Origin: Dictyostelium discoideum
Taxonomy: Eukaryota
DNA length: 64,000 nt
Reading direction: 5' to 3'
NCBI GenBank assembly: GCA_000004695.1
Contig: CM000153.2
Span: 3,232,001 to 3,296,000, forward strand
Shown here: one piece after another, positions 1 to 64,000 of the stretch
How the letters are laid out: each line of letters begins with the position of its first letter
How positions within the stretch are numbered: the first letter of the stretch is position 1
The notes under the pieces: model-generated
Seen by the model: the letters and a program-made list of their open reading frames with translations, nothing else
What the model was told of the DNA's origin: nothing
Database searches by the model: none
Made by a program: the position numbers and the translations under genes

Positions 1-803
1 AATGGATTAATTGAATAATATTTAATCATTTCGACAGTTGCTCTAGTTTTTTCTGATATAACATATAGAATTTGTTTCTTTGGATAAATTTTATATGTTG
101 ATGGTGGTAAATACATTCTAAACTTTAATATATATCTTATAATACAACCCCTTTCTTGTGGAATTATGTAATAAGCTGATGGAGAATACCAAAATCCCGT
201 CTTCACTATTGTAGATGGTTTCAACAATGACCTATACCCAAGGAATATTATACCCTTTTGAAAATAATTAACCTGTTTAACCAATACAGCCGACAAAACA
301 TCCTTTGGTGCTAAAACCGACCGAAAACTCATTCTCTCCAATGAAGTTACCTGATCTAACTTTTTCAATGTTTTCATACCACATGTCCATTGATCGATTT
401 TACATGAATACTCTGAAAATATATAAGAAAATATCACTTCTGCAGATGCATCTATAAATGAACTACCACTACATGCGAAATCTAATGAATTTTCATCATA
501 ATCTCTATAATAGAATGTATAATCATTAAACTTTCTAAAACAATTCCAACCGGTTTCAACTGGATTTACCTCTAATTCACCAACAGTTTTACTAGTTTCT
601 TTAAACATAAAAGTTGGTGTTTTATCAACATCATATAACTCTTCATCTACATCTAAAAATTCAAATTCTTCTGATAATTGTGGTAATAAAATTTTCTTTC
701 CATCTTTTTCATTTAAATTTTCATTTGAATTTGAATTTGTAATACTATCACTATTATTATTATTATTTTCATTACTATTACTATTTTTAATATTTTGTTG
801 TTG

Positions 804-901
<98 letters not shown>

Positions 902-1762
902 GATTTGGGTTAAATAAATCTGGTGTTTTAAATTTTTTAAAATTATTTTCAATTTCTTTTTTATAATTTTTTTTAATATATTTTATAAGATTTGGTAAAG
1001 TATGAGTAATTTGAATACCAGTATTTCTATAGATCCTTTTCAAATCTACAGAATTAATTCTGAGGTATGGTGCAATGGTTAAATCATTAATTTGTACTAC
1101 CAATGTAATTCTAGTTTTATTTGGTGAAATTTGAAGGAATTCCCATCCTGATGGTTTCATATATGTTGGACTAGGTATTGATTCATGATGAATTGATCTA
1201 ATTACTACCCATGCTGATTTATTTTCAAAATCAACTGAAAAATTTCTTAAAAAAACAAAGTCTCTTGGAGCTCCTCCAAGTGGTGATCCAAATGAATAAT
1301 AATCAACTGAATTGCAACTGTCTAATTGTTCAATCTTTTTTGACTTTTAAATATGGTGTGAAAAAAATTATTAAAAAAAAATATTAAAAAAAAAAAAAAA
1401 AAAAAAAAAGGTTATTTTTAGTTTTTAGTTTTTTGATTTTGTTTTTTTTTTTTGATTTTTTTTGATTTTTAATAATTTATAAAAAAATAATAATAAAATT
1501 ATAAGTTTACCTCAATACAAAGTTCATCCCATATTTGTTGTAAATTTGCATTGTATAAAACATTTAATGGAATTTCTGGTGAAGTATTAATTTCACCAAT
1601 ACATTTAAAAATTAAACCTTCTTCAGTTGGATTTTCTATGGATTGAACTGAACATTCTTCATATTCACCCAAATCTGTCCAAGGCATAGTGGTATAATTA
1701 ATTAAATATTTAACTTCATCGTACACACTTTTAACAATATCCATACCATTTACATATTGCAT
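1..1762 (-). CDS. START (StAR-related lipid-transfer) domain protein. It is 3'-truncated at the window edge. Exons are about 1762..1511 and 1343..<1, with an internal poly-Asn tract at ~780-900.
   Basis: The ATG is at 1762. Exon 1 ends at ...CIEV followed by a GTAAAC donor. The intron is A/T homopolymer-rich and the acceptor is ttaaaag at 1345/1344. The spliced product (MQYVNG..W..; PRDFVFLRNF..AWVVIRSIHHESIP..SGWEFLQISP..TRITLVVQINDL) aligns in order with START/PCTP motifs. The open frame continues through the (AAT)n tract into a second globular region that runs off position 1. Confidence 0.6.
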
Positions 1763-1914
1763 TTTGTAATTTTATATTAATAATAATTATAATAATAATG
1801 TTTATGTTTATGTTTATGTTTATGTGAATGTGTATGTGAATGTGTTTGTGTTTGTGAGTGTTAAATTTAATTTTATATCTCTATTTTATTTATATGTATT
1901 TAATTCATATATAT

Positions 1915-2035
1915 TTTATTTTATTTTATTTTATTTTATTTTATTTTATTTTATTTTATTTTATTTTATTTTATTTTATTTTCTTTTCTTTTCTTTTCTT
2001 TTCTTTTCTTTTCTTTTCTTTTCTTTTCTTTAACA
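1915..2035. repeat. Compound microsatellite: (ATTTT)n, about 13 units, followed by (TTTTC)n, about 9 units. A (GTTTAT/GTGAAT)n stretch lies upstream at 1795-1860.
   Basis: Direct reading of perfect pentanucleotide tandem units. It produces the spurious poly-F/L ORFs in the ORF track. Confidence 0.9.
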
Positions 2036-2700
2036 ATATTAATATTTATTTATATTTAATTTATTTATATATAATATTTATATTTATATTTATATATAGA
2101 TTTATTTTTCTATTTGTTTTTATATATATTAATTTATTTTATTTTATTATTACAATTTAATTTTGGTTTTTTTTTTTTTTTTTGGTTTTTTTTTTTTTAT
2201 ATAATAGTTTTTTGAATGGTATTTTTCCGGAAAAAAAAAAAAGATCTTTAAAAAAAAAAAATTTAACTTTATTTAATTAAATTTAAATTTAAATTTTCAT
2301 GGATGAATAGGAATTAAAATTGTTTTTTTTAATTTATCTTTTTTTTTATTTTTATTTTTTTTTTTTTTTTTTTTTTTTTATTTTTTTTTTTTTATAAAAT
2401 TTAAAATTATTTCTTTTTGTTTACAAGAGGGTAAATTTGGTGAATTTAGTTAACTTTAATATTTATAAAGGTTAAAAAATAAAAAATTAAAAAATAAAAG
2501 AATTGTTGTCAAATGAAAATGAAAACCATAAAAAAAAAAAAAAAATTTAAAAAAAAAATAAAAAAGAAGGAAAAAACAAATATATCTATTTGGGGGTATT
2601 TTATCCTGTGTTTTTTTTTTTTTTTTTTTTTTGATAGTTTTTTTCTTTAAATTTTTGTCGAGTTGATCGTGATTTTTTTTAAATGAAAGGACACAACACG

Positions 2701-2743
<43 letters not shown>

Positions 2744-3650
2744 GGCAAAAGTGAAAGGTGTGAAAAGATGAGGGATTTTTTTTTTATTTTTGGAATTTAT
2801 GATAACTATTGCCGAGTGATAATTTTATGAAAAAAATAAAATAATAAAAAAAAATACATATATATACATATAAATATGTATATATATAATTAAAATAAAT
2901 TTTAAATAAAAAAATATAAAAATTAAATAAAAAATTTTTTAAAAAAAAAATAAAAGATAAAAAAGATAAAAGTTCAGCGTCATTTTTACACATTTTTACA
3001 GCGGGCTAAAACCCAATTTAGTTTGAAAAATGGTTTTTAATTTCATAAAGGCTATTTCTCACCAGCACGCATATGTCATTGTTTTAAAATTTTATTGAAT
3101 AAAATATTTTCACATTTAGTGTTTTTTCAATTTCCAAAAATTCAAATAAAAATCTTTTTTCACAATTCCCAAATTTTCCAAAAAAAAAAAGGTACCAATT
3201 GTGAGGTGTTGGACTATGAAATTTTTAAAAAACTTTATTTCATTTTTGATTTGAAAAAAAAAAAAAGTGAATTGGTTCCTGATTGGTCATTATTAATTTT
3301 ATTTTATTTTTTATTTTTTTTTTTAAAAAAAAATTTGCAACGACTAATAATAAAAAATAATCATTTGGTTGGTTAAAAATAAAAAAAAAGAAAAAAAACA
3401 TCATATGTTGATTTTATTTGAATAAAAATAAACACTTTTTTTCAGTTTATTTTTTACCTTAACTTTGGTGTATGTGGCTATTGAAAAAAAAAAAAAAAAA
3501 AAAAATATCTTTTGTGGGATTTGCTCAAAACAATTTTCGCAATATTATAAAAGATCCATTTTTTTTTTTTTTTTTTTTTCTTATTTTTTTTTCTTTTTTT
3601 TATTTTTTTTTTTTTTTTAATTTTTACACACCAAAACCACATCGTATCTC

Positions 3651-3697
<47 letters not shown>

Positions 3698-4290
3698 CCA
3701 AACTTTTTCAATGAAACCAAAACTCAACGTTTGGAATCTGCGTAAACATTGTGAAACAGGTTTGATTGGATTATCGCACAAAATTTTTTAAAAAAAAATA
3801 AATAAATAAATAAAAATCTTTTTTTAAATTTTTAAAAATAAAACCAGGTCGATTTTAAATAAAATACTTTTGTCGTCATTCGGCTTTGGTTATTTTTTTT
3901 TTTTTTTTTTTTTTATCCTCCAACTTAAAAAAATAATAATAATAATAATAATTTTTTTATCATCCAACTTTAAAAAAAAAAAAAAAAAAAATGAAAATAA
4001 AAAATAATAAAAAATTAAATTAAATAAAATAAAATTATTTAAAACAATATATTACACAATTAATTTTAAAAAATTCACAAAATAAATTATAAATTTAATG
4101 ATTTTCAATCAGTTTTATTAGATTGATTAAATTTTTTAGTTTTTTTTTTTTTTTTTTTAAAATTAAATTAAATTTTCTAAACAAAAATTGAATAAATAAT
4201 AATAAAATTATAATTTATTATTTATTTAATTTTATTTAATTTTTTTTTTTTTATTTTTTTTTATAATTACAAGTTATTTTATTAAATTAA

Positions 4291-5462
<1,172 letters not shown>

Positions 5463-5735
5463 TTTATAAAATAAATATTTTTAGTATTAAAAAAAAAAAA
5501 AAAAACAAAAAAAACACTAAACACTTTTTTTTTTTTTTTTTTGTAGTTAATTTATGAAAATGAAAAAAAAAAAAATAAAAAAATAAAAAAAAAAAATAAA
5601 AAATAAAAAATAAAAATAAAAAATTAAAAAAAAAATCTAAAAAAATCGTCATTAGATTACTTTTTGGGAAATTTAAAACGAAAGTAATTTTAATTATTGT
5701 GGTGAAATAAAAAACACAACCCAAAATGGGAAAAT

Positions 5736-5771
<36 letters not shown>

Positions 5772-5794
5772 CCATTTCTTCAATTTAAATCTTA

Positions 5795-5830
<36 letters not shown>

Positions 5831-5972
5831 TTGTGACTACCATATATAAAATATTTTCAGTTTTAACATTTTAATTTGTTTTAAAGATTTAATATTTTAA
5901 ACATTTGGATTTGTTGTGTTTTTTTTTTTTATTATTTTTTTTTTATATTTATTTATTATTATTTTTTTTTTT

Positions 5973-7086
5973 TTATCTTGAAGATGATAAAGCTCTTCTA
6001 TTACGAGTACCTAAAAGATTAAATGAATTATAACCATATAAAGATTTTTCATATTCCATTAATTGGAATTGAAAACCTGTATTAATATTTATACGTGGTG
6101 CAGAGTTTTTGACATATTCATAAGAATCCTTTAAAGATAATTTCAAAGCTTTCATTCCAAAAGCTACAGCCAATGTAGTTGATCTTGATCTACCTTCCTT
6201 ACAATGAATTAATATTGAAGATGATGGTGAATTTGTCAATGATTGTTGAATGAATTCAATTGCATCGTTAAAGTAACGATTAATTGGTTGATCGATTGAA
6301 TCTGAAACAGAGACACGAAAGAACTTTAAATGCTCCAATGATTTTGGTAAAGAGACTTCAATGGTTGCATTTAAGATTGAATTGATATTCTCCTTTTCCA
6401 ACCATTCCAAATTGTTTAAACAATTCTTACCACCTACAAATATATTGATATTTGGATCCAATTTTTCAAATACTTTAAATCCTTCATTTTTTGCGCTGTC
6501 AAAGTAATGTTGATGATTTCCAAAATCATCACTTTTAATACCAACAAGCGATCTAGTTCTATTTAAAATTCTTCCACCATTTTCATCATATTCCACTTCT
6601 TCCTCTTCTTTCTCTTCATTACTTTGTGTTGATGGCAATTCATCACCATTATTATCATCATTTTCTCCTTCCTCTTTAATGTTAAAGTTTAGTTTTGGTA
6701 ATTTCTCTTTTAATAATATAAATTCATATCTAATTTCTTTATCTTGTTTAGATGGTGATAAAACAAATGATACCTTAATTCGTTGATTATTGTCTGTGGT
6801 TGTTTCATTTGTTGATGTTGCTGCAGCAGTTGTTGTAGTAGTAGTAGTAGTAGTTGTTGTTGTTGTTGTTGGTGTTGGAATTGTAGATGATGATGAAGCT
6901 AATGGATTTTTAGCCGTTATTTTAGATGTTTTTTTCTTTTCAAACTTTCCACTAATATTTTTTTTAATTGTTTCAAATAATGATGGTTTCTTTTCATCTT
7001 TATTCTCTTTTTTAACCTTTATTTCTTTGGGTTTTATTTCTTTTATTGTTTCTTTTTTCTCCTTTTTAATTTCATTGTAATTATTA

Positions 7087-7174
<88 letters not shown>

Positions 7175-7665
7175 TTGTAGTGGTGGTGGTGGTGGTAGTA
7201 GTGGCAGTGGTATTAGTGGTAGTAGTGGTAGTAGTTGGTTTATTTAATTTTTGTTCTTGTGGTTGTTCGATTTTAATTGAAGGTTGTCTAGTTCTTGGTT
7301 TATTTGGATCGAAATACCAATAAATTCCATCCAATGTTGATTCTAATCTTGATTTTTTCTTTTGTGGTTTTTTTGAATTGAATTGTACTAACTCATTACC
7401 AATTGATTGATTAATAATAATACTACTTTTATTTTCTTGATTTGAATTTTGATGTGGATGTGATTGTAATGGTTGTAGTGGTTGACGAACATTTTGTAAA
7501 TCACTTTTATTATTATCATGGTTTTTGGTGATTTTTACCAATGGTTGTACTGGTTGTACTGTTTGTAATGGTTGACGAGTATTTTGTAAATTATTTAAAA
7601 TATTTGTATCAATATTTTTATTTTCTTTATCTTTATCATCAAATTTTTTACTTTTTAAAAAATTT

Positions 7666-7736
<71 letters not shown>

Positions 7737-8213
7737 GTTGTTGTTGTTATTGTTATTGTTATTATTGTTATTGTTATTATTATTGATACTATTGCTATTG
7801 TTATTATTGCCGATATTTGTATCATTATTGTAACTTGATGGAGTTGCTATGTTAGCTTCCATTGGTTCAATTTTAATTTCTGCCCCAATGATATTATTAT
7901 TATTAGTGACTATTTTATTTAAATTACTATCAATAGTATTGTCGATTGATGATGTTGATGAAAAAGAAACAGATGTTGGAATTGAAGTTTCATTATTATT
8001 AATATTATTTGTATTGTTTATATTATTATTTATATTATTATCATCTGTTTCATTTTTTACAGTTATTTCTTTTATTTTTGTTGAGGGTTTCGAAGAATCA
8101 TTATTTTTTTGTACTTTTTCATGGACAATAAGGTCAGAAAGAAATTTGCTGGTGTTAACTCGAGGCCTTTTGTCATTTGTGATCTTCCAATAATCGCCAT
8201 TAAAATTATCCAT
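5973..8213 (-). CDS. Dual-specificity protein phosphatase. The catalytic domain is C-terminal and the N-terminal region is long and Asn/Thr/Gln-rich.
   Basis: A single 746-codon ORF from ATG 8213. The C-terminus carries the DSP active-site signature IHCKEGRSRSTTLAVAFGM (CX5R) and a conserved DSP core (FVGGKNCL.. through ..KALKLSL). The (AAT)n, (ACT)n and (TTG)n tracts inside encode the low-complexity N/T/Q runs typical of Dictyostelium. Confidence 0.75.
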
Positions 8214-8791
8214 TCTTTTATTCCTAATTCTAAATTAAAAAAATAAATAAATAAATAAATAAATAATTAATTAATTATTTGTTATTGTACAAATAAACAA
8301 GTAAAAAAAAAATAAAAAATAAAAAAAAAAAAGAAAAAAATAAATAAAAAATAAAAAAAAAATAAAAATTAAAACAATTTAATTTAAAAAAATTTAAATT
8401 TTGAGAGGCAAATTGCCTAATTTACCTTCCAAAAAAAATTTTTTTTTGAATTAAATTTTTTTATTTTAATTGTTTTTTTTTTTTTTTTATAATTTAAATT
8501 ATTTATGGAAATTATTCATTATTTGTTTTCACCATATTATCTTTTTTAATTATATAAGTTAATACAATTTTTTTTTTTAAATTTTATAATATTTTAAGAA
8601 AAAAAGTGGAAGTTCTTTTTTTTTTTTTAATTTTTTTTTTTTAATTTTTTTTTATTTTTTATTTTTTATTTTTTTTTTGAAAAATAGCGGAACGATGACT
8701 TTTTTTAAATTTTTTTTTTTTTTTTTTATAAATAATTATTTTTATTTTATTTTATTCATTAAAAATTAATATAAATAAAATATAAAATAAA

Positions 8792-11700
8792 ATGGTAAAA
8801 TATCAAATTTATATATTTATTAATTTATTTATATTTATTATAAGAAATTATATAGAAATATAAAAAAATTAAAAAAAAAAATAAAAAAAATAAAAAAAAT
8901 AAAAACACACACATATCCCCATTCCGACTTTTACTAATACTAAAATTAATTTTTTATTTTATTTTAGTCTACAGCAAAATTAGATTTTGTTAGAGCATAT
9001 GAAAAAGAAGTTCAAAATAAATGGGAAAGTGATAAACAATTTGAAATTGATGCATTAGATGCACCAGATGCTGAACATCCAAAATATTTAGCAACATTCC
9101 CATACCCATATATGAATGGAAGATTACATGTTGGTCATGTTTTCACAATCACCAAAGCAGAATTTATGTGTCAATTCCAAAGATTAATGGGTAAAAGAGT
9201 TTTATTCCCATTTGCATTCCATTGTACTGGTATGCCAATTAAAGCATGTGCTGATAAATTAAAGAAAGAAATTGAACAATTTGGTTGTCCACCAGTTTTC
9301 CCAGTTATTGAAGGTAATTAATTAATATATATTATTATTATATATAAAATATTTAGGTTGAATATACTAATTATTATATGTTTATGTATATTTTTCAATG
9401 TAAAATTATGATGATAATAATGACGATGATAACAATAATAATAATGAAAAAAAAAAAAGAAAAACCAATTCAAGAAGTAACAACAGCAGTAAAAGAAGAT
9501 CCACTTTCATTTAAATCAAAGAAAACAAAAGCAGTAGCAAAATCAGGAGGAGCAGTATATCAATGGAAGATTATGCAAAGTTTAGGTATTTCAGATGAAG
9601 AGATTCCAATGTTTGCAGATTCAGCCTATTGGTTAAATTATTTCCCACCACATTGTGAAAGTGATCTTAAATTATTAGGTGTTGGTGTTGATTGGCGTCG
9701 TTCATTCATTACCACTGATGTCAATGGTTATTATGATTCATTTGTTCGTTGGCAATTTGAATCACTCAAAGCATTAGGTAAAGTAAAATATGGTAAACGT
9801 TATTCAATTTGGTCAACAATTGATGATCAACAATGTGCCGATCATGAAAGAGCACAAGGTGAAGGTGTTGGACCACAAAATTATACTCTCATTAAATTAG
9901 AGGTTGTTGAACCAATTCCAGAATGTCTCAAAGAGATTCATTCACAAGGTAAAAAGATTTATTTAGTACCAGGTACATTACGTCCAGAGACAATGTATGG
10001 TCAAACCAATTGTTGGATTCTTCCAACCGGTAAATATGGTGCCTTTGAAATGGCCAATGGTGATATATTTGTTTGCACAGAAAGATCCGCTCGTAATATG
10101 TCATACCAACAAATGACCACCGGTAAGGGTGAATATAAATGTCTCGCCAAATTTGAAGGTTCCGATATTTTAGGTGCCGCTTTAAAAGCCCCATTAGCAA
10201 TCAACCCAATCGTTTACGTCTTACCAATGTTAACCATCGATGAAAATAAAGGTACTGGTGTCGTTACCTCTGTTCCATCAGATTCACCAGACGATTATGC
10301 TTCACTCCAAGATTTAAAAGCAAAAGCACCACTTCGTGCCAAATTCTCAATCAAAGATGAATGGGTTTTACCATTTGAAGTAGTACCAATCATTGATATT
10401 CCAGGCTATTCCAATGAGAGTGCCGTTCGTGCTTACAAGGATTTAGGTATCAAATCACAAAACGATAGAGCTTTACTCGACCAAGCCAAAGATCTTTGCT
10501 ATCAAAAAGGTTTCAATGATGGTGTTATGAGTGTTGGTCCATATGCTGGTCGTAAAGTTTCCGAGGTTAAGAAAATTATCAAGGATGAAATGGTTGCTTC
10601 CGGTCAAGCCGTTGATTACAGTGAACCAACTTCAAAGGTAGTATCACGTTCTGGTGATGAATGTGTCGTTGCTCTCTCTGATCAATGGTATATAAACTAT
10701 GGTGATGATGATATCGAATGGAAGAATCAAACCATTAAACAATTGGAATCAATGGAATTCTATTCAGCTGAAACTAAAAAGAAATTTGAAATCGCTTTAG
10801 GTTGGATGAATCAATGGGCATGTAGTCGTAGTTTTGGTCTTGGTACTCATTTACCATGGGATGAGAAATTCTTAATTGAATCTCTCTCTGACTCTACCAT
10901 CTATATGGCTTTCTATACAGTTGCTCATTTATTACAAGGTGATGTCAATGGTTCAAAACCAGGTAGCGCTGGTATCACTCCAAAACAAATGACCTCTGCC
11001 TGTTGGGATTACGTTTTAATGGGTAAACCATATCCAGAGGGTTGTGAAGTTTCAGAGGAAAAACTTAAAGAACTCAAGAAGGAATTCACCTATTGGTATC
11101 CAGTAGATATTAGAGTATCAGGTGCTGATCTCATTCAAAACCATCTCACCTTTTTCCTCTACACTCACGCTGCAATCTTTGAAAAGAAATTCCAACCAAA
11201 GAGTATTCGTGCCAATGGTTTCGTCAATTTAAATGGTGAAAAAATGTCAAAATCAACTGGTAACTTTTTAACACTCGTTGATTCAGTCGCCAAATTCTCT
11301 GCTGATGGTACTCGTGTCGCTTTAGCCGATGCTGGTGATTCCATTGAAGATGCCAATTTTGTAGATCAAACCGCTGTCACTTCATTATTAAAACTCCACA
11401 CTCAAATTCAATGGGTTCAAGAAACTTTAGACTCTATTGATAAATTCCGTTCTGGTCCATTAGATCGTATTCAAGATACCATCTTTGAGAGTGAAATCAA
11501 CAATATCATTGTAGAATCTGAAAAAGCTTATCAAAAAACCAATTTCCGTGATGCTCTTCATTTAGTATTCTTTGATCTCCAAAATGCTCGTGATCACTAC
11601 AAAGTAACCACCTTAGATCAAATGCACAAGGATCTCGTTTTAAGATTCATTGAAGTTCAAGCTTTATTAATTTATCCAATCGCTCCACATTTTGCTCAAA

Positions 11701-12287
11701 AACTTTTCAATATGCTTGGAAAAGGTAATATCTTAAGTGCCGGTTGGCCAAAAGCTGGTGCAATCGATTATGAAGCTTTGAAAAAGAATAACTATGTTCA
11801 ACAAACCATTTACAATTTCAGAATGAAATTACAAGTTTATCAAAAGGCAAAATTAAAAGGTAAACCAGCTGGTACTAAAGCAATTCCAGATCAATCAACC
11901 ATCATTGTAAGTAAGAGTTATCCAAAATGGCAACAAGATGTCTTGGAATACCTTGCCACCATCTACAATGAAGATTCAAAATCTTTCACAAAAGATAACA
12001 ATGCCATCGCTGAAGAATTATTATCTCGTGAAGAAATGAAACCACATAAAAAAAATCTTATGGGTTTTGTCGCTTCTGCAATTCAAAATGTTAAAGAATC
12101 TGGTAAAGATGCTTTACAAACTTCTCTCTCATTTGATGAAACTTCAACTCTCACTGATAATATTGATTATATTTGTAAAACTTTAGAATTAACTAGTTTC
12201 GATGTTAAAGATTTCAATGAAATCCCTCAAGCTTCTCAATCAAAAATACAACCAATTCCAGGTAAACCACAATTCCAATTTGTTTAA
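8792..12287 (+). CDS. leuS: Cytoplasmic leucyl-tRNA synthetase. Exons about 8792..8794 (ATG only), 8968..9313, 9460..12287.
   Basis: The spliced product is M|[43 protein letters not shown] (class I HIGH motif) ... [11 protein letters not shown] (KMSKS). It is collinear with human LARS1 along the whole length. Intron 1 follows ATG|GTAAAA and ends at the acceptor ttttag at 8966/67. Intron 2 follows GAAG|GTAATT and ends at the only in-frame AG, at 9458/59 after an A12 run (unusual). The stop is at 12287. Confidence 0.85.
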
Positions 12288-12798
12288 AAAAAAAAAAATA
12301 ATAAAATAAAAATAAATAAAATTTTAAAATAAAAAAAATAAAAAAAATAAACATATAAATATAAATAATTATAATAAATAAATTTAATGATTAAATTATA
12401 ATTTTTATTTTTTTATTTAATTTTATAGTTTTTAATTGTAATAATAATAAAAATAAAAATAATAAAAATAAAAATTTTATTATTATTATTATTTATTTAA
12501 TTTTAGAGTTTTAAATTTCAAGGAAATAATAAATCTTTTTTTTTTTCAAAATTTTTTTTTTTTTTTTTAATCACTTTACCATAAATATTTTATTTTTTTA
12601 ACATTTTAGTGGTAATGGCAATATTATTTTTATTTTCATTCTTATTTTTTTTTAATTTTTTTTAAAATCAATGATAGATTGATTAAATAAAAGTAAAATT
12701 TTCTAAAATAAAAATAGTCAATCATTTTGGTCAGGGAAAAAAAATTAAAATTTCTAATCCTTTATAATAATCAAAACCCAACTTTGGCTTTTTTTTTT

Positions 12799-12833
<35 letters not shown>

Positions 12834-12856
12834 TTTTTTTTAAATTTTTTTTTTTT

Positions 12857-12896
<40 letters not shown>

Positions 12897-13584
12897 CTTT
12901 TTTCATATCTATTTTTAAGCATTATAATTAATACACATTTTGTTTTTTTTCCTCTTTTTTATTCTTTTATTTTCATTTTATTTTCCATTGTAAATATATT
13001 TAGTAAAAAATAAAATAAAATAAAATAGAATAATAAATAAAATAAAAAAGAATGTCATCTCCACCAACAACAACAACAACAACCACCACTTCAACAGGCG
13101 GCAACCAAGAAACACCAAAAGCAATACCTCCAGCACCAATTGAAGATAAATCAGCTGAAAGAATAAAGAAAAGAGATCCAGGTAAATAATAATTAAAAAA
13201 AAAAAAAAAACTTTACACATATATAAATATTAGTATAAAAAATAGACACACACTCACTCACTCACTCACACACACGCTCAATAACAATAATAATAACAAT
13301 AATAATAATATATACACACTTTTCTCCCCCTCTATCTCAAAAAATATTAGTTCGGTGCATATATATACTTATATATATTTATTTTAAAAATATAATAATG
13401 TTAAAATAATAATAATAATTAACAATATAAACTTTTTTTATTATTTTCCTTAAATTTATTTTCTCTTTTTAATAATAAAAAAAAAAAAAAAAAAAAAAAA
13501 CCAAAAAAAACAAAAACACAAAAACAATTATAATAATAATAACAAACAAACAAACAAACTATTAACACAATAATATTAAAAATA

Positions 13585-14717
13585 ATGAAAAATAAATTAG
13601 GTAATATTACAAAGGTTATTAAATGTGGTGTTGTAGGTGATGGTACTGTTGGAAAAACAACACTCTTATTATCTTATATCACTCAAGCATTCATTACAGA
13701 GTATACACCAACTGTATTTGATAACTTTTCAGCAATTGAAGAGGTTGATGATGGTAAGTTAGTAAATGTTATATTGTGGGATACTGCTGGTCAAGATGAC
13801 TATGCACAAATCAGAACAACTTGTTATACAAATTGTAGATATGATGTATTTTTACTTTGTTTCTCTGTTGTAAATCGTGATTCATTTGACAATGTTAAAT
13901 ATAAGGTAAATATTATAATATAATATATGCATGCATGCATATAAACATATATTAATAATTTTTTATTTTTTTTAATTTTTTTTATTTTTTTTTAATTAAT
14001 AATAATAATAATAATAAATAGTGGTTACCAGAATTAAAAGCAAATTCACCAGGAACACCATTTATTTTAGTTGGTACAAAAACTGATATGAGAGATCAAC
14101 AAACAGGAGGTTCACCAACCAATACTACATCATCACCACCAATTGCAGGTAATAATCAAACATTAAATAATATCATTACATTTAAAGAGGGTCAAAAGAG
14201 AGCCAAAGAGATTAAAGCATTCAACTATATGGAATGTACATCTCGTGACTCTTCAAGTGTTGCCAAGGTAGTTTTGGAGGCAATCAATATCATCATTGAA
14301 AAGGAAAAATTAAAAAGAGTAAACAATGAAAAACTATGGAAGAGTCAAGTGAAAAAAGAAGAGAAAGAATCTAAAAAAGAGGAAAAAGAAAGAGCAAAAT
14401 ATATTGAAAAACAAAAATTAAAAGAAGAAAAATCGAATGGTTCAGTAAATAATAGTAATAATAATAGTAATAGTAACAATAATAATAGTAATAATAATAA
14501 TAATAATAGTAATAGTAGTAGTAATAATAATATAAGTGGAAATAAAGACAATAATAATTCAACACCAAATAAATCATTATCTTCCTCCTCATCTTCTGAT
14601 AAAAAACAACAACCTTCATCACCTTCCTCTGCTGCCTCTCCTTCGACACCTTCTTCACCTTCTCCCTTAGAAGGCACTTCTCCAAAACAAGATAAAAAAA
14701 TTAACGCTGATAATTAA
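13585..14717 (+). CDS. Atypical Rac/Rho-family small GTPase with a long Ser/Asn/Lys-rich C-terminal extension and no CAAX box. Exons 13585..13908 and 14021..14717.
   Basis: G1 GDGTVGKT, switch regions TVFDNFSA and [10 protein letters not shown]4 [10 protein letters not shown] and G5 ECTSRD align with Rac1. Intron 13909..14020 has an AAG|GTAAAT donor and an aaatag acceptor. The tail (..[21 protein letters not shown].. poly-N/S.. [15 protein letters not shown]) ends without a CAAX box. Confidence 0.75.
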
Positions 14718-14901
14718 ATAGTAAAATTAATTTAATTCAAAAAAAAAAAAAATGAAAAAAAAAAAAAAAATAATAATTAACAATGTACCCATAATTTTAA
14801 AAATAAATAAATAAAAAAAAAAACAAATAAATTATAAAATAAATTACACACAAAAACTATTTTATTTAAATATTATTAAAATTTATTTTTAAAAAATCAT
14901 T

Positions 14902-16617
14902 TTAAAAACAATATAAAATAATTGAAATTAATAAAATGATAAGTTTAGATACAGATAAAATACTTGAAGAAGATGGATTTCCCAAGTCATCATCAGATGA
15001 TGATGATTCAGATGATGTATGATTTGATTTTGAATTAGATGATGATTCAACTGATGATGACGATGGTGATGATGATTCGGATGATACAGAATTACTATTT
15101 GAACCATTTGATGATTCTGAAGATTCTGATGATGTTGATGATGTTGATGATGTTGATGAAGATGTAGAATTACTACTTGAACCTGACGATGATGATGATG
15201 ATGACGATGATGAACTTGAACCAATTTCAGGTTCTTGGTAATCACTTGGACACATTAAAAATAAATCATTAAAACATGTTGAAACTTTAGCTTTTGGATC
15301 AATACAATCTCTTGAATAATTACAAAGTTGAGATTGACAATTAATTTGAGTTACATAATCTTTATAGGATGGAATAGAATTTTTTGATTTTGCACACAAT
15401 ACTAATTTATTTGAACTATCTTTACATTCTTGTGTTAATTTATAATAGGATTGACAAGAACCTTTTCCCTTAGAATTACATTTACATGATTGATAATCTG
15501 AATTACAAACTGGGTATTCATCTGATGGATCGCATGATTGATTTTCAACATAACTTTTACAACTATAACCATTTGCTCCATTTAAACACTAGTGATAAAT
15601 AAATTAATTTATTTGTAAAAAAAAAAATAAAAAAAAAAAATTAGTAAATTTTTATTAGTGTTTAGAAGGAAGAAAAATATAAAAAAAAAAAAAAAGTACT
15701 TACAGATAATCCTACATCACATGCTGCTTTGGTTGGTTCTATTGCTCCAGGGAAGCATGTTGCGTTTTCAGCACCAGAGAAAATTGGTGAACAAACTGAA
15801 TTAATACATGCTAAACCGGTTTGACATGAATCAGATGTAGAACATTGACTGTTTAATTGTAATCTATTGGTGCATACAGATGAAGATCCCATTGTCATTG
15901 TTATTGGTAATGTCATCGTCATTGGTAATGTCATTGTCATTGGTAATGTCATTGTTGATGGGCTAGTAGAGGTTGTACCAATAAAGGTTGTACTACAAAA
16001 TTGGTCTGGAGAACATTGAGAATTTGCTTTTGAGAAAAAAAAAAAAAAAAATTAGTATTATTAATCTCTAGAAATTTAATAATAAAAAAATAAAACAAAA
16101 AAAAAAAAAGGATAAACCATACTTTGGCATTGAGAACCTGGCATAACCATGCAAATATTTCCCGCACATAATGACATTAAACAATTTGAGTTCTGTTTAC
16201 ATTGTGACGAAGGATATTGGGTTCCAATAAATGGAAGACAAACATTTGATACACAAATATATCCATCTTGAGAACATGTATCTTCAGCCAAGGGAAGTGA
16301 TGAGTCACACTTTTCATATTCTTGGCAAGAACTTAAAGTTTGATTACAAACTAAACCAGCTGAACACTGCCCTGTACTTTTTATAATTATATTTATTTTT
16401 TTTATTTTTTTTTATTTTTAAAAATTTAAGATTAAAATACTTAGTTTTTTATTTTTATTTTTTATTTTTTTATTTTTATTTTTTTTTTATTTTTTTTTTT
16501 AAAGAATTCCTACCATGTTTGATTTAAAGTTGGGCATGAGAAAGTATTTTCACATGATTGTGATAGATATGGTAATAAAAATACAAAGAATACTAAAAGA
16601 AATAATTTAAATTTCAT
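14902..16617 (-). CDS. Secreted, probably GPI-anchored, Cys-rich and Ser-rich surface protein. Four exons: 16617..16514, 16375..16123, 16026..15704, 15588..14902.
   Basis: Exon 1 encodes MKFKLFLLVFFVFLLPYLSQS, a signal peptide, and ends at a GTAGGA donor. Exons 2-4 encode repeated C-x-C modules (CSAGLVCNQTLSSCQEYEKC.., CVSNVCLP.., CSTSDSCQTGLACINSVCSP..). They also encode a (TLPMTM)n repeat, a long Ser/Thr tract and a C-terminal hydrophobic tail LIILLISIILYCF* that is typical of a GPI signal. Donors are GTATGG and GTAAGT, acceptors are aaaag, caaaag and cactag, and all phases are consistent. Confidence 0.55.
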
Positions 16618-16720
16618 TATTTATATGTTTTGAGTGATTTCTTCTTTGTTTTTTATTTTTTTTTGAGCTAAAAATAAAAAAAAAAAAAAAAAAAAAACTT
16701 TGAAAAAAAAAAAAAAAAAT

Positions 16721-16820
16721 CAAGGAGATCGAGCTGATCAGTTTGCTTTTTTTTTTATCAATAATTTTATTTGAAAAATTGTAAATTTACAATTGTAGGG
16801 GATCGAGCTAATCAGTTTAT
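16721..16820. promoter_or_regulatory. Two copies, 74 bp apart, of a GC-containing motif GG(A/G)GATCGAGCT(G/A)ATCAGTTT. Its core is the palindrome CTGATCAG. It lies in the divergent promoter between the 16617(-) gene and the FKBP gene 17271(+).
   Basis: caaGGAGATCGAGCTGATCAGTTTGc at 16721-46 and gtagGGGATCGAGCTAATCAGTTTAt at 16795-820. These are the only GC-rich islands in an otherwise A/T homopolymer intergenic region. Confidence 0.4.
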
Positions 16821-17270
16821 TTTTTTTATTAATATTTTTTTTTTTAAAATTATTTTATTGTGAATTTTTTTTTTTTTTTTAAATTAAAATAATAATAATT
16901 TCAATAAATTAGAAAGAATAATAATAATTAATATTGAAAATTTAATTAGTAATTTTAGTTTACTTCAATCAATTAGAACTTCAAAAAAATTTATATAAAA
17001 AAAAAAAAGAAAATAAAAAAAAGAGTTTATCAAAAATAAAATAAATAAACAAAAAAAAAAAGTTTATCAAAATTAAAATAAATAAAAAAAAAATTTGTTT
17101 AGAAAAAAAAAAAAAAAAAAAGTCAGTCAAAAAAAAAAAAAAGTGACTCATGCTTAGGGCCAAAAAAAAAAAAGAAAAAATTCAAAAAATTCAAAAAAAA
17201 AAAAATCAAAAAAGATGAACTTTTTGAATTTTTTTTATTATTATTATTGTAAATAGTAACAACAATCACA

Positions 17271-17957
17271 ATGAATAAATTTTTAATTGCATTATTGGTA
17301 TTAGCCACATTAGCAGTTTCATTTTCACAAGAAATTGGTGTTTCAATTTTAAAAACTGATACACCAAAAGGTGAATGTAAAGGTAAAACTGCCTCAATTG
17401 GTGATTATATCAGTTTAAAATATGTTGGTAAATTCGAAGACGGAACTGTCTTTGACTCCTCTGAGATTCACGGAGGTTTCAGCTTTAACTTCACCATTGG
17501 AGAACGTAAGTTAGTTGTACAAAAAAGTAAAATATAAAAAATAAAAAAAAAAAGATATTGACACCAAAAATAAATAAATGAATAAATAAAAATTATAAAA
17601 TATATAGGTAAAGTTATTCCAGGTTTAGAGATTGGTACAATTAATATTTGTGAAGGTGAAAAACGTTCAATCAAGATTCCATATCAATTAGCATACGGTG
17701 AAAATGGTATTGAAAATGCAATTCCACCACGTACAGATATTTATTTTGATTTGGAGGTTGTTTCAATCGAAGGAGCACCAGCTCAACCATTTTATTATCA
17801 ATTAATTCCATCAGTTGGTACCATCATTGCTTTTTCAATGTTAGCTGGTTTCATAGTTTTAGTTAAATTCATCATTAAACGTTATCCAGATGAATCAAAT
17901 TCTAAAAAACCAGCCCCAGGTAAACCAAAGAAAACAAAAGCAGCAAAACAAAACTAA
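17271..17957 (+). CDS. FKBP-type peptidyl-prolyl cis-trans isomerase with an N-terminal signal peptide and a C-terminal TM anchor. Exons 17271..17505 and 17608..17957.
   Basis: MNKFLIALLVLATLAVSFS is a signal peptide. The FKBP core runs GDYISLKYVGKFEDGTVFDSS...GERKVIPGLEIGTINICEGEKRSIKIPYQLAYGENGIENAIPPRTDIYFDLEVVSIE. It is followed by a TM helix (IIAFSMLAGFIVLVKFII) and a basic tail. The intron has a AAC|GTAAGT donor and a tatatag acceptor, with phase 1 consistent. Confidence 0.85.
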
Positions 17958-18349
17958 AATAAATAAATAAATAAATAAAAAATACAACTATCAAGATAAT
18001 AAAATCAAATAATTTTTTCATTAATTTATTTATGAATATTTTTAAAAAGTTTAATTCTATAAATTATTGATTAATAAATTCTTTGCATTAATGCATTGAT
18101 CCTAATCTATCTGAATTATTATTATTATTATTATTATTATTTCCTACTCTCAAAATAAAAAAATAATTAGAAAAAAGAATGATAAATAATTAAATTCTAA
18201 AGAAAAAAAAAAAAAATTATGATGAAGTAAGTTAAAAAAATAAAAATATAAAATAAAATATAATAAAAAATAATAATTAATTAAATTTAAAAATAGATTA
18301 ATCAATAAATAAATAAATAAATGAACAAATAAATGAAAAACTTTGTTTT

Positions 18350-18500
18350 TTACACTGCCAACGCGCAAAATGACAACGTAACCCCTGTAAGCGGCTAATA
18401 GCCCTGTAAGACGAACAGACGGATTTTTGGGATATTTTGGAACACTGTTGTAAGGTTTACAGGGGTTATGTAGTCATTTAAATTGATCCACTAAGTTGGT
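18350..18500. other. GC-rich island of about 150 bp with a 12-bp inverted repeat, TAACCCCTGTAA at 18379-90 and TTACAGGGGTTA at 18457-68. It is a candidate structured ncRNA or mobile-element remnant at the duplication junction.
   Basis: A sharp compositional break from the flanks: acgcgcaaaatgacaacgtaacccctgtaagcggctaatagccctgtaagacgaacagacggatttttgggat.... It holds direct repeats of CCCTGTAAG. On the minus strand there is a TCCCAAAA motif that resembles the Dictyostelium DUSE element upstream of ncRNA genes. No ORF. Confidence 0.3.
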
Positions 18501-18599
18501 GCAGTGAAATTAAATGATAAGTGAGGAAATCAATTAATTCTGTTTGATAATAATAATAATAAAAATAATAATAATGAGTAAATAAATAAATGAATAAAT

Positions 18600-18916
18600 A
18601 AATAAATAAAAATTATAAAATATATAGGTAAATTAGAAGATGTAATTATCTTTGATTCGTCAGATTTACATGGCGCGGCTTTAATTTCACACGTACAGAT
18701 ATTTACTTTGATTTGGAAGTTGTTTCAATCGAAGGAGCACCAGCTCAATCATTTTATTTTCAATTAATTCCATCAGTTGGTACCATCATTGCTTTTTCAA
18801 TGTTAGCTGGTTTCATAGTTTTAGTTAAATTCATCATTAAACGTTATCCAGATGAATCAAATTCTAAAAAACCAGCCCCAGGTAAACCAAAGAAAACAAA
18901 ACTAAAACTAAAATAA
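18600..18916 (+). pseudogene. Truncated FKBP copy. A degenerate exon-1 fragment is fused directly to the 3' end of exon 2, so the isomerase domain is deleted.
   Basis: ggtaaattagaagatgtaattatctttgattcgtcagatttacatggcgcggctttaatttcacacgtacagatatttac aligns, with many substitutions, to ggtaaattcgaagacggaactgtctttgactcctctgagattcacggaggtttcagc of exon 1. It then joins ..gatatttactttgatttggaagttgtttcaatcgaaggagcaccagctcaa.., which is the TM tail. The residual ORF 18713..18916 encodes only the TM tail. Confidence 0.6.
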
Positions 18917-19051
18917 AACTAAAATAAATAAATAAATAAAAACACAATTATCGAGATAATAAAATCAAGTAATAATTTTTTCATTTATTTATGAATATTT
19001 TTAAAAAAGGTTAATTCTATAAATTATTGGTTATTTAATAAATTCTTTACA

Positions 19052-20050
19052 TTAATCCATTGATTCTAATCTATCTGAATTATTATTATTATTATTATTA
19101 TTATTATTTCCCAAGATCGGCCTAAATAAATTATCATTTTCATTATCATTATTGCTAATATTTATTGATTCACTTAAGTCATCAATTGAATTACTATTTA
19201 CAATACTATTTCCTCCATCGCTACTATTTATACTATTATTTATATTATTTATATTATTATTATTATTATCAATACTAATATTATCAATTATATTATTATT
19301 TATATTTTTATTTATTGGACTATTATCATTTATTCCAATACTAGTTGAACCACTACTGCCACCACTACCACTACCACTTGCAATATTATTATTATTATTA
19401 TTATTATTATTGGTATTGTTATTATTATTATTACCACTTGATAAAATTTGATAAGAATTTGAATTTTGAAATAAATTATGAACTATTGGTAATAATCTTG
19501 TACCACTAATTGAAATTGATAATAGGGAGAAGAAAACAAAGATTATCCAAAATACGCTTAACCAATTTGGTAAATAACTTAGATGATGTAAATTTAAGAG
19601 GAATCCAACTGTTGATTTCTCCATACCAATTGCATTTCTACAGAATCTATAGATTCCACCTGTCAATGCCATGAACAATAATAAGAAGAAAATAACCGAT
19701 CCATAACGATGATGATATTCACGCATTGATTGTGGTATCCATCTACTACGACTTGTTAATTTACCAGTTCTACTACCAAATAGTGGATTGTAAATCATTG
19801 AATATCCAAATACAACCAATGCTACACATAGAATCATCAATAGAAATGTATATACAACTTCACTATTTTCAAATAACCATGACATTTGATGAATCTTCAT
19901 TAAAAATGATACCTTTTCTTTTGGAATTCCAAATCCATCTCTTAATATTTTATATAGTAATCCTGTTATCATTGTTGTCATCAATGGTAATATTATTGTA
20001 TACGCTATATACCTATGAAGTATCCTTTTATTCCAATACATTCTACCCAT
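19052..20050 (-). CDS. Multi-pass (about 4 TM) membrane protein with an Asn/Ser-rich C-terminal tail. Hypothetical.
   Basis: A single ORF from ATG 20050. It has four strongly hydrophobic segments (YTIILPLMTTMITGLLY, VVYTFLLMILCVALVVFGY, VIFFLLLFMALTGGIY, VFWIIFVFFSLLSISI), followed by a poly-N/S tail from (AAT)n. Its 3' end lies in duplication unit B. Confidence 0.55.
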   Translation of the reverse strand: MGRMYWNKRILHRYIAYTIILPLMTTMITGLLYKILRDGFGIPKEKVSFLMKIHQMSWLFENSEVVYTFLLMILCVALVVFGYSMIYNPLFGSRTGKLTSRSRWIPQSMREYHHRYGSVIFFLLLFMALTGGIYRFCRNAIGMEKSTVGFLLNLHHLSYLPNWLSVFWIIFVFFSLLSISISGTRLLPIVHNLFQNSNSYQILSSGNNNNNNTNNNNNNNNNIASGSGSGGSSGSTSIGINDNSPINKNINNNIIDNISIDNNNNNINNINNSINSSDGGNSIVNSNSIDDLSESINISNNDNENDNLFRPILGNNNNNNNNNNSDRLESMD

Positions 20051-20893
20051 TTCTCTTTTATCTATTTACAATTATTTATTATTTATTATTATTTATTATT
20101 ATTATTATTATTATTTTTTTTTTTTTTTGTTTTTCTAAAAAAAAAAAAAAAAAAAATTTATTATTTAATTTTTATTTTTGTTTTATAATAGTAATTATTA
20201 TATGTTTAATAATTATTATTATTTATGTGTAATTTTTTTTTTTTTTTGATTTAATATGAAAATAATTTTAACTTTTATTTGAAAAATTAAGATCAAATGC
20301 AAATAAACAAAAAAACAAAAAAACAAAAAAAAAAAAAAAAAAAAAATTTGAGAAAAAAAAAAATATGAAAATAAAAAAAAATTAAAAATAAAAATAAATT
20401 AAAATATGAAAATTAAAAAAAATTAAAATTAAAATTTAAATTGGTAATGGTATAAAAAACCCAAATATTTAAAAAAAAATAAAAAAAAAAATAAAAAAAA
20501 TAAAAAAAAAAAAAAAAAAGTTATTATTAGGGGGATTGGATAATATTAAATCTGAATTCTAGATTCTGTTATTATTACAATTAAATTTCTTGAAAATTAA
20601 AAGATTTAATTTCATTAAAATATAATATTATTTAGTTATATTAAATTTATTTGATAAAAAAAATAATTTGTTTAATTCTTTATTTTTATATTTTTAAAAA
20701 ATTAAATTATTTTTTTTTTTTTTTTTTAATCCAAATGTTTTTCAAAATCCAACCCAAATTAAGGATTTTGAATTTTTTTTTTTTCATGAATCCACCACTT
20801 ACTTTCATTGAATCTATTGTTTTTTATTTTTATTTTTTTTTATTTTTTTTTTAAATTTTTTTTCAAGTTTTTTCATTTTTTTTTTAAAAATAA

Positions 20894-20939
<46 letters not shown>

Positions 20940-21004
20940 CATACATTTCACAAAGAGTTATCAAACTAAATTAGATAATTCTAATTGATAAAACAAAAAA
21001 AAAA

Positions 21005-21813
21005 ATGGGTTTAGGTAAAACAGAATGGGAGGATATTCAAATTAAATATGGTAATATGGAAGCGCCACCAAAACAATTAACAGAGGATGAATTATTTGAT
21101 TTAATTAAAGAGGCTGCAGAAATGGCTACAGAAGCAGAAAAGAATGAAAAATTAGAGAATGCATCATTAAAAGATCTTAAGGATATGGAAGATGATGAGG
21201 ATGAAGATGTACTTGAACAATTAAGAAAGAAGAGAATTCAACAAATGAAAGTTGAAGCAGAATTAAATAAATTTGGTGAATTAAAAGAAATCTCTGAACC
21301 ATCTTATAAATCTGAAGTAACTGAATGTAAAGGTGTAATGGTTGTAGTTCATCTTTTTAAAAATGGGTATGATTTAATCATATTATATATATTTAAAACG
21401 TATTTAAAATATATGTATATATCTAACTATAACTATTTTTATAATTATAATATTATTAAGTATTCCTCAATGTCAATTAGTAAATCAACATTTAACAATA
21501 TTAGCAAAGAAATTTAAAGCAACTAAATTTGTAAAGATTAGATCAGAGGAAGCAATTCATAATTATCCAGATAAGAATTTACCAACAATTTTAGTTTATT
21601 TCAATGGTGATATCGTTGGTCAAATCATTACATTAAGAGCAACAGGTGGTGATGCTACAACTGTAAATGATATTGAATGGCAACTTAAACAAGCTCATGC
21701 AATTAAAAGTGATCTTCAAGAAGATCCAAGAATTACTCTTGCAAGAAAGAAATCTCAAAAATCACGTTATTCAAAAGCAGATTCCGATGAATCTGATAAT
21801 TCTGATTCTGATG

Positions 21814-21818
<5 letters not shown>
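21005..21818 (+). CDS. phlp2: Phosducin-like protein, PDCL3/VIAF (PhLP2) type, with a thioredoxin fold. Exons 21005..21366 and 21461..21818.
   Basis: The N-terminus MGLGKTEWEDIQIKYG is followed by an acidic region. The end of exon 1 and start of exon 2 read ..ECKGVMVVVHLFKNG|IPQCQLVNQHLTILAKKFKATKFVKI..NYPDKNLPTILVYFNGDIVGQII..DIEWQL. This is collinear with human PDCL3 (..[50 protein letters not shown]..). The intron has a GG|GTATGA donor and a ttattaag acceptor, with phase 2 consistent. The C-terminus is ..SDESDNSDSDD*. Confidence 0.8.
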
Positions 21819-21845
<27 letters not shown>

Positions 21846-22593
21846 AATAATAATAATAATAATATTTTTATGCAAAGATATCTATGTATAAATAATAAAA
21901 GTCTCAATTGTAAATAAAATAATAAAATAATAAATAATTTATAGACGCAAATAAACATACCAATTTGGTTGTAAAACTAATTTACAAAATTCATAAAAAT
22001 TTTTATTTTTATTTTTCTATTTTATTTATATTTTTTTAAATTTGACCACAAATATAATTATTAAAGTAATAATTATAATAATAAAAAAAAATCTGTAAAA
22101 AATGATTTGAAAAAAAAAAAAAAAAAAAAAAAAAAATATTGGTTAGTAATTAATAATAATCTACTAGAATAATTCAAATAAATATAAAAAAAAAAAAAAA
22201 AATACTTACCAATATTATTTTTTATTTTTAAAAAATAAAAAATGGAACAAATGAAATTATTTGGCAAAAACTAGTTAACATAAGTAGACTCATTGCTACA
22301 ATTGTTAAAATTAAAAAGGTAAACATTCTTTTATTTATTTTGAAACTTTTTTTTTTTTTTTTTATAATTGGTTTGAATGAAAAATTAAATTATCATTTTC
22401 TTTTAAATAATAGTGAAGTGTAAATAATAGCTAAAATTAAATTATTAACAAAAAAAAAAAAAATTTAAAATAACTTTTTCTTATTTACTTTAAAAGGAAA
22501 TAAAATAGACCAATTACCAATTTAAATTTTAAATTTCAAACTATTAATTATATTGTTTAAACTGTTATTTTCTTTATTTTTTATTTTTTATTA

Positions 22594-22630
<37 letters not shown>

Positions 22631-22810
22631 TAATTAAACAATTGCATAATAAAATATAAGAATTGTTTTTTTAAAAAAACTTTGGAAAATATATCTGTTA
22701 ATATTTATCTTATATTTTAATTTTTTTTATTATTTTTTTTTTTTTTCTTTTTTTTTTTTTTTCTTTTTTTTTTTTTATTTTATAATAAAAAAATAATAAT
22801 ATTCCAAATA

Positions 22811-22895
22811 GAACTAGTGAATAATATTCCACACTTAAGAATATCTGAAAATTAAAATTTACCATTCAAGTGTGGAATGTGAACCCCACTAGTTA
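22811..22895. promoter_or_regulatory. Nested imperfect palindrome of about 85 bp. Outer arms AACTAGTG/CACTAGTT, inner arms ATTCCACACTTAAG/CTTGAAGTGTGGAAT-like. It lies 150-230 bp upstream of the peroxiredoxin gene start.
   Basis: gAACTAGTGaataatATTCCACACTTaagaatatctgaaaattaaaatttaccattcAAGTGTGGAATgtgaaccCCACTAGTTac is a unique GC-containing dyad inside a T/A homopolymer promoter. Confidence 0.4.
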
Positions 22896-23041
22896 CATTT
22901 TACTTTTTAAATTTTTTTTTTTTTTTTTATTTTTTTTTAATTTTTTTATTTTTTTTTTTTTTTTTCATTTTGATCTTTCATTTTTTTTTTTTTTTTTTTT
23001 TAAATTAATTAAAAAATTTTTTTGGTAATAAAATATAGAAA

Positions 23042-23529
23042 ATGTCAGGTATGTAATTGAAATTGTATTACTATTTTAGAATTTTTAAATAAACAGATAA
23101 AAAAATAAAAAATAAAAAATAAAAAAATAAAAAATAAAAAATAAATAAATAAAAATAAAATAAATAAATAATTATAATAATTTTTATAAGATGAAAAAAA
23201 AAAAAAAAAAATTATAATTGTTTCTGAAAGTAATAAAATTCAACAAATATATGGTCACCTTATTAATAATAAAAAAAAAAAAAAAAAAAAAATAAACATA
23301 TAATATATAATGTATCATTGCACTAATCATTTTTCAGGTGCTTTAAAAAATTTAGTTAAATCAGTTATTAAAGTTGGTGAAAAAGTTCCAATGGATGTTA
23401 CTTTAGGTAAAGCACTCCCACCAGTCGATGGTGTTTGTGCAATGGCACCAAAAGTTTTATCAGGTGAACTTTTCAAAGACCGTAAAGTTGTTTTATTCGC
23501 TGTTCCAGGTGCTTTTGTAAGTATTTTTT

Positions 23530-23600
<71 letters not shown>

Positions 23601-24116
23601 TTTTTCCAACTAATAATTTATTCCTTTTTCCATATATTATCGATTCTAATATTATTAGACTCCAACTTGTTCAGCCAAACATTTACCAGGTTTTATTGAA
23701 AAATCAGAAGAAATTAAAAAAAAAGGTATCTCTGAAATCTTTTGTATTGCCACCAGTATGTATTTCATTTTTTTTTTAATAAGAAAATTAATAATATTAA
23801 AAAAAAAAAAAAACCTTTACTAATAATAATAATTATAAAAAAAAAAAAAAAAAAAAAAATAGATGACCCATTTGTTATGAGTGCTTGGGGTAAAGACGTT
23901 AATGCAGGTACTGCAGTTACTTTACTTTCAGATGGTAACTCTGAATTCACTAAAAAGATTGGACTTGAAATGGATGGTAAGGCTTTCTTACTTGGTGAAG
24001 ACAGATCTCAAAGATATGCTATGATCCTTGACTCTGGTGTTGTCAAACATCTTGCAGTTGAAGAAGGTGGTAAATTTGATGTATCATCTGCTGAAGCAAT
24101 CTTAAAACAATTATAA
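23042..24116 (+). CDS. prdx5: Peroxiredoxin-5-like atypical 2-Cys peroxiredoxin. Exons 23042..23048, 23338..23516, 23659..23755, 23863..24116.
   Basis: The spliced product is MS|GALKNLVKSVIKVGEKVP..ELFKDRKVVLFAVPGAF|TPTCSAKHLPGFIEKSEEIKKKGISEIFCIAT|NDPFVMSAWGKD..VSSAEAILKQL*. It is collinear with human PRDX5 ([46 protein letters not shown]). Donors are GTATGT, GTAAGT and GTATGT. Acceptors are ttttcag, attattag and aaaatag. All phases are consistent. Confidence 0.8.
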
Positions 24117-24331
24117 ACATAAAATCAATCTATAAATAATCAAAAAAGAAAAAAAATAAAAAAATAAAAAATATAAAATTTTAGAAAAAAGTAAATGACT
24201 AACCGCAAATGAAAATTGGATATTTTTTAATGTGAAAAAAAAAAAAGTTTTAATGTTTTTATTTTTTTTTTTTTTATTTTTTCTTTTTTTTTCTTTTTTT
24301 TAATTACTCAACTAAATACATATAAAAAGAA

Positions 24332-25228
24332 ATGAATAATAAAAATTTATTATTAATTATTGTTTTAATAACATTATTAAATTTTGTTAAATCAAGTGAT
24401 TTATCATATAAAAAAGTTCATTTAGTTGATTCAATTGAATTGGCCAATGGTAATACTAATTACTTTTTTAGAGGTAATCAACCAACACAAACATTATCAA
24501 ATGGAACTAAGATTTTCCCATATGATGAATTGGTAGAATTTTTAAGAAATAGTTCATTATCAGAGTTTGGTGTTAAATTACCAGAACAATTTTATATTAT
24601 CGATATTAAATTAATCAGTGGTCCATTACCAAGTGAATTACCAGATTTAGAATTGGAACAAAACTTTTTTGCAGCAAATCCAACACTTGGTGAATCTCGT
24701 ACAAATCAAACTTGGGGTGATATAATTGATCCACAGTTAGTTCCTCAAGATAAATTGGAAGAATATGCATCAACCATTTCAAGTTGGTCTGCTGATAAAT
24801 TACCACAAAGAATGAGAGATTATCATAATATTCTTTTAACTGAACGTGAACTTCCAACTGTTTTATATGTTCATTGGTAAAATATATTTTAATTTTATTA
24901 CTTTTTTCAATATTACTTTTAGTAAATATGTATATTTGTATATATAAAAACTAAACTAATATTTATGTTTAATAATAATAATAATAGTGAATGTGGATGT
25001 GATAGAACAGGTGAAGTTATGGCTTCATATGTTATGAAATTTAAAGGATGGGATTTACCAAAAGCATTAGAATGGGATTTTGCAATTGCTGGTAGAGATA
25101 TTAATTTTTCAAATCGTTGGAGTGCCCAATGGTATTGTTTATACCTTAATTATGTTGAAAACTATAAACTTGATTGTAACCAACCAACTCCACCACCAAA
25201 ATCTTTGATTTCAATTAATAACTATTAA
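24332..25228 (+). CDS. Protein-tyrosine-phosphatase-like protein (HCxxGxDRTG, Y_phosphatase3-type motif) with an N-terminal signal peptide. Exons 24332..24876 and 24988..25228.
   Basis: MNNKNLLLIIVLITLLNFVKSS is a signal peptide. Exon 1 ends at ..VLYVH with TG|GTAAAA. The acceptor aataatag restores C, giving ..YVHCECGCDRTGEVMASYVMKFKGWDLPKALEWDF.., which is the PTP-loop HCxxGxDRTG. Phase 2 is consistent. The intron contains (AAT)n. Confidence 0.6.
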
Positions 25229-25354
25229 TTATAATAAATCTTTTTTTTAAAAAAAAAAAAACTAGTATTATGTATAAAAAGAAAAAAAAAAAAAGAAAAA
25301 AAATACTAGTATTATTGTTATAATTTATTTATTATTTATTTATTTATATATTAC

Positions 25355-26532
25355 TTAAATTTGCTTTGATTTTGATTTCAGATCTTTTAAATCATTTGTA
25401 TTTAAAATAAGATTTGATTTTACAAAATCAGAAGACCAAGAAAGTAATCCAAATACTACTAAAAATATTAAAGCTGAAGTAATAAATTTTGAATTGAAAA
25501 GATTTAATTCACTATCTTTGTTATTTTGTACTTGGATTGATGTTGGTTTCTCTGTAATTCTATATGAAATTTGTTTAGTTTTTGGTGTTTGTTTTTTTAC
25601 ATTATCGTTGTTATTATTATTATTATTATTATTTACAGTAGTTTCATCTTTTTCTACTTTTTCATCTTTTTGTTTTTCATTTACAATTGTTGAAGGAGTT
25701 AAATCAGCTCTCATTACAGAACCAAAAAAGTCTGTAACAGGAACTTGATCTAATGGTCTATTGAATAAATCTGTCCTATATTCACTATGTGATTGTAATT
25801 TTTGTGGACTATATGTATTGAACAATTGATATAATGTTACATTATGTGGGTCAACACTTTCAAAGAATTCCAATGTATAATATGTAAATCTATCAATAAC
25901 TGCAACCCCTAATTCTGGATCTGAATGATGCTATTTATAAATAAATATATATTAAATATCAACAATTAGTATTTTTTTATTTTATATAGATTTGATTTGA
26001 TTTGAAAAAAAAAAAAAAAAAAAAAAAACCAAATTAAATTTAACAAACTTACAGAATAACTATTTTCACCAAATTTACTTGAACCAATTGCTAAAATATT
26101 TGGAGAATTAAAACGAGTATATAATGTATTAGCTTGACAAGTATCAACCATGAATAAAATTTCATGATATCTTTTCTTTTCCCACATTTGTTTGAAAGCA
26201 TCAGCTAAATCATGACTTGAAATCTCTTCATTATCTTGAAATTTTAAAAATTCATCACCACCATGACCAGTTAAGAAAATTAAAATATTACTTTTATCAT
26301 CTGTCAATAATCTCTTTGAACGTGCTACCTCTGGTTCATGTCTACCAGTTAACACTCTAATGAAATTTTCAACATTAACTTCATATCCTCTATAGTCAAC
26401 TTCAATATTATCACCATATAAATTCAATTTATGATTTTCATTATTGAATATACTACCAGCATATGAATTTCTAGGATTACATGCCATATCATCTGCTAAC
26501 ATTAATATAACTATATATAAAATAAAATAAAA

Positions 26533-26564
<32 letters not shown>

Positions 26565-26935
26565 AATAAATTGTTATATATTTATTAATATGTGAATATA
26601 TTTGTTTATGTATTGTTGTTATACATACTTTGTGAATCAGGTATACCTAATTTCTTAACAGTTCTATAAAAACCTAATACATTTGCTATATGTCTATAGT
26701 TAAACCAAAATCTTGATGTGCAAACTAAAAGTGCCCAATTATTTGTATGTTCACCTCTGAAAAAATGTTCAACATTATAATCCGCTTTACCATTACCACC
26801 ATTATAAAAGTTTGTTTTTGGTTGTTCATATCCCATCGCCCCACCATTTGAAATTGCATCTTCAATACCACCTATATATAAAACTAATATTGCATATAAA
26901 AATACAAGATAAAATCTAAATGTCGTTTTTTTCAT
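25355..26935 (-). CDS. pigK: GPI-anchor transamidase catalytic subunit (PIGK/GPI8, C13 cysteine peptidase). Exons 26935..26629, 26510..26053, 25930..25355.
   Basis: An N-terminal signal sequence, then [40 protein letters not shown]|[55 protein letters not shown]|[22 protein letters not shown]... This is collinear with human PIGK and includes the catalytic His and Cys. Donors are GTATGT and GTAAGT. Acceptors are atatatag and ttataaatag. A C-terminal TM is present. Confidence 0.85.
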
Positions 26936-27250
26936 CTTTTATTTCTTTATTGTTGTGTGTATATATATAAATAAAAATAAATTAAAATTAAATTAAAAAA
27001 TGAAAAAATAAAAAAAATAAAAAAATTCATTTTTTCAATATTTTTTTTTTTTTTATTTTCAAAAAAAAAGAATTAAAATTAAAAAAAAAAAAAAAAAAAA
27101 AGAAAAAAAGGAAACATATAGTCCTTGGAAAATAAAAATAAAAACTAAAAAAAGAAAAAAATTAAAATTTTATATCTTTTTTAAATAAAAGAAGTTTTTT
27201 ATTTATTTATTACATATTAATGTTACCATATTTTCTTGGTGTTGGCAAAA

Positions 27251-27286
<36 letters not shown>

Positions 27287-27647
27287 GAAAACTTTTTTGT
27301 TTTTTTTTTGTAATAAAAAAAGAAGATGGAAGGAGTTGGAAAACATTATATTGATATAATAAAATAAAAAAAAATAATAAACCATTATAACTAAAATTTT
27401 TTGTTACAATGAGCAATAGTGTAATTTAATACAATATCGCTATTATTTGTGATAAGTAACTAATCACTAAATTATAATATCAGTGTAATATTATTGATCT
27501 TTTTTTTTTTTTTTCAATATCTTTTAAATACACTTGAAATTTTTGTTTGTTTTTTTTTTTTTTCCTTTTTTTCCTATTTTTTTTTTTTTTTTTTTTGTTT
27601 TTTGCTTTTTTTTGATAAATATTTACACGAATTTTAAAATACAAATT

Positions 27648-29800
27648 TTAACCATCAATATAATGAAATTCTTCAGCCCCACCACCTTGTTTTTGTAAAT
27701 TTAAAGTTGAAAATGATAAAGTTAATAAACCTAAATTATTTGTACTTCCATTATTAAGAGTATTATTATTATTATTAAAATTATTTGAAACACTATTATC
27801 ACTAATACATTTTAAAGGAGGTACATATGTATTTGAAATTGGAACATTTGCTTCTAAGAAATCTAAAATAAAACTAAAGGAAGGTCTTTCTTCAGGTGAT
27901 TTTTTCCAACACATTTCAATTAATTTTCCAAGATTTTCCCACATTGGATCCATTGGTTGAGGCATTGGTGGTCTATAATTTTCATAAGCTGCCAAATGAG
28001 CCATTTTCAAAGGTTGTAAATTTTGATTTGGTTGTTCACCAGTTATAATACACCAAACCAATAAACCAAATGAATAGACATCAGCCTTTGGTGTATAAAG
28101 TTCACCAATGAATACTTCTGGTGCTTGATAGCAAAGATGACCAACGGTTGAAGTCATTTCAAAGCCTTGCTCCTTACTCAAGCCAAAATCAGCCACTTTT
28201 GCAATGGTTAAACTTTCATCCAATAAGATATTCTTTGTTGATAAATCTCTATGAAGTATTGGATTTGGTTTCCAATCATGTAGATAAAACATGCCACGTG
28301 CTATTGAGATTGCCATATTCCAAGCCAATATTGGATTTTGTTTAATTAAAAAGTAACGATCAGTCAATAACCTATCCAAACTACCACCACCCATATACTC
28401 TGTAACTATACCATTCAAATTGGTTTCACTACAAACACCCAAGAATTGAAGTACATTTGGGTGTCTTAGAATACTTAGAATTGCGACTTCCTTTAGGAAC
28501 ACATTCTCCTCTTTATTTCCATCAGTATTTCTAAATGAATTTCTATGTAAAATTTTCACTGCAACCACAGCACCCTTCCAAACAGCCTTTCTAACCTCTC
28601 CAAAATAACCCTCACCTATGACTTGACCAAATTTAAACTCGTTGAATCTAATGTAAAATGCTGACAATTGCAATGCTGTAGTTGCACCCTCACCACTTGT
28701 ACTAATTGATTCTCTACCAAATAAACTTGTATACTCTTGGAAATTAGTTAACAATGGTAAAAACTCACCTCTTGCTCTTAACAAATTTGTATCGTTACCA
28801 CAAGTTCTAAATAACAATGGTCCATATGAGAATGAATAAATAATTGCAGCAATACCTAAAAAACAATAACCAGCATCAACATCCAATATATTCAATAATG
28901 CACCAACTGATGAAATACAATTATATCCCATCAAAAACAATAACCATATTCTACCTGTTGGTCTTAAAAATGATCTCTTTATTGTCATACCTAAAACTAT
29001 CGTATAAACTACCAATGATGCAACTGTAATCGCTAATGATGTATATTCATCTTGAAACATAAATGTTTGACAATCATTTTTTTTACACATTGTTTGATCA
29101 TCAAAAAATGATGCCAACTAAAATAATAAATTTATATTAATATTTATTTTATAATTAATAAATATATTATAATATATGTATATATACAACTTACAGTAGT
29201 ACAACAAATAATTAAATATAATAAAGTACAAGAATAAAATGAACGTCTTGCAGAGAATCTATCATCTTCTTTACCATATAGGAAAACTAATACCCAATTA
29301 TCAGTGACAATATGACCTGTACCAACGATAATTACGAATGCTGGATATGCTAAAGAATTTGGTGGTAAAAATAATAGTAATAAACCTTCGAATGCTAACC
29401 ATAAACTAACGAATAATGTATACTTGAAATAAGTTGAATTTATAATTCTTGGATGATCAATTGATATACCGAAATTCTTATCCCATAGTGTATCTTGTGA
29501 TATTTTTACACCACTTCTATTTAACCCATTTGAACTATTAATTGATATAATGTCATTATTCGATGAACCATTCCCATTTCCATTACCATTATTATTATTG
29601 CTACTCTTTTGTAAATATGTATAACTACGTTGAAGTCGGAATAAAAGATAAAGTGCTGAAAATATATATCCTAATGCCATAGAATCAACCATTGTGTTAA
29701 ACATAATTGCACCATCTCCTTCACCTGCTAATGGTATTGATCGATTGAATAAATATGTACAAAACCCACATTGATTAATTGAAACACATGATGTGTCCAT
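27648..29800 (-). CDS. Multi-pass (about 7 TM) membrane domain fused to a C-terminal TKL-type protein kinase. Exons 29800..29195 and 29117..27648.
   Basis: Exon 1 starts at ATG 29800 and encodes 4 hydrophobic helices. It ends at ..LIICCTT|GTAAGT. The tattattttag acceptor opens exon 2 at 29117, which the ORF track shows as a TTG 'M'. Exon 2 encodes 3 more TM helices and then a complete kinase domain: GEGYFGEVRKAVWKGAVVAVK (GxGxxG and the VAVK lysine), HRDLSTKNILLD, DFGLSK, APE and the C-lobe. The phase-0 junction is consistent. Confidence 0.75.
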
Positions 29801-30045
29801 CTTTGTTTGATTTTGTTTTTGTTTTCGTTTTTTTTTTTTTTGTTTTTCTTTTTTTCTTTTTTCTGTTTTGTATTTGTTTAATTTTTTTTTTTTTTTTTTT
29901 TTTTATACTGGGGGTTTTTAAAAAAAAAAATAAAGAAAAAGTGGGGAATAAAAAAAAAAAAAAATAAATAAAATAAAAAAAAACTTAAAATAAAAAAGGT
30001 GTTTTAATTTATTTTATTTTATTTTGATTATCTATTTTTTTATTA

Positions 30046-30081
<36 letters not shown>

Positions 30082-30128
30082 TATTATTGTTAATTATAAA
30101 TTTAATTTGATTATTTTTGTTATTATAA

Positions 30129-30203
<75 letters not shown>

Positions 30204-30922
30204 GTTATTATTAATTTGGTTTTACAATTATTGTTAATATATTATTATTATTATAATTATTAATTAAGTTACTTGTCACTCAAACCGCTTTGAGGTTTTT
30301 TTTTTTTATTATTTTTTTTTTTTTTTTTTTTTTTTTTTGAATTTTTGGTTTTGAATTTTGAGTTGAAAAGGGTTCCAACTTATTTTTTTTTTTTTTTTTT
30401 TTTTTTTTTTATTTTTATTTTTTTTTTTTTTTTTATTTATTTATTTTTGTTTTGTTTTTCTTTTTTTTTTTTTTTTTTTTTTCAAACATTAAATGAGTTT
30501 GGATTTAAATTATTTGTTTATTTTTTTAATTTAAATTTTATTTTTTTTAAAAAAAAAAAATTTCTAATAACCAGAGAAATTATAATTTAGTTTTGAAGAT
30601 TTAATCAAAAGGAAAAAAAAAAAAATAAAAAATAAAAAAACAGGTGAACGAAACTGGTGCCAAAAAAAAAAAATTTTTTTTAATTTTTATTTTTTTAATT
30701 GTTTATTTTTTTTGCCCATCTGGCATTACCCACTATTTTTACAAATAATTTAATATTGACTCAAAATGGAAATGATCTTTTTTTTTTTTTTTTTTTTTTT
30801 TAAAATTATTCTATTTTTATTTTTTATTTTTTTTTTTTTAAAATTATTCTATTTTTATTTTTTTATTTTTTTTTTTTGGATTTTTTATTTTTAAGTTTTT
30901 TTTTTTTTTTTTTTTTTTTTGG

Positions 30923-30961
<39 letters not shown>

Positions 30962-31031
30962 TTATTATTGTTATTATTAATTGAATTGAATTGAATTGAA
31001 TTAAATTAAATTAAATAAATATTTAAATATT

Positions 31032-33230
31032 TTATCTGAAATCATTTGTACCACCACTACGTTTACCAGAGAATAAATGTTTTGGCATGAGATTGTAAAC
31101 GTGACGATCGGATTCACCTTTTCTACCATCTTGATTTCTCTTCTTACGAGAACGTTTATCGAGTTTATCAGCTTTTTCTTTTTGAGCCAAATCATGGAAA
31201 CCTTCACCTGGAGCAGGAGAAGCGATTCTGGTGGTAGAACGTTGACGTGATTTTGAACGATTGAGAGAGAGACCTCTTTCTTCAGAGGTTGGAGCTTGAG
31301 AGTCTGAACGTGAGGCTGAACGAGAACGTTTCTTACCAGAGATACGAGACTTGGAATGATCACGTACACTTTGGATGATATCACCGATTTCATCATCTTC
31401 ATGATGCATAGATTTCAAATGAGAAGCCATCTCTTTAGTATCGATACCTCTACGACCTTTGGATAATTGTGGTTTTGAAGAGTCTTTAATTTGATGATTG
31501 ATACGAAGTTCGTGTTTCTTCTCTTGGATTTCGTCATAGAGTGCTTCGTTCTCTTCATCGAGATCAGATTCTTCATCGTCTTCGGCATTCTTTAACTCTT
31601 CGAGGAAAGCTTCTTCTTCCATCTCCAATTCCTCCAAACGTTTGAGGATATCAGGATCGACGAAATCAGCAATGTTTTGACCATTGATAATCTCTGGTAC
31701 GATATCGAATTTCCATTCATCATTCTTGAGGAGATATTTCTTCTTCCAAGCGTTGACATCATAGATTGGAATGATACCTTGGGCGTATTTCTCGTCGTTT
31801 TCATGTTCTTCAATCATTTCCATCATTGCAGCTGTGAGTGTTGGTTTCTTGTAATCGGATTCCTCGTCCATATCAGCTTGACGAGCTGCAGCAATTACAG
31901 ATTCTGGAATACATGGTGCACGTACTTTCTTATCTCTTGCTTGTGGTTGAGCTAAATGAAGTCTATGAATCTCCTTTTCAATACGAGTTGATTTCAATTT
32001 CTTCTCAACTCTCTCTTCGAAAAGTATAGAACATGCTGTATCCTTTACCTTTGCAATACCCTCCTCTGTTAAATTTGACATTGGTATTAAATGTGTACCA
32101 CCAATACCACCTCTTGCTGGATCTGCTAATGATTGAATTAATTTCCAATCATCTTCTGGTACATCTTCTGGTCTTCTTGCATCAATTTTATTTAATACAA
32201 CTAATAATGGTTTATTTAAAAATAATGCTTTAATACTAAAGAATAAATCAACCTTTAAATAAAAAAATAAAAATATATTAATATATTAATTATTAATTAT
32301 TATTATTATTAAATAATTATTTAATTAATTAAAAATACTTTACTTGTTGTTTAATTGTATAACCACAACGTTCAGAAATATCAATTAAAAATAAAACACA
32401 GGAATGTAAATGAGCTAAAGCAGTGATAGATTGCATTTCAATTGTATTACGTTCATCTAATGGATGATCTAAAATACCTGGAGTATCGATAACTTGCCAT
32501 GTGTTATATTTAAAATCGGTATGACCAACGAATAATGATTTAGTGGTGAAAGCGTATGGTTGTACATCAACGTTGGCACGTGTTAATTTGTTCATAAATG
32601 ATGATTTACCAACGTTTGGATAACCAGTCAATAATAAGGTACGTGTATTTGGGTCAATTGATGGTAAACGAGCTAAATGTTGTCTAACTTGTTCCAAATA
32701 TTGTAAAGATGGTCCTTGTTTTAACATTAATGTACACATTCTACCTAATGAAGCTCTCTTCAATTGTTTACAACGGTATAATGAATCACCATATTTCAAT
32801 AATCTTAAATAATCTTTTGATAAATTATCAATTAAATTTCTTGCTGTATTTAATTGACCTAATGCCAATTTGTAATGATCTTTATCATATAATACATTTA
32901 TAAGATCTGCATAAAATGGATGAATATCCTATAAAAAAAAAATATTAATATTTTTTTTTTTTTTTTTTTTTTTTTATTTTTTTTTTTTTTTTATTTAAAA
33001 AATATACATACATCTAATAATGGGAAATCACCAATAATTTGAGTTAATTTTTCATGATAACTTTGTGCTGTATATTTAACTTTTCTCATATAAAAGGTAC
33101 GAATACGACCAATTGCATATTGTTTATGGATTTCAGTTGGAGTTTTTCTTTGAGTTTTTGATAAAACGATATCAATGAAATCTTTTGATGTTGGTACAAC
33201 TTGAATCTTTTTGAAATTATAAAGAACCAT
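31032..33230 (-). CDS. nog1: Nucleolar GTP-binding protein 1 (NOG1/GTPBP4). Exons 33230..33012, 32928..32344, 32252..31032.
   Basis: [43 protein letters not shown]|[77 protein letters not shown]|[26 protein letters not shown]... This is collinear with human GTPBP4, including the G1-G4 motifs. Donors are GTATGT and GTAAAG. Acceptors are ttttatag and tttaaag. The basic/acidic C-terminal tail ends at 31032. Confidence 0.9.
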
Positions 33231-33642
33231 TTTTTATTTTTTTTTTTTTAATTTATAAATTTGTGTGTGTAGGGTGTTTTTGGTTGTTGGTTTTTTATTA
33301 CTTTTTTTTTTTTTTTTGAGAAATCAATTCCAAGTGATGAAATAGTTAACAGGTAGTTATTGATTGTTGTTTTTTTTTTTTTGGTTTTTGAAAAAATTAA
33401 AAGAATAAAAAGATTTATATATATATATTATGAAAATTATATAATAATACGATCGTTTTTATCTAATATTTGTTTAAAAAAAAAAAAAGAGAAAAAAAAA
33501 AAATTTGTAAAAAAAAAAGAACGAGCGAGGAAAAAAAAAAATTAAATAAAAAATAAATCAAAAAAAAATAAATTTTTACGTTTTTTTTCTTTTTTTTTTT
33601 TATTTTTATTTTTATTTTTTTTTTTTATTTATTTTTATTTTT

Positions 33643-33797
33643 GGAAAAGCGATCAATATACTATTATTATTATTATTATTATTATTTCATTAATGGTGGC
33701 CAATCATCAATTTTATTTTTGGAAAAGCGATCAATATAATAATAATAATATTATTATTATTTTATAAATGGTGGCCAATCATCAATTTTATTTTTTA
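33643..33797. repeat. Two tandem copies of a 78-bp unit: GGAAAAGCGATCAATATA-(AAT/ATT)n-TTT(C/T)AT(T/A)AATGGTGGCCAATCATCAATTTTATTTTT.
   Basis: Direct reading: 33643-33720 and 33721-33797 are about 90% identical. They contain GC-bearing motifs (GCGATCAAT, ATGGTGGCCAATCATC) that are absent from the surrounding A/T sequence. The repeat lies about 670 bp upstream of the amidohydrolase gene and about 420 bp upstream of nog1 on the other strand. Confidence 0.7.
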
Positions 33798-34433
33798 TGT
33801 GGAGAAAAAAAAAAAAAATAATAATAATAAATAAAATAACCAATTTTATTTTTGGAAATAAAATGATTTTAATTTATTTCCACAAATAAAATTAATCAAA
33901 AAAAAAAAAATAATAATAATAAATAAATAAAAAATAATAAAATAAATATTAATAATTAAGTGATGTTTCTATTTTTTTTATTTTTTATTTTTTATTTATT
34001 TTTTATTTTTATTTTTTTTTTTTTCTTTTAAAATAATTAAGGGTCCATAGAAAATAAAAAATAATATTAAAAAAAAAAAAAAAAAGATGTGACCAACTGA
34101 ACAGCTCTGCATAAATTTACTTTTCACCACTTTAATGCTAGAATTTTTATATTCGGACACAAAAATTCCAAACCTTTAATTTAATTGGAAAAGTAAAAAA
34201 AAGAATATGTTTTTGCTAAGCAAATTGTCACGTTTTGTTCTCAAGATATTTATTGGATTCGTTTTTTAATTTTATTTTATTTTTTTTTTTTATTTTTATT
34301 TTTTTTTTTTATTTTTTTTTTCGTTTTTCAGATTTTTTTATTTTTTTTTAATTTTATTTTATTTTATTTTTTTTTTTATTTAAATAACAGTTTTTAATTT
34401 TTTTTATTTGTTTGCTTGTTAATTTTTTATTAT

Positions 34434-34467
<34 letters not shown>

Positions 34468-34470
<3 letters not shown>

Positions 34471-35151
34471 ATAATGAATGAAATATCATCAAAAGAAGTT
34501 TCAAGTGTAAATAAAACCATGCAAGATGCAGATTATGCAGTAGTTGCCAAATGGATTATACCAGTGGTGCCAGAGAATACAGTTTATGAAAATCATTGTT
34601 TAGTAGTTAAGGATGAAAAGATATTGGATATTATTAGATTCAGTGATTTAGAGCAAAGATATAATGTGAAGAATGTAATAGATTTAAAAGAGATGAATTC
34701 CGACACAAGTTCATCAATAAGTTCAACCTCTGAATATATATTAGCACCTGGTTTCATCAATATGCATACTCACAGTGCCATGTCATTATTGAGGGGTTAC
34801 GCTGACGACGTTTCATTACATGATTGGTTAACAAAATTCATTTGGCCTGCTGAAGCACAACATGTTGGTGAAGAATTTGTTAAAGTTGGTACGGAATTAG
34901 CATGTTTAGAAATGATTAAAACCGGTACCACCTGTTGTAATGATATGTACTATTATCCAGAAGTCTCTGCTCAAGTCGTTGAACAATTTGGTATGAGAGC
35001 TACATTAGCCGCTCCAATCATTAAATTCCCAACAGTTTATGCTCAATCAGAACAAGAATACATTGAAAAAGGTATTCAATTAATTGAAAAATATAAAGAT
35101 CATTCTAAAATTAAAATTTCATTAGGTCCACATGCTGTTTATACAAGTAAT

Positions 35152-35183
<32 letters not shown>

Positions 35184-36010
35184 ATAATATATATATATTT
35201 TTAAAAGTATTAATACTTTTATAATTTAAAATTTATATAGTTACAGATGAAGCATATTTAAAAGTTAAAGAATTATCAGAAAAATATGGAGTTAAAATTC
35301 ATACACATTTACATGAAACTACTCATGAAGTTTCAGAAGAGGTTAAGGTTAGTGGTAAGAGACCAATTGAGAGATTGAGAGATTTGGGAGTATTATCATC
35401 ATCATTGATTGCAGCTCATATGACACAATTAACAAGTGAAGATTTAGATTTGACAGCAAAGAGTGGTATTAATGTTGTACATTGTCCAGAATCAAATTTA
35501 AAGTTGGGTGTTAAAGGTATTTCACCAGTTCATAAACTTTTAAAACAAGGTGTAAACGTTTCAGTTGGTACTGATTCTGCCGCTAGTAATGATGATTTAG
35601 ATATGTTGGGTGAATTACGTACTGCAGCTTACATTGATAAACTCTCTGCAAATACTCATTCAATTGAAGGTGGTGAACCTGTAACACCATCATATAAGAT
35701 TTTGTCAATGGCAACTATTAACGGTGCAAAGGCATTGGGTATCGATGATAAAGTTGGTTCACTTCAAATTGGTAAATTTGCAGATTTCATCGCTGTCAAA
35801 GTTTCAAGTCATCCAGTCTATGATCCAATCTCTCATTTAGTTTATGTTGGTACTAATCATGTCACTGATGTTTGGGTTGCTGGTAAACAATTATTAAGAA
35901 ATTCAAAATTAACAACTGTAAATGAAAATCAAGTTAAATCAAGAGTATTAGAATTCTCACAAAAAATTCATGCTTCTCGTCCAAAAACAAGTTTAACTGT
36001 TATCTCTTAA
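34468..36010 (+). CDS. Metal-dependent amidohydrolase of the ATZ/TRZ family, resembling 5-methylthioadenosine/S-adenosylhomocysteine deaminase. Exons 34468..35146 and 35241..36010.
   Basis: ..ILAPGFINMHTHSAMSLLRGYADDVSLHDWLTKFIWPAEAQ.. carries the HxH metal ligands. It continues ..LACLEMIKTGTTCCNDMYYY..GPHAVYT|ITDEAYLKVKELSEKYGVKIHTHLHETTHEV..HCPESNLKLG..VSVGTDSAASNDDLDML.., collinear with MtaD/SsnA-type deaminases. The intron has a ACAA|GTAATT donor and a tttatatag acceptor. The exon-2 'M' in the ORF track is a TTG codon. Confidence 0.75.
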
Positions 36011-36239
36011 AAAAAAAAAAAAAAAAAAAAAATATAAAAAATAAAAATAAAAAAATAATAATAATAAAAATAAAAATAATAAAAAAAAAAAAATACAAAA
36101 TACAAAAATACAAACACATTTAGTTTTTTTTTTAATTTATTTTTAAATAATTAAAGGATTTTTATTTTAGATGATAAATTAATTTATTTATCTACTATTA
36201 AAAAATATGAATATTAATAATTAATTACAAATTTACTAT

Positions 36240-36279
<40 letters not shown>

Positions 36280-36346
36280 TTTAATAAATTAGATGTTTAT
36301 TATCACCATCGATTTATTAATATATTTTTATTTTTATATTAAATTT

Positions 36347-36393
<47 letters not shown>

Positions 36394-36956
36394 AATGTTT
36401 TTTTTTTTTTTTTTCTAAACTATCAAAAATTATCATCGTCATCTTAATCTTATACATCATGAAGATGGTATATCGCAATATGAAAATTAAAAAAATAAAC
36501 AAGTATATAAAAAAAAAAAAAAAGTTTATGAAAAAAAGAAAAAAGAGCACCACTAAAAAAACTTTACTAACAATAAAAATTTATTTATTGTTATTAATTT
36601 CAATTGTATTATCTGAGTATTTTTATCCTCATTTAGCCAATAAAAAATGGAAAGTTTTTTTTTTTTTTTTTTTTTAATTAAACAATTGAAAAAAATTAGT
36701 GCATTTGCATGTGAATTTTTTATTATTAAATTATTTTTTTGTTTTTTTAATATAATTTTATCATCTTTTCTTTTTTTTTTTTTTTTTTTGTAAAAAAATT
36801 AGTAAATATATATTGTAAATACAAATTTGTATTCTTTTATAACTCATGACAGAACTTCAGTCAATGTTTTTATTCAATATCAGATGACATTGGATTATGG
36901 GATTTTTTGATTTGTTAGTTAACAAATTGTTAAATTAATCAATTTTGTTAATGGGT

Positions 36957-36999
<43 letters not shown>

Positions 37000-37225
37000 T
37001 TGTTTCAAAAAAAAAGGTATAAATAAAAACCTTTTCTTTTATTTATTTATTTATTTATTTATTTTAAATTTTTTTTAATCTTTATTTTTAATTTCAATTA
37101 CTTTTTTTTTTTTTTTTTTTAATATTAAAATAAATAATTATTATTTGAAACTGATAGGAGCTTTCTCCACCCCTTTATATTTTTCAATTAAAAACACAAT
37201 GGTGATTGGAGATAAATATTGATAA

Positions 37226-37257
<32 letters not shown>

Positions 37258-37899
37258 TAAAATAAGATAATAAAAAAAAAAAAAAAAAAGAAAAAGTTTA
37301 ATATGTGGTTTTTTAATTGTTAATGATTTTTTATTTTGATACGATTTTATCGATGATACAAAAAACAAATTATAGATTTTGATTGGTAAAAATATTATTG
37401 TTGTTAATAATGTTGTCATTTTTGTTGTTGTTTAAGGTTTTTATATAAAAATTTGTTCATATTTCTGTAATTTGGATTTTAAAAAATAATGTATACAAGA
37501 AAGTTTATCAAATACCACCTTTTACCCACAGCTTTTATTAAAATGAGTTATTGTTATTTTCAAATAAAAAATTTATACAATTCAATAAAAAATACTATTT
37601 TAATATGAATTTATCCCTTAGTTTTTATCATTTTATCATTTTTTTTTTTTTTTTTTTTTTTTTATACATTTTATAAAATTTTTAATTTATTTCTTTCAAA
37701 TTTCTTTGTTTTTATGATTTTGAAATATAAAAGGTACATAATATATATATATAAAAAAAAAAACAATTTTATTATATTAAAATTCTCTTCTTTTTTTGGT
37801 GGTGGGTAAAAGTAAATTTTTTTTGTTTTTCTTTCTTTGTTTTCTTTATTTTTATTTTATTATTTTTTTTTTTTAATTTGAAATGGGGTATAAACCACT

Positions 37900-38340
37900 A
37901 ATTGAAAGATAACAACCCACTCACTCACACTTCACAATTCCAAAAACACACACATACTATTCCCACCAACAAAACCACTCTCTCTCTCTATAATGATATC
38001 TGTACAAATACACTCTGGGAGTAGTAGTTAAGATATTACTAATAAATAGATACATTGTATATAATGAGATAGAGTTAAATGAATGGTTTATATAACAATA
38101 AATCAAAATAAATAAAGAAACAAAAATAAAAGAAAAAAAAAAAAAAAAAAAAAGGAAAATACATACACATACACACACATACACACACACATATTATATT
38201 AAACACAATCAATAAGGTTGGTATAAAAATTTTAAAATAAAGTAACCACTACAACAACAATAACTATTACTACTAAAACCTCATAATATTTTTATAAAAA
38301 CACACTAAACAAACAACACACCAACACACCTTTTAACTTT
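37900..38340. repeat. C/A-rich low-complexity island with (CA)n/(ACACAT)n and CTCT runs inside a 3.8-kb gene-poor region.
   Basis: ..cccactcactcacacttcacaattccaaaaacacacacatactattcccaccaacaaaaccactctctctctc.. and ..catacacatacacacacatacacacacacat.. show strong strand asymmetry, C/A on the plus strand. This is unlike the rest of the window. Confidence 0.6.
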
Positions 38341-38469
38341 ATGTTTCATTATATCATTATCATTATTAAAATTAAATTACTTTCCTTTTTTATTATTTGT
38401 AGTTGGAAAAAGATTTTTTTAATTTTTTATTTTTTTAATAATTTGGATATCCAAAGATTATATAAATTA

Positions 38470-38509
<40 letters not shown>

Positions 38510-38784
38510 ATACTTTTCAAACAAAAAATAATAAAATAAATAAATAAAAAAAAATAATTATATAATTATAATAATTAAAATTATAAAATAATTTATAATT
38601 ATTATTTTTAAATTTTTTAAAAAAATAAATAAATATATATATATGTGTACAATAGTAAAAAAAAAAAAAAAAAATTTAATTAATATATTCATTTAAAATA
38701 AATTCAAAAAATAATTAAACGCAAGAAATCGTGTACTCTCTCCTGAACCTATAAATCTTTTTTTAAAAAAATAAATATATAAAA

Positions 38785-39141
38785 ATGACAATTATAAGTA
38801 TGTACAATTAAAAAATGTTTTAATCAAAACATGTATGAATTTTTTTTTTTTTAATAGATTGACTAATCTATTATCTTTTATTTTTTTTTTTTTTATAATT
38901 TTTTATAATTTTTTAATTTTGTTATATTTTAGATAGTTTACAATCATTCTTAAATTTTAAAAAAACCAATAATATAAATTGTTCATCATCCCTTTATATA
39001 GATTGTAAAAATAATAATATTGGTTATAGTAATAATAATAATAATAATAAAATATATGGAACAAATTTTATAGCTGGTTTCGATATATGGATAATTGATA
39101 ATGGTAAAACTTTTGAACCAAATGCAGGACTTAAATTGTAA
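38785..39141 (+). CDS. Candidate unannotated small spliced gene of about 73 aa. Exons 38785..38797 and 38933..39141.
   Basis: aaaaATGACAATTATAA|GTATGT (ATG immediately followed by a canonical donor, phase 1) joins the acceptor gttatattttag at 38931/32. This gives MTII-N-SLQSFLNFKKTNNINCSSSLYIDCKNNNIGYSNNNNNNKIYGTNFIAGFDIWIIDNGKTFEPNAGLKL*. The open frame of 74 codons is unusually long for 80% AT DNA, and the sequence is non-repetitive and protein-like. There is no homology call. Confidence 0.3.
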
Positions 39142-39277
39142 TTCTAATTAATTGTTATATTATAAATTTTTAAAAAAAAAAATGTCATTTTAGAATAAAG
39201 AAAAAAAATAATTTTTTAAACATATATTTTAAATAAATAAAATATATCTACCCCAAAAAAAAAAAAAAAAAAAAAAA

Positions 39278-39321
<44 letters not shown>

Positions 39322-39862
39322 AAAAAGATATAAATAAAAATAAAACAAATAATAAAAAAAAAGGTAATTCTTTTTTTTTAAATATTATAAATTTACAAAA
39401 TATAAAATTACTTGTTTTTTTTGTTTTTAATTAATCCTTTTTTTTTTATATATAGTTTTTTAATTTAAGTATTTTTAAAAGATTGTGTTTTTGGACGTTG
39501 TGAAATGTAATTATTATGTTTTTGATGTTACTCACCTGCAATATGAAATTGAACATAGCCAAATTACATAAACATATAGATTGGCTAACAAATAATAATA
39601 ACCAACCAAATACTTTGAATTTTTCAATCTGATTTTATTTTATTTTTTTAAAATATTACAAAAATTATAATGAATTGTTTTTTATTTTTTTTATTTTTTT
39701 TATTTTTTTTTAACATGTCACTAGTTATTTTTTTAATCCATATAATTTTATTTCAATACAAAAATAAGTTTTGTCAAACCACCATATTTTAACACAAAAA
39801 AAAAAAAAAAAAAGAAAAAAAAAGAAATAAATATTAAAAAGAAGATAGTTTTTATTATAGTT

Positions 39863-40183
39863 TTAATCAAATTGAGTTGTACAATTTATCATTGATTTAA
39901 TTTCAGGTGATAATTTAGATTTATTATATGATGGTGATAAAGATAAATGAATAACAGATGTTGGTATATTATCAATAGATAAATCTTGAGAAAAATCTTT
40001 TGAAAATGTGATTGAAGTTACAGAATTTGGGAATGTATTTGGAAGTATTTTTTGATTGAATGAATTTTTAAATTTTATAGTTGAAATTCCGTATGGAAGT
40101 GCTCCAGCTTCAATAATTGAATTAAATTCTGACCCAAATATTAAAATTCTAAGACAACTTTTTTTATTCTGATCGTCATTAGT

Positions 40184-40220
<37 letters not shown>

Positions 40221-42196
40221 AGATTAAAATTTGATAGTTGCTGATTAAATGAATCTGAAAATTTTAATTCATAAACTGATGATGGTATTGAACTTTTATC
40301 TAATTTTTTATTAAAATTTGAACCTAAATCTAAAAAAGTTAAACTATTTGGTAAAATTCCATTGGGTAGAGGATGGTTATATTCTTTTGATAGTTTTAAT
40401 GTTGTCACACCAAATGGAATAGAACCTTTCAATAAAGGATGATTAAATGTTTGACCAAGTTGTAAATAAGTACAAGTTGAAGGAATAACACCGGGTAATA
40501 ACACTTGATTAAAACATTTACCAAAATCAATTCTTTTCAATGATGAATTTAATGGAAATGAATTTAAATCTAATTCTCTATTAAAATGAAAACCAAATTT
40601 TAAAGATTTTAAAGATTTTAAATTTAAAAAACTCTTTGAAATTAATTGATTAAATTTAAAACCACAATATAATGATTCAAGATTATCAGGTAGTCCATTT
40701 TCTTCAATGATTTGATTAAATGTTGAACCGAATTCAATTAAAGTTACATTTTTAGGGAAAGTATCAACTTTTATTGATTTATTACCATTATTAAATTTTT
40801 GACCAAATATAATTGATTTTAATGATATTGGTAATATTGAAATTAAACCTTCTTCTTTTTTTATATCATTCTTAAATTGAATTAAATATTGATCGAATGA
40901 AATACCAAATTCAATATGTTCAACAGTTTGAGGAATACTATTATAATATAAAGTTTGATTAAATGATTCACCAAATGTAATTGATTTTAATGATAAAGGT
41001 AAAATTGAGGGTAGAATAAGTCGATTAAATGATTTACCAAAACTAATTGAATTTAATGTTATTAATGAACTTAAAATAGTAGAATAATTTAAAGGTTGGT
41101 TCCAATCATCACCAAAAATTAAAACTTGTAATGATGTTGGTAGTGTAGATTTCTCAATTGGATAATTAAATTTATTTGATAAACGTAATATCTTTAATTC
41201 TTGTGGTAGTAAATTTAATGGTATTGGATGATTCCAATCACAACCTAAATCTAATTCTGTTAACGATTCACTTAATGAGTATGGATTTAATGGTTTATTA
41301 AAATTTAAACCCATTTTTAAAGTTAAAAGATTTGGACATAAACATTGTAATTGGGAATCATCAATCGGTTGATTAAAATTTCTACCAAATTGAAGATATT
41401 CTAAATCCTCTGGAAGATTTATTAATTCACTATTAAATTCATTACCAAATATAATCCTTTTTACATTTACTGGCCACTCAATTAAATGTAATGGTTGATT
41501 AAATTTAAAATTGAATATCATTGATGTTAAACTTGTAGGAAATTGGTCACTTTTGAATGGTTCATTAAAAAATGGACCAAATTCAATGGTTTCAATAAAA
41601 GAGTTTCTTAAAACTTTTACACTATGTCCTGATAAAATTTCATTTGAATTTATGAATATCCTTTTAAGAGTGATTGGTATTGAACCAATTTGAAAATTTT
41701 CTAAACCAATATCTGTATTTAATGTTAATTTAGTTAGTGATTCACCTAATGCTCCTTTTTCAACCATTGATTTAAATTTACCACCAATTTGTAATGTTAA
41801 TACTTGTGATGGTATTATACCCTTTATTAATGTACTTGTTGAATCAATAATATAAATAGAGGTTAACCATTCCCTATATTCATAATTTAATAATGATTCA
41901 ACCGTAAATTCTCTCTTTTCATTAAAAACTTTTTCATATAAAACAAGATTTTCTAAAATTGTATATTTTAAATAATTATTTCTCCAAATTTTAAAAAATA
42001 AAAAACTATTATCAATTTCATCTTCTTTATTTAAAAAAAATTTTTTTTTTTTAATTTTATTTCTATTTTTATTAATATTATAATTATTATTATTTGAATT
42101 ATTATTATTATTACTATTAAAACCTGGATTATTTAAAGGAATAAAGGTATTTTTTTCAATTGGTTTTTTTTTATAAATTTTACAAAAAAAAAACAT
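39863..42196 (-). CDS. FNIP-repeat-containing protein, 777 aa, single exon.
   Basis: More than 15 tandem about 22-aa units carry the FNIP signature. Examples are LKFGFHFNRELDLNSFPLNSSLKRIDFGKCFNQVL, LQFGRNFNQPIDDS, LKMGLNFNKPL and FGESFNQTL. There is also an internal poly-Asp tract (DDDDDDDDDDDE) and an N-terminal poly-N region. Confidence 0.8.
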
Positions 42197-42241
42197 TGGT
42201 TTTAAAAAGACCCTTTGGTGATTTGATTTTTTAAAAGATCT

Positions 42242-42314
<73 letters not shown>

Positions 42315-42351
42315 CATTTTTTATTTTTTAATTTAATTTACAAACTTTAAG

Positions 42352-42782
42352 ATGTTGACAAAGATATTAAATAATTTTAAATCTATTAATATAAGGTTTT
42401 TTACAAGACCAGGTTGTTCATTATGTCAGTCTGCCAAAGAAATAATATACCCAGCAGTTGAGGAAGATGTAATTTTCTAAATAAAAAAAAAAAAAAAAAA
42501 ATATATATATATAAAAATCACGTAAATATATTATTTACATTTTTATTTTTTTATTTTTTATTTTTAATTTAGTTTCCAACAAATAGATTCACAATTGAAG
42601 AAATTGATATTGATAAAGAAAATAATAAACAATATTTTGATAAATTTAAAAATGATGTACCAGTTGGTATGATTGATCAAAAAATTATATTTAAACATAG
42701 AATAGATGAAGATAAATTATATTATGATTTAGAAACAATTTTAAGACAACAAATTAAAAAAGAAAAAGAAGAAAAAGAATAA
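42352..42782 (+). CDS. Glutaredoxin-like protein of the DUF836 / C5orf63 (GLRXL) family. Exons 42352..42468 and 42573..42782.
   Basis: MLTKILNNFKSINIRFFTRPGCSLCQSAKEIIYPAVEED|FPTNRFTIEEIDIDKENNKQYFDKFKNDVPVGMIDQKIIFKHRIDEDKLYYDLETIL.. matches the C5orf63 pattern (LTLFTKDPCPLCDEAKEVL..; ILQEVDIT..YERYKFDIPVFHLNGQFLMMHRV). The intron has a GAT|GTAATT donor and a ttaatttag acceptor. The lengths 117 + 210 nt are in frame. Confidence 0.7.
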
Positions 42783-42944
42783 AAATAAAATTAAAAAATA
42801 AAATAACACACACACTGCTATCAAAATTTTTAATTTATTTATATACATTTTTTTTTTTTTTTTTATATGTTTTTTTTTTTGTATCGATTTATATTTTTTA
42901 TTTTTTTATTTTTTTTTTAAATAAACCAACAACAATAATTATTG

Positions 42945-43601
<657 letters not shown>

Positions 43602-43706
43602 ATTTCTGATATTGTATTTATAGTGTTGAAATGAAATGCTTTTTGGTTGAAAATATGAAAATGAAAAAAAAAAATAAAATAAAAAAAAAAAAAAAAAAAG
43701 ATTTTG

Positions 43707-43740
<34 letters not shown>

Positions 43741-43859
43741 AAGAATTAAAATGACATAGTGATTATTACATGTAAAAATTTTCAAAAAAAATAAAATAAA
43801 AGACATCAACAAAATACTAATTATTTGGAAAGATTTTATAAAAAACTACATGGTCATGA

Positions 43860-44240
43860 CATGAAGCAAATGATTTGCGTACACCGTACAAGATGCAAAC
43901 AATATCAAAAAGTTGGAAATTAGTTTACCGCTACCACCACCAGAGAATTCAGAGTTTGAAACTTGTTAAGAAAGTGATAAAGATGGTGCTATGGTTTCCG
44001 TTGTCTCTCATAAAAATTTTGATGGTTGATGCACCTTCTCAAGCCCTACTGTTTCAATCAATCAAAAAAAGCAGGTATCTTTTAGATAATTAATTCAACA
44101 TTGAATATAAAAGAGATAAATTTAGCATATTGTTTTTTATTTTAAGGGGATAGGCCCCATTTTCAAAAAATGGCGGGGAACCTATGACCCTGTGTAAACC
44201 AAAGAATTCATTTAGTTTTTTGATTTAAAAATTAAAAAGA
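43860..44240. other. Moderately GC-rich island of about 380 bp with no convincing ORF. It contains GGGGATAGGCCCCATTTTCAAAAAATGGCGGGGAACCTATGACCCTGTGTAAACC. It may be a TE remnant or an ncRNA.
   Basis: Composition differs from the flanks. The 77-codon ORF 43875..44093 has no recognisable domain. The motif CCCTGT(G)TAA recurs in the 18350-18500 element. Confidence 0.25.
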
Positions 44241-45200
44241 ATAATAAAAAAAATAAAAATAAAATAAATAAAAAAAAGGTAATAACTATTTAATTAAATT
44301 ATTTATTCTGTCCTCTCATTTATCTTTTTTTTTAAAAAATAAAATTAGTAAACGAAAATAAAAAATCAATTTATTCCCTATTTGTTCATCAATATATATT
44401 TATATAAAATTTATTCCCTACTTGTTCTCCAAAATAAAAAAACAATTACAAAAAATGAATAATTAAATTCCTAAAATTTTTGGTTGAATATTCGAGTTTT
44501 ACGATTTCCCGAGGATTTAATATTAAAAAAAAAAAACAATTCATGACCAGCCCTAATCATAAAAAAACCACTAAAACATGCAAAGATTGGAAAAAAAAAA
44601 AAATAAAAATAAAAAAAAAAAACAAAATTAAAATAAATAAATAAAAGACACTTTCATTATAATTATAATTTTATTTTATTTTTTTTTATTTTGTTTTTTA
44701 ATTTTAATTTTTAGATATTGATAAAAACACAAAAGAAAAAAAAAAAAAATATTTTCGTTTTTATTTTCTTTTATTTTTTTTTTTAGTATTATTTAAAAAA
44801 AAAAAAAAAAATAATTTGTTTTATTTTTTTAATTTTTTTTTTTATTTTTGTTTTTTTTTTTCATTTTTTATTTATTTTTTTTTATTCACTATCTATTATG
44901 AATAGCAGAAATTATTCGATTGAAACCTCTTCAAATAAAATAATATACTTTTTTTTATTTTTTTTTTATTTAATTATTTTTTTTTTTAATTTCAAAAAAT
45001 AAAATATCCTCTCGTTGTTCTTCAAAATAAAAAATAAAATATAAAAAAAATAAATAAAAAAAATAATAATAATAAATAAAAAAATAAAAACTTTATTTAA
45101 TTTTATTTAATTTTTTTTTTTTTTTTTTTTTTCAACCAAAAACTAAATTTGTTTTTTATATTAAGACTGACTTAAATTGAGATTATTTTTATGGAAATAA

Positions 45201-45828
45201 TTATTCAGTTGGATAAATTTCAAAATATTCAATGGCATACTTATGATGAATGATTTATTTTTAAATTAGTACAACTTTTTTTAATCAATGTAAAAATAGT
45301 GAATAATATAATTATTATAACTTACTTTTCTAAGTTCTTCACGTGTAATACATTTGTCATCATCAGAATCCACATCTTCAAACATTGAGTTGGCCAAGAC
45401 TTTAGCTTGAGCTTCATTTGAACCACAAGTAACGAAAAATTGTCTGGCCTCATCCCAAGTAATTTTATTATCTTTATTTGAATCAGCCTATAAAATTTTA
45501 TTTATTTTTTTATTTTTAAAAATATTAAATTTCAATTACTATGTTTTTATGGGAAAGATTAATATTTATATATTTAATATATATATATTACATTAAAAAT
45601 AGTATCAACGAATTTTTTTAAACAATCTTCAGCTTTAATAATATAATCTACAAGTAATGCAGCTTTAACTTCATTAACCGAAAGTTTTCCATCTTTGTCA
45701 TGATCAAATAGTTCAAATAATGAATTGGTTGCCAAAGTTGGGTTTGGGTATTTGCATTTCTTGTACATGTCATTAATTTCTTTCTTTGAAAATTGGTTAT
45801 CACCATTTTTATCAAATGATTTAATCAT
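45201..45828 (-). CDS. EF-hand calcium-binding protein, calmodulin-like. Exons 45828..45592, 45487..45326, 45239..45201.
   Basis: The EF loops are [36 protein letters not shown] and [14 protein letters not shown]. Donors are AAT|GTAATA and AAA|GTAAGT. Acceptors are ttttatag and catcataag. Exon lengths 237 and 162 are in frame. The short last exon, [12 protein letters not shown], is the least certain part. Confidence 0.55.
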
Positions 45829-46322
45829 TTCATTCTTTAATTTAAAAATATAAAATAAATTTTTTTTTTTTTTTTTTTTTTTTTTAAACGGTTCTTATAT
45901 TTTTAAGAACCCACACCAAAAATAAAAAATATTATAATTCCCATTTTTTTTTTTTTTATTTAAATTATTTTTTCCAAATTATATTCATTTTCTAATTTTT
46001 TACCCATTTAAAACAGTTTTCAAATAAGGTAAGAGTGTTTAAACTTTTTTTTTTTTTTATTTTTTTTTTTTTTATTTTTTTTATTTCCTTATATTGATTT
46101 TGTTTTTTTAAATTTAATTATTATTTTTTTTACAAATTGATTTTTTTTATTATTTTATTTATAATTATGTTGAATTTATGATTTTATATAATTTTATAAT
46201 AACAATCTTAACTTCAACACTTTAAATCTAAGCACAAAACCCAAAGTTAGAACTCCAGCTACCTAACAGTTATATATATATTAAAAAAAAAAATAATTAG
46301 AATTTAATTATTAATATAAATA

Positions 46323-46733
46323 TTATATAGATATATTATATTTTTTGATCAAAAAAAAAATAATAATAATAGTAATAATAATAATAATAATAAAATATAT
46401 GATACATACTAAAATCTCTTTTGAACTTATTACTCTTAAAAATACAGATACTAAATATTGAACTCTATTTGAATTTTCTAAATTCTCTTCCACTATTGGT
46501 TTAAATCCTTTGATTTTAAATGCTAATAGTCTACCATCAAAATTTGGTTGTGCAACTGATGATTCCAATACAATATAAGGTATGTAAAATATTGTTGGCT
46601 CATCATTTTTAGTTTCTTCACCATTATAACTAAAAATTTCAAAGTTATCAACACTGATTCCATAAATTCTCAAAAATGCAAGACTTACAAAGTTATCAAC
46701 ACTATTTGTCATTAAAACTGAACTCAGTTGCAA
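46323..46733 (-). CDS. Low-confidence hypothetical ORF. It has a possible GTATGT donor after ..SSKEIL and a short hydrophobic terminal exon around 46264..46199.
   Basis: The 136-codon ORF has a protein-like middle (PTIFYIPYIVLESSVAQPNFDGRLLAFKIKGFKPIVEENLENSNRVQYLVSVFLRV). Its first 35 codons are read across two copies of the 23-bp tandem motif (SVDNFVSL / ISVDNFEIF). The true start is therefore doubtful. Confidence 0.25.
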   Translation of the reverse strand: MQLSSVLMTNSVDNFVSLAFLRIYGISVDNFEIFSYNGEETKNDEPTIFYIPYIVLESSVAQPNFDGRLLAFKIKGFKPIVEENLENSNRVQYLVSVFLRVISSKEILVCIIYFIIIIIITIIIIFFLIKKYNISI

Positions 46734-46908
46734 ATTTCATTTAACCAAAAACATACAAAGTTATCAACACTATTTGTCATTAAAACTGTACTGAGTTTGT
46801 TTCAAATTTCAATTTACAAAAGACATACAAAGTTATCAACACTATTTGCCCAATTTGTAAATTTAAGGGAAAGGGACACACAAAGTTATCAACACTATTT
46901 GTCCTTTG
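46686..46908. repeat. Four tandem copies, with a period of about 53-72 bp, of the conserved 23-bp motif ACAAAGTTATCAACACTATTTG(T/C)C. Its reverse complement, GTTGATAACTT, contains a GATA-type core TGATAA.
   Basis: Motif starts are at 46688, 46756, 46828 and 46881. Copies 1 and 2 share an about 60-bp extended unit (..cattaaaactg(a/t)act(c/g)agtt..). The array overlaps the 5' end of ORF 46323..46733 on the minus strand. Confidence 0.7.
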
Positions 46909-47051
46909 AAAAAAAAATTAATTTCTAAATTAAATAAAATAAAGTTAAAGTTTTCATTTAAAGTTTAAATTTTTTATTTTTTTATTTTTATTTACATTAT
47001 TTATTTATACAATTATATTTTTATTTTTATTTATACAATTTTATTTTTATT

Positions 47052-47333
47052 TTACAAGTAGATAGTTGAATATTCATCGTCATCGTAATAAAGGTCAGAA
47101 TCATATGTTGATTCAACACTTGACAAACTATTTATAGAATCTGATAGAGATTGTATTGTTGTTTTAAATGATAAATTATCCTTTCTTAATAATTCCATTT
47201 CTAATTTTAATTTTTTAATTTCTTGAAAAATTTTATCCTCTTGTTTTTCATTATTTTCTTTCATTGAATCAATTTCTTTATTAATAGAATGGAAATCATT
47301 TTTTAAAGATGTGATTACTTCTTTTAATGACAT
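47052..47333 (-). CDS. Possible small coiled-coil protein of 93 aa. Hypothetical.
   Basis: The ORF from ATG 47333 encodes MSLKEVITSLKNDFHSINKEIDSMKENNEKQEDKIFQEIKKLKLEMELLRKDNLSFKTTIQSLSDSINSLSSVESTYDSDLYYDDDEYSTIYL*. This is a heptad-like, charged and non-repetitive composition. It is flanked by (AAT)n and (ATTT)n repeats. There is no homology call. Confidence 0.3.
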   Translation of the reverse strand: MSLKEVITSLKNDFHSINKEIDSMKENNEKQEDKIFQEIKKLKLEMELLRKDNLSFKTTIQSLSDSINSLSSVESTYDSDLYYDDDEYSTIYL

Positions 47334-47355
47334 TATTATTATTATTATAATTATA

Positions 47356-47454
<99 letters not shown>

Positions 47455-47502
47455 GTATAATTTTTTTTATTTATTTATTTTTATTTATTTATTTATTTTT
47501 TT

Positions 47503-47533
<31 letters not shown>

Positions 47534-47816
47534 CAAATTTTAAAATAATAATACAACATGTAACTTTTTTAAGAGTTATTTTTATTTTACAAAATTATTG
47601 AAAAAAAAAAAAAAAACCAACAAAAAAAAAAATAAGAAAAAAAAATAAAATAATAATAAAATGAAATCACTGAATTGTTTCAAATTATTTTTAAAAAAAA
47701 CCCCTACGGTTTTTATTATAATCATTTTGATCAAAATTTTTTTTTTTTTTTTTTTTTTGGAAGTAAAAAACAATAATAATACAACAGAATTGATTTAAAA
47801 TAATCTCTTTTTAAAT

Positions 47817-49308
47817 TTAAAATTTATCAAGATTTTTAATTCTGCCACCCATTTGAATATCAACAGTGGAACCTTGAGGTCTTAATTCAATGTTATTTGT
47901 ATTTTTTTTTGAATTTCCATTCTTCTTCTTTTTAATTAAAACAATGGCAACAACAATAATTGCAATTAGTGCAAGACCACCTAGAATTGGACCAATGATA
48001 ACACCAATATTTGTTTTCTTTTTATTTTCAGAACCACAATCATCGCCATCATAATCTTCAACACATTGGCATTGACCAACTGTAGTATTACATAAACCAC
48101 CATTAAAACATGAAACTGAACAACTAACACCACTACAATCTATACCTTCATAACCTTGAGTGCATGAACATTCACCAACTGTTGTATTACATGAACCACC
48201 ATTTAAACATTGTGGAACTGTACAATCCTTTGTACCACAATTATCACCATAAAAGTCATTAATACATTGACATTGACCAACTGTTGTATTACATGAACCA
48301 CCATTTAAACATGAAACTGAACAACCAATACCACTACAATCTATACCTTCATAACCTTGAGTGCATGAACATTCACCAACTGTAGTATTACATGAACCAC
48401 CATTTAAACATTGTGGAACTGTACAATCCTTTGTATCACAATCATCACCATAAAAGCCATTTATGCATGAACATTCACCAACTGTTGTATTACATGAACC
48501 ACCATTTAAACATGAAACTGAACAACTAATACCACTGCAATCTACACCTTCATAACCTTGAGGACATGAACATTCACCAACTGTAGTATTACATGAACCA
48601 CTATTTAAACATGAAGCTGAACAACTAATACCACTGCAATCCGTACCTTCATAACCTTGAGCGCACGAACATTCACCAACTGTTGTATTACATGAACCAC
48701 CATTTAAACATTGTGGAACTGTACAATCTTTTAATTCACAATAATCACCATAATGATCATTTATACATTGGCAACCAGTGAGTGGATTACAAGTACCCCC
48801 ATTTAAACATTTTGTATCACAATTTGCATTTGGTTGACCAATGAATTTAATTGATTGTACTTGATTACCATATTTCATTAATATAGTTCTATTAAATAGC
48901 TGAGGTGACAATGAAACTGTTATTTTTGGTAAAACATCATTTGCAATTGATTTACTCTCATCACCAAATAATATTAATTCAATTCTAACTCTTGTATTAT
49001 TATTAAATGTTATTGAATATATTGAACTATCGAAACTAGGATCAATAATAAATTGATCTTCATTTGCTGGATTTTCAATTGTTAATGTAACAATTCTAAT
49101 TGCGCATTGTCCAACTTCTGAATTAATATTATTTTCAAATAATTTATAAATTGAGTTTGACATTGGATTTGGTTGAAATAATTTACTAATTATTGAAATT
49201 GAACCAATCGAAGTTTGACCATATATTGTATAAATATCTAAATATGAACCTGTTACTAATATAGATGCTGTCTGATAGAATAGAATTATTTAAAAGTTAA
49301 TAATAATG

Positions 49309-49391
<83 letters not shown>

Positions 49392-50948
49392 TGATTTAAT
49401 ATAATATTACTTACAATATCATCAATACCATCAGAGTTATAATCACCAATATCAATAGCCGCAGCATAGCCATTAATTGACATTTTTGAACAATCACCAA
49501 CTTGATCTTTTAAATAAATTGGATTTGAAGCATAATTTTTATTATTACCATACAAAATGGTGAATGGGATGTCAGTGTTACCACTGAATAAAAAATCTGC
49601 AAATCCATCATTATTTATATCCCCCAATCTAGGAGAAAAAGCCCAGCTATAGATGTTGCCAACAACTGCTATAACCAAACCATCCGATGGATTTAGATTT
49701 ATACTTAATGTTGTTGTTGGTGGATATTCTGTTTTACCCAAACCAAAAAAGCTATATAGTCACCCCCCGAAGTAAGTCTTGTAAGAATCTAAAATTATTT
49801 AATAAAATGTAAAAATAAGTATAATAACAATAAAGAATAATAAAGAATAAGAATAATCAAAAAATAATAAAGAATAAATTACACCAAAATCATTTAGTCC
49901 ATCATTATTAAAATCTCCAAAAGCATTTGGATGAACATTATTATTTGTTGTGCAACCTAAAAAGCTGAAACTGGTACCTTTGACACCATCATAAACTGGG
50001 ATATATGGTGAGGTAAAAGGGCCTCTACTACCATAAATAATATCGATTGCTATCTGTCCCCTATTTATCATTATATCACCAATCCCATCATTATTCATAT
50101 CATAAGGATAAGCCGCATATGAATTGAAATTATTAATTAAAAAACCATTACTCCCATTTAATGTTGAAGGGTCAAATTCAAACTGTGAATTAACTTGAAA
50201 TTTACCACCGTTTATACCAAATATCATATATGAAATTGGTGTTCCTGAAGTTGCATAAGTTCCTATACTTGCAGAGACCTAAAAAAAAAAAAAAAAAAAA
50301 AATATGTGTTAATACCCATGTGAATACCCCTTTTAAAAACAAAATAAAAAAATAAAAAAAATCTGTACCTACAAATAAATCTTTAATTGAGTCACCATTG
50401 AAATCAATGATTGATCTTACAAACCCAAATGCAATATTAGAGGACGAAACGTGAGAAATATAGAAACCATTATTACCATTCACTGTCGAAAAAGTAGAAG
50501 GTGATATAATTTGATCAGTACCATAGATAACACAAAGTTTTCCTGGTATAATATGTAAAAAAAGAGCAATATCGTCAAACCCATCATTATTTATATCACC
50601 AACAGCTATATTATTCATTCGAACAGTAGCATTTAAAAAAATAAAACCATTTGAACCGTTGATCTTTGATATGTCTGTTTGAAAATTAAAATTACTTGCT
50701 AATGGCCCATAAAATACATATAGTCCTTCTGAATTTATAGCATATATCAAATCATCATTACCATCACCGTTCAAGTCTCCATGTGCAATTGAAATTAAAC
50801 TTCTGCCTTCTGTTATTAAAAACCCATTTATTGAATTAATTTGAGAAAATGATGTTGGAAAAATTGAAATTACAACATTGAAATTATAATTTAAAATATA
50901 AAATAAAAATAAAATATAAAAAAAGTTTACCTTATATTTTTCTGTCAT
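47817..50948 (-). CDS. Type I membrane adhesion-like protein with an N-terminal FG-GAP (integrin-alpha-like beta-propeller) repeat region, 8 tandem tenascin-type EGF-like repeats, a TM helix and a short cytoplasmic tail. About 4 exons: 50948..50373, 50278..~49885, ~49751..49415, 49271..47817.
   Basis: FG-GAP/Ca-binding loops recur: GDLNGDGNDDLIYA, GDINNDGFDDIAL, DFNGDSIKDLFVG, DMNNDGIGDIMI, GDFNNDGLNDFG, GDINNDGFADFLF and DYNSDGIDDI. These are followed by 8 copies of CxNGGSCNTTVGECSCxQGYEGxDCSGISCSxSCLN, then IGVIIGPILGGLALIAIIVVAIVLI (TM) and KKKKNGNSKKN... Donors are TTT|GTAGGT and ATT|GTAAGT. Acceptors are tttttttttag and ctattctatcag. The exon 2/3 junction only fits in frame with the non-canonical G|GTGTAA donor and the ctatatag acceptor at 49751, so it is uncertain. 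Confidence 0.7.
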
Positions 50949-51530
50949 TTTTTGTTAAAAAGGTAACTTTTTTTTCTGATTTTGAATTTTATCGAAATGT
51001 ATTAAATGCTTTTTTTTTTTTTTTTTTTTAAAAAAAATAAGGTCCGTTTTCTATTTTTTACACAAACGACGGTTTTTTTTTTTTTTGGCGAAAAAGATAT
51101 TTTTAAAAAATAAAATCTTTTATTTTGATTGAATTTTAAAATAATCACATGATAATTTCTTTAAATTTTAATATTTAAAAAAAAAAAAAAAATAAAAAAA
51201 AACAAAACTTTTTAAAATAATCATTTTAATTTTAAAACAAAAAAAAAAAAATTATATATAACTTTTGAAAATAAAAAAATAATTTTTTTTTTAATAAAAC
51301 CAATTCAAAACATTATTTAAATTAAACCAAGATAAAAAATTTTTAAAATAGATTTCAAATTTTTATAAAATAATATCCAACAATTTTTGACATTCGATCG
51401 TTTGCCAGATTTTCAAATAATATTTTTTTTTTTTTTATTTTTTTTTTTTTATTTGTTTTCTAAAAAATTGGAAAATATCTTCATCCATAAAATTTGTTAT
51501 TTGATTAAATTTAATTACAACTTTATTTAT

Positions 51531-51911
51531 TTATTTACAAATTTTCTTTTTTAATTTTTTTTTTTTTTTTTTTTTATTGATAAAACCTTTACATTTCTTT
51601 AAATAAAAACCATCATCTTCTTCAATTTCTTCAGCCCATTCAAAGATTGCCTCTTCAGAGATAACATCATTTTCATCACAAAAATCTTGAATTTTAAAGA
51701 TAAGATCTACCATACTATCTTCTCTTGAGAATTTAACCAACAATAAAACTGGTAAAATACTTGTTAAACAATCTAAACCATCTCTATCATAAGCGAATTT
51801 CAAACCATTGATTTCTAATTGAATATTCTCTAAAGGTAATTTCTCTATAATACCACGTCTAATTGTATCACCAACTTCACGATGAAATTTAACTGAATCA
51901 GGTTCAATTGG

Positions 51912-52007
<96 letters not shown>

Positions 52008-52217
52008 GTTGTTGTTGTTATTGTTATTGTTACAATTTGAACCTGTCATACAAATTACTTGAACACCTGGAAGATCATGCCATCTTGATGATTGAATATA
52101 TTCTTTAATTTGTGATGCATGTGCACAACAAAATACAAATATTTGTTGTACTCCTGATGCTGCTAAAAATTCTAATGTATAATCTAATAATGGTATATTA
52201 ACTAATGGTAATAATGT
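51531..52217 (-). CDS. eIF2B-epsilon-like mini-ORF. An N-terminal nucleotidyl-transferase-fold fragment of about 55 aa is joined through a roughly 40-residue poly-Asn tract directly to a C-terminal W2 (eIF4G/eIF5/eIF2Be) domain. The catalytic core and LbH regions are absent. It may be a pseudogene, an internally deleted paralogue, or a collapsed assembly.
   Basis: From the acceptor tttaaatag at 52219/18 the open frame reads [62 protein letters not shown]-(N)[49 protein letters not shown]..[24 protein letters not shown]. Both ends align to human EIF2B5 ([40 protein letters not shown]..SKW and [43 protein letters not shown]). No upstream coding exon could be found in the 190 bp before the divergent 52415 gene. 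Confidence 0.45.
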
Positions 52218-52315
52218 CTATTTAAAAAAAAAAAATAATATATTAGCATTTTAATCTTGAATTTCACCCCTCTAATTGGGTTGAGTGTTTTTGGATTTTA
52301 ATTTGAATTCCCGAG

Positions 52316-52385
<70 letters not shown>

Positions 52386-52414
52386 GCACACACAAACACT
52401 CTCATAAATGGAGA

Positions 52415-53075
52415 ATGATTCAAAACGCATTTTTATATTTAAAGATAATCATTCTGATAGTAATAACAAATAATGTAAACTCACAATTAATTGATATTTA
52501 TTTCAGTAATAGTTATGATGATTTAAATGGTAATGGCACCATATCAAACCCATATCAAAATTTATGTTTACTTAATCAAATTTTAAATTCAAATAATAAT
52601 AATAATAATAATAACGATAATATAAATAGTTCAATAATAATAATAAATATTGATTATGGTGATTACAATTTAAATTGTTCATCATTTTTAATAATAAATA
52701 ACTTTAATAATATTTCATTCATACCTTATAAATCAAATAATAATAATAATAATAATGAAATTGTAAATTTAAATAATATAACCACATTAAAGATACTTAA
52801 TTCAAATTTAGGATTTGATGGGTTAATAACAATAATAACGAATCAAATAGAGATTTCATATAGTAGAATCATATTCAACAATGGATCAAAACTTTATTTC
52901 AACATAGAAAGATATGAACATTCAACACACTTTCAATGCTCAAATATTACATTTTCAAATTCAACATTTCTTTTAAAAAGAGATGAAAACTACCTTGTAT
53001 CAGAATCTAGTTCATTCGAATTTTTAGATTCATCTTTAGAAAATATATCTTTAATATTTAATAATAACCTATATT

Positions 53076-53153
<78 letters not shown>

Positions 53154-56100
53154 GTATTGGTAATAGTAGTAGAATTAGTAGTGGTAGTAGTAGTAGTAGT
53201 TATTTTTTATCAATGTTTAATTGTAATGCAACATTGATTTATTTCAGGATGAATGGATTTGGAAATGTTTTAATTAATAATTCATTATTAAATGATATAT
53301 CAATTAGAATAGAAGGTAGTTTTATAGTTAATATTAATAGTTCAGATATTTATGCAACTTCATTAGATCCACTTTTCATGGTGGCGAATATGGATATAGA
53401 AAGATCACTTTTAAATATAATAAATTCAAATATTTACTATTTAAATGATTCTGAGTATCCTTTAGCAATTATAGTTAAAAATAGTTTACTAAATATAAGT
53501 GGTTGTAATATAAATGGAAACTTTAAAAGAATTTATCCTCAAGCATTAATAAATGTTGCTGGTACTCCTTCATCATCATCATCAAATGATAGTAGTAGTG
53601 GTAGTAGTAGTAGTAGTAGTTGTATAGATAATGAAGCTTTATTAATTTTAGAGAATTCAAAGATTTCAAATTTTAATTCACCAAATAAATTTATTTTTTC
53701 AATTTGTTCAACTATTTTTATAAATAATATTACATTTTATTCAAATTCATACTCAACATTTTTATATATTAATAGTAGTAGTATTGTTAATTTAGATAAT
53801 ATTATAATGAAATGTGATGATATGAATAGATTTGAATATTTATTTTTAGCACTACCATCATCGTCATCATCATCATCATCAAATATAACAATTAATAATG
53901 TTTATATGAGTTGTGTTGGTATGTTTGAATTTGAAAATTGTAGAATTGAAATTTCAAATTTTAGTTTAGAATCATTTTCAAAACCTTCAACTATTAGGCT
54001 AAGTCATTCAAGTGAATTAATAATTAGGAATGGTGTTTTTATTTCAAGTATATTCAAAATTAAATCTTTTATGTTTTATTTAGAGCAGAATAGTAGGTTG
54101 GTCATTATAAATTGTCAATTTATAGATAGCACTACCAATATTATTTTCTCAAGAAATTCAGAAACAGTTTTACAATATTCAAATTTTTCAAATATAATAC
54201 CATATGGTGGTGGCAGTGGTGGTGATACATTTAATTCAAATTCAATTTTCTACTTTTCAAAAAGTTTATTACAAATTGAAAATTGTAATTTTAATCAAAC
54301 TCAAACTTTATCATCCCTATTTTATATGGAATTTTCAGAGAATGTAATTATAAAATCAACAAGATTTGAAAGAGTTGGTGATACTATTTTAAAAAGTTAC
54401 TTTTCAAACAACAATATTATCATTGATGATATTTATGTAGTGAATTGTAGTACTACACAGAGTGAGTTATTCTTTTTAACGTTTAATGAAAATGTTGTAA
54501 TTGGAAATTCAACTTTTAAAAATAATCATGGTATTGGTTATACTTTATTTACTATTAATGGTTGTTTACATTTTGAAATTAGTAAAACAATGATTTCAGA
54601 TAACTCTTTCTCATCAATTTTTAAAGAATCAAATTCAAATGCCATTCTACTAAATTCAATAATCTCAAATGGTAATACAGTTGATGATTTTTATAAATCT
54701 TCAAATTGTTCTTCCCTTTCAATTGATACTTTTAATTTTACAAATAATTATGTTAATTCAATATTCACAATAAATAAAATCACATCCAAAATTCAACTTT
54801 CAAATATTATAATTACAAATAATTATTTCACTAAAATAATTACAAAATTTAATCAATCTATAGTTGAAATTAATAATTTAACATTTATAGACAACATATT
54901 AATTGCACCTCAAAAATATGATTTGGATGGTGGTGGTGGTAGTAGTGGAGGTGGTGGTGGTGGTGGTGGATTATTCTTTGAAAATTGTCAAGTTATTTCT
55001 AAAGGTTTACAAATTTTAAATAATGAAATTTCAGTTAATTTAATTAATTTAAATGATTCTATATTATTAATTTCAGATGGTTTATTTGAAAATAATCAAA
55101 TTTCATCAAATTTTATTCATTCTGATTTTTCAACTGTTGCTTTATTTAATACAAAGGTATTGCATAATCAAGGTGGTGATGGTGGTGGTTCAACTTTATT
55201 TGTTATTCATAATTCAAATATTAATATAAGTGATTGTGAATTCTCTTTTAATAATCTTTATAAAAATGGTATGGGTTCAATTATTAATTTTGATAAATAT
55301 TTAAATAAATTTACTTATTTTCAAATTGAAAATACTTTATTTTCTTTCAATATTGCTAAATTTGGTCAATTATACTTTTCAGGTTATCCAAATGATCAAG
55401 ATGCATTTACAAATAGTAAAAATACATTTTCAAATAATACATTAATTTCAAATCATGCATCTTCACAAGGTGGTGCTATCTTTACAGAAAATTTCATTTT
55501 CTCTTTAAATATTTCAAATATTTTAAATTCAAATCATTTCGATAATAATACTTCATTATGTGGTGATAATTTCTCTTCAAGTATGTATTATTGTTTTTAT
55601 TTTTATTTTTATTTTTATTTTTAATAATTCTAATTTTTTTTTATTTTTTTTTATTAGGTTTAAAAGAAATTATTTTCATAGAAACTAATGGTACATTTTT
55701 AGTAAATGGAGTTGGAACTATTATCAATTATAATGCAGTGGATTTTTATAATAATGTATTCACCACATTATCTTCACCAATTCAAATTAGTATTACAAGT
55801 TTATCAAATAATGAAACACTGGTATTCACTGAAATGATTATTGGTGGTAAAGGAAGTTTTTTACATACTTTTATAGGACCACTTTATGAAAGATTTAAAA
55901 TTGAATTAAATTCCATACCATACTATTCAAATGTTTATTTAACACTTGGTGGATGTTTACCATTTCAATATATGAATAATTTAACATGTGAATATTGTCC
56001 AATAGGTTCATCATATAGTAATTCAATAGGTCAATGTTTTAAATGTAATCCTAATGCAGTGACATGTGTTGGTTCATTTGTAAATGTAAATACTGGATAT

Positions 56101-57240
56101 TATATGATCGATAATGAAATCTCAATGGTTGAACGATGTGCAAACGATATGTGTCTCTCAAATAATCAATGTCAATTTAAATATAGTTCAGGAGATTTAT
56201 GTTTCAGTTGTTTAGATCCAGACTCATCAACACCAACATTCATAGCAGCTAAACATGGAATTAATTGTTGTTCCCAATTTAAAGTATGGTTAATTGTACC
56301 ATTATTATTATTATATTTAGTTTCAGCATTAGTTCTCTCAATAATCAAATTAAATTTATTCACAACAATAATTGGACCAATAATAGTATTCCTTCAAATT
56401 AATTCAGTAGTTTTCTTTTCTTATAATGGTATTTACATTTTAGCATTCTTTAGAGTATCATTAGATATTTTAGATGGAATTTGTATTTTCAAAGGATTAA
56501 ATCATGGAGATAAAACATTAATTATATTATTAATTATAATAATAATGTTTTTAATTTCTTCAAGTGATTGGCTTCCTTTATGGTTATTTAGAAAATTAAA
56601 TTCAAATTTTAAATTATACAATTATTTAAAAAGAAATTTAAAAAAGAATAGAAATTTAAAGAAATCATCATCAACAACTCAACTTAATTATTTTATTAGA
56701 TCAAGATGGCAATTATTTCAAATCTTTATTATTCCATTAATATTCAATTCATTTACATTGATAATACCAAAGAAAATTAAAGATCAAACATTATTATTAG
56801 TAGATTTTTCAATTTTATTTGGATCATGGCAGAGTATAATTCAAATTTTCATTTCAGTTTTAGTAATAATATCAGCAATGGTATTTTTAATATTAAAATA
56901 TCAATTTTACAGCAAGGGTAAACTAAAGTTGTGGAGTTTCATTATAATTTTAAGATCAGTTTTATTTTCAATTCTATCAATTACATCAATTTTTAGCGAT
57001 AATGAATTTTATATGCCATCGATTATTCTAATTCAAATAGTCTATTCAAGTATTTACTTGTATTTGAAACCTTTAAAAGAAAAAATTGATAATAGTAATT
57101 TTATAAATTTAATTCAAATAATTATCTTTCTTTTCGCAGATTCAAGATTATTCCAACCAATTTCTCCCCATTATCTTGGCTTAATTTTAACTATTTTAAT
57201 TATTATTTTAAATTTATTTATAATAATAAAAACCTTTTAA
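52415..57240 (+). CDS. Giant membrane protein, copy 1, about 1580 aa. It has a signal peptide, about 900 aa of parallel beta-helix (PbH1 / chlamydial Pmp-like) repeats, a Gly-rich hinge, a Cys-rich module and about 10 TM helices. Exons 52415..55580 and 55658..57240.
   Basis: MIQNAFLYLKIIILIVITNNVNSQ is a signal peptide. The body has repeated N-x-x-x-x-x-S/N-x-I-x-F beta-helix rungs (..NVYMSCVGMFEFENCRIEISNFSLES.., ..VIINCQFIDSTTNIIFSRNSETVLQYSNFSNI..). The hinge is GGGGSSGGGGGGGG. The Cys-rich module is CEYCPIGSSYSNSIGQCFKCNPNAVTCVGS..CANDMCLSNNQCQFKYSSGDLCFSCLDPDSS..INCC. A multi-TM block follows (WLIVPLLLLYLVSALVLSII.. and more). The intron at 55581..55657 has a TCAA|GTATGT donor and a ttattag acceptor, with phase 1 consistent. 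Confidence 0.8.
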
Positions 57241-57260
57241 ATTGTATTTGGCGGTTGCAG

Positions 57261-57296
<36 letters not shown>

Positions 57297-57381
57297 CAAA
57301 ATCTTTTTTTACTTTTTTTTTTTTTTTAATAAAAATCTTATTTTAAAAATAGTACTTTTAAAACAAATAAAAAGAAAGAAA

Positions 57382-57413
<32 letters not shown>

Positions 57414-57562
57414 TACGTGATCGCTGATTGGCTGGGCAAAAAATTAAAAAAAATCAAAATAAAAATGAAAATAAAAATGAAAATTCTCAAAAAAAAAAAA
57501 AAAAAAAATTGAAAACATAAACATTTTTATTCAAACCAAATTATTAGTTACATAAATGGAGA

Positions 57563-58256
57563 ATGATACATAATTTATATTTAAAGATAATCATTCTTTT
57601 ATTAATAATAAATAATAATGTAAACTCACAAATAATTGATATTTATTTCAGTAATAGTTATGGTGATTTAAATGGTAATGGCACCATATCAAACCCATAT
57701 CAAAATTTATGTTTACTTAATCAAATTTTAAATTCAAATAATAATAATAATAACGATAATAACGATAATAAAAATAATTCAATAATAATAATAAATATTG
57801 ATTATGGTGATTACAATTTAAATTGTTCATCATTTTTAATAATAAATAACTTTAATAATATTTCATTCATACCTTATAATTCAAATAATAATAATAATAA
57901 TAATAATGGAATTGTAAATTTAAATAATTTAACCACATTAAAGATACTTAATTCAAATGTTAAATTCGATGGGTTAATTAAAATCACAATAACAATTATA
58001 GAAAATGAAACGGAAATTATAAATAGTGATATATTATTGAATAATGGGGTAACTCTTTATTTTATCAAAAATTACCAACTAACCAACAGTGAATTTCAAT
58101 GTTCAAGTATTAAATTTTCAAATTCAAAATTTATTTCAAATTGGTCACAAAATGATGTATCTATTTATTTTAATTCAGATTCCAGCTTATTTGAATTTCA
58201 AAATTCTTTAGTAGAAAATGTATTTTTAAAATTTAATAATATAAAAAATTGTAGTA

Positions 58257-58287
<31 letters not shown>

Positions 58288-61200
58288 GAATGAAATTAAT
58301 TTTTTAACATTTAATAATAGTAATATCAAAGATTGTTATTTTGCAACTAGTGGTTTAAATTCAATTTTTAATAATTCTTTATTAGATGGTTTAAAAATGA
58401 ATATTGGAGCAAGTAGTATAGTAACAATTCTCAACTCTAAATTATATGCAAAACCAGATTCTATTTTAGGAACTTTTCTAATTACCAATGTTGATCAAAG
58501 TACAAAACCATCAGTTTTAAATATAGTTAATTCAAATATTTACCATTTACAAGATTCTCGTTATTCATTAATTATGCTATTTATAAATTCATTTGTAAAT
58601 ATTAGTGGTTGTACAATTGAAGGTAGGGAAACAATAGTTCAAACACCAATTGTATTAATTGGAATACCAAATAGTAGTGGTGGTGGTGGTAATAATAATA
58701 ATCAAGTGATACTAGTTTTAGAGAATTCAAAGATTTCAAATTTAATTTCACCAAAAGATTTTATCAATTCATTTAGTTCTACCGTTATTATAAATAATGT
58801 TCAATTTTATTCAAATTCATTTTCAACAATTATTTCATCAAGAGGGTCAACTTCTTTTAATCTTTATAATATCATTATTACATGTGATCAAAGGAATATA
58901 TTTACATCAATTATTAAAATGCCATCATCGGAAAATGATTTATATTCAAATTTGACATCTTTTATAGATTTTAATAATGTTTATATGGGTTGTGTTGGTG
59001 GATTTGAATTTCAAAATTCAAAAATCCAAATTTCAAATTTTAGATTAGAATCATCTTCAAAACCTTCAATATTTAGTTTAATTTTAAATAGTGAATTAAC
59101 AATTATTAATGCCACTTTTATTTCAAGTATATTTGATCAATCTCCTTCAATTTTTTATATTAATTCAAGTAAATTAACAGTTTTACAAAGTGAATTCAAA
59201 GATAGTACCAACTCTATTCTATCTTTATATGGTGGTTCAACAGCAACCTTTCAATCAACCAATTTTTCAAGTATAATAACCTATGAAAGAGTTCCAATTT
59301 TTAATAGTAGTTCAAGTTCATTATTTATTGAAAATTGTAGTTTTTTTGAAATTCAAACTTCAGTTTCATCATTATTCAATTGTTTTGATTGTGATAATTT
59401 AACTATAAAGAATTCAATATTTGAAAGAGTTGGTGATATCATTTTAGATTGTTTCAATACAAAACTAATAATTATTGATTCTATAAATGTTTCAAATTGT
59501 AGTTCACAAACAGGTTTATTCTATTTTTCAAATAATAGAAATGGTAGTAGTATTATCACAAATTCTTCATTTATAAATAATCATGGTATCGGTGTTACAC
59601 TATTTAATATATTTGAATCAAATTTTGAAATTAGTTCAACAGATTTAATAGATAACACATTTTTATCAATATTTGATGAATCATTTTCAAATGTAACAAT
59701 TGAACGCATTTACGTTACAGGTACAACTGGAATTTTTTATTCTGCTTTAAATTCAATATCGATTTTAGTTGATGGTTTAGATTTTAAAGATAATTATGTC
59801 ACCTCTGTATTTACTATTAATCAAGCTAATAAAATTGAATTTTCAAATATAGCAATTTATAAAAACTATTTCATAGATGGTGTAAATGTTATGATGATTA
59901 GTCTTTGTACATTGGAAATCAATAATTTTAATTTTATGGAAAATGTTTTAATTGCACCACCTAAATCAGAACAAACTAGTGGTGGCGGTAGTGGTGGTAG
60001 TGGTAGTGTTGGTGGAGGATTAATTTTTCAAAATTCTAATGTCATTTTCAATGATTTACAAATTTTAAAAAATGAAATTTCAGTTAATTTATTTAATTGT
60101 ATTAACAATACATTATTATCAATTACAGGTGGTTTATTTCAAAATAATAAAGTTTCATCAAGTTTTATTTTTTCTGAAATTTCAGTAATCAATTTAATTA
60201 GAACACATCTATTGCATAATCAAGGTGATAGTTCAACTTTATTAATGTTGTATGCTTCAAACATCAATGTGAATTATTGTGAATTCTCTTTTAATAATAT
60301 TTATCAAAATGGTAGTGGCTCAATATTAAATTTTAAAAGAAACTTGGAAACACACGAGTATTTAGGAAACTTTCAAATTGAAAATACTTTATTCTCTTTA
60401 AATATTGCTAAATTTGGTCAATTATACTTTTCAGGTTATCCAAATGATCAAGATGCATTTACAAATAGCAAAAATACATTTTCAAATAATACACTAATTT
60501 CAAATCATGCATCTTCACAAGGTGGTGCTATCTTTACAGAAAATTTCATTTTCTCTTTAAATATTTCAAATATTTTAAATTCAAATCATTTCGATAATAA
60601 TACTTCATTATGTGGTGATAATTTCTCTTCAAGTATGTATTATTATTATTTTATTTTTGTTCATTTTTTGGCCAATCTAACTTTTTTTTTATTTTTTTTA
60701 TTAGGTTTAAAAGAAATTATTTTCATAGAAACTAATGATACATTTTTAGTAAATGGAGTTGGAACTATTATCAATTATAACGCAGTGGATTTTTATAATA
60801 ATACATTAACAACATTATCTTCACCAATTCAAATTAGTATTACACGTTTATCAAATAATGAAATTCAAACTTATTCAGAAGCAATTTTAAGTGGTAAAGG
60901 AAGTTTTTTACATACTTTTATAGGACCACTTTATGAAAGATTTAAAATTGAATTGTATCTCAAACCATATTATTCAAATGTTTATTTAACACTTGGTAAA
61001 TGTTTACCATTTCAATATATGAATAATTTAACATGTGAATATTGTCCAATAGGTTCATCATATAGTAATTCAATAGGTCAATGTTTAAAATGTAATCCTA
61101 ATGCAGTGACATGTGTTGGTTCATTTGTAAATGTAAATACTGGATATTATATGATCGATAATGAAATTTCAATGGTTGAACGATGTGCAAACGATATGTG

Positions 61201-62374
61201 TCTTTCAAATAATCAATGTCAATTTAAATATAGTTCAGGAGATTTATGTTTCAGTTGTTTAGATCCAGACTCATCAACACCAACATTCATAGCAGCTAAA
61301 CATGGAATTAATTGCTGTTCCCAATTTAAAGAATGGTTAATTGTACCATTATTATTATTATATTTAGTTTCAGCATTAGTTCTCTCAATAATTAAATTAA
61401 ATTTATTCACAGAAACAACAATAATTGGACCAATAATAGTATTCCTTCAAATTAATTCAGTAGTTTTCTTTTCTTATAATGGTATTTACATTTTATCATT
61501 CTTTAGAGTATCATTAGATATTTTAGATGGAATTTGTATTTTCAAAGGATTAAATCATGGAAATAAAACATTAATTACACTATCAATAATAATAATAATG
61601 TTTTTAATTTCTTCAAGTGATTGGCTCCCTTTATGGTTATTTAGAAAATTAAATTCAAATTTTAAGTTATACAATTATTTAAAAAGAAATTTAAAAAAGT
61701 ATAGAAATTTAAAGAAATCATCAACAACTCAGTTTAATTACTTTATTAGATCAAGATGGCAATTATTTCAAATCTTTATTATACCATTAATATTCAATTC
61801 ATTTACATTGATAATACCAAAGAAAATTAAAGATCAAACATTATTATTAGTAGATTTTTCAATTTTATTTGGATCATGGCAGAGTATAATTCAAATTTTC
61901 ATTTCAGTTTTAATATTATCATTGGTAGTTTTAGTTATAATAATAAAACATTTCTATTACAGCAACAAAAAAAATCAATGGAATATTAATCTTAAGCAAA
62001 ATGGAAAGACATTATCTTTTAAAAGAATTTTATTAGTAGTTAAAACAATTTGTTTCATCTTTCTTTTAGGTTCATGGGATTTTATTATTATAAGATCATT
62101 TTTATTTTCAATTTTATCAATAGCTTTGATATTTAGCGATGGTAATTTATTTTTACCATCAATTATTTTAATACAAATCATTTATTCAATTATTCAATTT
62201 TTGTTGAATCCTTTCAAAAAAAAGGTTCATAATCTTATTAATTTAATCCAACTTATAATCTTTTTTTTTGCAGACTCAAGTTTATTCCACCCAATTACTC
62301 CTTTCGCTTTGGGATTAATGCTAACTATTTTAATTATTATTTCCCCTTTTTTTATAGCAATTGGAAATAAATAA
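57563..62374 (+). CDS. Giant beta-helix / multi-TM membrane protein, copy 2. It is a tandem paralogue of 52415..57240. Exons 57563..60632 and 60705..62374.
   Basis: It has the same architecture and a near-identical N-terminus (MIHNLYLKIIILLLIINNNVNSQIIDIYFSNSYGDLNGNGTISNPYQNLCLLNQILNSNNNNN). The equivalent intron is TCAA|GTATGT ... ttattag. In the ORF track it stays open because it lacks a stop, but the same donor and acceptor are conserved. The C-terminal TM block is about 98% identical to copy 1 at the nucleotide level over about 1.5 kb, while the central beta-helix region is diverged. Confidence 0.8.
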
Positions 62375-62413
62375 AAAAAAGTAATAAAAGAAATAAATAT
62401 TTTTTAAAAAGTT

Positions 62414-62475
<62 letters not shown>

Positions 62476-62536
62476 TTGGATGTTGCTTTTTTGCACATTT
62501 TTTAAATTTTTTTATCCCTTTGAATAAGCTAAGAGT

Positions 62537-63008
62537 TTATTTTATAAAACATAATTCACTAATTTCTAAATAATTTATATGGGTTTGATTTTGTTTTAAT
62601 CCTATTATATTAGCATCGCTATTTATATATTGATAAATTTTGCCTTGAAATTTTGGTTTTTCATGATAATGGCTTAAACAAGAATCAGTTTTAGGTTTTT
62701 TATAATCATAGAAATATAATTTTTCAAGTGATTTTGGAAGATTTGAAAAATCGATTTTATCTTTTTTAAATTTTAAATAAATATCTTTATAAGATAATTT
62801 TAGTTTTTTTAAAGTTTGTGGTAATTTATTTGTTTCTATTAAATCTTTAAATGTATTAAATGCTGTTTTTATTTCAAAAACATTTCTATCAGAATTTAAA
62901 AATGAAAGAGATGTTAATGATTTTGGTAAAAATAAAAGATCATTTTCAAAAGTCCATTGTATATTTAATTTAATTAAATTATCTGGAAATATTGATTTTA
63001 ATAATGAA

Positions 63009-63060
<52 letters not shown>

Positions 63061-63634
63061 TTTGAGATTTATATTGATTTAACTCATTTTTTAAAATGAA
63101 TCTATTAAAAATCAACAATGAAGATATGTAATAAAATGATTTATAATATTTAAAAAAATTTTCAACATAAATATTTAATTTAAATAATGATGGTGGAAAG
63201 AAGTTTATAATATTAATGTTTTTCTTTATCCAACAATAATTTGTTTGAATGATAAGAGTATGAAGTCCTTGGGGTAATGAATTTGAGCAGAATTTGAAAA
63301 TAATACCCCAACTTTTAATTTTAATTGCTGATATTTTTAATACTTTTAAACATTTTGGTAAATAATTTTTTTTTATTGTAAATTTGTCTCTTAAAATATT
63401 GTGAAAGTGAAGATATGTAATGTTTGTGTTATAAAAAAAATTAGAATTAAAATATCTTGATAATGGTGTAACTATTATTAGTTTCTCTAGTGATTTTGGA
63501 AATGAATTTTTTTTAATTATAACTGGTTGAATATCATAAATGTCTGGGGAACCAATTTCTAATTCTTTTAATTTTGGAGGAATAAAATTTTTTTTGAAAA
63601 TTGGGAAAAAACTACAACCAGTATTAAAACTCAA
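62537..63634 (-). CDS. Repeat protein with a periodic (L/F/I)P(K/Q)(S/T/C/G)L(K/T/E)xL(K/S/I)(F/L/I) motif. It is LRR/FNIP-like but lacks the FNQ core. Hypothetical.
   Basis: A 365-codon ORF from ATG 63634. It has recurring units LPKSLTSLSF, LPQTLKKLKL, LPKSLEKLYF, FPKSLEKLII, LPKCLKVLKI, LPQGLHTLII, FPPSLFKLNI, FPDNLIKLNI and IPPKLKELEI at about 22-28 aa spacing, plus a poly-N tract. Confidence 0.55.
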
Positions 63635-63759
63635 TTGAATTTTTTCGATTGTATTATTCTTTTTAAATATTTTTAATTTTCTATTTTTAAAATATTCTTT
63701 TTTTAAAAAAAAAAAAAAATATTAATAAAAATAAAAAACACCAAATAATTTATAAAAAT

Positions 63760-64000
63760 TTATTTACCACTCCCATTATTTCCAATATTAATAAAAAATG
63801 ACAATGATTTTGTAGATTTTGGTAAATATTTAATTAATTTTAAATTTGCTGTATTTGGTAAAATTATGGTTTCAATTTTATCAGATTTAATTAAAAAATT
63901 TTTAATTATTGTATTTTTTAAATCTAAAATATGTATTGATCTGATATTAGTAAGAGATAATGATATTATATTGGCTTTTATTATTAATTTAAAAGCATAA
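63760..64000 (-). CDS. 3' end of a tandem paralogue of the same LRR/FNIP-like repeat family. The gene extends beyond the window end.
   Basis: The minus-strand open frame reads ..ILDLKNTIIKNFLIKSDKIETIILPNTANLKLIKYLPKSTKSLSFFINIGNNGSGK*, with the stop at 63762..63760. No in-frame splice to the downstream ORF could be constructed, so it is called as a separate gene. Confidence 0.45.
   Translation of the reverse strand, partial: YAFKLIIKANIISLSLTNIRSIHILDLKNTIIKNFLIKSDKIETIILPNTANLKLIKYLPKSTKSLSFFINIGNNGSGK

Follow-up and report, generated by a model that had tools for sequence, protein, structure and literature searches.

What kind of event leaves a fragment of an FKBP gene lying beside its intact parent, and does near-perfect identity between the two copies mean that the event was recent? 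The locus discussed here sits in a 64-kb window (the whole stretch of DNA that was analyzed, to which all positions refer) from Dictyostelium discoideum AX4. Our answer, which we consider likely when its parts are taken together, is an old duplication on the stem lineage of the species, with joints made by template switching, later losses in the isolates L005 and L006, a probable resetting of the near-identical tail in AX4, and a left-over fragment without function.

Two genes converge at this locus. On the plus strand, impA/fkbp3 (DDB_G0285455, FKBP3_DICDI) has a first exon at 17271..17505, which encodes a signal peptide and the first half of the FKBP domain, an intron at 17506..17607 (GTAAGT...TATAG), and a second exon at 17608..17957, the stop codon being 17955-17957. 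The second half of the FKBP (isomerase) domain is encoded by 17613-17727 and is followed by the linker, the transmembrane (TM) segment, and the basic tail (17728-17939), which we call E1. The spliced product has 194 amino acids (aa) and is 100% identical to P0001; it carries Pfam family PF00254 (FKBP_C) at residues 39-129 (E = 5.9e-24, profile positions 3-93 of 94), and residues 150-168 form the TM segment in a Kyte-Doolittle scan. On the minus strand, the live convergent gene DDB_G0285739 (Q54N78; 19052..20050) encodes a 332-aa multi-pass membrane protein in which no Pfam domain was found.

That a local duplication is present was confirmed by gapped local alignment and a repeat finder: 17568-18141 recurs at 18588-19105, that is, 962-1020 bp downstream. 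With dust filtering enabled, a BLAST search of the window with copy 1 as query returned one extra copy only (E = 6e-172). Low-complexity similarity was ruled out as a candidate explanation, given matches this long and unique. The one point in favor of an AX4 reference in which a repeat was collapsed or mis-joined is that AT-rich DNA is hard to assemble in general. We give such an artefact practically no weight because L004, an independent chromosome-level assembly of D. discoideum, is 100% identical over the 3.2 kb from 17000 to 20200; in addition, two more independently assembled isolates, L005 and L006, share the duplication of the 3' untranslated region (3'UTR) block described below.

Beyond the impA stop codon, copy 1 runs into its 3'UTR and flank (U1; 17958..18087, plus strand), which can be aligned with 18917-19051 and with the one intergenic region that the outgroups possess, has the U1 of L005/L006 as its orthologue, and is one copy of a once-shared intergenic region. 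It ends in R1 (18088..18146, minus strand), a dead relic of the DDB_G0285739 3' end (..NNNNSDRLGSMH and a stop) that differs from the live copy by three substitutions and the loss of 4 bp; R1 reads NNSDRLGSMH and a stop, whereas the live gene ends in NNSDRLESMD and a stop. The copies do not abut, as they are separated by a spacer of 402 bp (18147..18548) for which no homology was detected, either in the locus or in the outgroup loci.

Copy 2 is made up of several pieces. The first (18549..18632, plus strand) is the 3' end of the impA intron, continuing through AG/GTAAA; over 18549-18587 the match is weaker than it is from 18588 onwards, where it is robust. The repeated part is the last 45-55 nt of the intron (about 17558-17607), and 43 of 45 positions are identical between 17568-17612 and 18588-18632. 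The second piece, D (18633..18689, plus strand; GKLEDVIIFDSSDLHGAA..), is a 57-nt fossil of the middle of exon 1, recognized by nucleotide alignment and by tblastn (E = 8e-4), with its present-day counterpart at 17427-17495. It aligns to FKBP residues 51-69, so that 19 domain residues are left (58% identity), in a frame other than that of the tail; D also carries a 4-nt deletion and about nine private substitutions. The third piece, E2 (18690..18901, plus strand; RTDIYFDLEVV...TM...KKTK), is the exon-2 tail and matches E1 at 208 of 212 positions (98%), while the exon-2 part of the isomerase domain has no counterpart in copy 2. It is followed by U2 (18902..19051), which opens with an altered C-terminal end (..KTKLKLK, stop codon 18914-18916) and continues as the second copy of the intergenic region. 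U2 now forms the 3' flank of DDB_G0285739, whose live 3' end belongs to copy 2, and has the U2 of L005/L006 as its orthologue. Over the 3'UTR and the convergent-gene end the two copies are about 90-95% identical, with four small indels. Identity across the parts of copy 2 ranges from 69% to 98%, and the pieces do not follow gene order: the intron 3' end comes first, then the mid-exon-1 piece, then the exon-2 TM tail.

A preliminary description, made from the sequence of this locus, is partly supported by these results. It had placed a repeat about 1 kb downstream, and the alignment does contain long unique stretches that are not of low complexity. It had also included the 3' end of the convergent membrane gene, which aligns in both copies, and had recognized the missing isomerase domain (in exon 2, 17613-17727), the diverged exon-1 fragment fused to the TM tail (18633-18689), and the stop-containing remnant in copy 1 (..SDRLGSMH and a stop; 18088-18146, minus strand), all of which stand. 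Its starting point, the end of exon 1, has to be corrected, as the copy begins with intron sequence and only after this has the exon-1 piece, which derives from mid-exon. Its call of a pseudogene agrees with dictyBase, where DDB_G0285457 bears the name impA_ps. The open reading frame that it proposed for expression (18713..18916) starts with a TTG inside the tail frame, and the TM-tail-only peptide that it envisaged finds no native ATG upstream of the TM segment.

Copy 2 is an ordinary, domain-deleted FKBP pseudogene fragment that has already been curated. The AX4 gene model DDB_G0285457 (Q54N79; join(18219..18226, 18664..18916), plus strand) has 86 aa, with a translation that is exactly P0030, and the dictyBase name is an independent flag of its status; the same name is attached to it in the REMI-seq gene list used in PMC8386026. 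A literature text search did not find the DDB_G0285457 identifier in paper text. Two RNA-seq supplements omit this gene, but they also omit the parent and the neighbor and are thus silent on expression. The homology extends over intron, 3'UTR, and the end of the opposite-strand gene, as in a duplicated (non-processed) pseudogene. A processed pseudogene (retrocopy) was considered and ruled out, since the copy holds intron sequence and the neighbor's 3' end. Its coding capacity is disabled: the domain is missing, D has its 4-nt deletion, and the tail frame is open only from 18656, with the first ATG at 18800, in the middle of the TM segment. FKBP_C gave no Pfam match in the 86-aa model or in the D-frame peptide even at E <= 1, and the 86-aa model has no Pfam family above threshold. 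That model requires an 8-nt first exon and a 437-nt intron, and a newer annotation, made on the same sequence, has no gene at copy 2.

Could copy 2 still be a functional gene for a small membrane-anchored peptide (linker, TM segment, and basic tail ending KLKLK), with purifying selection, not gene conversion, preserving the tail? The AX4 annotation does predict such a protein, its reading frame is intact through the TM segment to the stop, the joint between exon-1 and exon-2 sequence is in frame (FNFT/RTDIYF), and E2 has acquired fewer private changes than neutrality would predict. Against this, each of the two private changes alters an amino acid (P->S and Y->F), the start is borrowed from the 8-nt exon across an intron ~3x the length of that of impA, and the whole fragment has been lost in L005 and L006. 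The newer annotation and dictyBase speak against a gene as well, and selection on a peptide would not account for the equal conservation of the non-coding intron piece (43/45). We consider a functional gene quite improbable, and the FKBP fragment in copy 2 is presumably non-functional.

How old, then, is the duplication? The locus is single-copy in D. citrinum, two 'D. cf. discoideum' isolates, D. purpureum, D. dimigraforme, and D. firmibasis, and the gap between the FKBP gene and its neighbor, from stop to stop, is 141-339 bp in these single-copy relatives versus 1095 bp in AX4. L005 and L006 are divergent D. discoideum isolates (dS/pS about 0.09 from AX4) that carry both copies, U1 and U2, of the 3'UTR and gene-end block; the tail, D, the intron piece, and the hairpin island of the spacer were not found at their loci. 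Across lineages U1 groups with U1 and U2 with U2 (identities of 0.93 and 0.945, versus 0.84-0.905 between paralogues). Indels and substitutions specific to copy 1, and others specific to copy 2, are common to AX4 and L005/L006, and the derived changes of R1 recur in the U1 region of both isolates. The remnant in L005/L006 is longer than R1: it reaches sequence homologous to window 19188-19250 and shares an exact 21-mer (19188-19208) that lies ~130 bp inside DDB_G0285739. The original duplicated block held roughly the last 60-65 codons of that gene (to about 19250). D, for its part, keeps the ancestral TCA, TTA, and GAT that are lost from exon 1 of both AX4 and L005, and is without the exon-1 changes common to AX4 and L005 (TCC, GAG, and TTA->ATT); its identity to exon 1 is 69% for AX4, 75% for L005, 77% for D. 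citrinum, and 86% for D. firmibasis. The shared U1/U2 duplication and the ancestral bases in D therefore place the event before AX4 separated from L005/L006, and later than the divergence of the two 'D. cf. discoideum' isolates. To judge from these characters, the duplication is much older than its 98%-identical core suggests. A paralogous FKBP was rejected as donor of D, as a protein search gave no close paralogue (after the orthologues, the next matches were <=49% identical). Conversion from D into AX4 exon 1, proposed for the cluster of private AX4 changes there, was ruled out by the lack of shared derived states.

A block of ~0.8 kb at the junction of the convergent 3' ends of impA/fkbp3 and DDB_G0285739 was thus duplicated locally on the D. 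discoideum stem lineage. Because the block spans two convergent genes, one event produced two reciprocal gene stubs. Each gene has kept one working copy of the once-shared 3' region, and the left-overs are junk, namely the dead stub of DDB_G0285739 behind impA, and impA_ps in front of the 3' end of DDB_G0285739.

The uneven divergence within copy 2 deserves attention. Between tails, E1 and E2 differ at four positions, E1 and L005 at three, and E2 and L005 at three, so the core is no closer to its AX4 parent than to the orthologue; E2 has three substitutions derived on the AX4+L005 stem, and the relationship among the three tails is star-like. Private changes number about nine in the 57 bp of D versus two in the 212 bp of E2 (Fisher's exact p = 2e-5). 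The numbers are small, and under a neutral rate calibrated on only 130 synonymous sites, E2 would be expected to have gathered 6-19 private changes since the split (P(<=2) = 0.06 to 1e-6), and D is somewhat beyond the neutral expectation (P(>=9) = 0.06-0.001, depending on the assumed age). The result is a high-identity tract between diverged flanks (208/212 for E, versus about 70% for D and, with indels, about 90% for U). The near-identity of the tail probably reflects slow evolution together with a later interlocus gene conversion, although the tail distances and the lack of AX4-private derived bases common to E1 and E2 (none at two informative sites, which are few) speak against the conversion.

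As for the origin of the patchwork, both internal joints fall at short homeologies. At the first, AAAATATATAGGTAAA (18617-18632; source 17597-17612) matches AAAATATGTTGGTAAA in exon 1 (17417-17432) at 13 of 16 positions, and at the second, AATTTCAC matches AATTCCAC at seven of eight; the segment that gave rise to D is found ~190 bp upstream of the switch point. Breakpoint microhomology and a templated insertion from nearby are both present, as in MMBIR/FoSTeS. We suggest that the joints arose from template switching or ectopic repair at these homeologies, in an MMBIR/FoSTeS-like manner, during the duplication or soon after it, and that the spacer with its hairpin island may be filler or a later insertion. 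In L005/L006 the island would subsequently have been lost by deletion, together with the intron piece, the exon-1 piece, and the tail. In AX4, slow evolution of the tail and a probable conversion reset would have held E2 and the intron piece at 96-98% of the parent; the conversion tract would have ended at the flanking heterologies, and D, having no in-register partner, would have drifted freely. Sequential ectopic conversions or deletions could also have given rise to the patchwork.

Two other histories have to be weighed against this one. The preliminary description regarded the rearrangement as a young, simple partial tandem duplication from which the isomerase domain had been excised, and the 98%-identical core and the absence of the duplication from the six related species and isolates are what one would cite for it. 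Youth conflicts with the copy-specific derived characters of the U1/U2 block, which are common to lineages ~9% apart at synonymous sites, and with the ancient state of D; a simple tandem conflicts with the ~400 bp of unrelated spacer and with the order of intron, exon 1, and exon 2, which deletion alone cannot reach from a tandem copy. We judge this history very improbable.

The other history has two steps. An old duplication of the 3'UTR and gene end alone would have left an L005-like state, and an AX4-only repair or break-induced replication primed in U2 would then have copied leftwards from copy 1 through the tail, switched to exon 1, next to the intron, and ended with the capture of foreign DNA (the island). 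The serial order of the pieces fits template switches at homeologies. At the L005 and L006 loci there are U1 and U2 but neither tail, D, intron piece, nor island; E2 and the intron piece are only 2-4% diverged versus 9.5% plus indels for U1/U2; and E2 has the substitutions derived on the AX4+L005 stem. The difficulty is D, since a copy made after the split should resemble AX4 exon 1, and D is without the exon-1 changes shared by AX4 and L005 and has ~9 private ones in 57 bp. Given this divergence, two steps would need extremely error-prone synthesis or a foreign donor, and we think them unlikely. An old duplication, with the mosaic formed during it or soon afterwards, remains our preferred reading.

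Within the spacer, 18147-18339 is A-rich, with 9% GC, and ~18147-18180 of it is common to L005. The hairpin island (18340..18506; GC 0.40) has an inner inverted repeat (18368-18390 / 18457-18479, 21/23) and an outer stem (18353-18362 / 18495-18506), and folds at -48.7 kcal/mol (z = -3.8). A 23-bp repeat matching at 21 of 23 positions is what the terminal inverted repeats of a MITE or other transposon would offer, although no obvious target-site duplication was seen on reading the flanks. BLAST found no second copy in the 64-kb window or in nine loci (~90 kb of related loci), a tRNA scan found no tRNA, and Rfam 15 gave nothing at gathering thresholds (best permissive match E = 1.7). Exact degenerate scans of the stem arms had no match in metagenome and prokaryote genome collections, a full-text sequence search gave only S. 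pombe telomere repeats, and the Dictyostelium miRNA supplement held no match. Several derivations of the spacer were tried and set aside. A decayed FKBP promoter, exon 1, or 5' end of the intron was ruled out, since Smith-Waterman scores on both strands lay within those of dinucleotide shuffles, bar an ATT-repeat match; a 'GAA-GTAAGTTA' resemblance to the boundary between exon 1 and intron did not convince us; and a BLAST hint of an inversion linking the AX4 and L005 spacers was dropped as not significant versus shuffles.

Two further ideas, which we weighed jointly, are doubtful. The ~165-nt GC-rich hairpin could be an undescribed structured RNA or mobile element and not filler, and the duplication may have been retained for uncoupling impA from DDB_G0285739. 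If the latter were true, separate copies of the 3'UTR and terminator would relieve transcriptional or antisense interference, and this would explain why U1 and U2 are retained in both D. discoideum lineages while the rest decays.

For biology at large, a small and decayed duplicate whose pseudogene status is already on record at dictyBase has little import, but there are practical points for those who work on this locus. The NCBI/UniProt record DDB_G0285457 (Q54N79, 'hypothetical protein') is an annotation artefact, built on the 8-nt exon. Please note that reads from the impA tail will multi-map to 18690-18901, which may distort expression estimates and knock-out or REMI design at impA. The locus is also a worked example that high identity between duplicates does not imply youth, with a 57-bp fossil at ~70% and a 212-bp tract at 98% in one mosaic, and might be of use as a small natural marker in Dictyostelium studies of ectopic gene conversion and microhomology-mediated repair.

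How does the locus compare with what is known? The copy-2 fragment is the same object as impA_ps of dictyBase. That annotation only flags a pseudogene; a literature text search gave no match for the mosaic order, the reciprocal DDB_G0285739 stub, the age, the reduced form in L005/L006, or the uneven divergence, and these appear to be undescribed. The literature on impA and FKBP in Dictyostelium yielded nothing relevant.

Human FKBP11 has a signal peptide, one FKBP domain, and a C-terminal TM segment. The parent gene, with its signal-like N-terminus, FKBP_C, and TM segment, invites comparison with such membrane-anchored FKBPs of the secretory pathway; copy 2, a linker, TM segment, and tail with a frame-shifted 19-codon fossil, is not an FKBP.

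Like FoSTeS/MMBIR products, copy 2 is a non-collinear patchwork of nearby segments with joints at 8-16-nt imperfect homologies and unrelated filler at one junction; unlike them, the mechanism here is read from an old product whose junctions have since mutated. Interlocus gene conversion would account for a 212-bp tract of 98% identity bounded by D on the left and the C-terminal-end indel on the right, with flanks 10-30% diverged, although with no shared AX4-private base and paralogues no closer than orthologues, the classic signature of concerted evolution is not apparent. The closest likeness in kind is to duplicated (non-processed) pseudogene fragments: a DNA-level copy with intron and a piece of the opposite-strand neighbor, beside its parent, truncated, and without a start codon. 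It differs from them in that copy 2 is very small (~0.5 kb) and in that the duplicated block spans a junction of convergent genes.

The locus lies in extremely AT-rich DNA, with most 2-kb bins of the window at 15-29% GC; the bin at 10001-12000, at 37%, is well above the rest and may hold a strongly expressed gene or a repeat. On the plus strand, the FKBP gene (17271-17505 + 17608-17957) has a spliced product of 194 aa with 100% identity to Dictyostelium discoideum AX4 FK506-binding protein 3 (FKBP3_DICDI, Q54N80), comprising a signal-like N-terminus, a single Pfam FKBP_C domain (residues 39-129, E = 5.9e-24), and a C-terminal TM segment (residues 150-168). Facing it on the minus strand is the convergent ORF DDB_G0285739 (19052-20050), whose 332-aa product has no Pfam domain. 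In a gene list carrying dictyBase names, DDB_G0285455 is "impA" and DDB_G0285457 is "impA_ps."

The end of impA and a stub of its neighbour (copy 1, 17568-18141) are repeated at 18588-19105 (copy 2), as seen by gapped local alignment and in repeat finder families D11, D17, and D19; BLAST with the low-complexity filter on found exactly one additional copy within the 64 kb (E = 6e-172). The repeat noted in the preliminary description is confirmed, and of the interpretation offered there a pseudogene arising by local duplication stands; a young age, a simple tandem origin, and a TM-tail peptide do not. Identity between the copies is 43/45 in the intron 3' end, 208/212 in the exon-2 tail (17728-17939 vs. 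18690-18901), and ~90-95%, with four small indels, in the 3'UTR and convergent-gene end. Copy 1 terminates in a dead minus-strand stub, ..NNSDRLGSMH*, where the live gene ends ..NNSDRLESMD*. Copy 2 has no counterpart of 17613-17727, where the FKBP domain has its second half; it carries instead 57 nt (18633-18689), GKLEDVIIFDSSDLHGAA, that align to the middle of exon 1 (tblastn E = 8e-4). Across 17000-20200 the window is identical to a second, independently made chromosome-level assembly of D. discoideum (L004), so an assembly artefact is ruled out.

Copy 2 is a mosaic. It opens with the intron 3' end and AG|GTAAA (18549/18588-18632), followed by the exon-1 piece (here D, 18633-18689), the exon-2 tail (E2, 18690-18901; its copy-1 counterpart is E1), an altered C-terminal end ..KTKLKLK* (stop 18914-18916), and the 3' flank (U2, counterpart U1), which leads into the live 3' end of DDB_G0285739. 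Because this order runs intron, exon 1, exon 2, deletions alone from a collinear copy cannot yield it, and a simple tandem duplication is not borne out. Short homeologies occur at both internal joints. At the first, the intron/exon-2 boundary AAAATATATAGGTAAA (17597-17612) matches exon 1 AAAATATGTTGGTAAA (17417-17432) at 13/16 positions; at the second, exon 1 AATTTCAC, in its ancestral form, matches exon 2 AATTCCAC (17720) at 7/8, the present AX4 reading of that exon-1 site (17487) being AACTTCAC. The reading frame continues across the second joint (FNFT|RTDIYF), and a 4-nt deletion within D puts the remainder of D out of frame. An indel at 18896-18916 changed the tail end from ..KTKAAKQN* to ..KTKLKLK*; the resulting KxKxx-type di-lysine ending arose by chance and is probably meaningless in a pseudogene.

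Orthologous loci were retrieved via FKBP orthologues. The gap between FKBP and its neighbour is 1095 bp in the AX4-type sequences (the window and L004), which are duplicated with the FKBP fragment, and ~535 bp in two divergent isolates labelled D. discoideum (L005 and L006; GCA_054859355.1 and GCA_054859385.1), in which U is duplicated without it. The locus is single copy in D. citrinum (331 bp), two D. cf. discoideum assemblies (141 and 175 bp; L002 and L009), D. purpureum (159 bp), D. dimigraforme (258 bp), and D. firmibasis (339 bp). The two isolates differ from AX4 by ~10% in DNA at this locus, their FKBP genes show pS = 0.09 against AX4, and their FKBP groups not with the AX4 protein but with that of D. 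citrinum, at 90% identity; on these sequences the divergence looks species-level or that of a cryptic lineage.

In both isolates the block of 3'UTR and gene end is present twice (U1, U2), and neither has a second tail, D, intron piece, or GC-rich island. Orthologue identity between AX4 and the isolates is 0.93 for U1-U1 and 0.945 for U2-U2, against 0.84-0.905 for paralogues. Common to both lineages are a 4-bp deletion in copy 1, an indel near CAAATAA in copy 1, and three copy-1 substitutions (..LESMD* to ..LGSMH* or ..LGSMR*). These shared copy-specific characters make the duplication older than the AX4 vs. L005/L006 split, and the "young" age first assigned to it falls. The stub of the two isolates also contains an exact 21-mer, GAATTACTATTTACAATACTA, of window 19188-19208 (~130 bp inside the neighbour gene), flanked by TGAATTA repeats (at 19076 and 19187); hence, the original block extended to at least ~19250, and the internal parts of the stub that were lost later are not the same in the two lineages.

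Divergence within the mosaic is uneven. AX4-E1, AX4-E2, and the single tail of L005 differ pairwise at 3-4 of 212 bases in a star-like pattern, and the tail evolves slowly everywhere. Two changes are private to E1, both synonymous, and two to E2, both non-synonymous (P to S, Y to F); E2 also carries the three substitutions (ATC, GGA, ATA) that arose on the AX4+L005 stem. D is without the exon-1 changes common to AX4 and L005 (TCC, GAG, TTA to ATT), carries ~9 private substitutions plus its 4-nt deletion in 57 bp, and reaches only 69% identity with exon 1 of AX4, against 77% for D. citrinum and 86% for D. firmibasis. The difference in private changes between D and E2 is significant (p = 2e-5), and E2 has 2 where 6-19 would be expected if it were neutral and dated from the split or earlier (P between 0.06 and 1e-6 for pS(AX4-L005) of 0.06-0.09). 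Separately, AX4 impA exon 1 itself has ~10 AX4-private changes within 57 bp (17439-17495), including six consecutive bases replaced at 17478-17483 (GCACCA to TTCAGC), which turn the loop GGAPF, kept in L005/L006, D. citrinum, and D. firmibasis, into GGFSF. These multi-nucleotide replacements are clustered in an FKBP loop that is variable; the pseudogene piece was considered as their donor and rejected.

Our reading of these sequences is that D is a genuine relic of the first event, and that E2 and the 45-nt intron piece, both of which have in-register partners in copy 1, were probably reset later by interlocus gene conversion. The conversion tract would have stopped at the heterologies on either side, D to the left and the C-terminal indel to the right. 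E1 and E2, however, have no AX4-private base in common, and the counts are small. The main rival, in which U alone was duplicated long ago and the copy was extended leftward later in AX4 only, accounts for the low divergence of E2 but leaves the ancestral character of D unexplained. On our account, a block of ~0.8 kb over the convergent 3' ends was duplicated locally on the D. discoideum stem, plausibly by replication or repair with serial template switches (MMBIR/FoSTeS-like). Out-of-order joints at homeologies, a short templated segment from ~190 bp upstream, and unrelated filler at the outer junction fit such a process, as they would a simpler duplicate that underwent ectopic repair early on. 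The island-to-tail segment would then have been deleted in L005 and L006. Both lineages kept one functional 3' region per gene.

A join of 18219..18226 and 18664..18916 reproduces the 86-aa AX4 model DDB_G0285457 exactly, with a first exon of 8 nt ("ATGATGAA") and an intron of 437 nt. Its protein has no Pfam family above threshold, it is still a "hypothetical protein" in NCBI and UniProt (XP_638064 / Q54N79), and a newer annotation of identical sequence (GCA_054883475.1; L004 6688-7781) calls no gene in the copy-2 fragment. In the tail frame the open stretch begins no earlier than 18656, and the first ATG in it (18800) lies within the TM segment. A functional TM-tail peptide is unlikely: the native start codon is absent, the E2-private changes are both non-synonymous, the non-coding intron piece is conserved equally, L005 and L006 lost the fragment, and dictyBase curates it as a pseudogene.

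The 402-bp spacer between the copies (18147-18548) has no counterpart at the outgroup loci; comparing both of its strands with the FKBP upstream region, exon 1, and intron 5' end gave nothing significant. Only ~35 bp at its start align to the corresponding L005 junction; the rest shows no significant similarity to L005. Inside it lies an island (18340-18506; 165 nt, 40% GC vs. a 9% background) that folds into a long hairpin (-48.7 kcal/mol, z = -3.8) with an inner stem of 23 bp (21/23 matched) and an outer one of 10 bp. It has no tRNA or Rfam match, no second copy in the window or nine related loci, and no trace in a literature search or a Dictyostelium miRNA supplement; its stem arms have no exact match in metagenome or prokaryotic genome collections. 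L005 and L006 lack the island, which could be a MITE, a piece of captured filler DNA, or an RNA gene not described before. The spacers of the two isolates have their own short GC-richer patch (L005 5040-5075, L006 5043-5078; ..TTCTGAAGAGCAACGAGAGGGAATAT..), unrelated to the AX4 island.

What is new here is descriptive: the reciprocal gene-stub pair, the mosaic order with junction homeologies, an age greater than that of the split, a reduced version in L005 and L006, and the divergence contrast suggesting gene conversion, none of which we found described in paper text. Only two loose ends have some potential, namely the hairpin island in the spacer and the possibility that, once doubled, the 3' region common to these closely convergent genes let them become uncoupled. 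The object itself is the impA_ps of dictyBase, a duplicated, non-processed pseudogene fragment already known as annotation.

What the first reader, a model, noticed from the sequence alone, without database searches (positions are those of the whole stretch)
18350..18500. GC-rich inverted-repeat element at the duplication junction, a candidate ncRNA or TE footprint
A 150-bp island of normal GC content in an 85% AT context. Its arms are TAACCCCTGTAA / TTACAGGGGTTA (12 bp) around a 66-nt spacer with internal CCCTGTAAG direct repeats. The minus strand carries TCCCAAAA, which resembles the DUSE promoter element of Dictyostelium small ncRNA genes. A related CCCTGT(G)TAA motif recurs in the 43860-44240 GC island. 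The element has no counterpart in duplicate unit B. It could be a small RNA gene. It could also be the footprint of the element that mediated the duplication.
Basis: partly seen in the sequence, partly recalled or inferred. Interest (0 to 1): 0.6.

Follow-up and report, generated by a model that had tools for sequence, protein, structure and literature searches.

The report
Orphan GC-rich palindrome in duplication spacer
A real 160-base GC-rich hairpin-forming island sits between two copies of a duplicated FKBP3 gene fragment in the Dictyostelium discoideum AX4 lineage. It matches no known RNA family and is missing from every related strain and species examined, so it is most likely leftover DNA from a messy rearrangement rather than a small-RNA gene.

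Summary
Positions 18350-18510 are 41.6% GC against about 10% GC on both sides. The 12-bp arms and 66-nt spacer are exact, and the inverted repeat extends to 23 bp with 2 mismatches (18368-18390 / 18457-18479).

- Rfam gives nothing.
- A Class I covariance model built from 26 curated D. discoideum genes gives no hit.
- TCCCAAAA does not match the DUSE consensus and is a chance-level octamer.
- C and D boxes are absent.
- The arm motif is absent from published miRNA, snoRNA and Class I supplements.
- Six-frame peptides hit no protein.
- The "related" island near 44 kb is not related.

The window is D. discoideum AX4 (fkbp3 locus). The island lies in a 541-bp spacer between 422-bp direct repeats, inside the predicted 437-nt intron of the FKBP3-derived model DDB_G0285457. 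Seven other assemblies lack the island, from D. purpureum to two other D. discoideum assemblies that share the duplication.

Best reading (0.45): junction filler or inverted-duplication by-product of a complex, repeatedly remodelled tandem duplication. A foldback transposon fragment or a very young hairpin RNA remains possible. Whole-genome copy number and RNA-seq could not be checked.

The parts
18350..18510 (.). GC-rich island, an imperfect palindrome. It is 41.6% GC within about 10% GC flanks.
   Evidence: Composition. Palindrome alignment of the left half against the reverse complement of the right half spans 18340-18407 / 18442-18522.
18368..18390 (+). Left arm of the core inverted repeat: AAATGACAACGTAACCCCTGTAA.
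   Evidence: It pairs with the right arm at 21 of 23 positions. On the + strand RNA one mismatch is A-A and the other is a G-U wobble.
18457..18479 (+). Right arm of the core inverted repeat: TTACAGGGGTTATGTAGTCATTT.
18391..18456 (+). 66-nt spacer between the 12-bp perfect arms. It folds into small sub-hairpins on the + strand.
   Evidence: + strand 18360-18490 folds at -44.5 kcal/mol, z = -5.3; minus strand folds at -33.9 kcal/mol, z = -2.9.
18353..18362 (+). Outer left inverted-repeat module CACTGCCAAC. It pairs with 18495-18506, with indels between the modules.
   Evidence: The extended fold of 18340-18525 gives -55.2 kcal/mol, z = -3.75.
18495..18506 (+). Outer right inverted-repeat module GTTGGTGCAGTG.
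18383..18391 (+). Direct repeat copy 1 of CCCTGTAAG, overlapping the left arm. On the minus strand it reads CTTACAGGG.
18402..18410 (+). Direct repeat copy 2 of CCCTGTAAG.
18445..18455 (-). CCTTACAACAG, a 9/11 match to the Class I 11-nt motif CCTTACAGCAA. It lies next to the stem. It is the third minus-strand CTTACAR motif within 70 nt.
   Evidence: The motif is taken from the curated Class I sequences. The covariance model does not score the region.
18425..18432 (-). TCCCAAAA, the DUSE-like octamer. It is not a consensus DUSE.
17720..18141 (+). Direct repeat A: the 3' half of fkbp3 exon 2, the 3' UTR, and a copy of the 3' end of the convergent neighbour gene.
   Evidence: 92.3% over 429 columns; FKBP3 identity.
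18683..19105 (+). Direct repeat B, the FKBP3-derived part of DDB_G0285457. It runs on into the intact neighbour gene at 19052-20050 (minus strand).
18142..18682 (+). Unique spacer between the repeats. Part-by-part composition:
- an AT-rich stretch;
- the GC island;
- a piece resembling the 3' end of the FKBP3 intron (18547-18632);
- a piece resembling FKBP3 exon 1 (18626-18690).
   Evidence: It is absent from all outgroup loci.
18227..18663 (+). Predicted 437-nt intron of the AX4 gene model DDB_G0285457. The intron contains the island.
   Evidence: exon 1 (18219-18226) plus exon 2 (18664-18916) translate exactly to P0030, the protein of DDB_G0285457.

Best explanation
The island is non-functional junction DNA. 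It is filler or template-switch sequence that was partly copied in inverted orientation while the junction of an old tandem duplication at the fkbp3 locus was formed or later remodelled, on the lineage leading to D. discoideum AX4.

**Shown.**
- The ancestral arrangement is fkbp3 followed by a convergent neighbour gene, 140-340 bp apart.
- A segment covering the 3' part of fkbp3, its 3' UTR and the 3' end of the neighbour gene was duplicated in tandem before AX4 split from two other D. discoideum assemblies.
- The junction region then evolved differently in each lineage.
- Copy B in AX4 is itself a patchwork joined at short shared sequences: FKBP3 intron 3' end, then an exon-1 piece, then the exon-2 end.

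**Inferred.**
- The GC-rich 160 bp came from elsewhere in the genome. The donor is not identified. It is non-coding, because no reading frame hits any protein.
- The palindrome arose by fold-back or inverted template switching during break repair or replication restart.
- Today the island does nothing autonomous. It sits in the predicted 437-nt intron of the FKBP3-derived model DDB_G0285457. If that region is transcribed, it would simply form a 23-bp stem hairpin that is removed with the intron.
For: **Lineage-specific presence.**
- The island and spacer occur only in the window and in a second, identical D. discoideum assembly, GCA_054883475.1.
- A single-copy fkbp3 with neither duplication nor island is found in D. 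citrinum, two D. cf. discoideum assemblies, D. firmibasis, D. dimigraforme and D. purpureum.

**A shared duplication with a differently remodelled junction.**
- Two other D. discoideum assemblies (L019, L020) share the 3' UTR duplication.
- In the 3' UTR, orthologous copies are 98.1% and 97.8% identical with 2-3 gap columns. Paralogous copies are 92-96% identical with 13-16 gap columns.
- Those assemblies have only a 223-bp spacer, with no island and no FKBP-coding part of copy B.

**Copy B is scrambled.**
- 18547-18632 matches the FKBP3 intron 3' end.
- It is fused at a shared AAATAT..GGTAAA sequence to an exon-1 piece that carries a 4-nt deletion.
- That piece is fused at TTCAC to the end of exon 2.
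- This fits a complex, multi-junction rearrangement.

**Negative results for every functional class that could be tested.**
- Rfam.
- Class I covariance model.
- DUSE.
- tRNA.
- Published small-RNA catalogues.
- Protein similarity in six frames.

**Age.** The divergence between the core arms (2 of 23 positions) is about the same as the divergence between repeats A and B. This is compatible with a similar age.
Against: - No donor sequence was found. The island matches nothing in the 64-kb window, in 127 kb of related loci, in metagenome or viral scans for the two 11-nt arm cores, in a bacterial-genome scan for a 22-nt stretch spanning the two direct repeats, or in E. coli genomes and plasmids. 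The D. discoideum genome itself could not be searched.
- The junctions flanking the island are in 90% AT sequence. Microhomology there cannot be told from chance; the AT-rich spacer resembles the FKBP3 intron no more than random AT-rich segments do.
- A GC content of 42% and a cluster of four TTACA(G/A) motifs are features one would also expect of a functional RNA or a protein-binding element.
- Whether L019/L020 lost the island or AX4 gained it is unresolved.
Confidence: 0.45

Rival explanations
1. The island is a non-autonomous foldback or MITE-like DNA element, or a non-coding fragment of a larger transposon, that inserted into the spacer. The terminal inverted repeats and the repeated subterminal TTACAGGG motifs would be transposase-binding sites.
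For: - A 23-bp terminal-type inverted repeat plus an outer inverted-repeat module.
- Three same-strand copies and one inverted copy of TTACA(G/A) within 90 nt.
- Presence/absence polymorphism between D. discoideum assemblies.
- No coding capacity.
Against: - No target-site duplication at any of the three possible inverted-repeat boundaries (read from the sequence).
- Single copy in the 64-kb window and in 127 kb of related loci.
- The 9-mers CCCCTGTAA and TTACAGGGG are absent from the 400 kb of D. discoideum chromosome sequence and the 400 kb of D. firmibasis sequence held as a paper supplement. This is a weak test, because line breaks can split matches.
- From my own knowledge, not tested: 42% GC is atypical for dictyostelid repeats, and no such element is in the described repeat families.
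- thug-S, the hairpin-bearing DNA transposon, has an intron and is a larger element.
Confidence: 0.2
2. The island is a very young, lineage-specific hairpin RNA. The 23-bp stem would be processed by the Dicer-like protein DrnB from the intron of DDB_G0285457 or from an independent transcript, as a miRNA-like or hairpin-RNA precursor.
For: - The + strand folds at -44.5 kcal/mol over 131 nt (-0.34 kcal/mol/nt, z = -5.3). This passes the < -0.2 kcal/mol/nt criterion used for D. discoideum miRNAs (PMC6161686).
- The arm length matches a 21-23-nt duplex.
- Nearly all D. discoideum miRNAs are species-specific. Some sit in intergenic "modules" that are wholly absent from D. firmibasis, and two are intronic (PMC11014262; PMC6161686).
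Against: - The arm motif is absent from the hairpin and candidate lists in the supplements of the two main surveys.
- The stem encloses a 66-nt branched loop rather than a continuous hairpin.
- Any DNA palindrome gives a strong z-score, so the fold alone carries no information.
- No homologues exist, so covariation cannot be tested.
- The island is absent from other D. discoideum assemblies.
Confidence: 0.13
3. The island is a DUSE-driven small ncRNA gene of the Class I or snRNA type on the minus strand.
For: - The minus strand carries CCTTACAACAG, a 9/11 match to the Class I motif, directly next to the 5' half of a stem. It also carries two more CTTACAGGG copies.
- A TTTT run follows the 3' half of the stem.
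- The island has the GC content typical of dictyostelid ncRNAs.
Against: - A Class I covariance model run with filters off gives no hit with E <= 10 at the island. The weakest listed hit elsewhere scores 7.4 bits, and the authors require at least 15 bits plus a DUSE.
- There is no G/AAG start and no CUG(U) end in register with the stem.
- The stem-enclosed unit is 90-112 nt, against the usual 42-65 nt.
- There is no consensus DUSE within 150 nt upstream on either strand. TCCCAAAA is a mismatch, is chance-level, and sits inside the loop.
- No Rfam hit.
- The island is absent from all relatives.
Confidence: 0.03
4. The island is a cis-regulatory DNA element: a cluster of TTACAGGG-type protein-binding sites acting on fkbp3, DDB_G0285457 or the convergent neighbour gene.
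For: Four TTACA(G/A) motifs in both orientations lie within 90 bp, in an otherwise 90% AT region.
Against: - No known dictyostelid factor is linked to this motif (my own knowledge, not tested).
- The island is absent from the orthologous intergenic region in all relatives, although the flanking genes are conserved.
- The motif copies are explained by the internal direct and inverted duplications.
Confidence: 0.05

Closest known systems
Complex tandem duplication with inserted or inverted junction sequence, the kind attributed to microhomology-mediated template switching or end-joining with filler DNA
   Same: - Direct repeats of about 420 bp flank a unique spacer.
- The structure is absent from outgroups.
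- Copy B is a patchwork joined at short shared sequences.
- The spacer contains an inverted duplication.
- The junction was remodelled differently in sister lineages.
   Different: - No donor locus for the inserted GC-rich sequence was identified.
- The breakpoints next to the island lie in AT-rich low-complexity DNA, where microhomology cannot be scored.
Dictyostelid Class I RNAs (Kjellin et al. 2021, PMC7919456)
   Same: - A terminal stem with a CCUUACA-type motif next to its 5' half (9/11 match on the minus strand).
- GC content about 40%.
- A T-run follows the 3' half of the stem.
   Different: - The stem is 12-23 bp rather than 6 bp.
- The unit is 90-112 nt rather than about 60 nt.
- There is no G/AAG start and no CUG(U) end.
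- There is no DUSE or TGTG box.
- There is no covariance-model score.
- It is single-copy and not conserved.
D. discoideum miRNA precursors (ddi-mir genes; PMC6161686, PMC11014262)
   Same: - A lineage-specific hairpin in an intergenic or intronic AT-rich context.
- The stem is long enough for a 21-nt duplex.
- The folding energy per nucleotide is within the accepted range.
   Different: - It has a large branched 66-nt loop.
- It is not in any published list.
- Expression is unknown.
Foldback or MITE-type DNA transposons
   Same: - A short non-coding unit made almost entirely of inverted repeats, with repeated subterminal motifs.
- Presence/absence polymorphism.
   Different: - No target-site duplication.
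- No other copy seen.
- It is GC-rich where the host genome and its known repeats are AT-rich.

Membership tests
Class I RNA (Dictyostelia) | Covariance-model score: the authors use >= 25 bits, or >= 15 bits together with a DUSE. | tested here: not met
   Model R1 was built from 26 curated D. discoideum Class I sequences with the 6-bp stem. With filters off it lists no hit with E <= 10 in 18340-18520. The weakest listed hit elsewhere in the window scores 7.4 bits.
Class I RNA (Dictyostelia) | The 11-nt motif CCUUACAGCAA next to the 5' half of the terminal stem. | tested here: inconclusive
   The minus strand carries CCTTACAACAG at 18445-18455, a 9/11 match, one base after the stem. CTTACAR occurs at the chance rate across the window as a whole (14 seen, 14.5 expected).
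Class I RNA (Dictyostelia) | A 6-bp stem joining a 5' G/AAG start to a 3' CUG(U) end, with a length of 42-65 nt. | tested here: not met
   The stem is 12-23 bp and the enclosed unit is 90-112 nt. The sequence after the 3' arm is ACGTTGTC, not CTG(T).
DUSE-dependent ncRNA genes of Dictyostelium | [A/T]CCCA[C/T]AA about 60 nt upstream of the RNA start or of a TGTG box. | tested here: not met
   The window has six consensus sites and none lies within 3 kb of the island. TCCCAAAA at 18425-18432 mismatches position 6 and is expected 7.4 times per window. It lies in the hairpin loop, and only AT-rich sequence follows 60 nt downstream.
Any Rfam 15 family (snRNA, snoRNA, SRP, RNase P/MRP, miRNA and others) | Score at or above the family's gathering threshold. 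| tested here: not met
   The window has no matches at gathering thresholds. The best sub-threshold matches are TtnuCD15 at 18.7 bits (threshold 75), rli51 at 16.1 (48), MIR9486 at 13.9 (100) and GlsR6 at 13.5 (75), with E-values of 0.5-3.
Box C/D snoRNA | A C box (RUGAUGA) near the 5' end and a D box (CUGA) near the 3' end, with a short terminal stem. | tested here: not met
   There is no CTGA and no TGATGA on either strand of 18340-18525 (read). In the weak TtnuCD15 alignment both boxes are mismatched, UUAUCA and CUUA.
DrnB-dependent miRNA of D. discoideum | A hairpin with folding energy below -0.2 kcal/mol/nt and at least 60% pairing of the duplex. | tested here: met
   The fold is -44.5 kcal/mol over 131 nt, or -0.34 kcal/mol/nt, with 21 of 23 positions paired. 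Criteria are from PMC6161686. Any palindrome meets this.
DrnB-dependent miRNA of D. discoideum | At least 10 reads on each arm with a 2-nt 3' overhang and precise 5' ends, lost in the drnB knockout. | not testable with these tools
   No read data are available. As indirect evidence, the arm motif is absent from the supplements of PMC6161686 and PMC11014262.
MITE or foldback DNA transposon | Terminal inverted repeats. | tested here: met
   The 23-bp inverted repeat pairs at 21 of 23 positions, and there are outer modules.
MITE or foldback DNA transposon | A target-site duplication flanking the inverted repeats. | tested here: not met
   The flanks at each possible boundary differ: ACGCGCA|...|AAATTGA for 18368/18479, GTTTTTTA|...|AAATTAAA for 18353/18507, and GAAAA|...|GAGGAAA for 18340/18522.
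MITE or foldback DNA transposon | Multiple dispersed copies in the genome. | tested here: inconclusive
   There are none in the 64-kb window and none in 127 kb of related loci. The arm 9-mers are absent from the roughly 0.8 Mb of D. discoideum and D. firmibasis sequence held as a supplement. The full genome could not be searched.
Tandem duplication with junction insertion | Direct repeats flanking a unique spacer, with a single copy and no spacer in outgroups. | tested here: met
Tandem duplication with junction insertion | An identifiable donor for the inserted sequence, and microhomology at the junctions. | tested here: inconclusive
   The internal junctions of copy B show shared short sequences. 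No donor for the island was found. The AT-rich flanks are uninformative.

The most novel reading that the evidence does not exclude
The island is a newborn structured RNA caught at birth. An AX4-lineage-specific hairpin, created by an inverted duplication inside the intron of a decaying fkbp3 duplicate (DDB_G0285457), would already be processed into small RNAs. Alternatively, through its three CUUACA(G/A) motifs, it would bind the Class I RNA-binding protein. Either way it would give a dated example of how dictyostelid miRNA or ncRNA "modules" arise from rearrangement junk.
Probability: 0.1. Interest if true: 0.55.

Novelty: new member of a known kind. Interest (0 to 1): 0.2.

Why it matters
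As it stands the finding is mostly housekeeping. It explains an odd GC island and shows that the AX4 gene model DDB_G0285457 is a scrambled fkbp3 duplicate whose long "intron" holds rearrangement debris.

Its modest wider value is as a well-dated natural example. Outgroups lack the structure, and sister D. discoideum assemblies share the duplication but carry a differently remodelled junction. This illustrates how tandem duplication junctions in an extremely AT-rich genome pick up foreign GC-rich, hairpin-forming DNA.

Published comparisons report that dictyostelid miRNA loci appear as lineage-specific "modules" (PMC11014262). Such palindromes are plausible raw material for new hairpin RNAs, but expression from this one has not been shown.

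Tried and rejected
- **Rfam.** I scanned the whole window at gathering thresholds and two sub-regions at E <= 10. Only noise-level matches appeared.
- **tRNA.** ARAGORN found none in the window, so a tRNA-targeted retroelement context is unlikely.
- **Class I.** A covariance model from 26 curated sequences gave no hit at the island.
- **DUSE.** Neither the consensus nor the variant supports a promoter.
- **The 43.9-kb island.** It shows no similarity and has no Rfam hit of its own.
- **Origin from FKBP3 sequence.**
  - I tested whether the island is a diverged or inverted piece of fkbp3, against AX4 and seven orthologues on both strands.
  - The best score of 29 lies within the shuffle distribution (mean 24.1, maximum 33).
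  - A 14-nt match to the reverse complement of exon 1 is therefore not significant.
- **A third decayed FKBP3 copy.** I tested whether the AT-rich part of the spacer is another FKBP3 intron copy. It is not distinguishable from random AT-rich segments: 33% of them score as high.
- **Coding potential.** Concatenated six-frame peptides searched against 5.8 billion proteins gave no hit at E <= 10.
- **Foreign origin.** There is no match in E. coli genomes or plasmids. A 22-mer has no match in 185,579 prokaryotic genomes.
- **Arm-pattern scans.** The 12 metagenome hits and 1 viral hit are all unrelated hairpins with different spacers.
- **Literature.**
  - Full-text searches for sub-sequences of the island returned nothing relevant; the TTACAGGGGTT hits are fission-yeast telomere oligonucleotides.
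  - A full-text search for DDB_G0285455 and DDB_G0285457 found no papers.
  - The Glöckner 2001 paper on Dictyostelium repeats is not held.
- **thug-S.** I rejected it as a match because it is a larger, intron-containing DNA transposon.
- **Telomerase-RNA template.** GUAACCCCUGUAA looks like 1.5 repeats of TTACAGGGG. I rejected this reading because the island is missing from all sister taxa.
- **Other isolates.** I tried to fetch more D. discoideum isolates through copy B's open reading frame and through P0030. Neither is on record.
Full report
**What is there**

The region 18350-18510 is 41.6% GC. Its flanks are 9.5% and 10.4% GC.

The inverted repeat is larger than reported. It is 23 bp with two mismatches, at 18368-18390 / 18457-18479, with BLAST E = 0.002 against the whole window. 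A looser outer pair of modules follows, CACTGCCAAC and GTTGGTGCAGTG. Together they make the whole island an imperfect palindrome spanning about 18340-18522, with several indels in the outer part.

A perfect 12-nt inverted repeat appears in only 3 of 1000 dinucleotide shuffles of the island. CCCTGTAAG occurs twice in direct orientation.

As RNA, the + strand of 18360-18490 folds at -44.5 kcal/mol (z = -5.3) and the minus strand at -33.9 kcal/mol (z = -2.9). Any DNA palindrome behaves this way, so the fold does not by itself indicate an RNA gene.

**Where it is**

The spliced gene at 17272-17960 is 100% identical to FK506-binding protein 3 of Dictyostelium discoideum AX4.

Positions 17720-18141 and 18683-19105 are direct repeats, 92% identical with gaps counted and 96-98% identical at aligned bases. 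Each repeat covers the end of fkbp3 exon 2, its 3' UTR and the last few codons of the convergent neighbour gene. The island lies in the 541-bp unique spacer between them.

The second repeat is annotated in AX4 as the hypothetical protein DDB_G0285457. Exon 1 (18219-18226) plus exon 2 (18664-18916) translate exactly to that 86-residue protein. The island therefore sits inside its predicted 437-nt intron.

Copy B is scrambled:
- 18547-18632 matches the 3' end of the fkbp3 intron.
- That piece is joined at a shared AAATAT..GGTAAA sequence to a fragment of exon 1.
- The exon-1 fragment carries a 4-nt frameshifting deletion and keeps ancestral-looking bases. It is 87% identical to D. firmibasis exon 1 and about 75% identical to AX4 exon 1.
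- It is joined in turn at TTCAC to the end of exon 2.

**Comparative evidence**

I fetched the orthologous locus from nine other assemblies.

| Assembly | Duplication | Island | Gap from fkbp3 to neighbour gene |
|---|---|---|---|
| Second D. discoideum assembly (GCA_054883475.1) | yes | yes; identical to the window over 2.9 kb | 1095 bp |
| D. citrinum | no | no | 140-340 bp |
| Two D. cf. discoideum assemblies | no | no | 140-340 bp |
| D. firmibasis | no | no | 140-340 bp |
| D. dimigraforme | no | no | 140-340 bp |
| D. purpureum | no | no | 140-340 bp |
| Two further "D. discoideum" assemblies (GCA_054859355.1, GCA_054859385.1; loci L019 and L020) | yes, 3' UTR only | no | about 530-540 bp (223-bp spacer) |

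L019 and L020 do carry a duplicated 3' UTR. In the 3' UTR, orthologous copies are closer (98.1% and 97.8% identity, 2-3 gap columns) than paralogous copies (92-96% identity, 13-16 gap columns). The duplication therefore predates the split of these lineages from AX4. Their spacer is only 223 bp. It contains neither the island nor the FKBP-coding part of copy B.

The junction has thus been remodelled independently in the two lineages. The island is dispensable within the species, or at most the species complex.

**Tests of the small-RNA reading**

- Rfam 15 has no family at threshold in the window. With relaxed thresholds on 196 nt, only noise-level matches appear: 13-19 bits at E of 0.5-3, against gathering scores of 48-100.
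- ARAGORN finds no tRNA in the window.
- I built a Class I covariance model from 26 curated D. discoideum sequences taken from the supplement of Kjellin et al. 2021, using the 6-bp terminal stem. I ran it over the window with filters off. No hit with E <= 10 falls on the island.
- One resemblance is worth recording. The minus strand carries CCTTACAACAG, a 9/11 match to the Class I motif CCTTACAGCAA, right next to the stem. Two more CTTACAGGG copies follow.
- The other defining Class I features are absent: the 6-bp stem, the G/AAG start, the CUG(U) end, a length of about 60 nt, and an upstream DUSE.
- TCCCAAAA does not fit [A/T]CCCA[C/T]AA. The octamer is expected about 7 times per window by chance. 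It sits in the hairpin loop, with only AT-rich DNA 60 nt downstream.
- Neither strand has a C box or a D box.
- The arm motif is absent from the supplements of the two main D. discoideum miRNA surveys, the box C/D snoRNA survey and the Class I paper.

**Tests of the transposon and foreign-DNA readings**

- No target-site duplication flanks any of the three possible inverted-repeat boundaries.
- There is no second copy in the window or in 127 kb of related loci.
- Concatenated six-frame peptides hit no protein among 5.8 billion. The island is therefore not a fragment of a coding gene or of a transposon reading frame.
- Nothing matches in E. coli genomes, plasmids or prokaryotic genomes.
- Scans of metagenome and viral collections for the arm pair return only unrelated hairpins.
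- The island is not recognisably derived from fkbp3 itself.
- The AT-rich part of the spacer is not demonstrably a third fkbp3 copy.
- The claimed relationship to the 43.86-44.24 kb island is not supported.

**Interpretation**

The best-supported account has three steps:
1. An old tandem duplication arose at the fkbp3 locus on the D. discoideum stem.
2. Its junction was repeatedly remodelled.
3. In the AX4 lineage the junction carries about 160 bp of GC-rich non-coding DNA of unidentified origin, partly duplicated in inverted orientation.

The multi-junction, microhomology-type structure of copy B makes a template-switch or end-joining origin plausible. The insertion step itself is inferred, not shown, because no donor was found and the D. 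discoideum genome could not be searched.

I put this reading at 0.45. The rivals are:
- a foldback or MITE-like element, or a transposon fragment: 0.2;
- a very young hairpin RNA: 0.13;
- a protein-binding DNA element: 0.05;
- a DUSE-driven Class I or snRNA-type gene: 0.03;
- something else: the remainder.

Absence from relatives does not by itself exclude a miRNA-type locus. Nearly all D. discoideum miRNAs are species-specific, and some sit in lineage-specific intergenic modules (PMC11014262).

**Verdict**

The feature is real and correctly described, but it is probably ordinary rearrangement debris.
- Interest: 0.2.
- Novelty: a new member of a known kind (junction insertion or palindrome at a tandem duplication).
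- Most novel reading not excluded: a newborn hairpin or ncRNA inside the intron of a decaying gene duplicate, at probability about 0.1.

Noticed in passing
window 18219-18916: The AX4 gene model DDB_G0285457 (86 aa, MMK|FTWRGFNFT...) is a scrambled partial duplicate of fkbp3. It consists of the intron 3' end, an exon-1 fragment with a 4-nt deletion, and the exon-2 end. It needs a 437-nt intron to make an open reading frame, and no gene is called at this position in the annotation of the second D. discoideum assembly. The last 67 codons are almost identical to fkbp3 (5 substitutions in about 220 nt), which suggests constraint or gene conversion.
   Followed up: partly
L019 4707-5291 and L020 4705-5303: Two other assemblies labelled D. 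discoideum share the 3' UTR duplication. Their spacer is 223 bp, and copy A extends further into the neighbour gene with an internal deletion. The junction has therefore evolved independently in sister lineages.
   Followed up: partly
window 18626-18690: The exon-1-like fragment in copy B keeps bases shared with D. firmibasis and D. citrinum (GATTCATCAGATTTACA type). The functional fkbp3 of the D. discoideum assemblies has a cluster of derived changes there (GA(C/T)TCCTCTGAGATTCAC). The pseudogene preserves the older state.
   Followed up: partly
window 43860-44240: A second GC-richer island in an AT-rich intergenic region. It has no Rfam match at E <= 1, only short reading frames, and no similarity to the 18.4-kb island. 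Its nature was not determined.
   Followed up: partly
window 52403-57208 and 57551-62342: A tandem duplication of a large gene region with a period of about 5.05 kb. Identity between the copies ranges from 75% to 90% depending on the segment.
   Followed up: no
L002 about 6705-6890 (D. citrinum): The D. citrinum fkbp3 3' UTR carries an extra AT-rich insertion of about 185 bp that is absent from the D. discoideum and D. cf. discoideum sequences in the same alignment.
   Followed up: no
window 18379-18391 (+) and 18383-18468: GUAACCCCUGUAA and TTACAGGGGTTAC read like fission-yeast-type telomere repeat or template sequence, which explains the literature hits to S. pombe telomere papers. I judged this coincidental, because the island is absent from all sister taxa.
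   Followed up: partly

Follow-up and report, generated by a model that had tools for sequence, protein, structure and literature searches.

Evidence that DDB_G0285469 of Dictyostelium discoideum, a 73-residue orphan with a 13-nt first exon, is a real spliced protein-coding gene

Orphan small proteins of dictyostelids are a descriptive class and not a family, and membership in the class predicts no mechanism. DDB_G0285469 of Dictyostelium discoideum AX4 resembles the other members in being short, rich in asparagine, domain-less, fast-evolving, developmentally regulated and without annotated homologues outside a narrow clade. The gene was published at chr4:3270785-3271141 (+), a span of 357 bp (Rosengarten et al. 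2017, PMC5295588 File S7), which corresponds to positions 38785-39141 of the 64,000-nucleotide stretch of AX4 DNA analyzed here and referred to below as the window. In the same file, the neighboring gene DDB_G0285463 is at chr4:3259648-3261800 (-), matching window ORFs at 27648-29800 and confirming the coordinate offset between the two numbering systems and placing the window at chr4:3232001-3296000.

A first-pass annotation of the window had proposed these bases as a candidate unannotated small spliced gene. However, an exact-sequence look-up of the 73-aa product returned EAL64572.1 / XP_638073.1 / UniProt Q54N70, hypothetical protein DDB_G0285469 of D. discoideum AX4, with identity from the first residue to the last; a similar exact look-up in the contig collection gave no exact match. 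The product and the exon and intron coordinates agree without any difference, and the mini-gene is the known annotated gene DDB_G0285469 at chr4:3270785-3271141 (+). The description of the gene as unannotated was incorrect, whereas the two-exon coding model was right to the base and is upheld by conservation, codon usage and published RNA-seq. The model is, then, a rediscovery of an ordinary, already known orphan gene. In our estimate, DDB_G0285469 is genuinely transcribed, spliced and protein-coding with a probability of roughly 0.85.

The start codon of DDB_G0285469 is the ATG at 38785-38787 (+), read directly from the sequence, with the model assembled by script. Exon 1 (38785..38797, +) consists of 13 nt, ATGACAATTATAA; the ATG is followed by 10 nt, and the exon codes for Met-Thr-Ile-Ile before ending on the first base of the Asn5 codon. 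The intron (38798..38932, +) is 135 nt long with 11% GC, has a GTATGT donor at 38798-38803 and an acceptor AG at 38931-38932, and ends in ...TATTTTAG, giving the acceptor context TTTTAG. Exon 2 (38933..39141, +) carries codons 5-73 and the TAA stop at 39139-39141. After splicing, the CDS measures 222 nt and is translated into MTIINSLQSFLNFKKTNNINCSSSLYIDCKNNNIGYSNNNNNNKIYGTNFIAGFDIWIIDNGKTFEPNAGLKL, a product of 73 aa that includes the peptide IYGTNFIAGFDIWIIDNGK and has the C-terminal end ...YGTNFIAGFDIWIIDNGKTFEPNAGLKL. The ATG, the 13-nt exon, the GTATGT donor, the acceptor at 38931/32 and the 73-aa product had each been given exactly in the first-pass annotation, and the 74-codon open frame that it described is also present, from stop to stop at 38917-39138. 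This frame around exon 2 contains no ATG, GTG or TTG, so the start codon must come from an upstream exon; having no start codon inside it, the frame is also missing from the mechanical ORF list. Without splicing, the frame of the ATG reaches a stop after 8 codons in both AX4 and Dictyostelium firmibasis. Under the proposed mechanism, the 135-nt intron would be removed from the mRNA 13 nt after the ATG start, Met-Thr-Ile-Ile would be joined to a 69-codon exon without a start codon of its own, and a 73-residue protein would be made and would be functional.

Splicing of the predicted 135-nt intron has indirect support from the conserved GT..AG boundaries, a branch-like motif, and an intron that is far more diverged than the exons. 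The motif, TTGACTAATCT at 38859-38869 (+), may serve as the branch site and is conserved at 11/11 positions in D. firmibasis. GTA[AT]GT has a single plus-strand occurrence, at 38798, in the 3.85-kb gap between the flanking genes (36011-39862), and the splice-site signal is in this respect stronger than chance would give. On the other side of the coding region, the probable 3' UTR would cover 39142..39272 (+), with AATAAA at 39194-39199 and 39232-39241, ending near a genomic A-run that begins at approximately 39255. Directly 3' of the stop, ATTGTTATATTATAA and ATGTCATTT are kept in all three genomes compared, namely AX4, D. firmibasis and GCA_054859355.1, a second assembly labelled D. discoideum.

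Published RNA-seq bears directly on this locus. With strand-specific, rRNA-depleted developmental libraries, 813 sense and 5 antisense reads were assigned to DDB_G0285469 (PMC5295588 File S7). The composite locus had a strand specificity of 0.994, a value calculated just for loci above a minimum-expression filter, and sense reads left no part of it uncovered (PMC5295588). DDB_G0285469 is transcribed on the coding strand. An antisense model, CUFF_3590_1, was also reported at chr4:3270929-3271272, equal to window positions 38929-39272 (-), where it overlaps exon 2 and the 3' UTR, and the authors suspect that many antisense models of this type are strand-switching artefacts (PMC5295588). Since there were 813 sense reads versus 5 antisense reads, CUFF_3590_1 probably mirrors the sense exon 2 and UTR and is most likely such an artefact. 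If it is, its limits mirror exon 2 plus approximately 130 nt of 3' UTR, and its start at 38929, only 4 nt from the acceptor, was counted as indirect support for removal of the intron.

DDB_G0285469 is also listed among genes up-regulated after high-cAMP treatment. It is present twice in the 'suspension_UP' sheet of Additional file 7 (Rosengarten et al. 2015, PMC4403905), in lists that correspond by column count to UP_Hr08_rapid (8 h) and UP_Hr10_gradual (10 h), and the suspension experiment included 300 uM cAMP every 2 h from 6 h (PMC4403905). The gene was absent from the filter_UP lists of the same file and was not found in the supplements of the cell-type RNA-seq paper (PMC6198379). The literature search yielded no main-text mention of the DDB_G0285469 id. 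The suspension listings may reflect membership in a post-aggregative, high-cAMP-induced gene set.

The first-pass annotation had argued that chance would very rarely yield an open frame of 74 codons at the AT content of this DNA. That argument did not survive: in the gap at 36011-39862, six frames run for 74 codons or more from stop to stop, the longest for 96 codons and most of them poly-F/K, and first-order Markov simulations of the gap produced at least one frame of that size in 40% of runs. ORF length is therefore not valid evidence in such AT-rich DNA. We scored codon usage by a log-likelihood ratio trained on the 11 window ORFs of at least 300 aa against the trinucleotide frequencies of the gap. 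DDB_G0285469 scored 0.359 per codon, within the range of true window genes (0.452 +/- 0.172), whereas the 18 other gap frames of at least 50 codons scored between -0.68 and +0.04. The codon usage of DDB_G0285469 is gene-like, beyond what chance would give.

The flanking genes converge on the gap, with the amidohydrolase gene (+) ending at 36010 and the FNIP-repeat gene (-) ending at 39863. Because each neighbor faces the gap with its 3' end, no annotated gene there other than DDB_G0285469 needs a promoter. Conserved CA-rich non-coding blocks, with no strand assigned, are located 330-920 bp upstream of the ATG at approximately 37862-37978, 37994-38100, 38194-38228, 38258-38316 and 38321-38460. 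These blocks are 82-97% identical to D. firmibasis, which is better than the ORF itself, so conservation alone is no proof of coding. CA-rich runs in the upstream region (37880-38335) occur at about 8 times the average density of the window and are conserved. In the 15-kb comparison, leaving aside coding sequence of the large genes, identity reached 90% or more per 80 nt only at 37862-37961, 38321-38457 and 33556-33635; a fourth stretch of at least 90% identity, 35226-35385, spans an intron/exon junction of the amidohydrolase gene. The short stretch at 33556-33635 is outside long ORFs, between a NOG1-like gene and the amidohydrolase gene. Microsatellites of the (CT)n and (CA)n types lie between the conserved blocks at 37979-37990 and 38158-38195 and differ in length by 12-24 nt between D. 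discoideum and D. firmibasis.

We rejected the possibility of coding exons within the upstream blocks, since indels in the blocks do not come in multiples of 3 and since the ORF at 38341-38547 has a TGG>TAG change in D. firmibasis. Rfam gave no match in 35900-39950 at E<=1, ARAGORN found no tRNA in the window, and the blocks folded no better than shuffles (z = +1.0 and -0.9), the inverted repeats in them being A-run/T-run pairings only. The blocks may be a cis-regulatory region (enhancer or promoter) or 5' leader of DDB_G0285469, or they may belong to an unannotated non-coding transcript.

A rival reading is that the annotated model is incomplete. The transcript could start several hundred bases upstream, near a conserved TATAAAA at approximately 38222 followed by an A/C-rich leader at 38245-38335, and could include extra 5' exons or upstream ORFs, so that the true product or its regulation would differ from the 73-aa model. 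The blocks at 38194-38460 do resemble a TATA element and then an A/C-rich leader, and the TATA-like element at 38750-38756 is just 35 nt from the ATG, in a position that is not conserved in D. firmibasis. However, the indels and the TGG>TAG change leave no conserved ORF in the upstream blocks, and the plus strand has no further strong donor. The PMC5295588 supplements that were searched contained no lncRNA model or extended model with an end in chr4:3269900-3270499, and both exon 1 and the context of its ATG show perfect conservation. We therefore regard an incomplete model as unlikely and favor the annotated two-exon gene.

The two-exon gene was compared with its counterpart in GCA_054859355.1, an assembly that was reached via the FNIP neighbor and that is clearly diverged from AX4 at this locus despite its D. 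discoideum label. Over the stretch L002 12287-15934 (JBTAPG010000079.1), it is 7-11% off AX4 in non-coding DNA and 5% in the FNIP protein, and the assembly may represent a distinct lineage. Between AX4 and GCA_054859355.1, the exons together had 2/222 mismatches (K15Q and K72R) and 0 indels, compared to 15/130 mismatches and 4 indel events in the intron, 3/45 mismatches and 1 indel event in the 5' flank, and 7/73 mismatches and 2 indel events in the 3' flank (10/118 mismatches for the flanks combined). Exon 1 was identical (13/13); both mismatches were in exon 2 (2/209) and both were non-synonymous. The exons were 13-fold less diverged than the intron, and the difference between the exons and the intron plus flanks was significant (Fisher's exact test, p = 1e-5). 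In the identity profile, exon 2 (0.99-1.00) formed the longest near-perfect run in the gap, with two isolated upstream windows also at 0.98-0.99. In the annotation of GCA_054859355.1, the interval from the FNIP gene to the amidohydrolase gene is empty, yet the DNA of the assembly contains the DDB_G0285469 copy; this newer D. discoideum-labelled annotation misses the gene.

The single annotated homologue is RB653_000705 of D. firmibasis (GCA_036169595.1, CM069766.1), a protein of 72 aa (E = 6.5e-23) that is 65-71% identical to the DDB_G0285469 protein. The D. firmibasis locus (L001) is syntenic, with the small gene between the amidohydrolase gene and the FNIP-repeat gene and with Glrx-like and MIX23 genes beyond the latter. 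RB653_000705 shares with DDB_G0285469 the 13-nt exon 1 (13/13 bases, L001 10001-10013), a single GT..AG intron, the stop position, the N-terminus and the C-terminal motif. It differs in its donor (GTAGGT rather than GTATGT), its acceptor (ACAG), the length of its intron (155 nt rather than 135 nt) and its last three residues, and Cys21 is not conserved. Apart from the 11/11 putative branch motif, the intron is poorly conserved. Exon 2 has 35 mismatches in 206 aligned bases and one 3-nt indel, which is in an AAT run.

For scale, protein identity to D. firmibasis is 94-95% for the amidohydrolase and 70% for the FNIP gene, and DDB_G0285469, at 61-71%, evolves at about the rate of the neighboring FNIP-repeat gene. 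The amidohydrolase gene (34468-36010, +) is MTA/SAH-deaminase-like, and the matches listed for it are 47-55% identical and only partly named. The named ones are gammaproteobacterial, Methylococcales-type, generic proteobacterial and metagenome MTA/SAH deaminases, with no dictyostelid among the matches listed, a pattern that may reflect an artefact of the search or hint at bacterial ancestry. Elsewhere in the window, the D. firmibasis locus lacks any equivalent of 43.8-52.4 kb (43800-62400 compared to L001 14775-20374), and the AX4 segments at approximately 52.4-56.2 kb and 57.5-61.2 kb both match one D. firmibasis gene (L001 16513-20374), which suggests a tandem duplication and an insertion in the D. 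discoideum lineage. The FNIP gene was also tried as a query for reaching other dictyostelid loci, but the D. purpureum match was a non-syntenic paralogue.

For the D. firmibasis annotation, MAKER drew homology evidence from the D. discoideum proteome (PMC11193728). The RB653_000705 model is for this reason not independent evidence, and the tests of constraint were done on the DNA itself. The first-pass annotation had looked to closely related species for conservation of the ORF, and the frame is intact in both D. firmibasis and GCA_054859355.1, with neither copy containing a stop or frameshift. Divergence from D. firmibasis was 24.9% in the non-coding columns of the gap, where the alignment opened 1.98 gaps per 100 nt, and 16.0% in the CDS. 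Under a neutral model with the non-coding substitution spectrum, the probability of no premature stop after 35 substitutions was 0.10, and that of no frameshifting indel in 222 nt was 0.06. The 21 amino acid replacements were more conservative than expected, with a mean BLOSUM62 score of +0.19 versus -0.75 in neutral simulations (P = 0.004-0.007). The dN/dS ratio, from few sites, was 0.54 for the whole CDS and 0.37 for its final 30 codons, and the differences were spread over the codon positions as 12/11/12. The flat spread and the dN/dS of 0.54 indicate that constraint on the ORF is weak. Taken together, these comparisons indicate that the frame has been kept under purifying selection, with weak constraint.

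The product of DDB_G0285469 has 73 residues, a mass of 8.2 kDa, a pI of 8.7 and 23% Asn. The Kyte-Doolittle peak was 0.42 over 19 residues, so the product lacks a membrane segment and shows no convincing signal peptide, and we regard it as a soluble protein. Of its three parts, the N-terminus (MTIINSLQSF) is conserved, the Asn-rich middle evolves fast and the C-terminal portion of approximately 28 residues is better conserved; the conserved C-terminal segment in exon 2 is IYGxNxIAGFDIWIxDNGKTxEPxAG. Only one Cys is conserved between DDB_G0285469 and D. firmibasis. By hmmscan at E<=10, no Pfam family was found for the product (P0001), and P0002 matched only DUF6864 (E = 0.14). The AlphaFold2 model of the product had a mean pLDDT of 45.6. 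No paralogues were found in the window by tblastn, and a 14-residue match inside the FNIP gene was dismissed (E = 0.09-0.75).

Searched with a HMMER profile, a library of 1.84 billion representative proteins yielded the D. firmibasis protein, one bacterial surface protein of 1283 aa (P0003) and nothing more. P0003 contains 13 Ig-like repeats of PF16403 (Bact_surface_Ig-like, formerly DUF5011), and each repeat matches residues 45-72 of the DDB_G0285469 product (IYGTNFIAGFDIWIIDNGKTFEPNAGLK), which are 37-43% identical to the first 27-28 residues of the repeats. The match covers approximately 28 of 71 domain positions before the DDB_G0285469 protein ends, and PF16403 had no hmmscan match in P0001 or P0002, even at E<=10. 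The E-value of 5e-6 from the library search sums the contributions of near-identical repeats, whereas the pairwise E-value for a single stretch is 0.001. With 28/71 positions covered, E = 0.001 and one protein in 1.84 billion, kinship with PF16403 was rejected and the hit taken as a repeat-inflated chance match. DDB_G0285469 can thus be classed as an orphan, confined among annotated proteins to D. discoideum and D. firmibasis.

In a rival reading, the locus might be transcribed and spliced with an RNA that is effectively non-coding, or with an ORF that is translated without function, and the conservation would then reflect short divergence and constraint at the RNA or DNA level. Such a scenario would account for the 12/11/12 spread and the dN/dS of 0.54, for neighboring non-coding blocks that are conserved more than the ORF, and for a product with no Pfam family and no fold in the AlphaFold2 model. 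It would also account for the absence of both Q54N70 and DDB_G0285469 from the accessible part of the supplements of a 2026 life-cycle proteome paper (PMC12821622), although this absence is weak evidence because small proteins are frequently missed. However, the codon usage of the ORF is gene-like, unlike that of every other frame in the gap, and the amino acid replacements are significantly conservative. Neither copy has a stop or frameshift, despite approximately 1.3 frameshifting indels per 100 nt in the surrounding non-coding DNA of the D. firmibasis alignment, and the ATG, the frame through the splice and the stop position have all been kept. We judge a non-coding or functionless ORF to be quite improbable, and a protein-coding DDB_G0285469 remains our preferred reading.

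The idea that there is no gene here, and that a predictor made one from a chance ORF that was then copied to D. firmibasis by homology annotation, could draw on an ORF length that is not unusual in the gap, a domain-less product named "hypothetical protein", a D. firmibasis annotation that leaned on D. discoideum proteins (PMC11193728) and the uncalled gene in GCA_054859355.1, but it is very improbable and already largely refuted by the published RNA-seq, with 813 sense reads in full coverage (PMC5295588) and differential expression (PMC4403905), and it also fails against the 13-fold lower divergence of the exons relative to the intron in the comparison of AX4 with GCA_054859355.1 (p = 1e-5), the unique plus-strand donor in the gap, the gene-like codon usage, and converging neighbors that would leave a 3.85-kb gap without a transcription unit.

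For a protein-coding DDB_G0285469, the upstream blocks offer a possible route of regulation. GBF binds CA-rich or G-box elements in the promoters of Dictyostelium genes that are induced by cAMP after aggregation. GBF-type regulation through the CA-rich blocks would fit the listing of the gene among those raised in cAMP-treated suspension, and DDB_G0285469 would then be expressed as part of the post-aggregative, high-cAMP-induced set, perhaps driven by these blocks. A more specific proposal is that DDB_G0285469 is a recently born micro-protein gene, possibly de novo, of the D. discoideum and D. firmibasis clade, with a high-cAMP post-aggregative switch-on via the CA-rich module at 37862-38460, whose sequence conservation exceeds that of all other non-coding DNA in about 15 kb. 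We offer this proposal tentatively, as a doubtful one on balance.

The biological weight of DDB_G0285469 is small, as its structure was already in the annotation. The outcome does indicate that a tool-free reader is able to recover a correct two-exon micro-gene, with a first exon of 13 nt, from raw AT-rich sequence. For D. discoideum, the upstream CA-rich blocks are a testable candidate regulatory module, and the evidence gathered here independently strengthens the case for a "hypothetical" 73-aa orphan as a real, constrained and developmentally regulated gene.

Follow-up and report, generated by a model that had tools for sequence, protein, structure and literature searches.

Promoter-proximal tandem repeats, or minisatellites, have been described for yeast promoters. 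Short repeats also occur at rearrangement junctions, where alternative end joining or template switching leaves templated insertions and direct-repeat scars. A third system to be compared here is the clustering of GATA-factor sites. For the Dictyostelium factor GtaC, the published study (PMC4506546) gives only a short "GATA-like" motif from chromatin immunoprecipitation (ChIP), and a preference for GATC in protein-binding microarrays.

We analysed a stretch of 64,000 nucleotides (the window, 64 kb) from chromosome 4 of Dictyostelium discoideum AX4, in which an earlier note had described a four-copy motif array and had assigned it to GATA factors of the GtaC type. The array lies at the point where homology to the corresponding locus of D. 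firmibasis breaks off, and one of its copies abuts a fragment of a RING-finger gene. Our preferred reading, to which we give about an even chance, is that it is a young mini-array, specific to the D. discoideum lineage, that came from a deletion or rearrangement junction, as opposed to a set of GATA sites maintained by selection.

Copies, spacing and composition of the array

The 16-mer CAAAGTTATCAACACT occurs on the plus strand in five exact copies, at 46640, 46688, 46756, 46828 and 46881, all in direct orientation and within 260 bp. In four of the five, the shared sequence extends to 24-30 nt and includes the 24-mer ACAAAGTTATCAACACTATTTG[T/C]C, at 46687-46710, 46755-46778, 46827-46850 (the GCC variant) and 46880-46903, whereas the fifth copy of CAAAGTTATCAACACT is an exact 16-mer at 46640-46655, within the ORF 46323..46733. 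On the minus strand, the core reads (G/A)CAAATAGTGTTGATAACTTTGT(A/G)(A/T)GT. We name the copies in minus-strand order, U4 (46880), U3 (46827), U2 (46755), U1 (46687) and U0 (46640), and the elements of the array are as follows.

46880-46903, minus strand: U4, the most upstream core on this strand, which reads GGACAAATAGTGTTGATAACTTTGTGTGTC and is directly preceded by a T9 run (46909-46917)
46827-46850, minus strand: U3, which reads GGGCAAATAGTGTTGATAACTTTGTATGTC (its plus strand ends GCC) and is the start of a 68-72 bp tandem duplication
46755-46778, minus strand: U2, in which direct reading of the sequence shows the ATG of an 18-codon upstream ORF
46713-46754, minus strand: the spacer from U2 to U1, homologous to the spacer from U3 to U2 and containing five substitutions between assemblies
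46687-46710, minus strand: U1, the edge of which carries the ATG at 46712-46710, the sole in-frame ATG of the ORF and the annotated start of the KAM9942452.1 CDS
46640-46655, minus strand: U0, the 16-mer only, in frame within the ORF (codons SVDNF) and abutting the 5' limit of homology with the D. firmibasis gene

Elsewhere in the 64-kb window, no match to the core was found at three or fewer mismatches; in shuffled sequence, 1.65 such matches were seen on average across the full 64 kb. Among complex 16-mers, three or more occurrences in the window are otherwise found only for the coding repeats of an EGF-repeat gene, at about 48.1-48.7 kb. With five exact copies here and none elsewhere in the 64 kb, the four-copy array described earlier is real and non-random, and it is extended by one copy. 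Regular spacing, which had also been claimed, was not observed, as the start-to-start distances from U4 to U0 are irregular (53, 72, 68 and 48 bp). The claim that the spacers diverge is correct for part of the array. The spacers U3 to U2 and U2 to U1 are homologous to each other (z = 14.6) and are the only such pair, whereas the remaining flanks, those of U4 and U0, aligned no better than shuffles. Consistent with this, TRF reported a repeat at 46680-46848 with a period of 68-72, 2.3-2.4 copies and an 88-89% match, which covers U3, U2 and U1 only, and it is this sub-array only that is a head-to-tail tandem repeat. Outside it, the sequence common to U4 and U3 is some 30 nt long (28/30 identical), and U0 shares 16 nt. 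A visual impression that the flank downstream of U0 resembles the U2 and U3 spacers was discarded, the alignment not being significant. In AX4, about 10 of 46 columns differ between the two homologous spacers, against about three of 60 aligned core positions; selection on a site would likewise leave a core more conserved than the sequence around it.

The array stands out by its base composition. Its GC content is 28.6% (26-39% in the spacers), compared with 4-12% in the sequence on either side and a median of 11.7% in non-coding 196-nt windows, that is, those without long open frames. Spacers old enough to have drifted out of all similarity would be expected to approach the AT-rich level of their surroundings; these have not, which points to youth and not to long-term selection. 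No coding-like reading frame was found in the stretch from U4 to U2.

A second D. discoideum assembly, GCA_054883475.1, can be set against the window. The two differ by 25 substitutions over 21.6 kb, in three places only: one at 36964, nineteen at 42037-42212 and five at 46721-46750. The last five (46721, 46740, 46743, 46748 and 46750) fall in a 30-nt tract of the spacer from U2 to U1, where they alter its resemblance to the neighbouring spacer, and both the copy number and every core are identical between the assemblies. The five clustered changes fit an exchange between units, or an assembly or polishing artefact in a tandem repeat. Separately, the nineteen substitutions at 42037-42212 cluster at the 5' end of a 777-aa ORF (39863-42196), where either conversion associated with a repeat or a discrepancy of assembly could account for them.

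Homology breakpoint and the RING-gene fragment

The genes next to the array all lie on the minus strand, in the order EGF-repeat gene, UPF0521A, array, ORF 46323-46733 and EF-hand gene. The features outside the array that are needed below are these.

47817-49163, minus strand: EGF-repeat gene, upstream of UPF0521A
47052-47333, minus strand: DDB_G0285477 (UPF0521 protein A), 93 aa, an exact match, the next gene upstream of the array, with its stop codon about 150 bp before U4
46381-46597, minus strand: RING-gene fragment, homologous to the 3' end of exon 1, with its splice donor, of a RING-finger gene that D. firmibasis has in intact form (1163 aa)
45574-45834, minus strand: first coding exon of the EF-hand gene (ATG 45828), downstream of the ORF, with its acceptor AG at 45836-45835

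Since the array is located 3' of DDB_G0285477, it cannot be the promoter of that small coiled-coil gene (47052-47333), which was one of two targets considered in the earlier note. The other was the ORF 46323..46733. For this one the position is right, the array being directly 5' of the ORF and overlapping its start; the link to GATA factors or GtaC is the part of the proposal that did not stand.

Some further observations concern the neighbours themselves. A truncated UPF0521A paralogue of 70 aa (DDB_G0275757, 94% identical) is present on chromosome 2. About 40 ATT/TAA triplets at 47334-47465 abut the DDB_G0285477 ATG on the minus strand, and between this run and the AAT-rich intron that belongs to the RING-gene fragment (46348-46404) there are long, imperfect inverted repeats. 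In the EGF-repeat gene, at 48100-48720, 16-mers are repeated five to six times at steps of about 100 bp, as parts of near-identical coding CLNGGSCNTTVGECSC units.

For the comparison with D. firmibasis, a 20-kb locus (L006) was chosen by means of its UPF0521A homologue. Only two segments of the window are homologous to it, in the same order and orientation. One covers the UPF0521 gene (window 47113-47358 versus L006 9978-10221, 83% identity), and the other is the RING-gene fragment (window 46381-46597 versus L006 13610-13827, 85% identity over 218 nt), which at the protein level shows 69% identity (E = 9e-36). The exon in the fragment ends at 46410 and is followed by the donor GTATGT at 46409-46404. 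In the D. firmibasis gene, the RING finger is C-terminal; the window contains neither roughly the first 200 codons of exon 1 nor any later exon. Beyond the two homologous segments, there is no synteny between the genes that flank the loci.

In D. firmibasis the order is UPF0521 gene, B-box gene (497 aa) and RING-finger gene, and the gap between the two homologous pieces is 3.3 kb, with the whole B-box gene inside it. The corresponding gap in D. discoideum is only about 340 bp and consists of about 140 bp at 4-12% GC and then the array. D. discoideum thus lacks the 3.3 kb that run from the end of the UPF0521 gene to the final 70 or so codons of RING-gene exon 1, a loss the polarity of which assumes that the D. 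firmibasis arrangement is ancestral; the lack of synteny in the flanks and the chromosome 2 paralogue DDB_G0275757 make this assumption less secure. Homology resumes between 46597 (nucleotide level) and about 46646 (protein level), immediately 3' of U0, and the next homologous segment begins at 47113. The five cores therefore lie at the homology breakpoint, where a junction repeat would be expected, with U0 at the breakpoint itself. No core-like sequence was found in the 20-kb D. firmibasis locus, even at three mismatches, and the array has no similarity beyond chance to the D. firmibasis sequence upstream of the fragment. A derivation of the array from D. firmibasis coding sequence in that position was accordingly rejected, no alignment having beaten shuffles.

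What the breakpoint means for the ORF is seen at its N-terminus, which had already been called doubtful, and with good reason. The ORF is indeed read through two copies, U1 (46687-46710) and the previously unlisted U0 (46640-46655), and its homology to the D. firmibasis gene covers only residues from about 46597 downward. As judged from this alignment, the first approximately 35 codons are array-derived and lineage-specific, and the N-terminus looks odd because the array supplies its start. Beyond that point, the fragment has kept its frame intact over 62 alignable codons and has kept its donor. Its dN/dS relative to D. firmibasis is 0.36 (62 codons), compared with 0.23 for UPF0521, which suggests that the fragment is under some constraint, although it is too short to be decisive. 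Taken together, the intact frame, the conserved donor and this dN/dS make a functional transcription unit plausible. The codon-usage score of the ORF is gene-like (0.54 per codon); as proof of coding it was set aside, as antisense frames of real genes score equally high and the measure does not discriminate. Pfam gave no match for the ORF. A HMMER search of the ORF against 1.84 billion representative proteins likewise gave 0 matches, an unreliable negative because it missed the protein described next.

In the second assembly, GCA_054883475.1, the annotation holds a 248-aa CDS, KAM9942452.1, that starts at the ATG 46712-46710. Its exon 46712-46410 is spliced from 46409 to 45835, across a 575-nt intron, into the EF-hand gene (L007 10001-11508), and it contains the 101-aa exon of the ORF with 101 identical residues. 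A protein search with this exon found KAM9942452.1 only, and AX4 apparently has no such model. On the strength of this predicted model, the surviving fragment may be spliced to the downstream EF-hand gene, and the fusion of RING fragment and EF-hand protein may be a recent chimeric gene or an over-prediction. The EF-hand gene has on its own 5' side, at 45890-45917 on the minus strand and about 60-90 nt upstream of its ATG, a G-rich GGTGTGGG, which overlaps a perfect palindrome with 8-bp arms, GGTTCTTA-N6-TAAGAACC. We take G/T-rich boxes of the GGTGTGGG type to be GBF-type elements. If this one is of that type, a separate promoter would serve the EF-hand gene, and this would count against the fusion.

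Origin and possible function of the array

The position of the array at the breakpoint, the sharing of the core by U4 and U0 without their flanks, the undecayed spacers and the local instability together suggest a young by-product of rearrangement. During repair of the junction, template switching or templated insertion would have produced several copies of the core (16-30 nt) along with unrelated filler, a step that we infer from position only. No template source for the core was found besides the array itself. U0 may be the ancestral template, the D. firmibasis homology there being too weak to call. The direct repeats would then have promoted replication slippage or unequal exchange, from which the 68-72 bp duplication U3-U2-U1 could have arisen, and the same process may still shuffle the spacers. 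The invariance of the core would reflect youth and recombination within the array, not selection on binding sites. As a result, the array now supplies the fragment with its only in-frame ATG and its first approximately 35 codons. Given the T9 run at 46909-46917, it probably supplies the 5' leader of the surviving fragment as well; transcription in Dictyostelium often begins just after an oligo-dT run.

It is possible, though we find it doubtful, that the core is instead a cis-regulatory element, present in four to five copies and bound by a putative sequence-specific factor (multi-finger or dimeric, given 16-30 invariant bases), which would drive a minus-strand unit that starts in the array, namely the exon fragment, perhaps joined by splicing to the EF-hand gene. 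The invariance of the core amid divergent or unrelated flanks is what such an element would show, the array is directly 5' of the ORF and overlaps its only ATG, the T9 run is immediately upstream of U4, and the fragment to be driven looks constrained, with its intact frame, conserved donor and dN/dS of 0.36. However, the spacing of 53, 72, 68 and 48 bp is without helical phasing, U1 and U0 lie at the start codon or beyond it, the locus in D. firmibasis, the closest available relative, has no such element, and the composition of the spacers favours youth over long-term selection. The motif was not mentioned in the literature that we searched, nor were DDB_G0285477, three guessed identifiers of nearby genes or UPF0521.

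A GATA factor is only a small sub-case of this explanation. All five copies contain TGATAA, a WGATAR hexamer, but it occurs 144 times in the 64 kb on both strands (2.25 per kb, with WGATAR at 4.0 per kb), such that a hexamer inside an invariant block of 24-30 nt is uninformative. The conservation spans 16-30 nt and not the 6-8 nt of a short site, the conserved block being three to four times longer than a GATA site. Together with the irregular spacing and the absence from D. firmibasis, these results leave the GtaC-type assignment of the earlier note unsupported. The part of the PMC4506546 supplements that was searched, with an incomplete target list, has no match to DDB_G0285477 or to five guessed identifiers of nearby, unconfirmed genes, which weighs weakly in the same direction. 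More generally, in the AT-rich genome of AX4 the GATA hexamer is everywhere, and our results give no support for recognising arrays of GATA sites from sequence alone.

An extended form of the cis-element explanation, which we consider rather unlikely, would make the locus a case of recent gene birth with a promoter built from a repair scar. The 24-30 nt core would be a newly evolved composite cis-element for an uncharacterised Dictyostelium factor, and its four- to fivefold reiteration would have made a promoter and start codon de novo, rescued the stranded RING exon fragment and led to its fusion by splicing to the EF-hand gene.

Alternatively, the array could be transcribed and act at the RNA level as a 5' leader, in which U2 opens the 18-codon upstream ORF and U1 the main ORF, and in which the copies serve as alternative splice sites or in translational control. 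The T9 run just upstream of U4 would suit this account as well, and so would the exon-like GC content over the entire array. Each core carries AG, then TGTTGATAACTTT, then GT(A/G)(A/T)GT, like a 3' splice site followed by a 5' splice site; read directly, there are ATGs in U2 and U1, and splice-site-like hexamers flank an invariant 13-16 nt in every copy. A GTAAAA that overlaps the UPF0521A stop codon (47054-47059, minus strand) would, again by direct reading, join in frame to the AG/T acceptors of U1 and U0, but the UPF0521 gene of D. firmibasis has no comparable donor. The implied introns between copies would be only 35-59 nt, which is very short for the Dictyostelium genome, and inclusion of more than one 13-nt micro-exon breaks the frame; on frame and intron length, read directly, we rejected the micro-exon and alternative-acceptor models for the cores. 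RNA folding of the two strands was not better than shuffles (z = -0.48 and +0.71), and no Rfam match at the gathering score was found across the window. We therefore regard an RNA-level role as decidedly unlikely. For the 1 kb around the array, the sole match at E < 10 was to an lncRNA (E = 7.3), which we dismiss as spurious; a search for tRNA genes found none.

That the core belongs to a dispersed repeat, such as a transposon end or a MITE, and is clustered here by chance is very improbable, as all copies have the same orientation within 260 bp with no further copy in the 64-kb window or the 20 kb of D. firmibasis, there are no inverted termini or complex inverted repeats involving the core, the neighbours are UPF0521A, the RING-gene fragment and the EF-hand gene with no transposon ORF nearby, and the five exact 21-mer matches in metagenomes are single-copy, lie in unrelated contexts of 33-44% GC and fit chance. 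One of these matches, on contig Ga0310691_10000010 (L005 7150-7215, 44% GC), lies beside a second AAGTTATCAACA and is unrelated to the array; its TTATCAACA part resembles a bacterial DnaA box.

Returning to the junction-derived mini-array, we hold with moderate confidence that the feature is ordinary in kind, a lineage-specific short tandem array at a rearrangement junction, of which the candidate chimeric gene is the most interesting aspect. The array matters mainly for annotation, where it marks a lineage-specific rearrangement junction and flags a possible chimeric gene. Should the cores be functional, the locus would show, in compact and natural form, how a promoter and a start codon can be put together from the repeated sequence of a junction.

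Comparison with known systems

Measured against the GtaC site clusters (PMC4506546), the array agrees in that every copy has TGATAA (WGATAR) and that it lies 5' of an ORF. It differs in that its invariant block is 16-30 nt, in contrast to the short GATA-like motif, and in that the DNA-binding domain of GtaC prefers GATC on protein-binding microarrays.

As in promoter minisatellites, head-to-tail units of tens of bp stand directly 5' of a start codon; the sub-array has a period of 68-72 bp with 89% identity, and five of the 25 substitutions between assemblies, if they are real, cluster in the repeat. However, there are only 2.3 true tandem units, the outer copies share a core of 16-30 nt with unrelated flanks, the two assemblies do not differ in copy number, and the array extends into coding sequence.

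A further comparison is with chimeric genes in which a duplicated or truncated exon fragment is joined to a neighbouring gene. Here the fusion is a predicted model, and AX4 is apparently without such a protein model. Like those genes, the 62-70 codon piece of RING exon 1 has retained both its reading frame and its donor site, and it is spliced to the EF-hand gene in one annotation (KAM9942452.1).

Junction scars are the system to which we would assign the array. With four to five copies of up to 30 nt over 260 bp it is large for such a scar, and its origin in repair is read from its position. Nevertheless, it is located at the breakpoint of a 3.3-kb loss relative to D. firmibasis, with U0 at the edge of the retained fragment, and, as in junction scars, unrelated filler separates the short copies of a single sequence.

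What the first reader, a model, noticed from the sequence alone, without database searches (positions are those of the whole stretch)
51531..52217. eIF2B-epsilon-like ORF lacking its middle 450 residues, with the N-terminal fragment joined by poly-Asn to the W2 domain
Both ends align convincingly to eIF2B-epsilon: [27 protein letters not shown] at the N-terminus and [15 protein letters not shown] (W2) at the C-terminus. They are fused in frame through an (AAT)n tract. The catalytic body and the left-handed beta-helix are missing. No first exon could be found in the 190 bp before the divergent neighbour. Three explanations are possible. It could be a processed or deleted pseudogene copy of eif2b5. 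It could be a genuine W2-only regulatory mini-protein, since the ORF track starts it at M of MTGSNC. Or the assembly may have collapsed across the AAT repeat and lost the real middle of the essential eif2b5 gene.
Basis: partly seen in the sequence, partly recalled or inferred. Interest (0 to 1): 0.65.

Follow-up and report, generated by a model that had tools for sequence, protein, structure and literature searches.

The report
Decayed partial copy of eif2b5
This is a broken, internally deleted leftover copy of the essential translation-factor gene eif2b5, sitting in a strain-specific 7.8-kb block on Dictyostelium discoideum chromosome 4; the intact gene lies elsewhere on that chromosome, so it is an ordinary gene relic, not a mis-assembly or a new regulator.

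Summary
On the minus strand, 52217-51531 reads in one frame as eIF2B-epsilon residues 48-109, then 40 Asn, then a W2 remnant.

The window is D. discoideum AX4 chromosome 4. Intact eif2b5 (Q54RF3, 707 aa) lies elsewhere on that chromosome, so this is a second, decayed copy.

Retained exon DNA is about 99.5% identical to eif2b5 of other strains. The copy keeps intron 1, so it is not a retrocopy. It lacks exon 1 and any in-frame ATG before Met104. It has lost residues 110-522, then 33, 17 and 3 residues inside W2. The acidic C-terminal tail is replaced by read-through into A-rich 3'UTR.

The copy is the right end of a 7.8-kb block (44508-52315). The block is bounded by CCCGAG repeats and also holds a decayed copy of eif2b5's EF-hand neighbour gene. 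It is absent from two other D. discoideum strains and present in an independent AX4-like assembly, which has the identical AAT tract. That rules out assembly collapse.

The W2 match falls below Pfam's threshold, and the remnant is not predicted to fold, unlike the parent's W2 domain.

Verdict: an unprocessed, slippage-eroded pseudogene. A functional mini-protein is unlikely but was not tested by expression data.

The parts
44508..52315 (.). A 7.8-kb block that is present in the AX4 lineage and absent from two other D. discoideum strains. The eif2b5 relic is its right-hand end.
   Evidence: Strains ACTFIW (L002) and ACTFIR (L004) are colinear with the window on both sides but skip 44513-52302. 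L003, an AX4-like assembly, contains the right-hand part of the block, window 47536 onward, where that locus begins.
44508..44513 (+). Left CCCGAG copy at the block boundary. It is a microhomology shared by the target site and the donor locus.
   Evidence: The empty site reads ...GATTTCCCGAG|TTTTGGG.... The donor reads ...ACTATCCCGAG|GATTTAAT... at L001 14771-14776.
52310..52315 (+). Right CCCGAG copy at the block boundary.
   Evidence: The window reads ...TTTGAATTCCCGAG|AATTTTT. GAATTC comes from eif2b5 intron 1 and CCGAG from the target site.
52218..52300 (-). Relic of eif2b5 intron 1, including its 3' end ...AAATAG. The 5' splice site and exon 1 are missing.
   Evidence: It aligns to L001 10144-10232 and to the L005 intron. 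Parent exon 1 (L001 10001-10141) has no counterpart in the window.
52050..52217 (-). Relic of the start of exon 2, residues Thr48-Cys103 of eIF2B-epsilon. It is in frame but has no start codon, so it cannot be translated as it stands.
   Evidence: Translation. Together with codons 104-109, it is 187 bp with 1 synonymous difference from L001 and L005.
51531..52049 (-). The longest ATG-initiated ORF, 172 codons plus stop: MTGSNC, then Asn40, then the W2 remnant, then a Lys-rich tail. An annotation pipeline calls a 180-aa variant with a 72-bp intron in L003.
51912..52032 (-). AAC/AAT tract of 40 Asn codons that replaces eif2b5 residues 110-522. Those residues are the rest of the NTP-transferase-like domain, the left-handed beta-helix and the linker.
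   Evidence: Tandem Repeats Finder. The DNA alignment breaks at L001 10419 and resumes near 11712-11738. The tract is identical in L003.
51742..51911 (-). W2 remnant, first part (Pro523-Leu579). It is 100% identical in DNA to L001 and L005.
51742..51744 (-). Junction of a 99-bp deletion (residues 580-612) at an ATT microhomology.
51665..51677 (-). Junction of a 51-bp deletion (residues 637-653) inside the direct repeat ATGAAAATGA.
51616..51633 (-). Junction of a 9-bp deletion. One unit of the tandem GAAGAAGAT repeat is lost (3 residues).
51534..51578 (-). Lys-rich tail [15 protein letters not shown]. An approximately 85-bp deletion removed the last 25 codons (the acidic tail) and the stop codon. 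The frame now runs into A-rich 3'UTR.
   Evidence: Coding homology ends after GGTTTTATC at 51579. The following sequence aligns loosely with the parent 3'UTR.
44507..46345 (-). Copy of the DNA downstream of eif2b5. It holds the EF-hand gene without its exon 1 (about 45150-45840) and the spacer that ends about 190 bp before pyruvate kinase.
   Evidence: blastn to L001 14777-12550 and to L005. Alignment.

Best explanation
The ORF is a non-functional, unprocessed partial duplicate (a gene relic) of eif2b5 (DDB_G0283163) on D. discoideum AX4 chromosome 4.

Shown. A stretch of about 4.6 kb was copied as DNA, in inverted orientation, into the spacer between a MIX23 gene and a beta-helix-repeat gene. 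The copied stretch runs from inside eif2b5 intron 1, through the EF-hand neighbour gene, to about 190 bp upstream of pyruvate kinase. The joints sit at short microhomologies: TCCCGAG on the left and TTC(C) on the right.

Shown. The copy never had exon 1 or a promoter of its own. It is missing five further pieces. Residues 110-522 are replaced by an expanded AAT tract. Deletions of 99, 51 and 9 bp lie at direct repeats. A deletion of about 85 bp removed the acidic tail and the stop codon.

Inferred. The deletions arose by replication slippage or microhomology-mediated deletion, either during the copying event or afterwards. The frame stays open because this organism's indels are strongly biased to multiples of three and its base-substitution rate is extremely low. 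Selection is not needed to explain it.
For: Organism and locus. A window ORF is exactly AX4 protein DDB_G0285477, on the 5,450,249-bp record. The window is 99.7% identical to L003.

Intact parent elsewhere. AX4 Q54RF3 (707 aa) and its orthologues in four other strains are intact. They sit in a different gene neighbourhood: isochorismatase, eif2b5, EF-hand, pyruvate kinase. The same assembly that confirms the relic also carries the full-length protein on its 5,576,411-bp chromosome contig.

DNA homology. It is colinear from intron 1 to the pyruvate-kinase upstream spacer. Only 1-3 copy-specific substitutions occur in 523 retained exon sites.

Junctions and strain polymorphism.

Assembly. An independent assembly has the identical AAT tract.

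Loss of function. There is no exon 1 and no in-frame ATG before Met104. The NTP-transferase and LbH domains are gone. W2 scores 21.9 bits against 84.5 for the parent, with a cut-off of 30. AlphaFold gives pLDDT 34-53 for the W2 remnant and predicts spurious strands there. With an equally shallow alignment, the parent W2 gets mostly 67-83 and is all-helical. The deletions remove helix 595-608 and the start of 610-616, helix 637-652, and half of helix 677-697.

Neighbouring copy. The co-duplicated EF-hand copy has also lost its first exon.

Mutation spectrum. In D. discoideum the indel rate is 2x the substitution rate, deletions are 4.5x insertions, and a high proportion of indels are multiples of three (PMC7466956).
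Against: The frame is open for 228 codons in 78% A+T DNA.

All four internal deletions are multiples of three.

The few substitutions are 2 synonymous to 1 non-synonymous.

One annotation pipeline calls a 180-aa gene here.

No expression data could be consulted.

AX4's own eif2b5 DNA could not be fetched, so divergence was measured against other strains.

The direction of the presence/absence difference is not settled. It could be an insertion in the AX4 lineage or a loss in the other strains.

The origin of the 5.2-kb middle segment of the block is unknown.
Confidence: 0.86

Rival explanations
1. The 172-aa ORF (Met104 onward: poly-Asn plus W2 remnant) is a young, AX4-lineage-specific expressed protein. 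It would act as a W2-type decoy for eIF2-beta, eIF2B or eIF5 partners and so tune translation initiation.
For: The ORF is open and all deletions are in frame. Acidic/aromatic box 1 ([17 protein letters not shown]) is retained. A gene is predicted here in L003. The neighbouring gene is divergent, about 365 bp from the ATG, so a shared promoter region is conceivable.
Against: W2 scores below the Pfam cut-off. At least two of nine helices and half of the last one are missing. The acidic C-terminal tail is also gone; from general knowledge of W2 domains, that region carries the second acidic/aromatic box. The remnant is not predicted to fold, whereas the parent W2 is. The block is absent from two conspecific strains, so it is dispensable. 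The bias toward three-base indels and the low substitution rate explain the open frame without selection. With only 1-3 substitutions there is no power to detect constraint.
Confidence: 0.06
2. Assembly artefact: the real eif2b5 sits here and its middle was collapsed across the AAT repeat.
For: Long pure trinucleotide tracts are classic sites of assembly collapse.
Against: A separately deposited chromosome-level assembly (GCA_054883475.1) is base-for-base identical over 51300-52500, apart from a 20-nt difference in a poly(T) run. Full-length eif2b5 is present elsewhere in that same assembly and in AX4. Collapse cannot explain the missing exon 1, the three extra deletions inside W2 or the different flanking genes.
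Confidence: 0.01
3. Processed (retrotransposed) pseudogene derived from an eif2b5 mRNA.
For: An A-rich run follows the truncated coding region. Short direct repeats flank the block.
Against: Intron 1 sequence is retained. The downstream EF-hand gene and the intergenic spacer were copied in the same order as at the parent locus. The direct repeats flank the whole 7.8-kb block, not the fragment. The A-rich run aligns with the parent's genomic 3'UTR.
Confidence: 0.01
4. This is the same relic with a different history. The 7.8-kb block would be ancestral in D. discoideum and precisely lost in strains ACTFIR and ACTFIW by recombination between the flanking CCCGAG repeats, rather than gained in the AX4 lineage. 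Under this reading the many deletions would reflect greater age.
For: Direct repeats at both ends would regenerate an exact empty site. In the EF-hand region the window copy keeps the outgroup state at 19 sites where L001 and L005 share a derived base. It therefore branched off before those two alleles split.
Against: There are only 1-3 copy-specific substitutions in 523 eif2b5 sites and 14 derived changes in 658 EF-hand sites. The block is a copy of another locus with donor-target microhomology at the joint, which is the signature of an insertion. Two independent precise losses, or one shared loss, would be needed.
Confidence: 0.2

Closest known systems
eif2b5 (DDB_G0283163; Q54RF3), the catalytic epsilon subunit of the eIF2B guanine-nucleotide exchange factor
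   Same: Retained exon segments are about 99.5% identical in DNA and differ by one residue (Ser618Arg). Intron 1 and the downstream neighbour gene are shared.
   Different: The relic lacks exon 1, residues 110-522, three stretches of W2 and the acidic tail. It sits in a different gene neighbourhood and is absent from other strains.
Unprocessed (duplicated) pseudogenes and gene relics produced by segmental duplication
   Same: It is a DNA-level copy that keeps intron and flanking sequence. It is truncated at the 5' end and is decaying by deletion. Its presence varies among strains.
   Different: It has unusually many in-frame deletions for so few substitutions. This fits the organism's indel-rich, substitution-poor mutation spectrum.
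Microhomology-mediated templated insertions (MMBIR/FoSTeS-type or MMEJ-mediated capture). This comparison rests on general knowledge.
   Same: The joints lie at 3-7 bp microhomologies between donor and target. The internal skips lie at 3-10 bp direct repeats. A foreign 5.2-kb segment is embedded in the copy.
   Different: No experimental evidence bears on the pathway. The internal deletions could equally be later slippage events.
W2-only regulators such as eIF5-mimic protein (5MP/BZW). This comparison is from memory and is a lead only.
   Same: The ORF would encode little more than a W2-like region with acidic/aromatic box 1.
   Different: The W2 is sub-threshold, missing helices and the second box, and is not predicted to fold. 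There is no evidence of expression.

Membership tests
Functional eIF2B-epsilon | Complete N-terminal NTP-transferase-like domain (PF00483) | tested here: not met
   Only residues 48-109 remain. Pfam gives no PF00483 hit for the relic, while the parent P0182 hits at 36-168.
Functional eIF2B-epsilon | Left-handed beta-helix domain (PF25084 LbH_EIF2B, hexapeptide repeats) | tested here: not met
   Absent, replaced by Asn40. The parent scores 118.8 bits.
Functional eIF2B-epsilon | C-terminal catalytic W2 domain above the family threshold, with both acidic/aromatic boxes | tested here: not met
   21.9 bits against a 30-bit cut-off; the parent scores 84.5. Residues 580-612, 637-653, 670-672 and 687-711 are missing.
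Functional eIF2B-epsilon | Initiation codon and first exon | tested here: not met
   Homology starts inside intron 1, TAG closes the frame at 52218-52220, and there is no in-frame ATG before Met104.
W2-domain proteins (eIF5, eIF4G, 5MP/BZW, eIF2B-epsilon C-terminal domain) | Foldable all-helical HEAT-like W2 domain | tested here: not met
   The AlphaFold model of the relic has pLDDT 34-53 with predicted strands in the W2 part. The parent, with the same alignment depth, has mostly pLDDT 67-83 and nine helices. The alignments were shallow (8-9 sequences), so this is supportive only.
Unprocessed (duplicated) pseudogene | Intact parent gene elsewhere in the same genome | tested here: met
   AX4 Q54RF3/EAL65820.1 has the same sequence as KAM9943487.1, which lies on the 5,576,411-bp contig that also carries the relic.
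Unprocessed (duplicated) pseudogene | Copy retains intron and flanking genomic sequence of the parent | tested here: met
   Intron 1 relic at 52218-52300. The EF-hand gene and spacer are copied at 44507-46345.
Unprocessed (duplicated) pseudogene | Disabling lesions in the coding sequence | tested here: met
   Loss of exon 1 and five deletions that together remove about 490 of the protein's 711 residues (110-522, 580-612, 637-653, 670-672, 687-711).
Unprocessed (duplicated) pseudogene | No functional expression | not testable with these tools
   No transcriptome or proteome data are available here.
Processed pseudogene (retrocopy) | Intronless copy limited to the mRNA, with a poly(A) tail and flanking target-site duplication | tested here: not met
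   The intron is retained, the copy extends 2.4 kb past the parent's 3' end, and the repeats flank the whole 7.8-kb block.

The most novel reading that the evidence does not exclude
The relic is transcribed from the region it shares with the divergent neighbouring gene and translated from Met104. The product would be a poly-Asn plus partial-W2 protein that still binds eIF2-beta or eIF5 through acidic/aromatic box 1. This would give the AX4/NC4 laboratory lineage a strain-specific modulator of the integrated stress response. It would be a case of a new gene born from a decaying duplicate of an essential translation factor.
Probability: 0.04. Interest if true: 0.6.

Novelty: new member of a known kind. 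Interest (0 to 1): 0.14.

Why it matters
Mainly as housekeeping. The locus should be treated as an eif2b5 pseudogene rather than a protein-coding gene. One recent annotation calls a 180-aa protein here.

The essential eif2b5 is safely intact elsewhere, so the reference assembly is not in doubt at this site.

Reads, probes or guide RNAs designed against eif2b5 exon 2 or the W2 region will cross-match this relic in AX4-lineage strains but not in other strains.

As a side benefit, the locus is a clean natural example of this organism's mutation spectrum. It shows many deletions in multiples of three, AAT expansion and almost no base substitutions. It is also an example of a microhomology-joined segmental insertion that differs between strains.

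Tried and rejected
- A first homology search with the fused ORF returned only four distant fragments and missed the D. discoideum parent. The exhaustive HMMER search with the W2 part, followed by a second search with the Acytostelium hit, recovered the parent.
- Exact look-ups of the 172-aa ORF, the FNIP neighbour and AX4's own eIF2B-epsilon found no contigs. The 180-aa gene model could not be looked up. Neither ORF version is in the protein collection.
- I looked for a first exon or a cryptic splice. The only GT...AG pair upstream gives a 50-nt 'intron' whose upstream frame hits a stop within 10 codons and has no ATG. The ATG inside the intron relic runs into TAG (read from the sequence).
- A lariat or RNA-intermediate origin was considered, because homology starts close to the 5' splice site. 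It was rejected. The break lies 0-20 bp inside the intron at a TTC microhomology, and the copy extends into the next gene.
- I tested whether the relic is 'too conserved' compared with the co-duplicated EF-hand copy, which could mean selection or gene conversion. After polarising with outgroups, the discrepancy largely dissolves. The EF-hand gene evolves very fast in the functional lineages, while eif2b5 exons barely change even between species.
- The D. citrinum locus fetched for polarity turned out to be a later member of the beta-helix gene array, so it was uninformative.
- Two literature searches found nothing about this relic.

Full report
**Observation.** The minus strand of window 52217-51531 is one open frame of 228 codons. 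It begins immediately after a TAG and reads [62 protein letters not shown]. Forty Asn codons follow (AAC/AAT tract 51912-52032). Then comes [48 protein letters not shown]...[28 protein letters not shown] and a Lys-rich tail. Against PDB sequences, the two ends match human eIF2B-epsilon residues 67-121 and 545-612 with E = 7.6e-20. The first ATG in the frame is Met of MTGSNC at 52049, giving the 172-aa ORF.

**Where the window comes from.** The composition (about 22% G+C), the FNIP-repeat gene and the poly-Asn genes point to Dictyostelium. An ORF at 47052-47333 is exactly AX4 protein DDB_G0285477 (UPF0521 protein A, Q54N65), on a 5,450,249-bp record. Window 47536-64000 is 99.7% identical to an independently deposited chromosome-level D. 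discoideum assembly, L003 (GCA_054883475.1, CM142510.1). The differences are almost all homopolymer lengths. The window is AX4-lineage chromosome 4.

**The parent gene.** An exhaustive profile search with the W2 part found the Acytostelium eIF2B-epsilon. A second search from that protein found the Dictyostelium orthologues. D. discoideum has a full-length gene. AX4's is Q54RF3/EAL65820.1, 707 aa. The same protein is annotated on the 5,576,411-bp contig that also carries L003. Variants of 705-711 aa occur in four other strains. In four of those genomes the gene lies between an isochorismatase gene and an EF-hand gene followed by pyruvate kinase. That neighbourhood is quite different from the one in the window.

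**What is left of the gene here.** At protein level the retained segments are identical to D. discoideum eIF2B-epsilon except Ser618Arg. DNA comparison with the parent loci of strains ACTFIR (L001) and ACTFIW (L005) gives the following picture.

- Homology starts inside intron 1. The window keeps about 83 bp of it, including the ...AAATAG acceptor. It resembles the L005 allele more than the L001 allele.
- Exon 1 (47 codons) has no counterpart.
- Exon 2 runs to Cys109.
- Residues 110-522 are replaced by the AAC/AAT tract.
- Pro523-Leu579 are 100% identical in DNA.
- A 99-bp deletion (residues 580-612) lies at an ATT microhomology.
- A 51-bp deletion (637-653) lies inside the repeat ATGAAAATGA.
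- One 9-bp unit of a tandem GAAGAAGAT is lost.
- After ...GGTTTTATC (51579), about 85 bp holding the last 25 codons and the stop are gone. The frame therefore reads into A-rich 3'UTR as [15 protein letters not shown].

Across 523 retained exon sites aligned in six genomes, the window differs from L001 and L005 at four positions. One of these is the ancestral state, two are ambiguous, and one (the Ser-to-Arg change) is clearly derived.

**The relic is one end of a strain-specific block.** Strains ACTFIW (L002) and ACTFIR (L004) are colinear with the window on both sides at about 93-95% identity, but they jump from window 44513 to 52302. The extra 7.8 kb is present in L003, from window 47536 onward, where that locus begins. 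In L003 the relic is called as a 180-aa gene with a 72-bp intron.

- The left 1.8 kb of the block (44507-46345) is homologous to the DNA downstream of the parent gene (L001 14777-12550). It is colinear with the parent locus, in the same minus-strand orientation as the relic. This DNA is the EF-hand gene and the spacer that ends about 190 bp before pyruvate kinase. That EF-hand copy lacks its first exon.
- The middle 5.2 kb (about 46345-51500) carries UPF0521A and a 912-aa FG-GAP/EGF gene. It has no counterpart at the parent locus in five other genomes.
- The block is bounded by CCCGAG at 44508-44513 and 52310-52315. The empty site has one copy (GATTTCCCGAG|TTTTGGG). The donor also reads TCCCGAG exactly at the left breakpoint (L001 14771-14776). 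The right joint shares TTC(C).

These are microhomology joints between a donor and a target, not a transposon-type duplication.

**Assembly collapse is excluded.** L003 is identical to the window at every base of 51300-52500, including the whole AAT tract. The only difference is a poly(T) run of 47 instead of 67 nt in the intergenic spacer. Collapse would also not explain the loss of exon 1, the three extra deletions in W2, the new flanks or the presence of an intact gene elsewhere.

**Can it still do anything?** The 56 codons upstream of Met104 have no start codon and no upstream exon. The block edge is about 85 bp away, followed by the A/T homopolymer and the neighbour's ATG at 52415.

- The NTP-transferase-like and beta-helix domains are gone.
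- The W2 match drops from 84.5 bits in the parent to 21.9 bits, below Pfam's 30-bit threshold.
- The control model of the full-length protein was built from an 8-sequence alignment. Its W2 region is nine helices with pLDDT mostly 67-83.
- The relic, modelled with the same depth, has pLDDT 34-53 in that region and even predicted strands.
- The deletions remove helix 595-608 and the start of 610-616, helix 637-652, and half of helix 677-697 with the acidic tail.
- The block is absent from two conspecific strains, so it is dispensable.

**Is the open frame evidence of selection?** Four internal deletions that are all multiples of three, and an open frame in A+T-rich DNA, look suggestive. However, mutation-accumulation data for D. 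discoideum show the following (PMC7466956).

- The base-substitution rate is 2.47e-11 per site per generation.
- The indel rate is twice as high as the substitution rate.
- Deletions are 4.5 times as frequent as insertions.
- A high proportion of indels are multiples of three.

The deletions here lie at direct repeats built from the same codons, or in a tandem 9-mer, or in a trinucleotide tract. That also favours in-frame outcomes. With one to three substitutions there is no power for a dN/dS test.

I also checked whether the relic is anomalously conserved compared with the co-duplicated EF-hand copy, which has 35 window-specific differences in 641 sites. After polarising with D. cf. discoideum, 19 of 34 differences are derived in the other strains and only 14 in the window. 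eif2b5 exons differ by only 0.8% even between D. discoideum and D. cf. discoideum, whereas the EF-hand region differs by 16-19%. The contrast reflects a fast-evolving EF-hand gene, not protection of the relic.

**Most likely history.** Shown: this is a DNA-level copy of eif2b5 (from intron 1 onward), the EF-hand gene and the spacer, joined into a new site at microhomologies. It is eroded by repeat-flanked deletions and AAT expansion, and it varies in presence among strains. Inferred: it is an insertion in the AX4 lineage by microhomology-mediated repair or template switching. The internal skips and the 5.2-kb middle segment arose either in that same event or later by slippage and a second insertion. 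The alternative is that the block is older and was precisely lost in the other strains through the CCCGAG repeats. That cannot be excluded with four genomes.

**Comparison with known things and verdict.** The locus fails every defining feature of a functional eIF2B-epsilon or of a W2-domain protein. It meets the testable criteria of an unprocessed pseudogene. It is not a retrocopy. This is an ordinary kind of object, and I found no paper mentioning it. Whether dictyBase lists it as a pseudogene or gene could not be checked here. Interest is low. The practical value is correct annotation and awareness of cross-matching with eif2b5 in AX4-derived strains.

**Limits.**
- AX4's own eif2b5 DNA could not be retrieved.
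- No expression data were available.
- The structure models rest on shallow alignments.
- Whether L003 is fully independent of the reference is inferred only from its separate accession, its different contig length and its homopolymer differences.

Noticed in passing
window 46345-51500: The middle of the strain-specific block holds two apparently intact genes, UPF0521 protein A (DDB_G0285477, 47052-47333, minus strand) and a 912-aa FG-GAP/EGF-repeat membrane protein (47817-50948, minus strand). They are embedded between the two decayed halves of the eif2b5/EF-hand duplicate. No counterpart exists at the donor locus in five other genomes, and the source of this segment is unknown.
   Followed up: partly
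window 45150-45840 (minus strand): This is a copy of the EF-hand gene that lies downstream of eif2b5. Exons 2-5 are retained without frameshifts, about 93% identical to other strains. Exon 1 is missing, and an 84-codon ORF starts at an internal ATG (45828). It is probably a second relic, but it could be a shortened paralogue.
   Followed up: partly
L001 13275-14026, L005 13251-13999, L007 9112-9888, L009 10285-11031; L008: The EF-hand gene between eif2b5 and pyruvate kinase evolves very fast. It differs by 3.8% between two D. discoideum strains and by 16-19% from D. cf. discoideum. The adjacent eif2b5 exons differ by 0% and 0.8%. The EF-hand gene is absent from this position in D. citrinum.
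   Followed up: partly
window 52318-52384: A 67-nt poly(dT) run lies in the divergent intergenic spacer. It is 47 nt in the independent assembly L003 and is interrupted or shorter in strains ACTFIW and ACTFIR.
   Followed up: yes
window 62264-62414: All eight base substitutions between the window and L003 over 16.4 kb cluster in 150 bp, at the 3' end of the second beta-helix-repeat gene and just beyond it, next to a poly(A) run. This could be a local assembly or consensus error in one of the two records, or a small gene conversion among the tandem paralogues.
   Followed up: no
window 52415-57240 and 57563-62374 (plus strand); L003 17722-22568: A tandem array of genes encodes roughly 1,560-1,600-aa Asn/Ser-rich beta-helix-type repeat proteins. 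The D. citrinum relative hits PF13229 Beta_helix. The paralogues share 75-96% identical stretches, so the array is prone to conversion.
   Followed up: no
window versus L002/L004 (whole syntenic region 34155-64000): Named D. discoideum strains differ from the AX4 lineage by about 3% substitutions, and by 5-10% when indels are counted, even across genes. That is high for a single species.
   Followed up: no
tool behaviour: Word-index protein searches and exact look-ups did not return AX4-lineage proteins that must exist. Examples are the parent eIF2B-epsilon and the AX4 and ACTFIT orthologues of the beta-helix gene. Absence of a hit for this genome should not be read as absence of annotation.
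   Followed up: partly

Follow-up and report, generated by a model that had tools for sequence, protein, structure and literature searches.

Gene-conversion tracts in a tandem array of genes encoding probable beta-helix surface proteins in Dictyostelium discoideum

Two adjacent genes of Dictyostelium discoideum, here called c1 and c2, share near-identical blocks, which were demonstrated by comparison of sequences to be gene-conversion tracts. Three segments are kept homogenised in each of two species, D. discoideum and D. citrinum: the first ~0.4 kb, the final rungs of the beta-helix, and the Cys-rich module with TM1-TM5. Each copy evolves on its own in the ectodomain core and in TM6-TM9. Taken together, a tandem array, a mosaic of conversion tracts and a probable role as surface receptors or adhesins make up the reading that we consider likely. 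The window is the whole 64,000-nucleotide stretch of DNA that was analysed.

Results

Gene models and the tandem array

Two adjacent genes on the same strand had been proposed in the initial annotation, and both were found: c1 occupies positions 52415-57240 and c2 positions 57563-62374 of the plus strand, to which all coordinates here refer. Their open reading frames encode spliced proteins of 1582 and 1579 aa, the lengths of the independently called models on a near-identical public D. discoideum assembly, and the protein of c2 exon 1 is identical to ACTFIT_005854, the model of that assembly, at 1023/1023 residues. Exon 1 of c1 (52415-55580; 1055 codons plus 1 base) encodes the signal peptide (52415-52486) and the beta-helix ectodomain, and the donor gtatgt at 55581 marks its 3' limit. 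It is followed by a GT..AG intron of 77 nt in phase 1 (55581-55657) and by exon 2 (55658-57240), which encodes an Ig-like sandwich (55660-55950), a Cys-rich module (55954-56274) and nine predicted TM helices (56284-57234). Likewise, c2 consists of exon 1 (57563-60632; signal peptide and beta-helix ectodomain), a GT..AG intron of 72 nt (60633-60704) and exon 2 (60705-62374; Ig-like domain, Cys-rich module and TM domain), the latter with a 31-aa loop at ~61972-62065 that is missing from c1. Because the c2 intron is in frame and stop-free, the raw c2 ORF runs through it. Sequence alignment bore out the proposed conservation of the intron, which lies at the same codon phase in c1 and c2 and keeps its position in 8/8 aligned orthologues and paralogs.

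The two genes are the first two members of a three-gene tandem array, whose third copy (c3) lies ~1.1 kb beyond the window end, behind an FNIP gene. The genes of the array are oriented head-to-tail. Surface genes had been claimed as neighbours, and an FG-GAP/EGF gene and an FNIP-repeat gene were confirmed in these places. The array was shown to predate the split between D. discoideum and D. citrinum. Near-identical 1-kb blocks can in principle mislead assemblers, and we found no other support for the idea that the duplication is an artefact, that is, a collapsed or falsely expanded repeat. The pair with the same mosaic is present in two further independent D. discoideum assemblies, making three assemblies from two D. 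discoideum lineages, the three-copy array is also found in D. citrinum, and the diverged centres are unique anchors for each copy. These results leave the artefact a negligible probability.

Protein architecture

Analysis of both proteins showed the order signal peptide, predicted right-handed beta-helix of ~1000 residues, Ig-like sandwich, 12-Cys module and about nine TM helices. The architecture first described thus stood in its signal peptide, beta-helix, Cys-rich module and multi-pass domain, but the helices number about nine rather than about ten. From the positive-inside pattern of the model, the proteins are predicted to be type-I-oriented glycoproteins with the N-terminus out and the C-terminus in, and the ectodomains carry 31-35 N-glycosylation sequons.

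Several searches suggest that the ectodomain is a right-handed beta-helix. Sub-fragments of both proteins matched Beta_helix (PF13229) below its gathering cutoff of 25.9 bits (c1, 23.3 bits, E 5.5e-5; c2, 18.8 bits), and Pfam gave no match at E<=0.1 on full-length c1 and c2. The same model scored 34.4 bits, over the cutoff, in the D. citrinum orthologue, and was found in 9/30 family members at E<=1e-3 (best 71 bits). A PDB profile search matched the beta-helix protein RbtA (9cdu) at E 6e-6, with faint matches to pectinesterase and rhamnogalacturonan lyase (E 0.09-0.5); a PDB profile search with the N-terminal alignment returned no match. Autocorrelation of hydrophobicity for rung periodicity gave weak peaks only, at lags of 24-26 and 49-50, and does not count here in favour of the fold. 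The last rungs carry motifs of the N-x-F-x-x-N-x-A-x-x-GG type. The proposed membership in Pmp, PbH1 and GCC2_GCC3 families did not hold for c1 or c2: PF02415 (Chlam_PMP) did not match either protein up to E 10, PbH1 matched neither, and each protein has a single GGAI motif. Three distant family members matched Chlam_PMP below threshold, and weak matches occurred in chytrid members. The poly-Gly run, described earlier as a hinge, sits within the beta-helix region, ~200 residues before the end of that region and not at a domain border.

The sandwich domain is supported by Ig-like structural matches. The Cys-rich module contains 12 nearly invariant Cys and gave weak matches to DUF7630, DUF7631 and TNFR_ELAPOR1, as well as to EphA2 in PDB (E 0.13); GCC2_GCC3/Ephrin_rec_like (PF07699) matched neither c1 nor c2 and was found in 1/26 members at E 0.021. 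The multi-pass domain was modelled with about nine helices by AF2 at pLDDT 83.5 using a 26-sequence alignment (a 5-sequence alignment gave pLDDT 41 and was unusable), and its helices hold the conserved polar motifs FLQINS.., RxSxD, PLxFN and DFSI.

Mosaic identity of c1 and c2

Comparison of c1 and c2 showed alternating homogenised and diverged segments. The 5' tract (52403-52807; c2 partner 57551-57958) encodes the signal peptide and an N-terminal cap; it begins 12 nt upstream of the ATG and ends in a sharp break at 52808, with 93.0% identity over 52415-52807. The ectodomain core (52808-55318; c2 partner 57959-60361) is 62.6% identical. The first 3' tract, tract a (55319-55592; c2 partner 60371-60644), takes in the final Pmp-like rungs of the beta-helix as well as the intron donor, and its coding part, 55319-55580, is 98.5% identical (4 differences in 262 coding nt). 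The introns are 74% identical, and 55658-55923 is 88.7% identical, with clusters of differences at 55817-43 and 55908-23. The second 3' tract, tract b (55924-56862; c2 partner 60971-61912), extends over the Cys-rich module and on from TM1 into early TM5, with 96.8% identity. The remaining tail (56863-57240; c2 partner 61913-62374), from the end of TM5 to TM9, is 56% identical with an indel of ~93 nt counted in. The tract edges are abrupt, and identity switches inside a few bases at 52808, 55318/19 and 56862/63. The longest run of identity between the genes is 150 nt; when the differences were shuffled 2000 times, no run exceeded 81.

These results agree with the first description in that both near-identical blocks are present and the central ectodomain and the 3' end are diverged, but the 3' block consists of two tracts, between which lie the intron and a portion of the Ig-like domain. 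Similarly, the conserved "3' chassis" reaches from the Cys-rich module into early TM5 and does not take in the whole membrane domain; since tract b stops within TM5, TM6-TM9 are diverged. What had been taken for extra TM segments in copy 2 is in fact the 31-aa loop, which is present in other paralogs and absent from c1.

Gene conversion in two species

The cause of the mosaic was analysed by per-segment identity, NG86 dS and NJ bootstraps over the D. discoideum and D. citrinum copies. In the centre, identities follow orthology (c1 and Cit_A, 77-83%; c2 and Cit_B, 80-86%; c3 and Cit_C, 82-85%), with 51-73% between paralogs. Over 55945-56690, identity reaches 95-100% among the paralogs of one species, against 87-91% in any discoideum/citrinum pairing. 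The third copy behaves in the same way, being 95-100% identical within tract b, and the three D. citrinum copies are 98-100% identical in the homogenised tracts. In tract b (55924-56862), dS is 0.061 between c1 and c2 and 0.06-0.10 between paralogs within a genome, compared with 0.26-0.30 between species in any pairing; in the 5' tract it is 0.046 between paralogs, compared with 0.26-0.30 to D. citrinum. The core gave dS of 0.54 for c1/c2 and 0.54-0.9 for paralogs overall, with 0.33-0.41 for orthologues, and the tail 0.63 between c1 and c2. NJ trees grouped the copies by orthology in the core (100% bootstrap) and the tail (96-100%), and by species in tract a (Cit A+B+C, 100%) and tract b (species, 100%; genome, 74-81%), with 59-81% for genome grouping over the tracts as a whole, and the grouping flips exactly at the tract borders. 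Patches inside the homogenised region were left unconverted and are still orthology-like. Gene conversion, as first suggested for the identity blocks, is thus demonstrated by the species-wise tract trees and the low synonymous divergence within the tracts.

If old duplicates were under purifying selection alone in their signal/cap and membrane parts, with no exchange of DNA, identity blocks could also result, and this view fits both the position of the tracts on the most conserved segments of the family and the lower dN/dS in the tract (~0.27) than in the centre (~0.45-0.53). However, synonymous sites are homogenised as well (dS 0.06 for paralogs versus 0.26-0.30 between species), the copies cluster by species, and even by genome, in the tract trees, and the borders are sharp to a few bases, so that this explanation appears extremely unlikely. 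One recent partial duplication or exon shuffling could have made chimeric genes in the absence of recurrent conversion, and from two sequences of one genome, one event and many are indistinguishable. Yet homogenisation of the same tracts took place separately in D. citrinum and in two D. discoideum lineages and extends to all three copies, and the tract holds unconverted patches that follow orthology, all of which make a single event very unlikely.

Conversion in the introns, which lie inside the tract region but are only 74% identical, is either of older date or stopped by indels. A rise of GC3 in the tracts, which often but not always accompanies conversion, was sought and none was found (0.08-0.12 in tracts, 0.10 in the centre, 0.17 in the tail); therefore, the tracts bear no signature of biased conversion.

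Divergence between strains

Allelic divergence was compared among three genomes: the window, the near-identical assembly and a lineage ~6% diverged. The ectodomains are identical between the window and the second D. discoideum assembly, and c1 and c2 show no coding substitutions against it outside the final ~110 nt of c2. A cluster of 8 substitutions at this 3' end of c2 was considered as a micro-conversion patch and rejected, because the bases of the window occur in no paralog or orthologue. Against the ~6% diverged lineage, dS/dN was 0.088/0.022 for c1, 0.063/0.020 for c2 and 0.070/0.029 for the FNIP gene next to them; between strains, dN/dS of c1 and c2 is 0.25-0.32.

These values bear on the earlier suggestion of a polymorphic family for allorecognition, which would be of the TgrB1/TgrC1 kind and might also serve kin recognition. 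In its favour, the ectodomains of the three paralogs are far apart (~63% nt identity), and the between-species dN/dS there, 0.45-0.53, exceeds that of the tract (~0.27). Nevertheless, the strain divergence of c1 and c2 in these three genomes equals that of the FNIP gene in both dS and dN, the ectodomains do not vary in the independent assembly, no IPT/TIG domain was matched by Pfam in c1 or c2, and the head-to-tail genes are not a divergent pair. The results argue against the suggestion, which we now regard as very unlikely.

Range of the family

An exhaustive profile search of 1.84e9 proteins returned only 34 representatives, which come from all Dictyostelia, from chytrids and from Allomyces, and each genome carries at least 7 of these large proteins of surface type. 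The membrane module has no Pfam model, and the family has no solved homologue. Literature searches by family gene IDs, including expression, localisation and mutants, returned nothing. In the Allomyces relatives, the same Cys-rich/TM module (hmmsearch E 1.6e-8; hhalign probability 96%, E 2e-9, 343 columns) carries a solute-binding OpuAC ectodomain, and this fusion fits an interchangeable sensor on a constant membrane transducer. When the Allomyces TM region served as query, a single unannotated match was returned. PF06011 (TRP) gave weak matches in 4/4 Allomyces relatives, at a shared position (14.7-18.4 bits, E 0.001-0.014), short of its gathering threshold of 28.5 bits, and did not match any dictyostelid or chytrid member.

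Discussion

Partial gene conversion that homogenises tandem paralogs, i.e., concerted evolution, is a general and established phenomenon. The present array shares its features in that homogenisation is limited to tracts, copies group by species inside and by orthology outside them, and synonymous sites are homogenised. There is no difference in principle; particular to this locus are the end of a tract within the membrane domain, at an indel, and the parallel homogenisation of three copies in two species. No relevant paper on conversion between tandem genes of Dictyostelium came up in literature searches. Copying between the tandem copies is non-reciprocal. As for the mechanism, the tracts coincide with the family-wide most conserved segments, and a self-reinforcing cycle seems likely, in which purifying selection preserves the similarity needed for pairing and conversion wipes out the remaining differences. 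Barriers to the tracts may lie in the 93-nt indel, in the intron with its many indels and in the diverged core, and the mosaic could arise with no need for selection for diversity.

We take the proteins for probable receptors or adhesins of the cell surface. Each of the three paralogous beta-helices would present a different binding surface, most plausibly to glycans or to particles such as prey bacteria or matrix, and the common Cys-rich/multi-pass module would anchor all three and probably transduce or gate. The right-handed beta-helix is also the classic fold of pectate lyases and glycanases, and the proteins might instead be membrane-anchored enzymes degrading or modifying polysaccharides, with the beta-helix as a lyase or hydrolase on bacterial or matrix glycans. 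We consider this improbable: the pectinesterase and rhamnogalacturonan lyase matches noted above are not significant, no catalytic Pfam family was matched in any of 30 members, a conserved nine-helix module with polar motifs would be superfluous for an enzyme, and the Allomyces relatives bear a binding domain, not a catalytic one.

SadA of D. discoideum is a nine-TM substrate-adhesion receptor with a cleaved signal peptide and a Cys-rich extracellular N-terminal domain that acts at the cell surface in adhesion and phagocytosis (PMC2173991). It shares with c1 and c2 the organism, the signal peptide, a large N-terminal ectodomain and nine predicted TM helices, but its ectodomain consists of three tenascin-like EGF repeats instead of a beta-helix. 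Compared by names and description, SadA is absent among the 30 named matches of an exhaustive C-terminal profile search, and the likeness appears to be an analogy of plan only. Chlamydial Pmp autotransporters and RbtA of Acinetobacter use a right-handed beta-helix as an extended, surface-exposed binding scaffold, as c1 and c2 would, whereas c1 and c2 have no autotransporter barrel and are predicted to have a eukaryotic multi-pass anchor. TgrB1 and TgrC1 are likewise Dictyostelium surface proteins from adjacent paralogous genes with diverged ectodomains, but they are single-pass IPT/TIG proteins with extreme allelic polymorphism (PMC11088635, PMC4448137), in contrast to the ~nine TM helices, lack of IPT/TIG and background allelic divergence of c1 and c2. 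The order of ligand-binding domain, Cys-rich spacer and multi-pass transducer in Class C GPCRs is the module order found here, and the periplasmic-binding-protein-type OpuAC domain of the Allomyces relatives, followed by the Cys-rich and TM modules, repeats it. However, the helices number about nine, not seven, 7tm_3 had no match in 26 members, no GPCR was among the top structural matches, and NCD3G was matched faintly (E 0.02) in one metagenomic member, a fragment. The resemblance would thus be architectural only.

The nine-helix module could be an ion channel or transporter distantly related to fungal TRP-like Pkd2/Flc and gated by the ectodomain. Fungal Pkd2 has its N-terminus out and nine helices. 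This topology, the weak PF06011 matches in all four Allomyces relatives and the polar residues conserved within helices are consistent with such a channel, absent though the matches are from dictyostelids and chytrids, and we hold this reading to be rather unlikely. Tentatively, and as one possibility, the Cys-rich and nine-helix module may be the hallmark of a so far undescribed family, made up of receptor/transducers or gated channels in Amoebozoa and early-diverging fungi and open to interchangeable sensor ectodomains, of which the array would be a variable-ectodomain, constant-transducer set. If so, the sensor would be a beta-helix in dictyostelids and chytrids and an OpuAC-type solute-binding domain in Allomyces, and conversion would hold the signalling half uniform among the copies, letting three different ligands feed one downstream pathway.

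Conversion between tandem paralogs is expected, and the finding is clean but not surprising and overturns no current view. The locus offers a clean, quantifiable case of domain-limited concerted evolution, which can be used to study tract limits in an extremely AT-rich genome. The membrane-protein family to which c1 and c2 belong is uncharacterised. To our knowledge, Dictyostelium has no integrins, and only a small number of receptors for substrates, prey or matrix have been identified on its surface. The members of this pan-Dictyostelia family of large surface-type proteins are therefore reasonable candidates for adhesion, phagocytosis or sensing screens.

Gene models of the tandem array

The window has an extremely high AT content and contains poly-Asn runs. 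The tandem paralogs c1 and c2, both on the + strand, each consist of an ORF plus a GT..AG intron, with exons at 52415-55580 and 55658-57240 in c1 and at 57563-60632 and 60705-62374 in c2. The two introns lie at the same phase-1 position, which is kept in all orthologues and paralogs aligned; that of c2 is 72 nt long and in frame, so that the raw c2 ORF reads through it. The intron measures 297 nt in D. citrinum copy B (about 7170-7470 of the D. citrinum locus L002) and 72-86 nt in every other copy. The longer intron is short tandem repeat filler, and its repeat also matches a repeat array near window 47332-47531. Spliced c1 and c2 encode 1582 and 1579 aa, the same as the models called on the D. 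discoideum ACTFIT chromosome (L003), which is 99.7% identical to window 47536-64000; ACTFIT_005854 is identical to the c2 exon-1 protein at 1023/1023 residues. The third copy, c3 (1555 aa; L003 17722-22568), begins about 1.1 kb past position 64000, after a minus-strand FNIP gene, and thus c1 and c2 are two-thirds of a three-gene array. It has the same mosaic as c1 and c2, and its orthologue is D. citrinum copy C.

Mosaic identity of c1 and c2

Using a MAFFT alignment of both genes, we found that c1/c2 identity was 93.0% in the 5' segment (52415-52807), 62.6% in the centre (52808-55318), 98.5% in the 3' tract before the intron (55319-55580), 74% in the intron, 88.7% with two dense difference patches in the segment after it (55658-55923), 96.8% in the 3' tract that follows (55924-56862), and 56% in the tail (56863-57240), including an indel of about 93 nt. 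The changes at 52808, 55318/19 and 56862/63 are abrupt. Identical bases run for up to 150 nt, whereas 2000 shuffles of the differences gave no run above 81. The 5' tract starts 12 nt before the ATG, and the only element common to the two promoters is low-complexity sequence. The coordinates in the initial annotation were essentially right, and the identity of its single 3' block of about 1.5 kb was confirmed, but the block consists of two tracts, ending inside TM5.

Gene conversion among three tandem copies

We compared the array with ACTFIW (L001), a D. discoideum lineage with about 6% divergence, covering c1, c2 and part of c3; with the near-identical ACTFIT, which covers c1, c2 and c3; and with three tandem copies (A, B, C) of D. 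citrinum. In the core and tail, orthologues were 77-83% (c1 and A), 80-86% (c2 and B) and 82-85% (c3 and C) identical, whereas paralogs were 51-73% identical. Each copy therefore has a clear D. citrinum orthologue there, indicating that the triplication is older than the species split. At 55945-56690, copies within a genome were 95-100% identical, whereas any discoideum/citrinum pairing gave 87-91%. Neighbour-joining trees of the centre and tail grouped the copies by orthology with 96-100% bootstrap, while those of the tracts united the copies of one species (100%) and even those of one genome (59-81%). The dS values at 55924-56862 were 0.06-0.10 between paralogs and 0.26-0.30 between species whatever the pairing, while in the centre paralogs had 0.54-0.9 and orthologues 0.33-0.41.

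Two other origins of the identity blocks were considered: protein-level selection is excluded by the low synonymous divergence in the tracts, and an assembly artefact by three independent assemblies. An increase in GC3 was looked for in the tracts, and none was found. The tree switch, the synonymous divergence and the inverted identities in the tracts demonstrate the gene conversion proposed in the initial annotation, and the mosaic is the product of recurrent, tract-limited conversion among the three tandem copies, in parallel in at least two species. Conversion between these tandem copies is in kind an ordinary phenomenon. The tracts are the same segments as the best-conserved parts of the whole protein family; constraint there may preserve identity sufficient for pairing, while the diverged core, the indel-prone intron and the 93-nt indel would block heteroduplex extension.

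Divergence between lineages and neighbouring genes

Allorecognition had also been suggested, and the comparison with the lineage about 6% diverged does not support it: dS and dN of c1 and c2 equal those of the adjacent FNIP gene, with dN/dS of 0.25-0.32, and flanking DNA is as diverged as the genes. The ectodomains of ACTFIT do not differ from those in the window. In the comparison between species, dN/dS was higher in the ectodomain (about 0.45-0.53) than in the tract (about 0.27), both below 1.

ACTFIW differs from window 34155-64000 by about 5-8% of nucleotides over all 30 kb compared, with dS of 0.06-0.09 in three genes. This is far above what would be expected within D. discoideum, and ACTFIW, labelled as this species, could represent a cryptic lineage or an isolate with the wrong label. 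Between ACTFIT and the window (16.4 kb), all eight substitutions fall in a 170-nt stretch (62264-62431) covering the 3' UTR of c2 and the last 110 nt or so of its coding sequence, where they alter 5 amino acids; the remaining differences are homopolymer-length indels throughout. A conversion patch was rejected, because the window's bases occur in no paralog or orthologue, and the cluster is probably a sequencing error in one source or private mutations.

A segment of about 7.8 kb (44513-52302) is present in ACTFIT and missing at the ACTFIW syntenic junction (L001, about 9885-9900). It contains an FG-GAP/EGF gene (about 47820-50948, - strand) and a small ORF (51531-52049) that weakly matches the W2 domain. 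This makes a surface-type gene adjoining the array polymorphic for presence or absence. Minus-strand FNIP-repeat genes lie upstream (39863-42196, E 1e-99) and downstream (62537-63634, E 3.6e-13). In both D. discoideum lineages the latter separates c2 from c3; the sole occupant of the D. citrinum B-C gap is a minus-strand gene of 131 aa with no recorded Pfam match.

Ectodomain and membrane module

Pfam gave no match on full-length c1 and c2 proteins. On fragments, Beta_helix (PF13229) scored 23.3 bits in c1 and 18.8 bits in c2, both below the 25.9-bit cutoff, and 34.4 bits in the D. citrinum orthologue; nine of 30 family members matched at E<=1e-3, with up to 71 bits. The last rungs, where N-x-F-x-x-N-x-A-x-x-GG motifs occur, are the region in which the family profile matched RbtA (9cdu), a beta-helix protein, at E 6e-6. 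The ectodomain is heavily sequon-rich and preceded by a signal peptide in both proteins. The architecture described in the initial annotation holds broadly, except in some details: the Chlam_PMP, PbH1-type and GCC2_GCC3 models did not match c1 or c2, each of which has one GGAI motif; the poly-Gly run is no hinge between domains but part of the predicted beta-helix region; and what was described as "extra TM segments" in c2 is a loop also found in other paralogs and lost in c1.

The exon-2 protein was modelled with AF2 from a 26-sequence alignment (pLDDT 83.5, pTM 0.74). The model contains stacked disulfide-rich hairpins with 12 nearly invariant Cys, followed by helices at 209-232, 238-264 (broken), 282-301, 339-365, 390-417, 424-442, 451-469, 478-498 and 503-525, together with a Lys/Arg-rich helix (304-336) and an extracellular hairpin (370-379). 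If the ectodomain is placed outside, the basic loops come to lie inside, and the model predicts about nine TM helices and a cytosolic C-terminus. No solved structure searched matched the TM domain. The best-conserved motifs, FLQINSVVFFSY, RxSxDxLDGxC, PLxFN and DFSI, are polar and lie in or beside helices, which argues that the module may be more than a passive anchor; that it forms a channel is unlikely.

Family distribution and putative function

An exhaustive HMMER search of 1.84 billion representatives with the C-terminal profile found 34 proteins in all. The hosts represent all major dictyostelid groups (Dictyostelium, Tieghemostelium, Acytostelium, Heterostelium, Cavenderia, Polysphondylium and Synstelium), and the proteins include the AX4 paralogs DDB_G0272102, DDB_G0289049 and DDB_G0268930. 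Weaker matches were of two sorts: chytrid proteins of the same overall plan with clearer Pmp-like repeats, and Allomyces proteins that carry an OpuAC-type solute-binding domain ahead of the same Cys-rich/TM module (hhalign: probability 96%, E 2e-9, 343 columns). Sub-threshold matches of the Allomyces proteins to the fungal TRP-like family PF06011 are a possible lead from sequence comparison.

The initial annotation's functional reading of c1 and c2 goes beyond the evidence. We prefer to regard c1-c3 as putative surface receptors or adhesins, with three different beta-helix surfaces on a shared, homogenised membrane module. Four observations speak for this: a signal peptide precedes the sequon-rich ectodomain; bacterial surface proteins employ beta-helices as scaffolds for binding; a ligand-binding domain replaces the ectodomain in Allomyces; and D. 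discoideum has a nine-TM adhesion receptor of similar plan, SadA, although no homology to it emerged from the named hits of the profile search. That c1 and c2 are enzymes appears improbable, more so than the channel. Dictyostelid members are annotated as hypothetical or "transmembrane protein" throughout, and a literature search for the family's genes found none mentioned. The part worth pursuing is the uncharacterised protein family with its unclassified membrane module.
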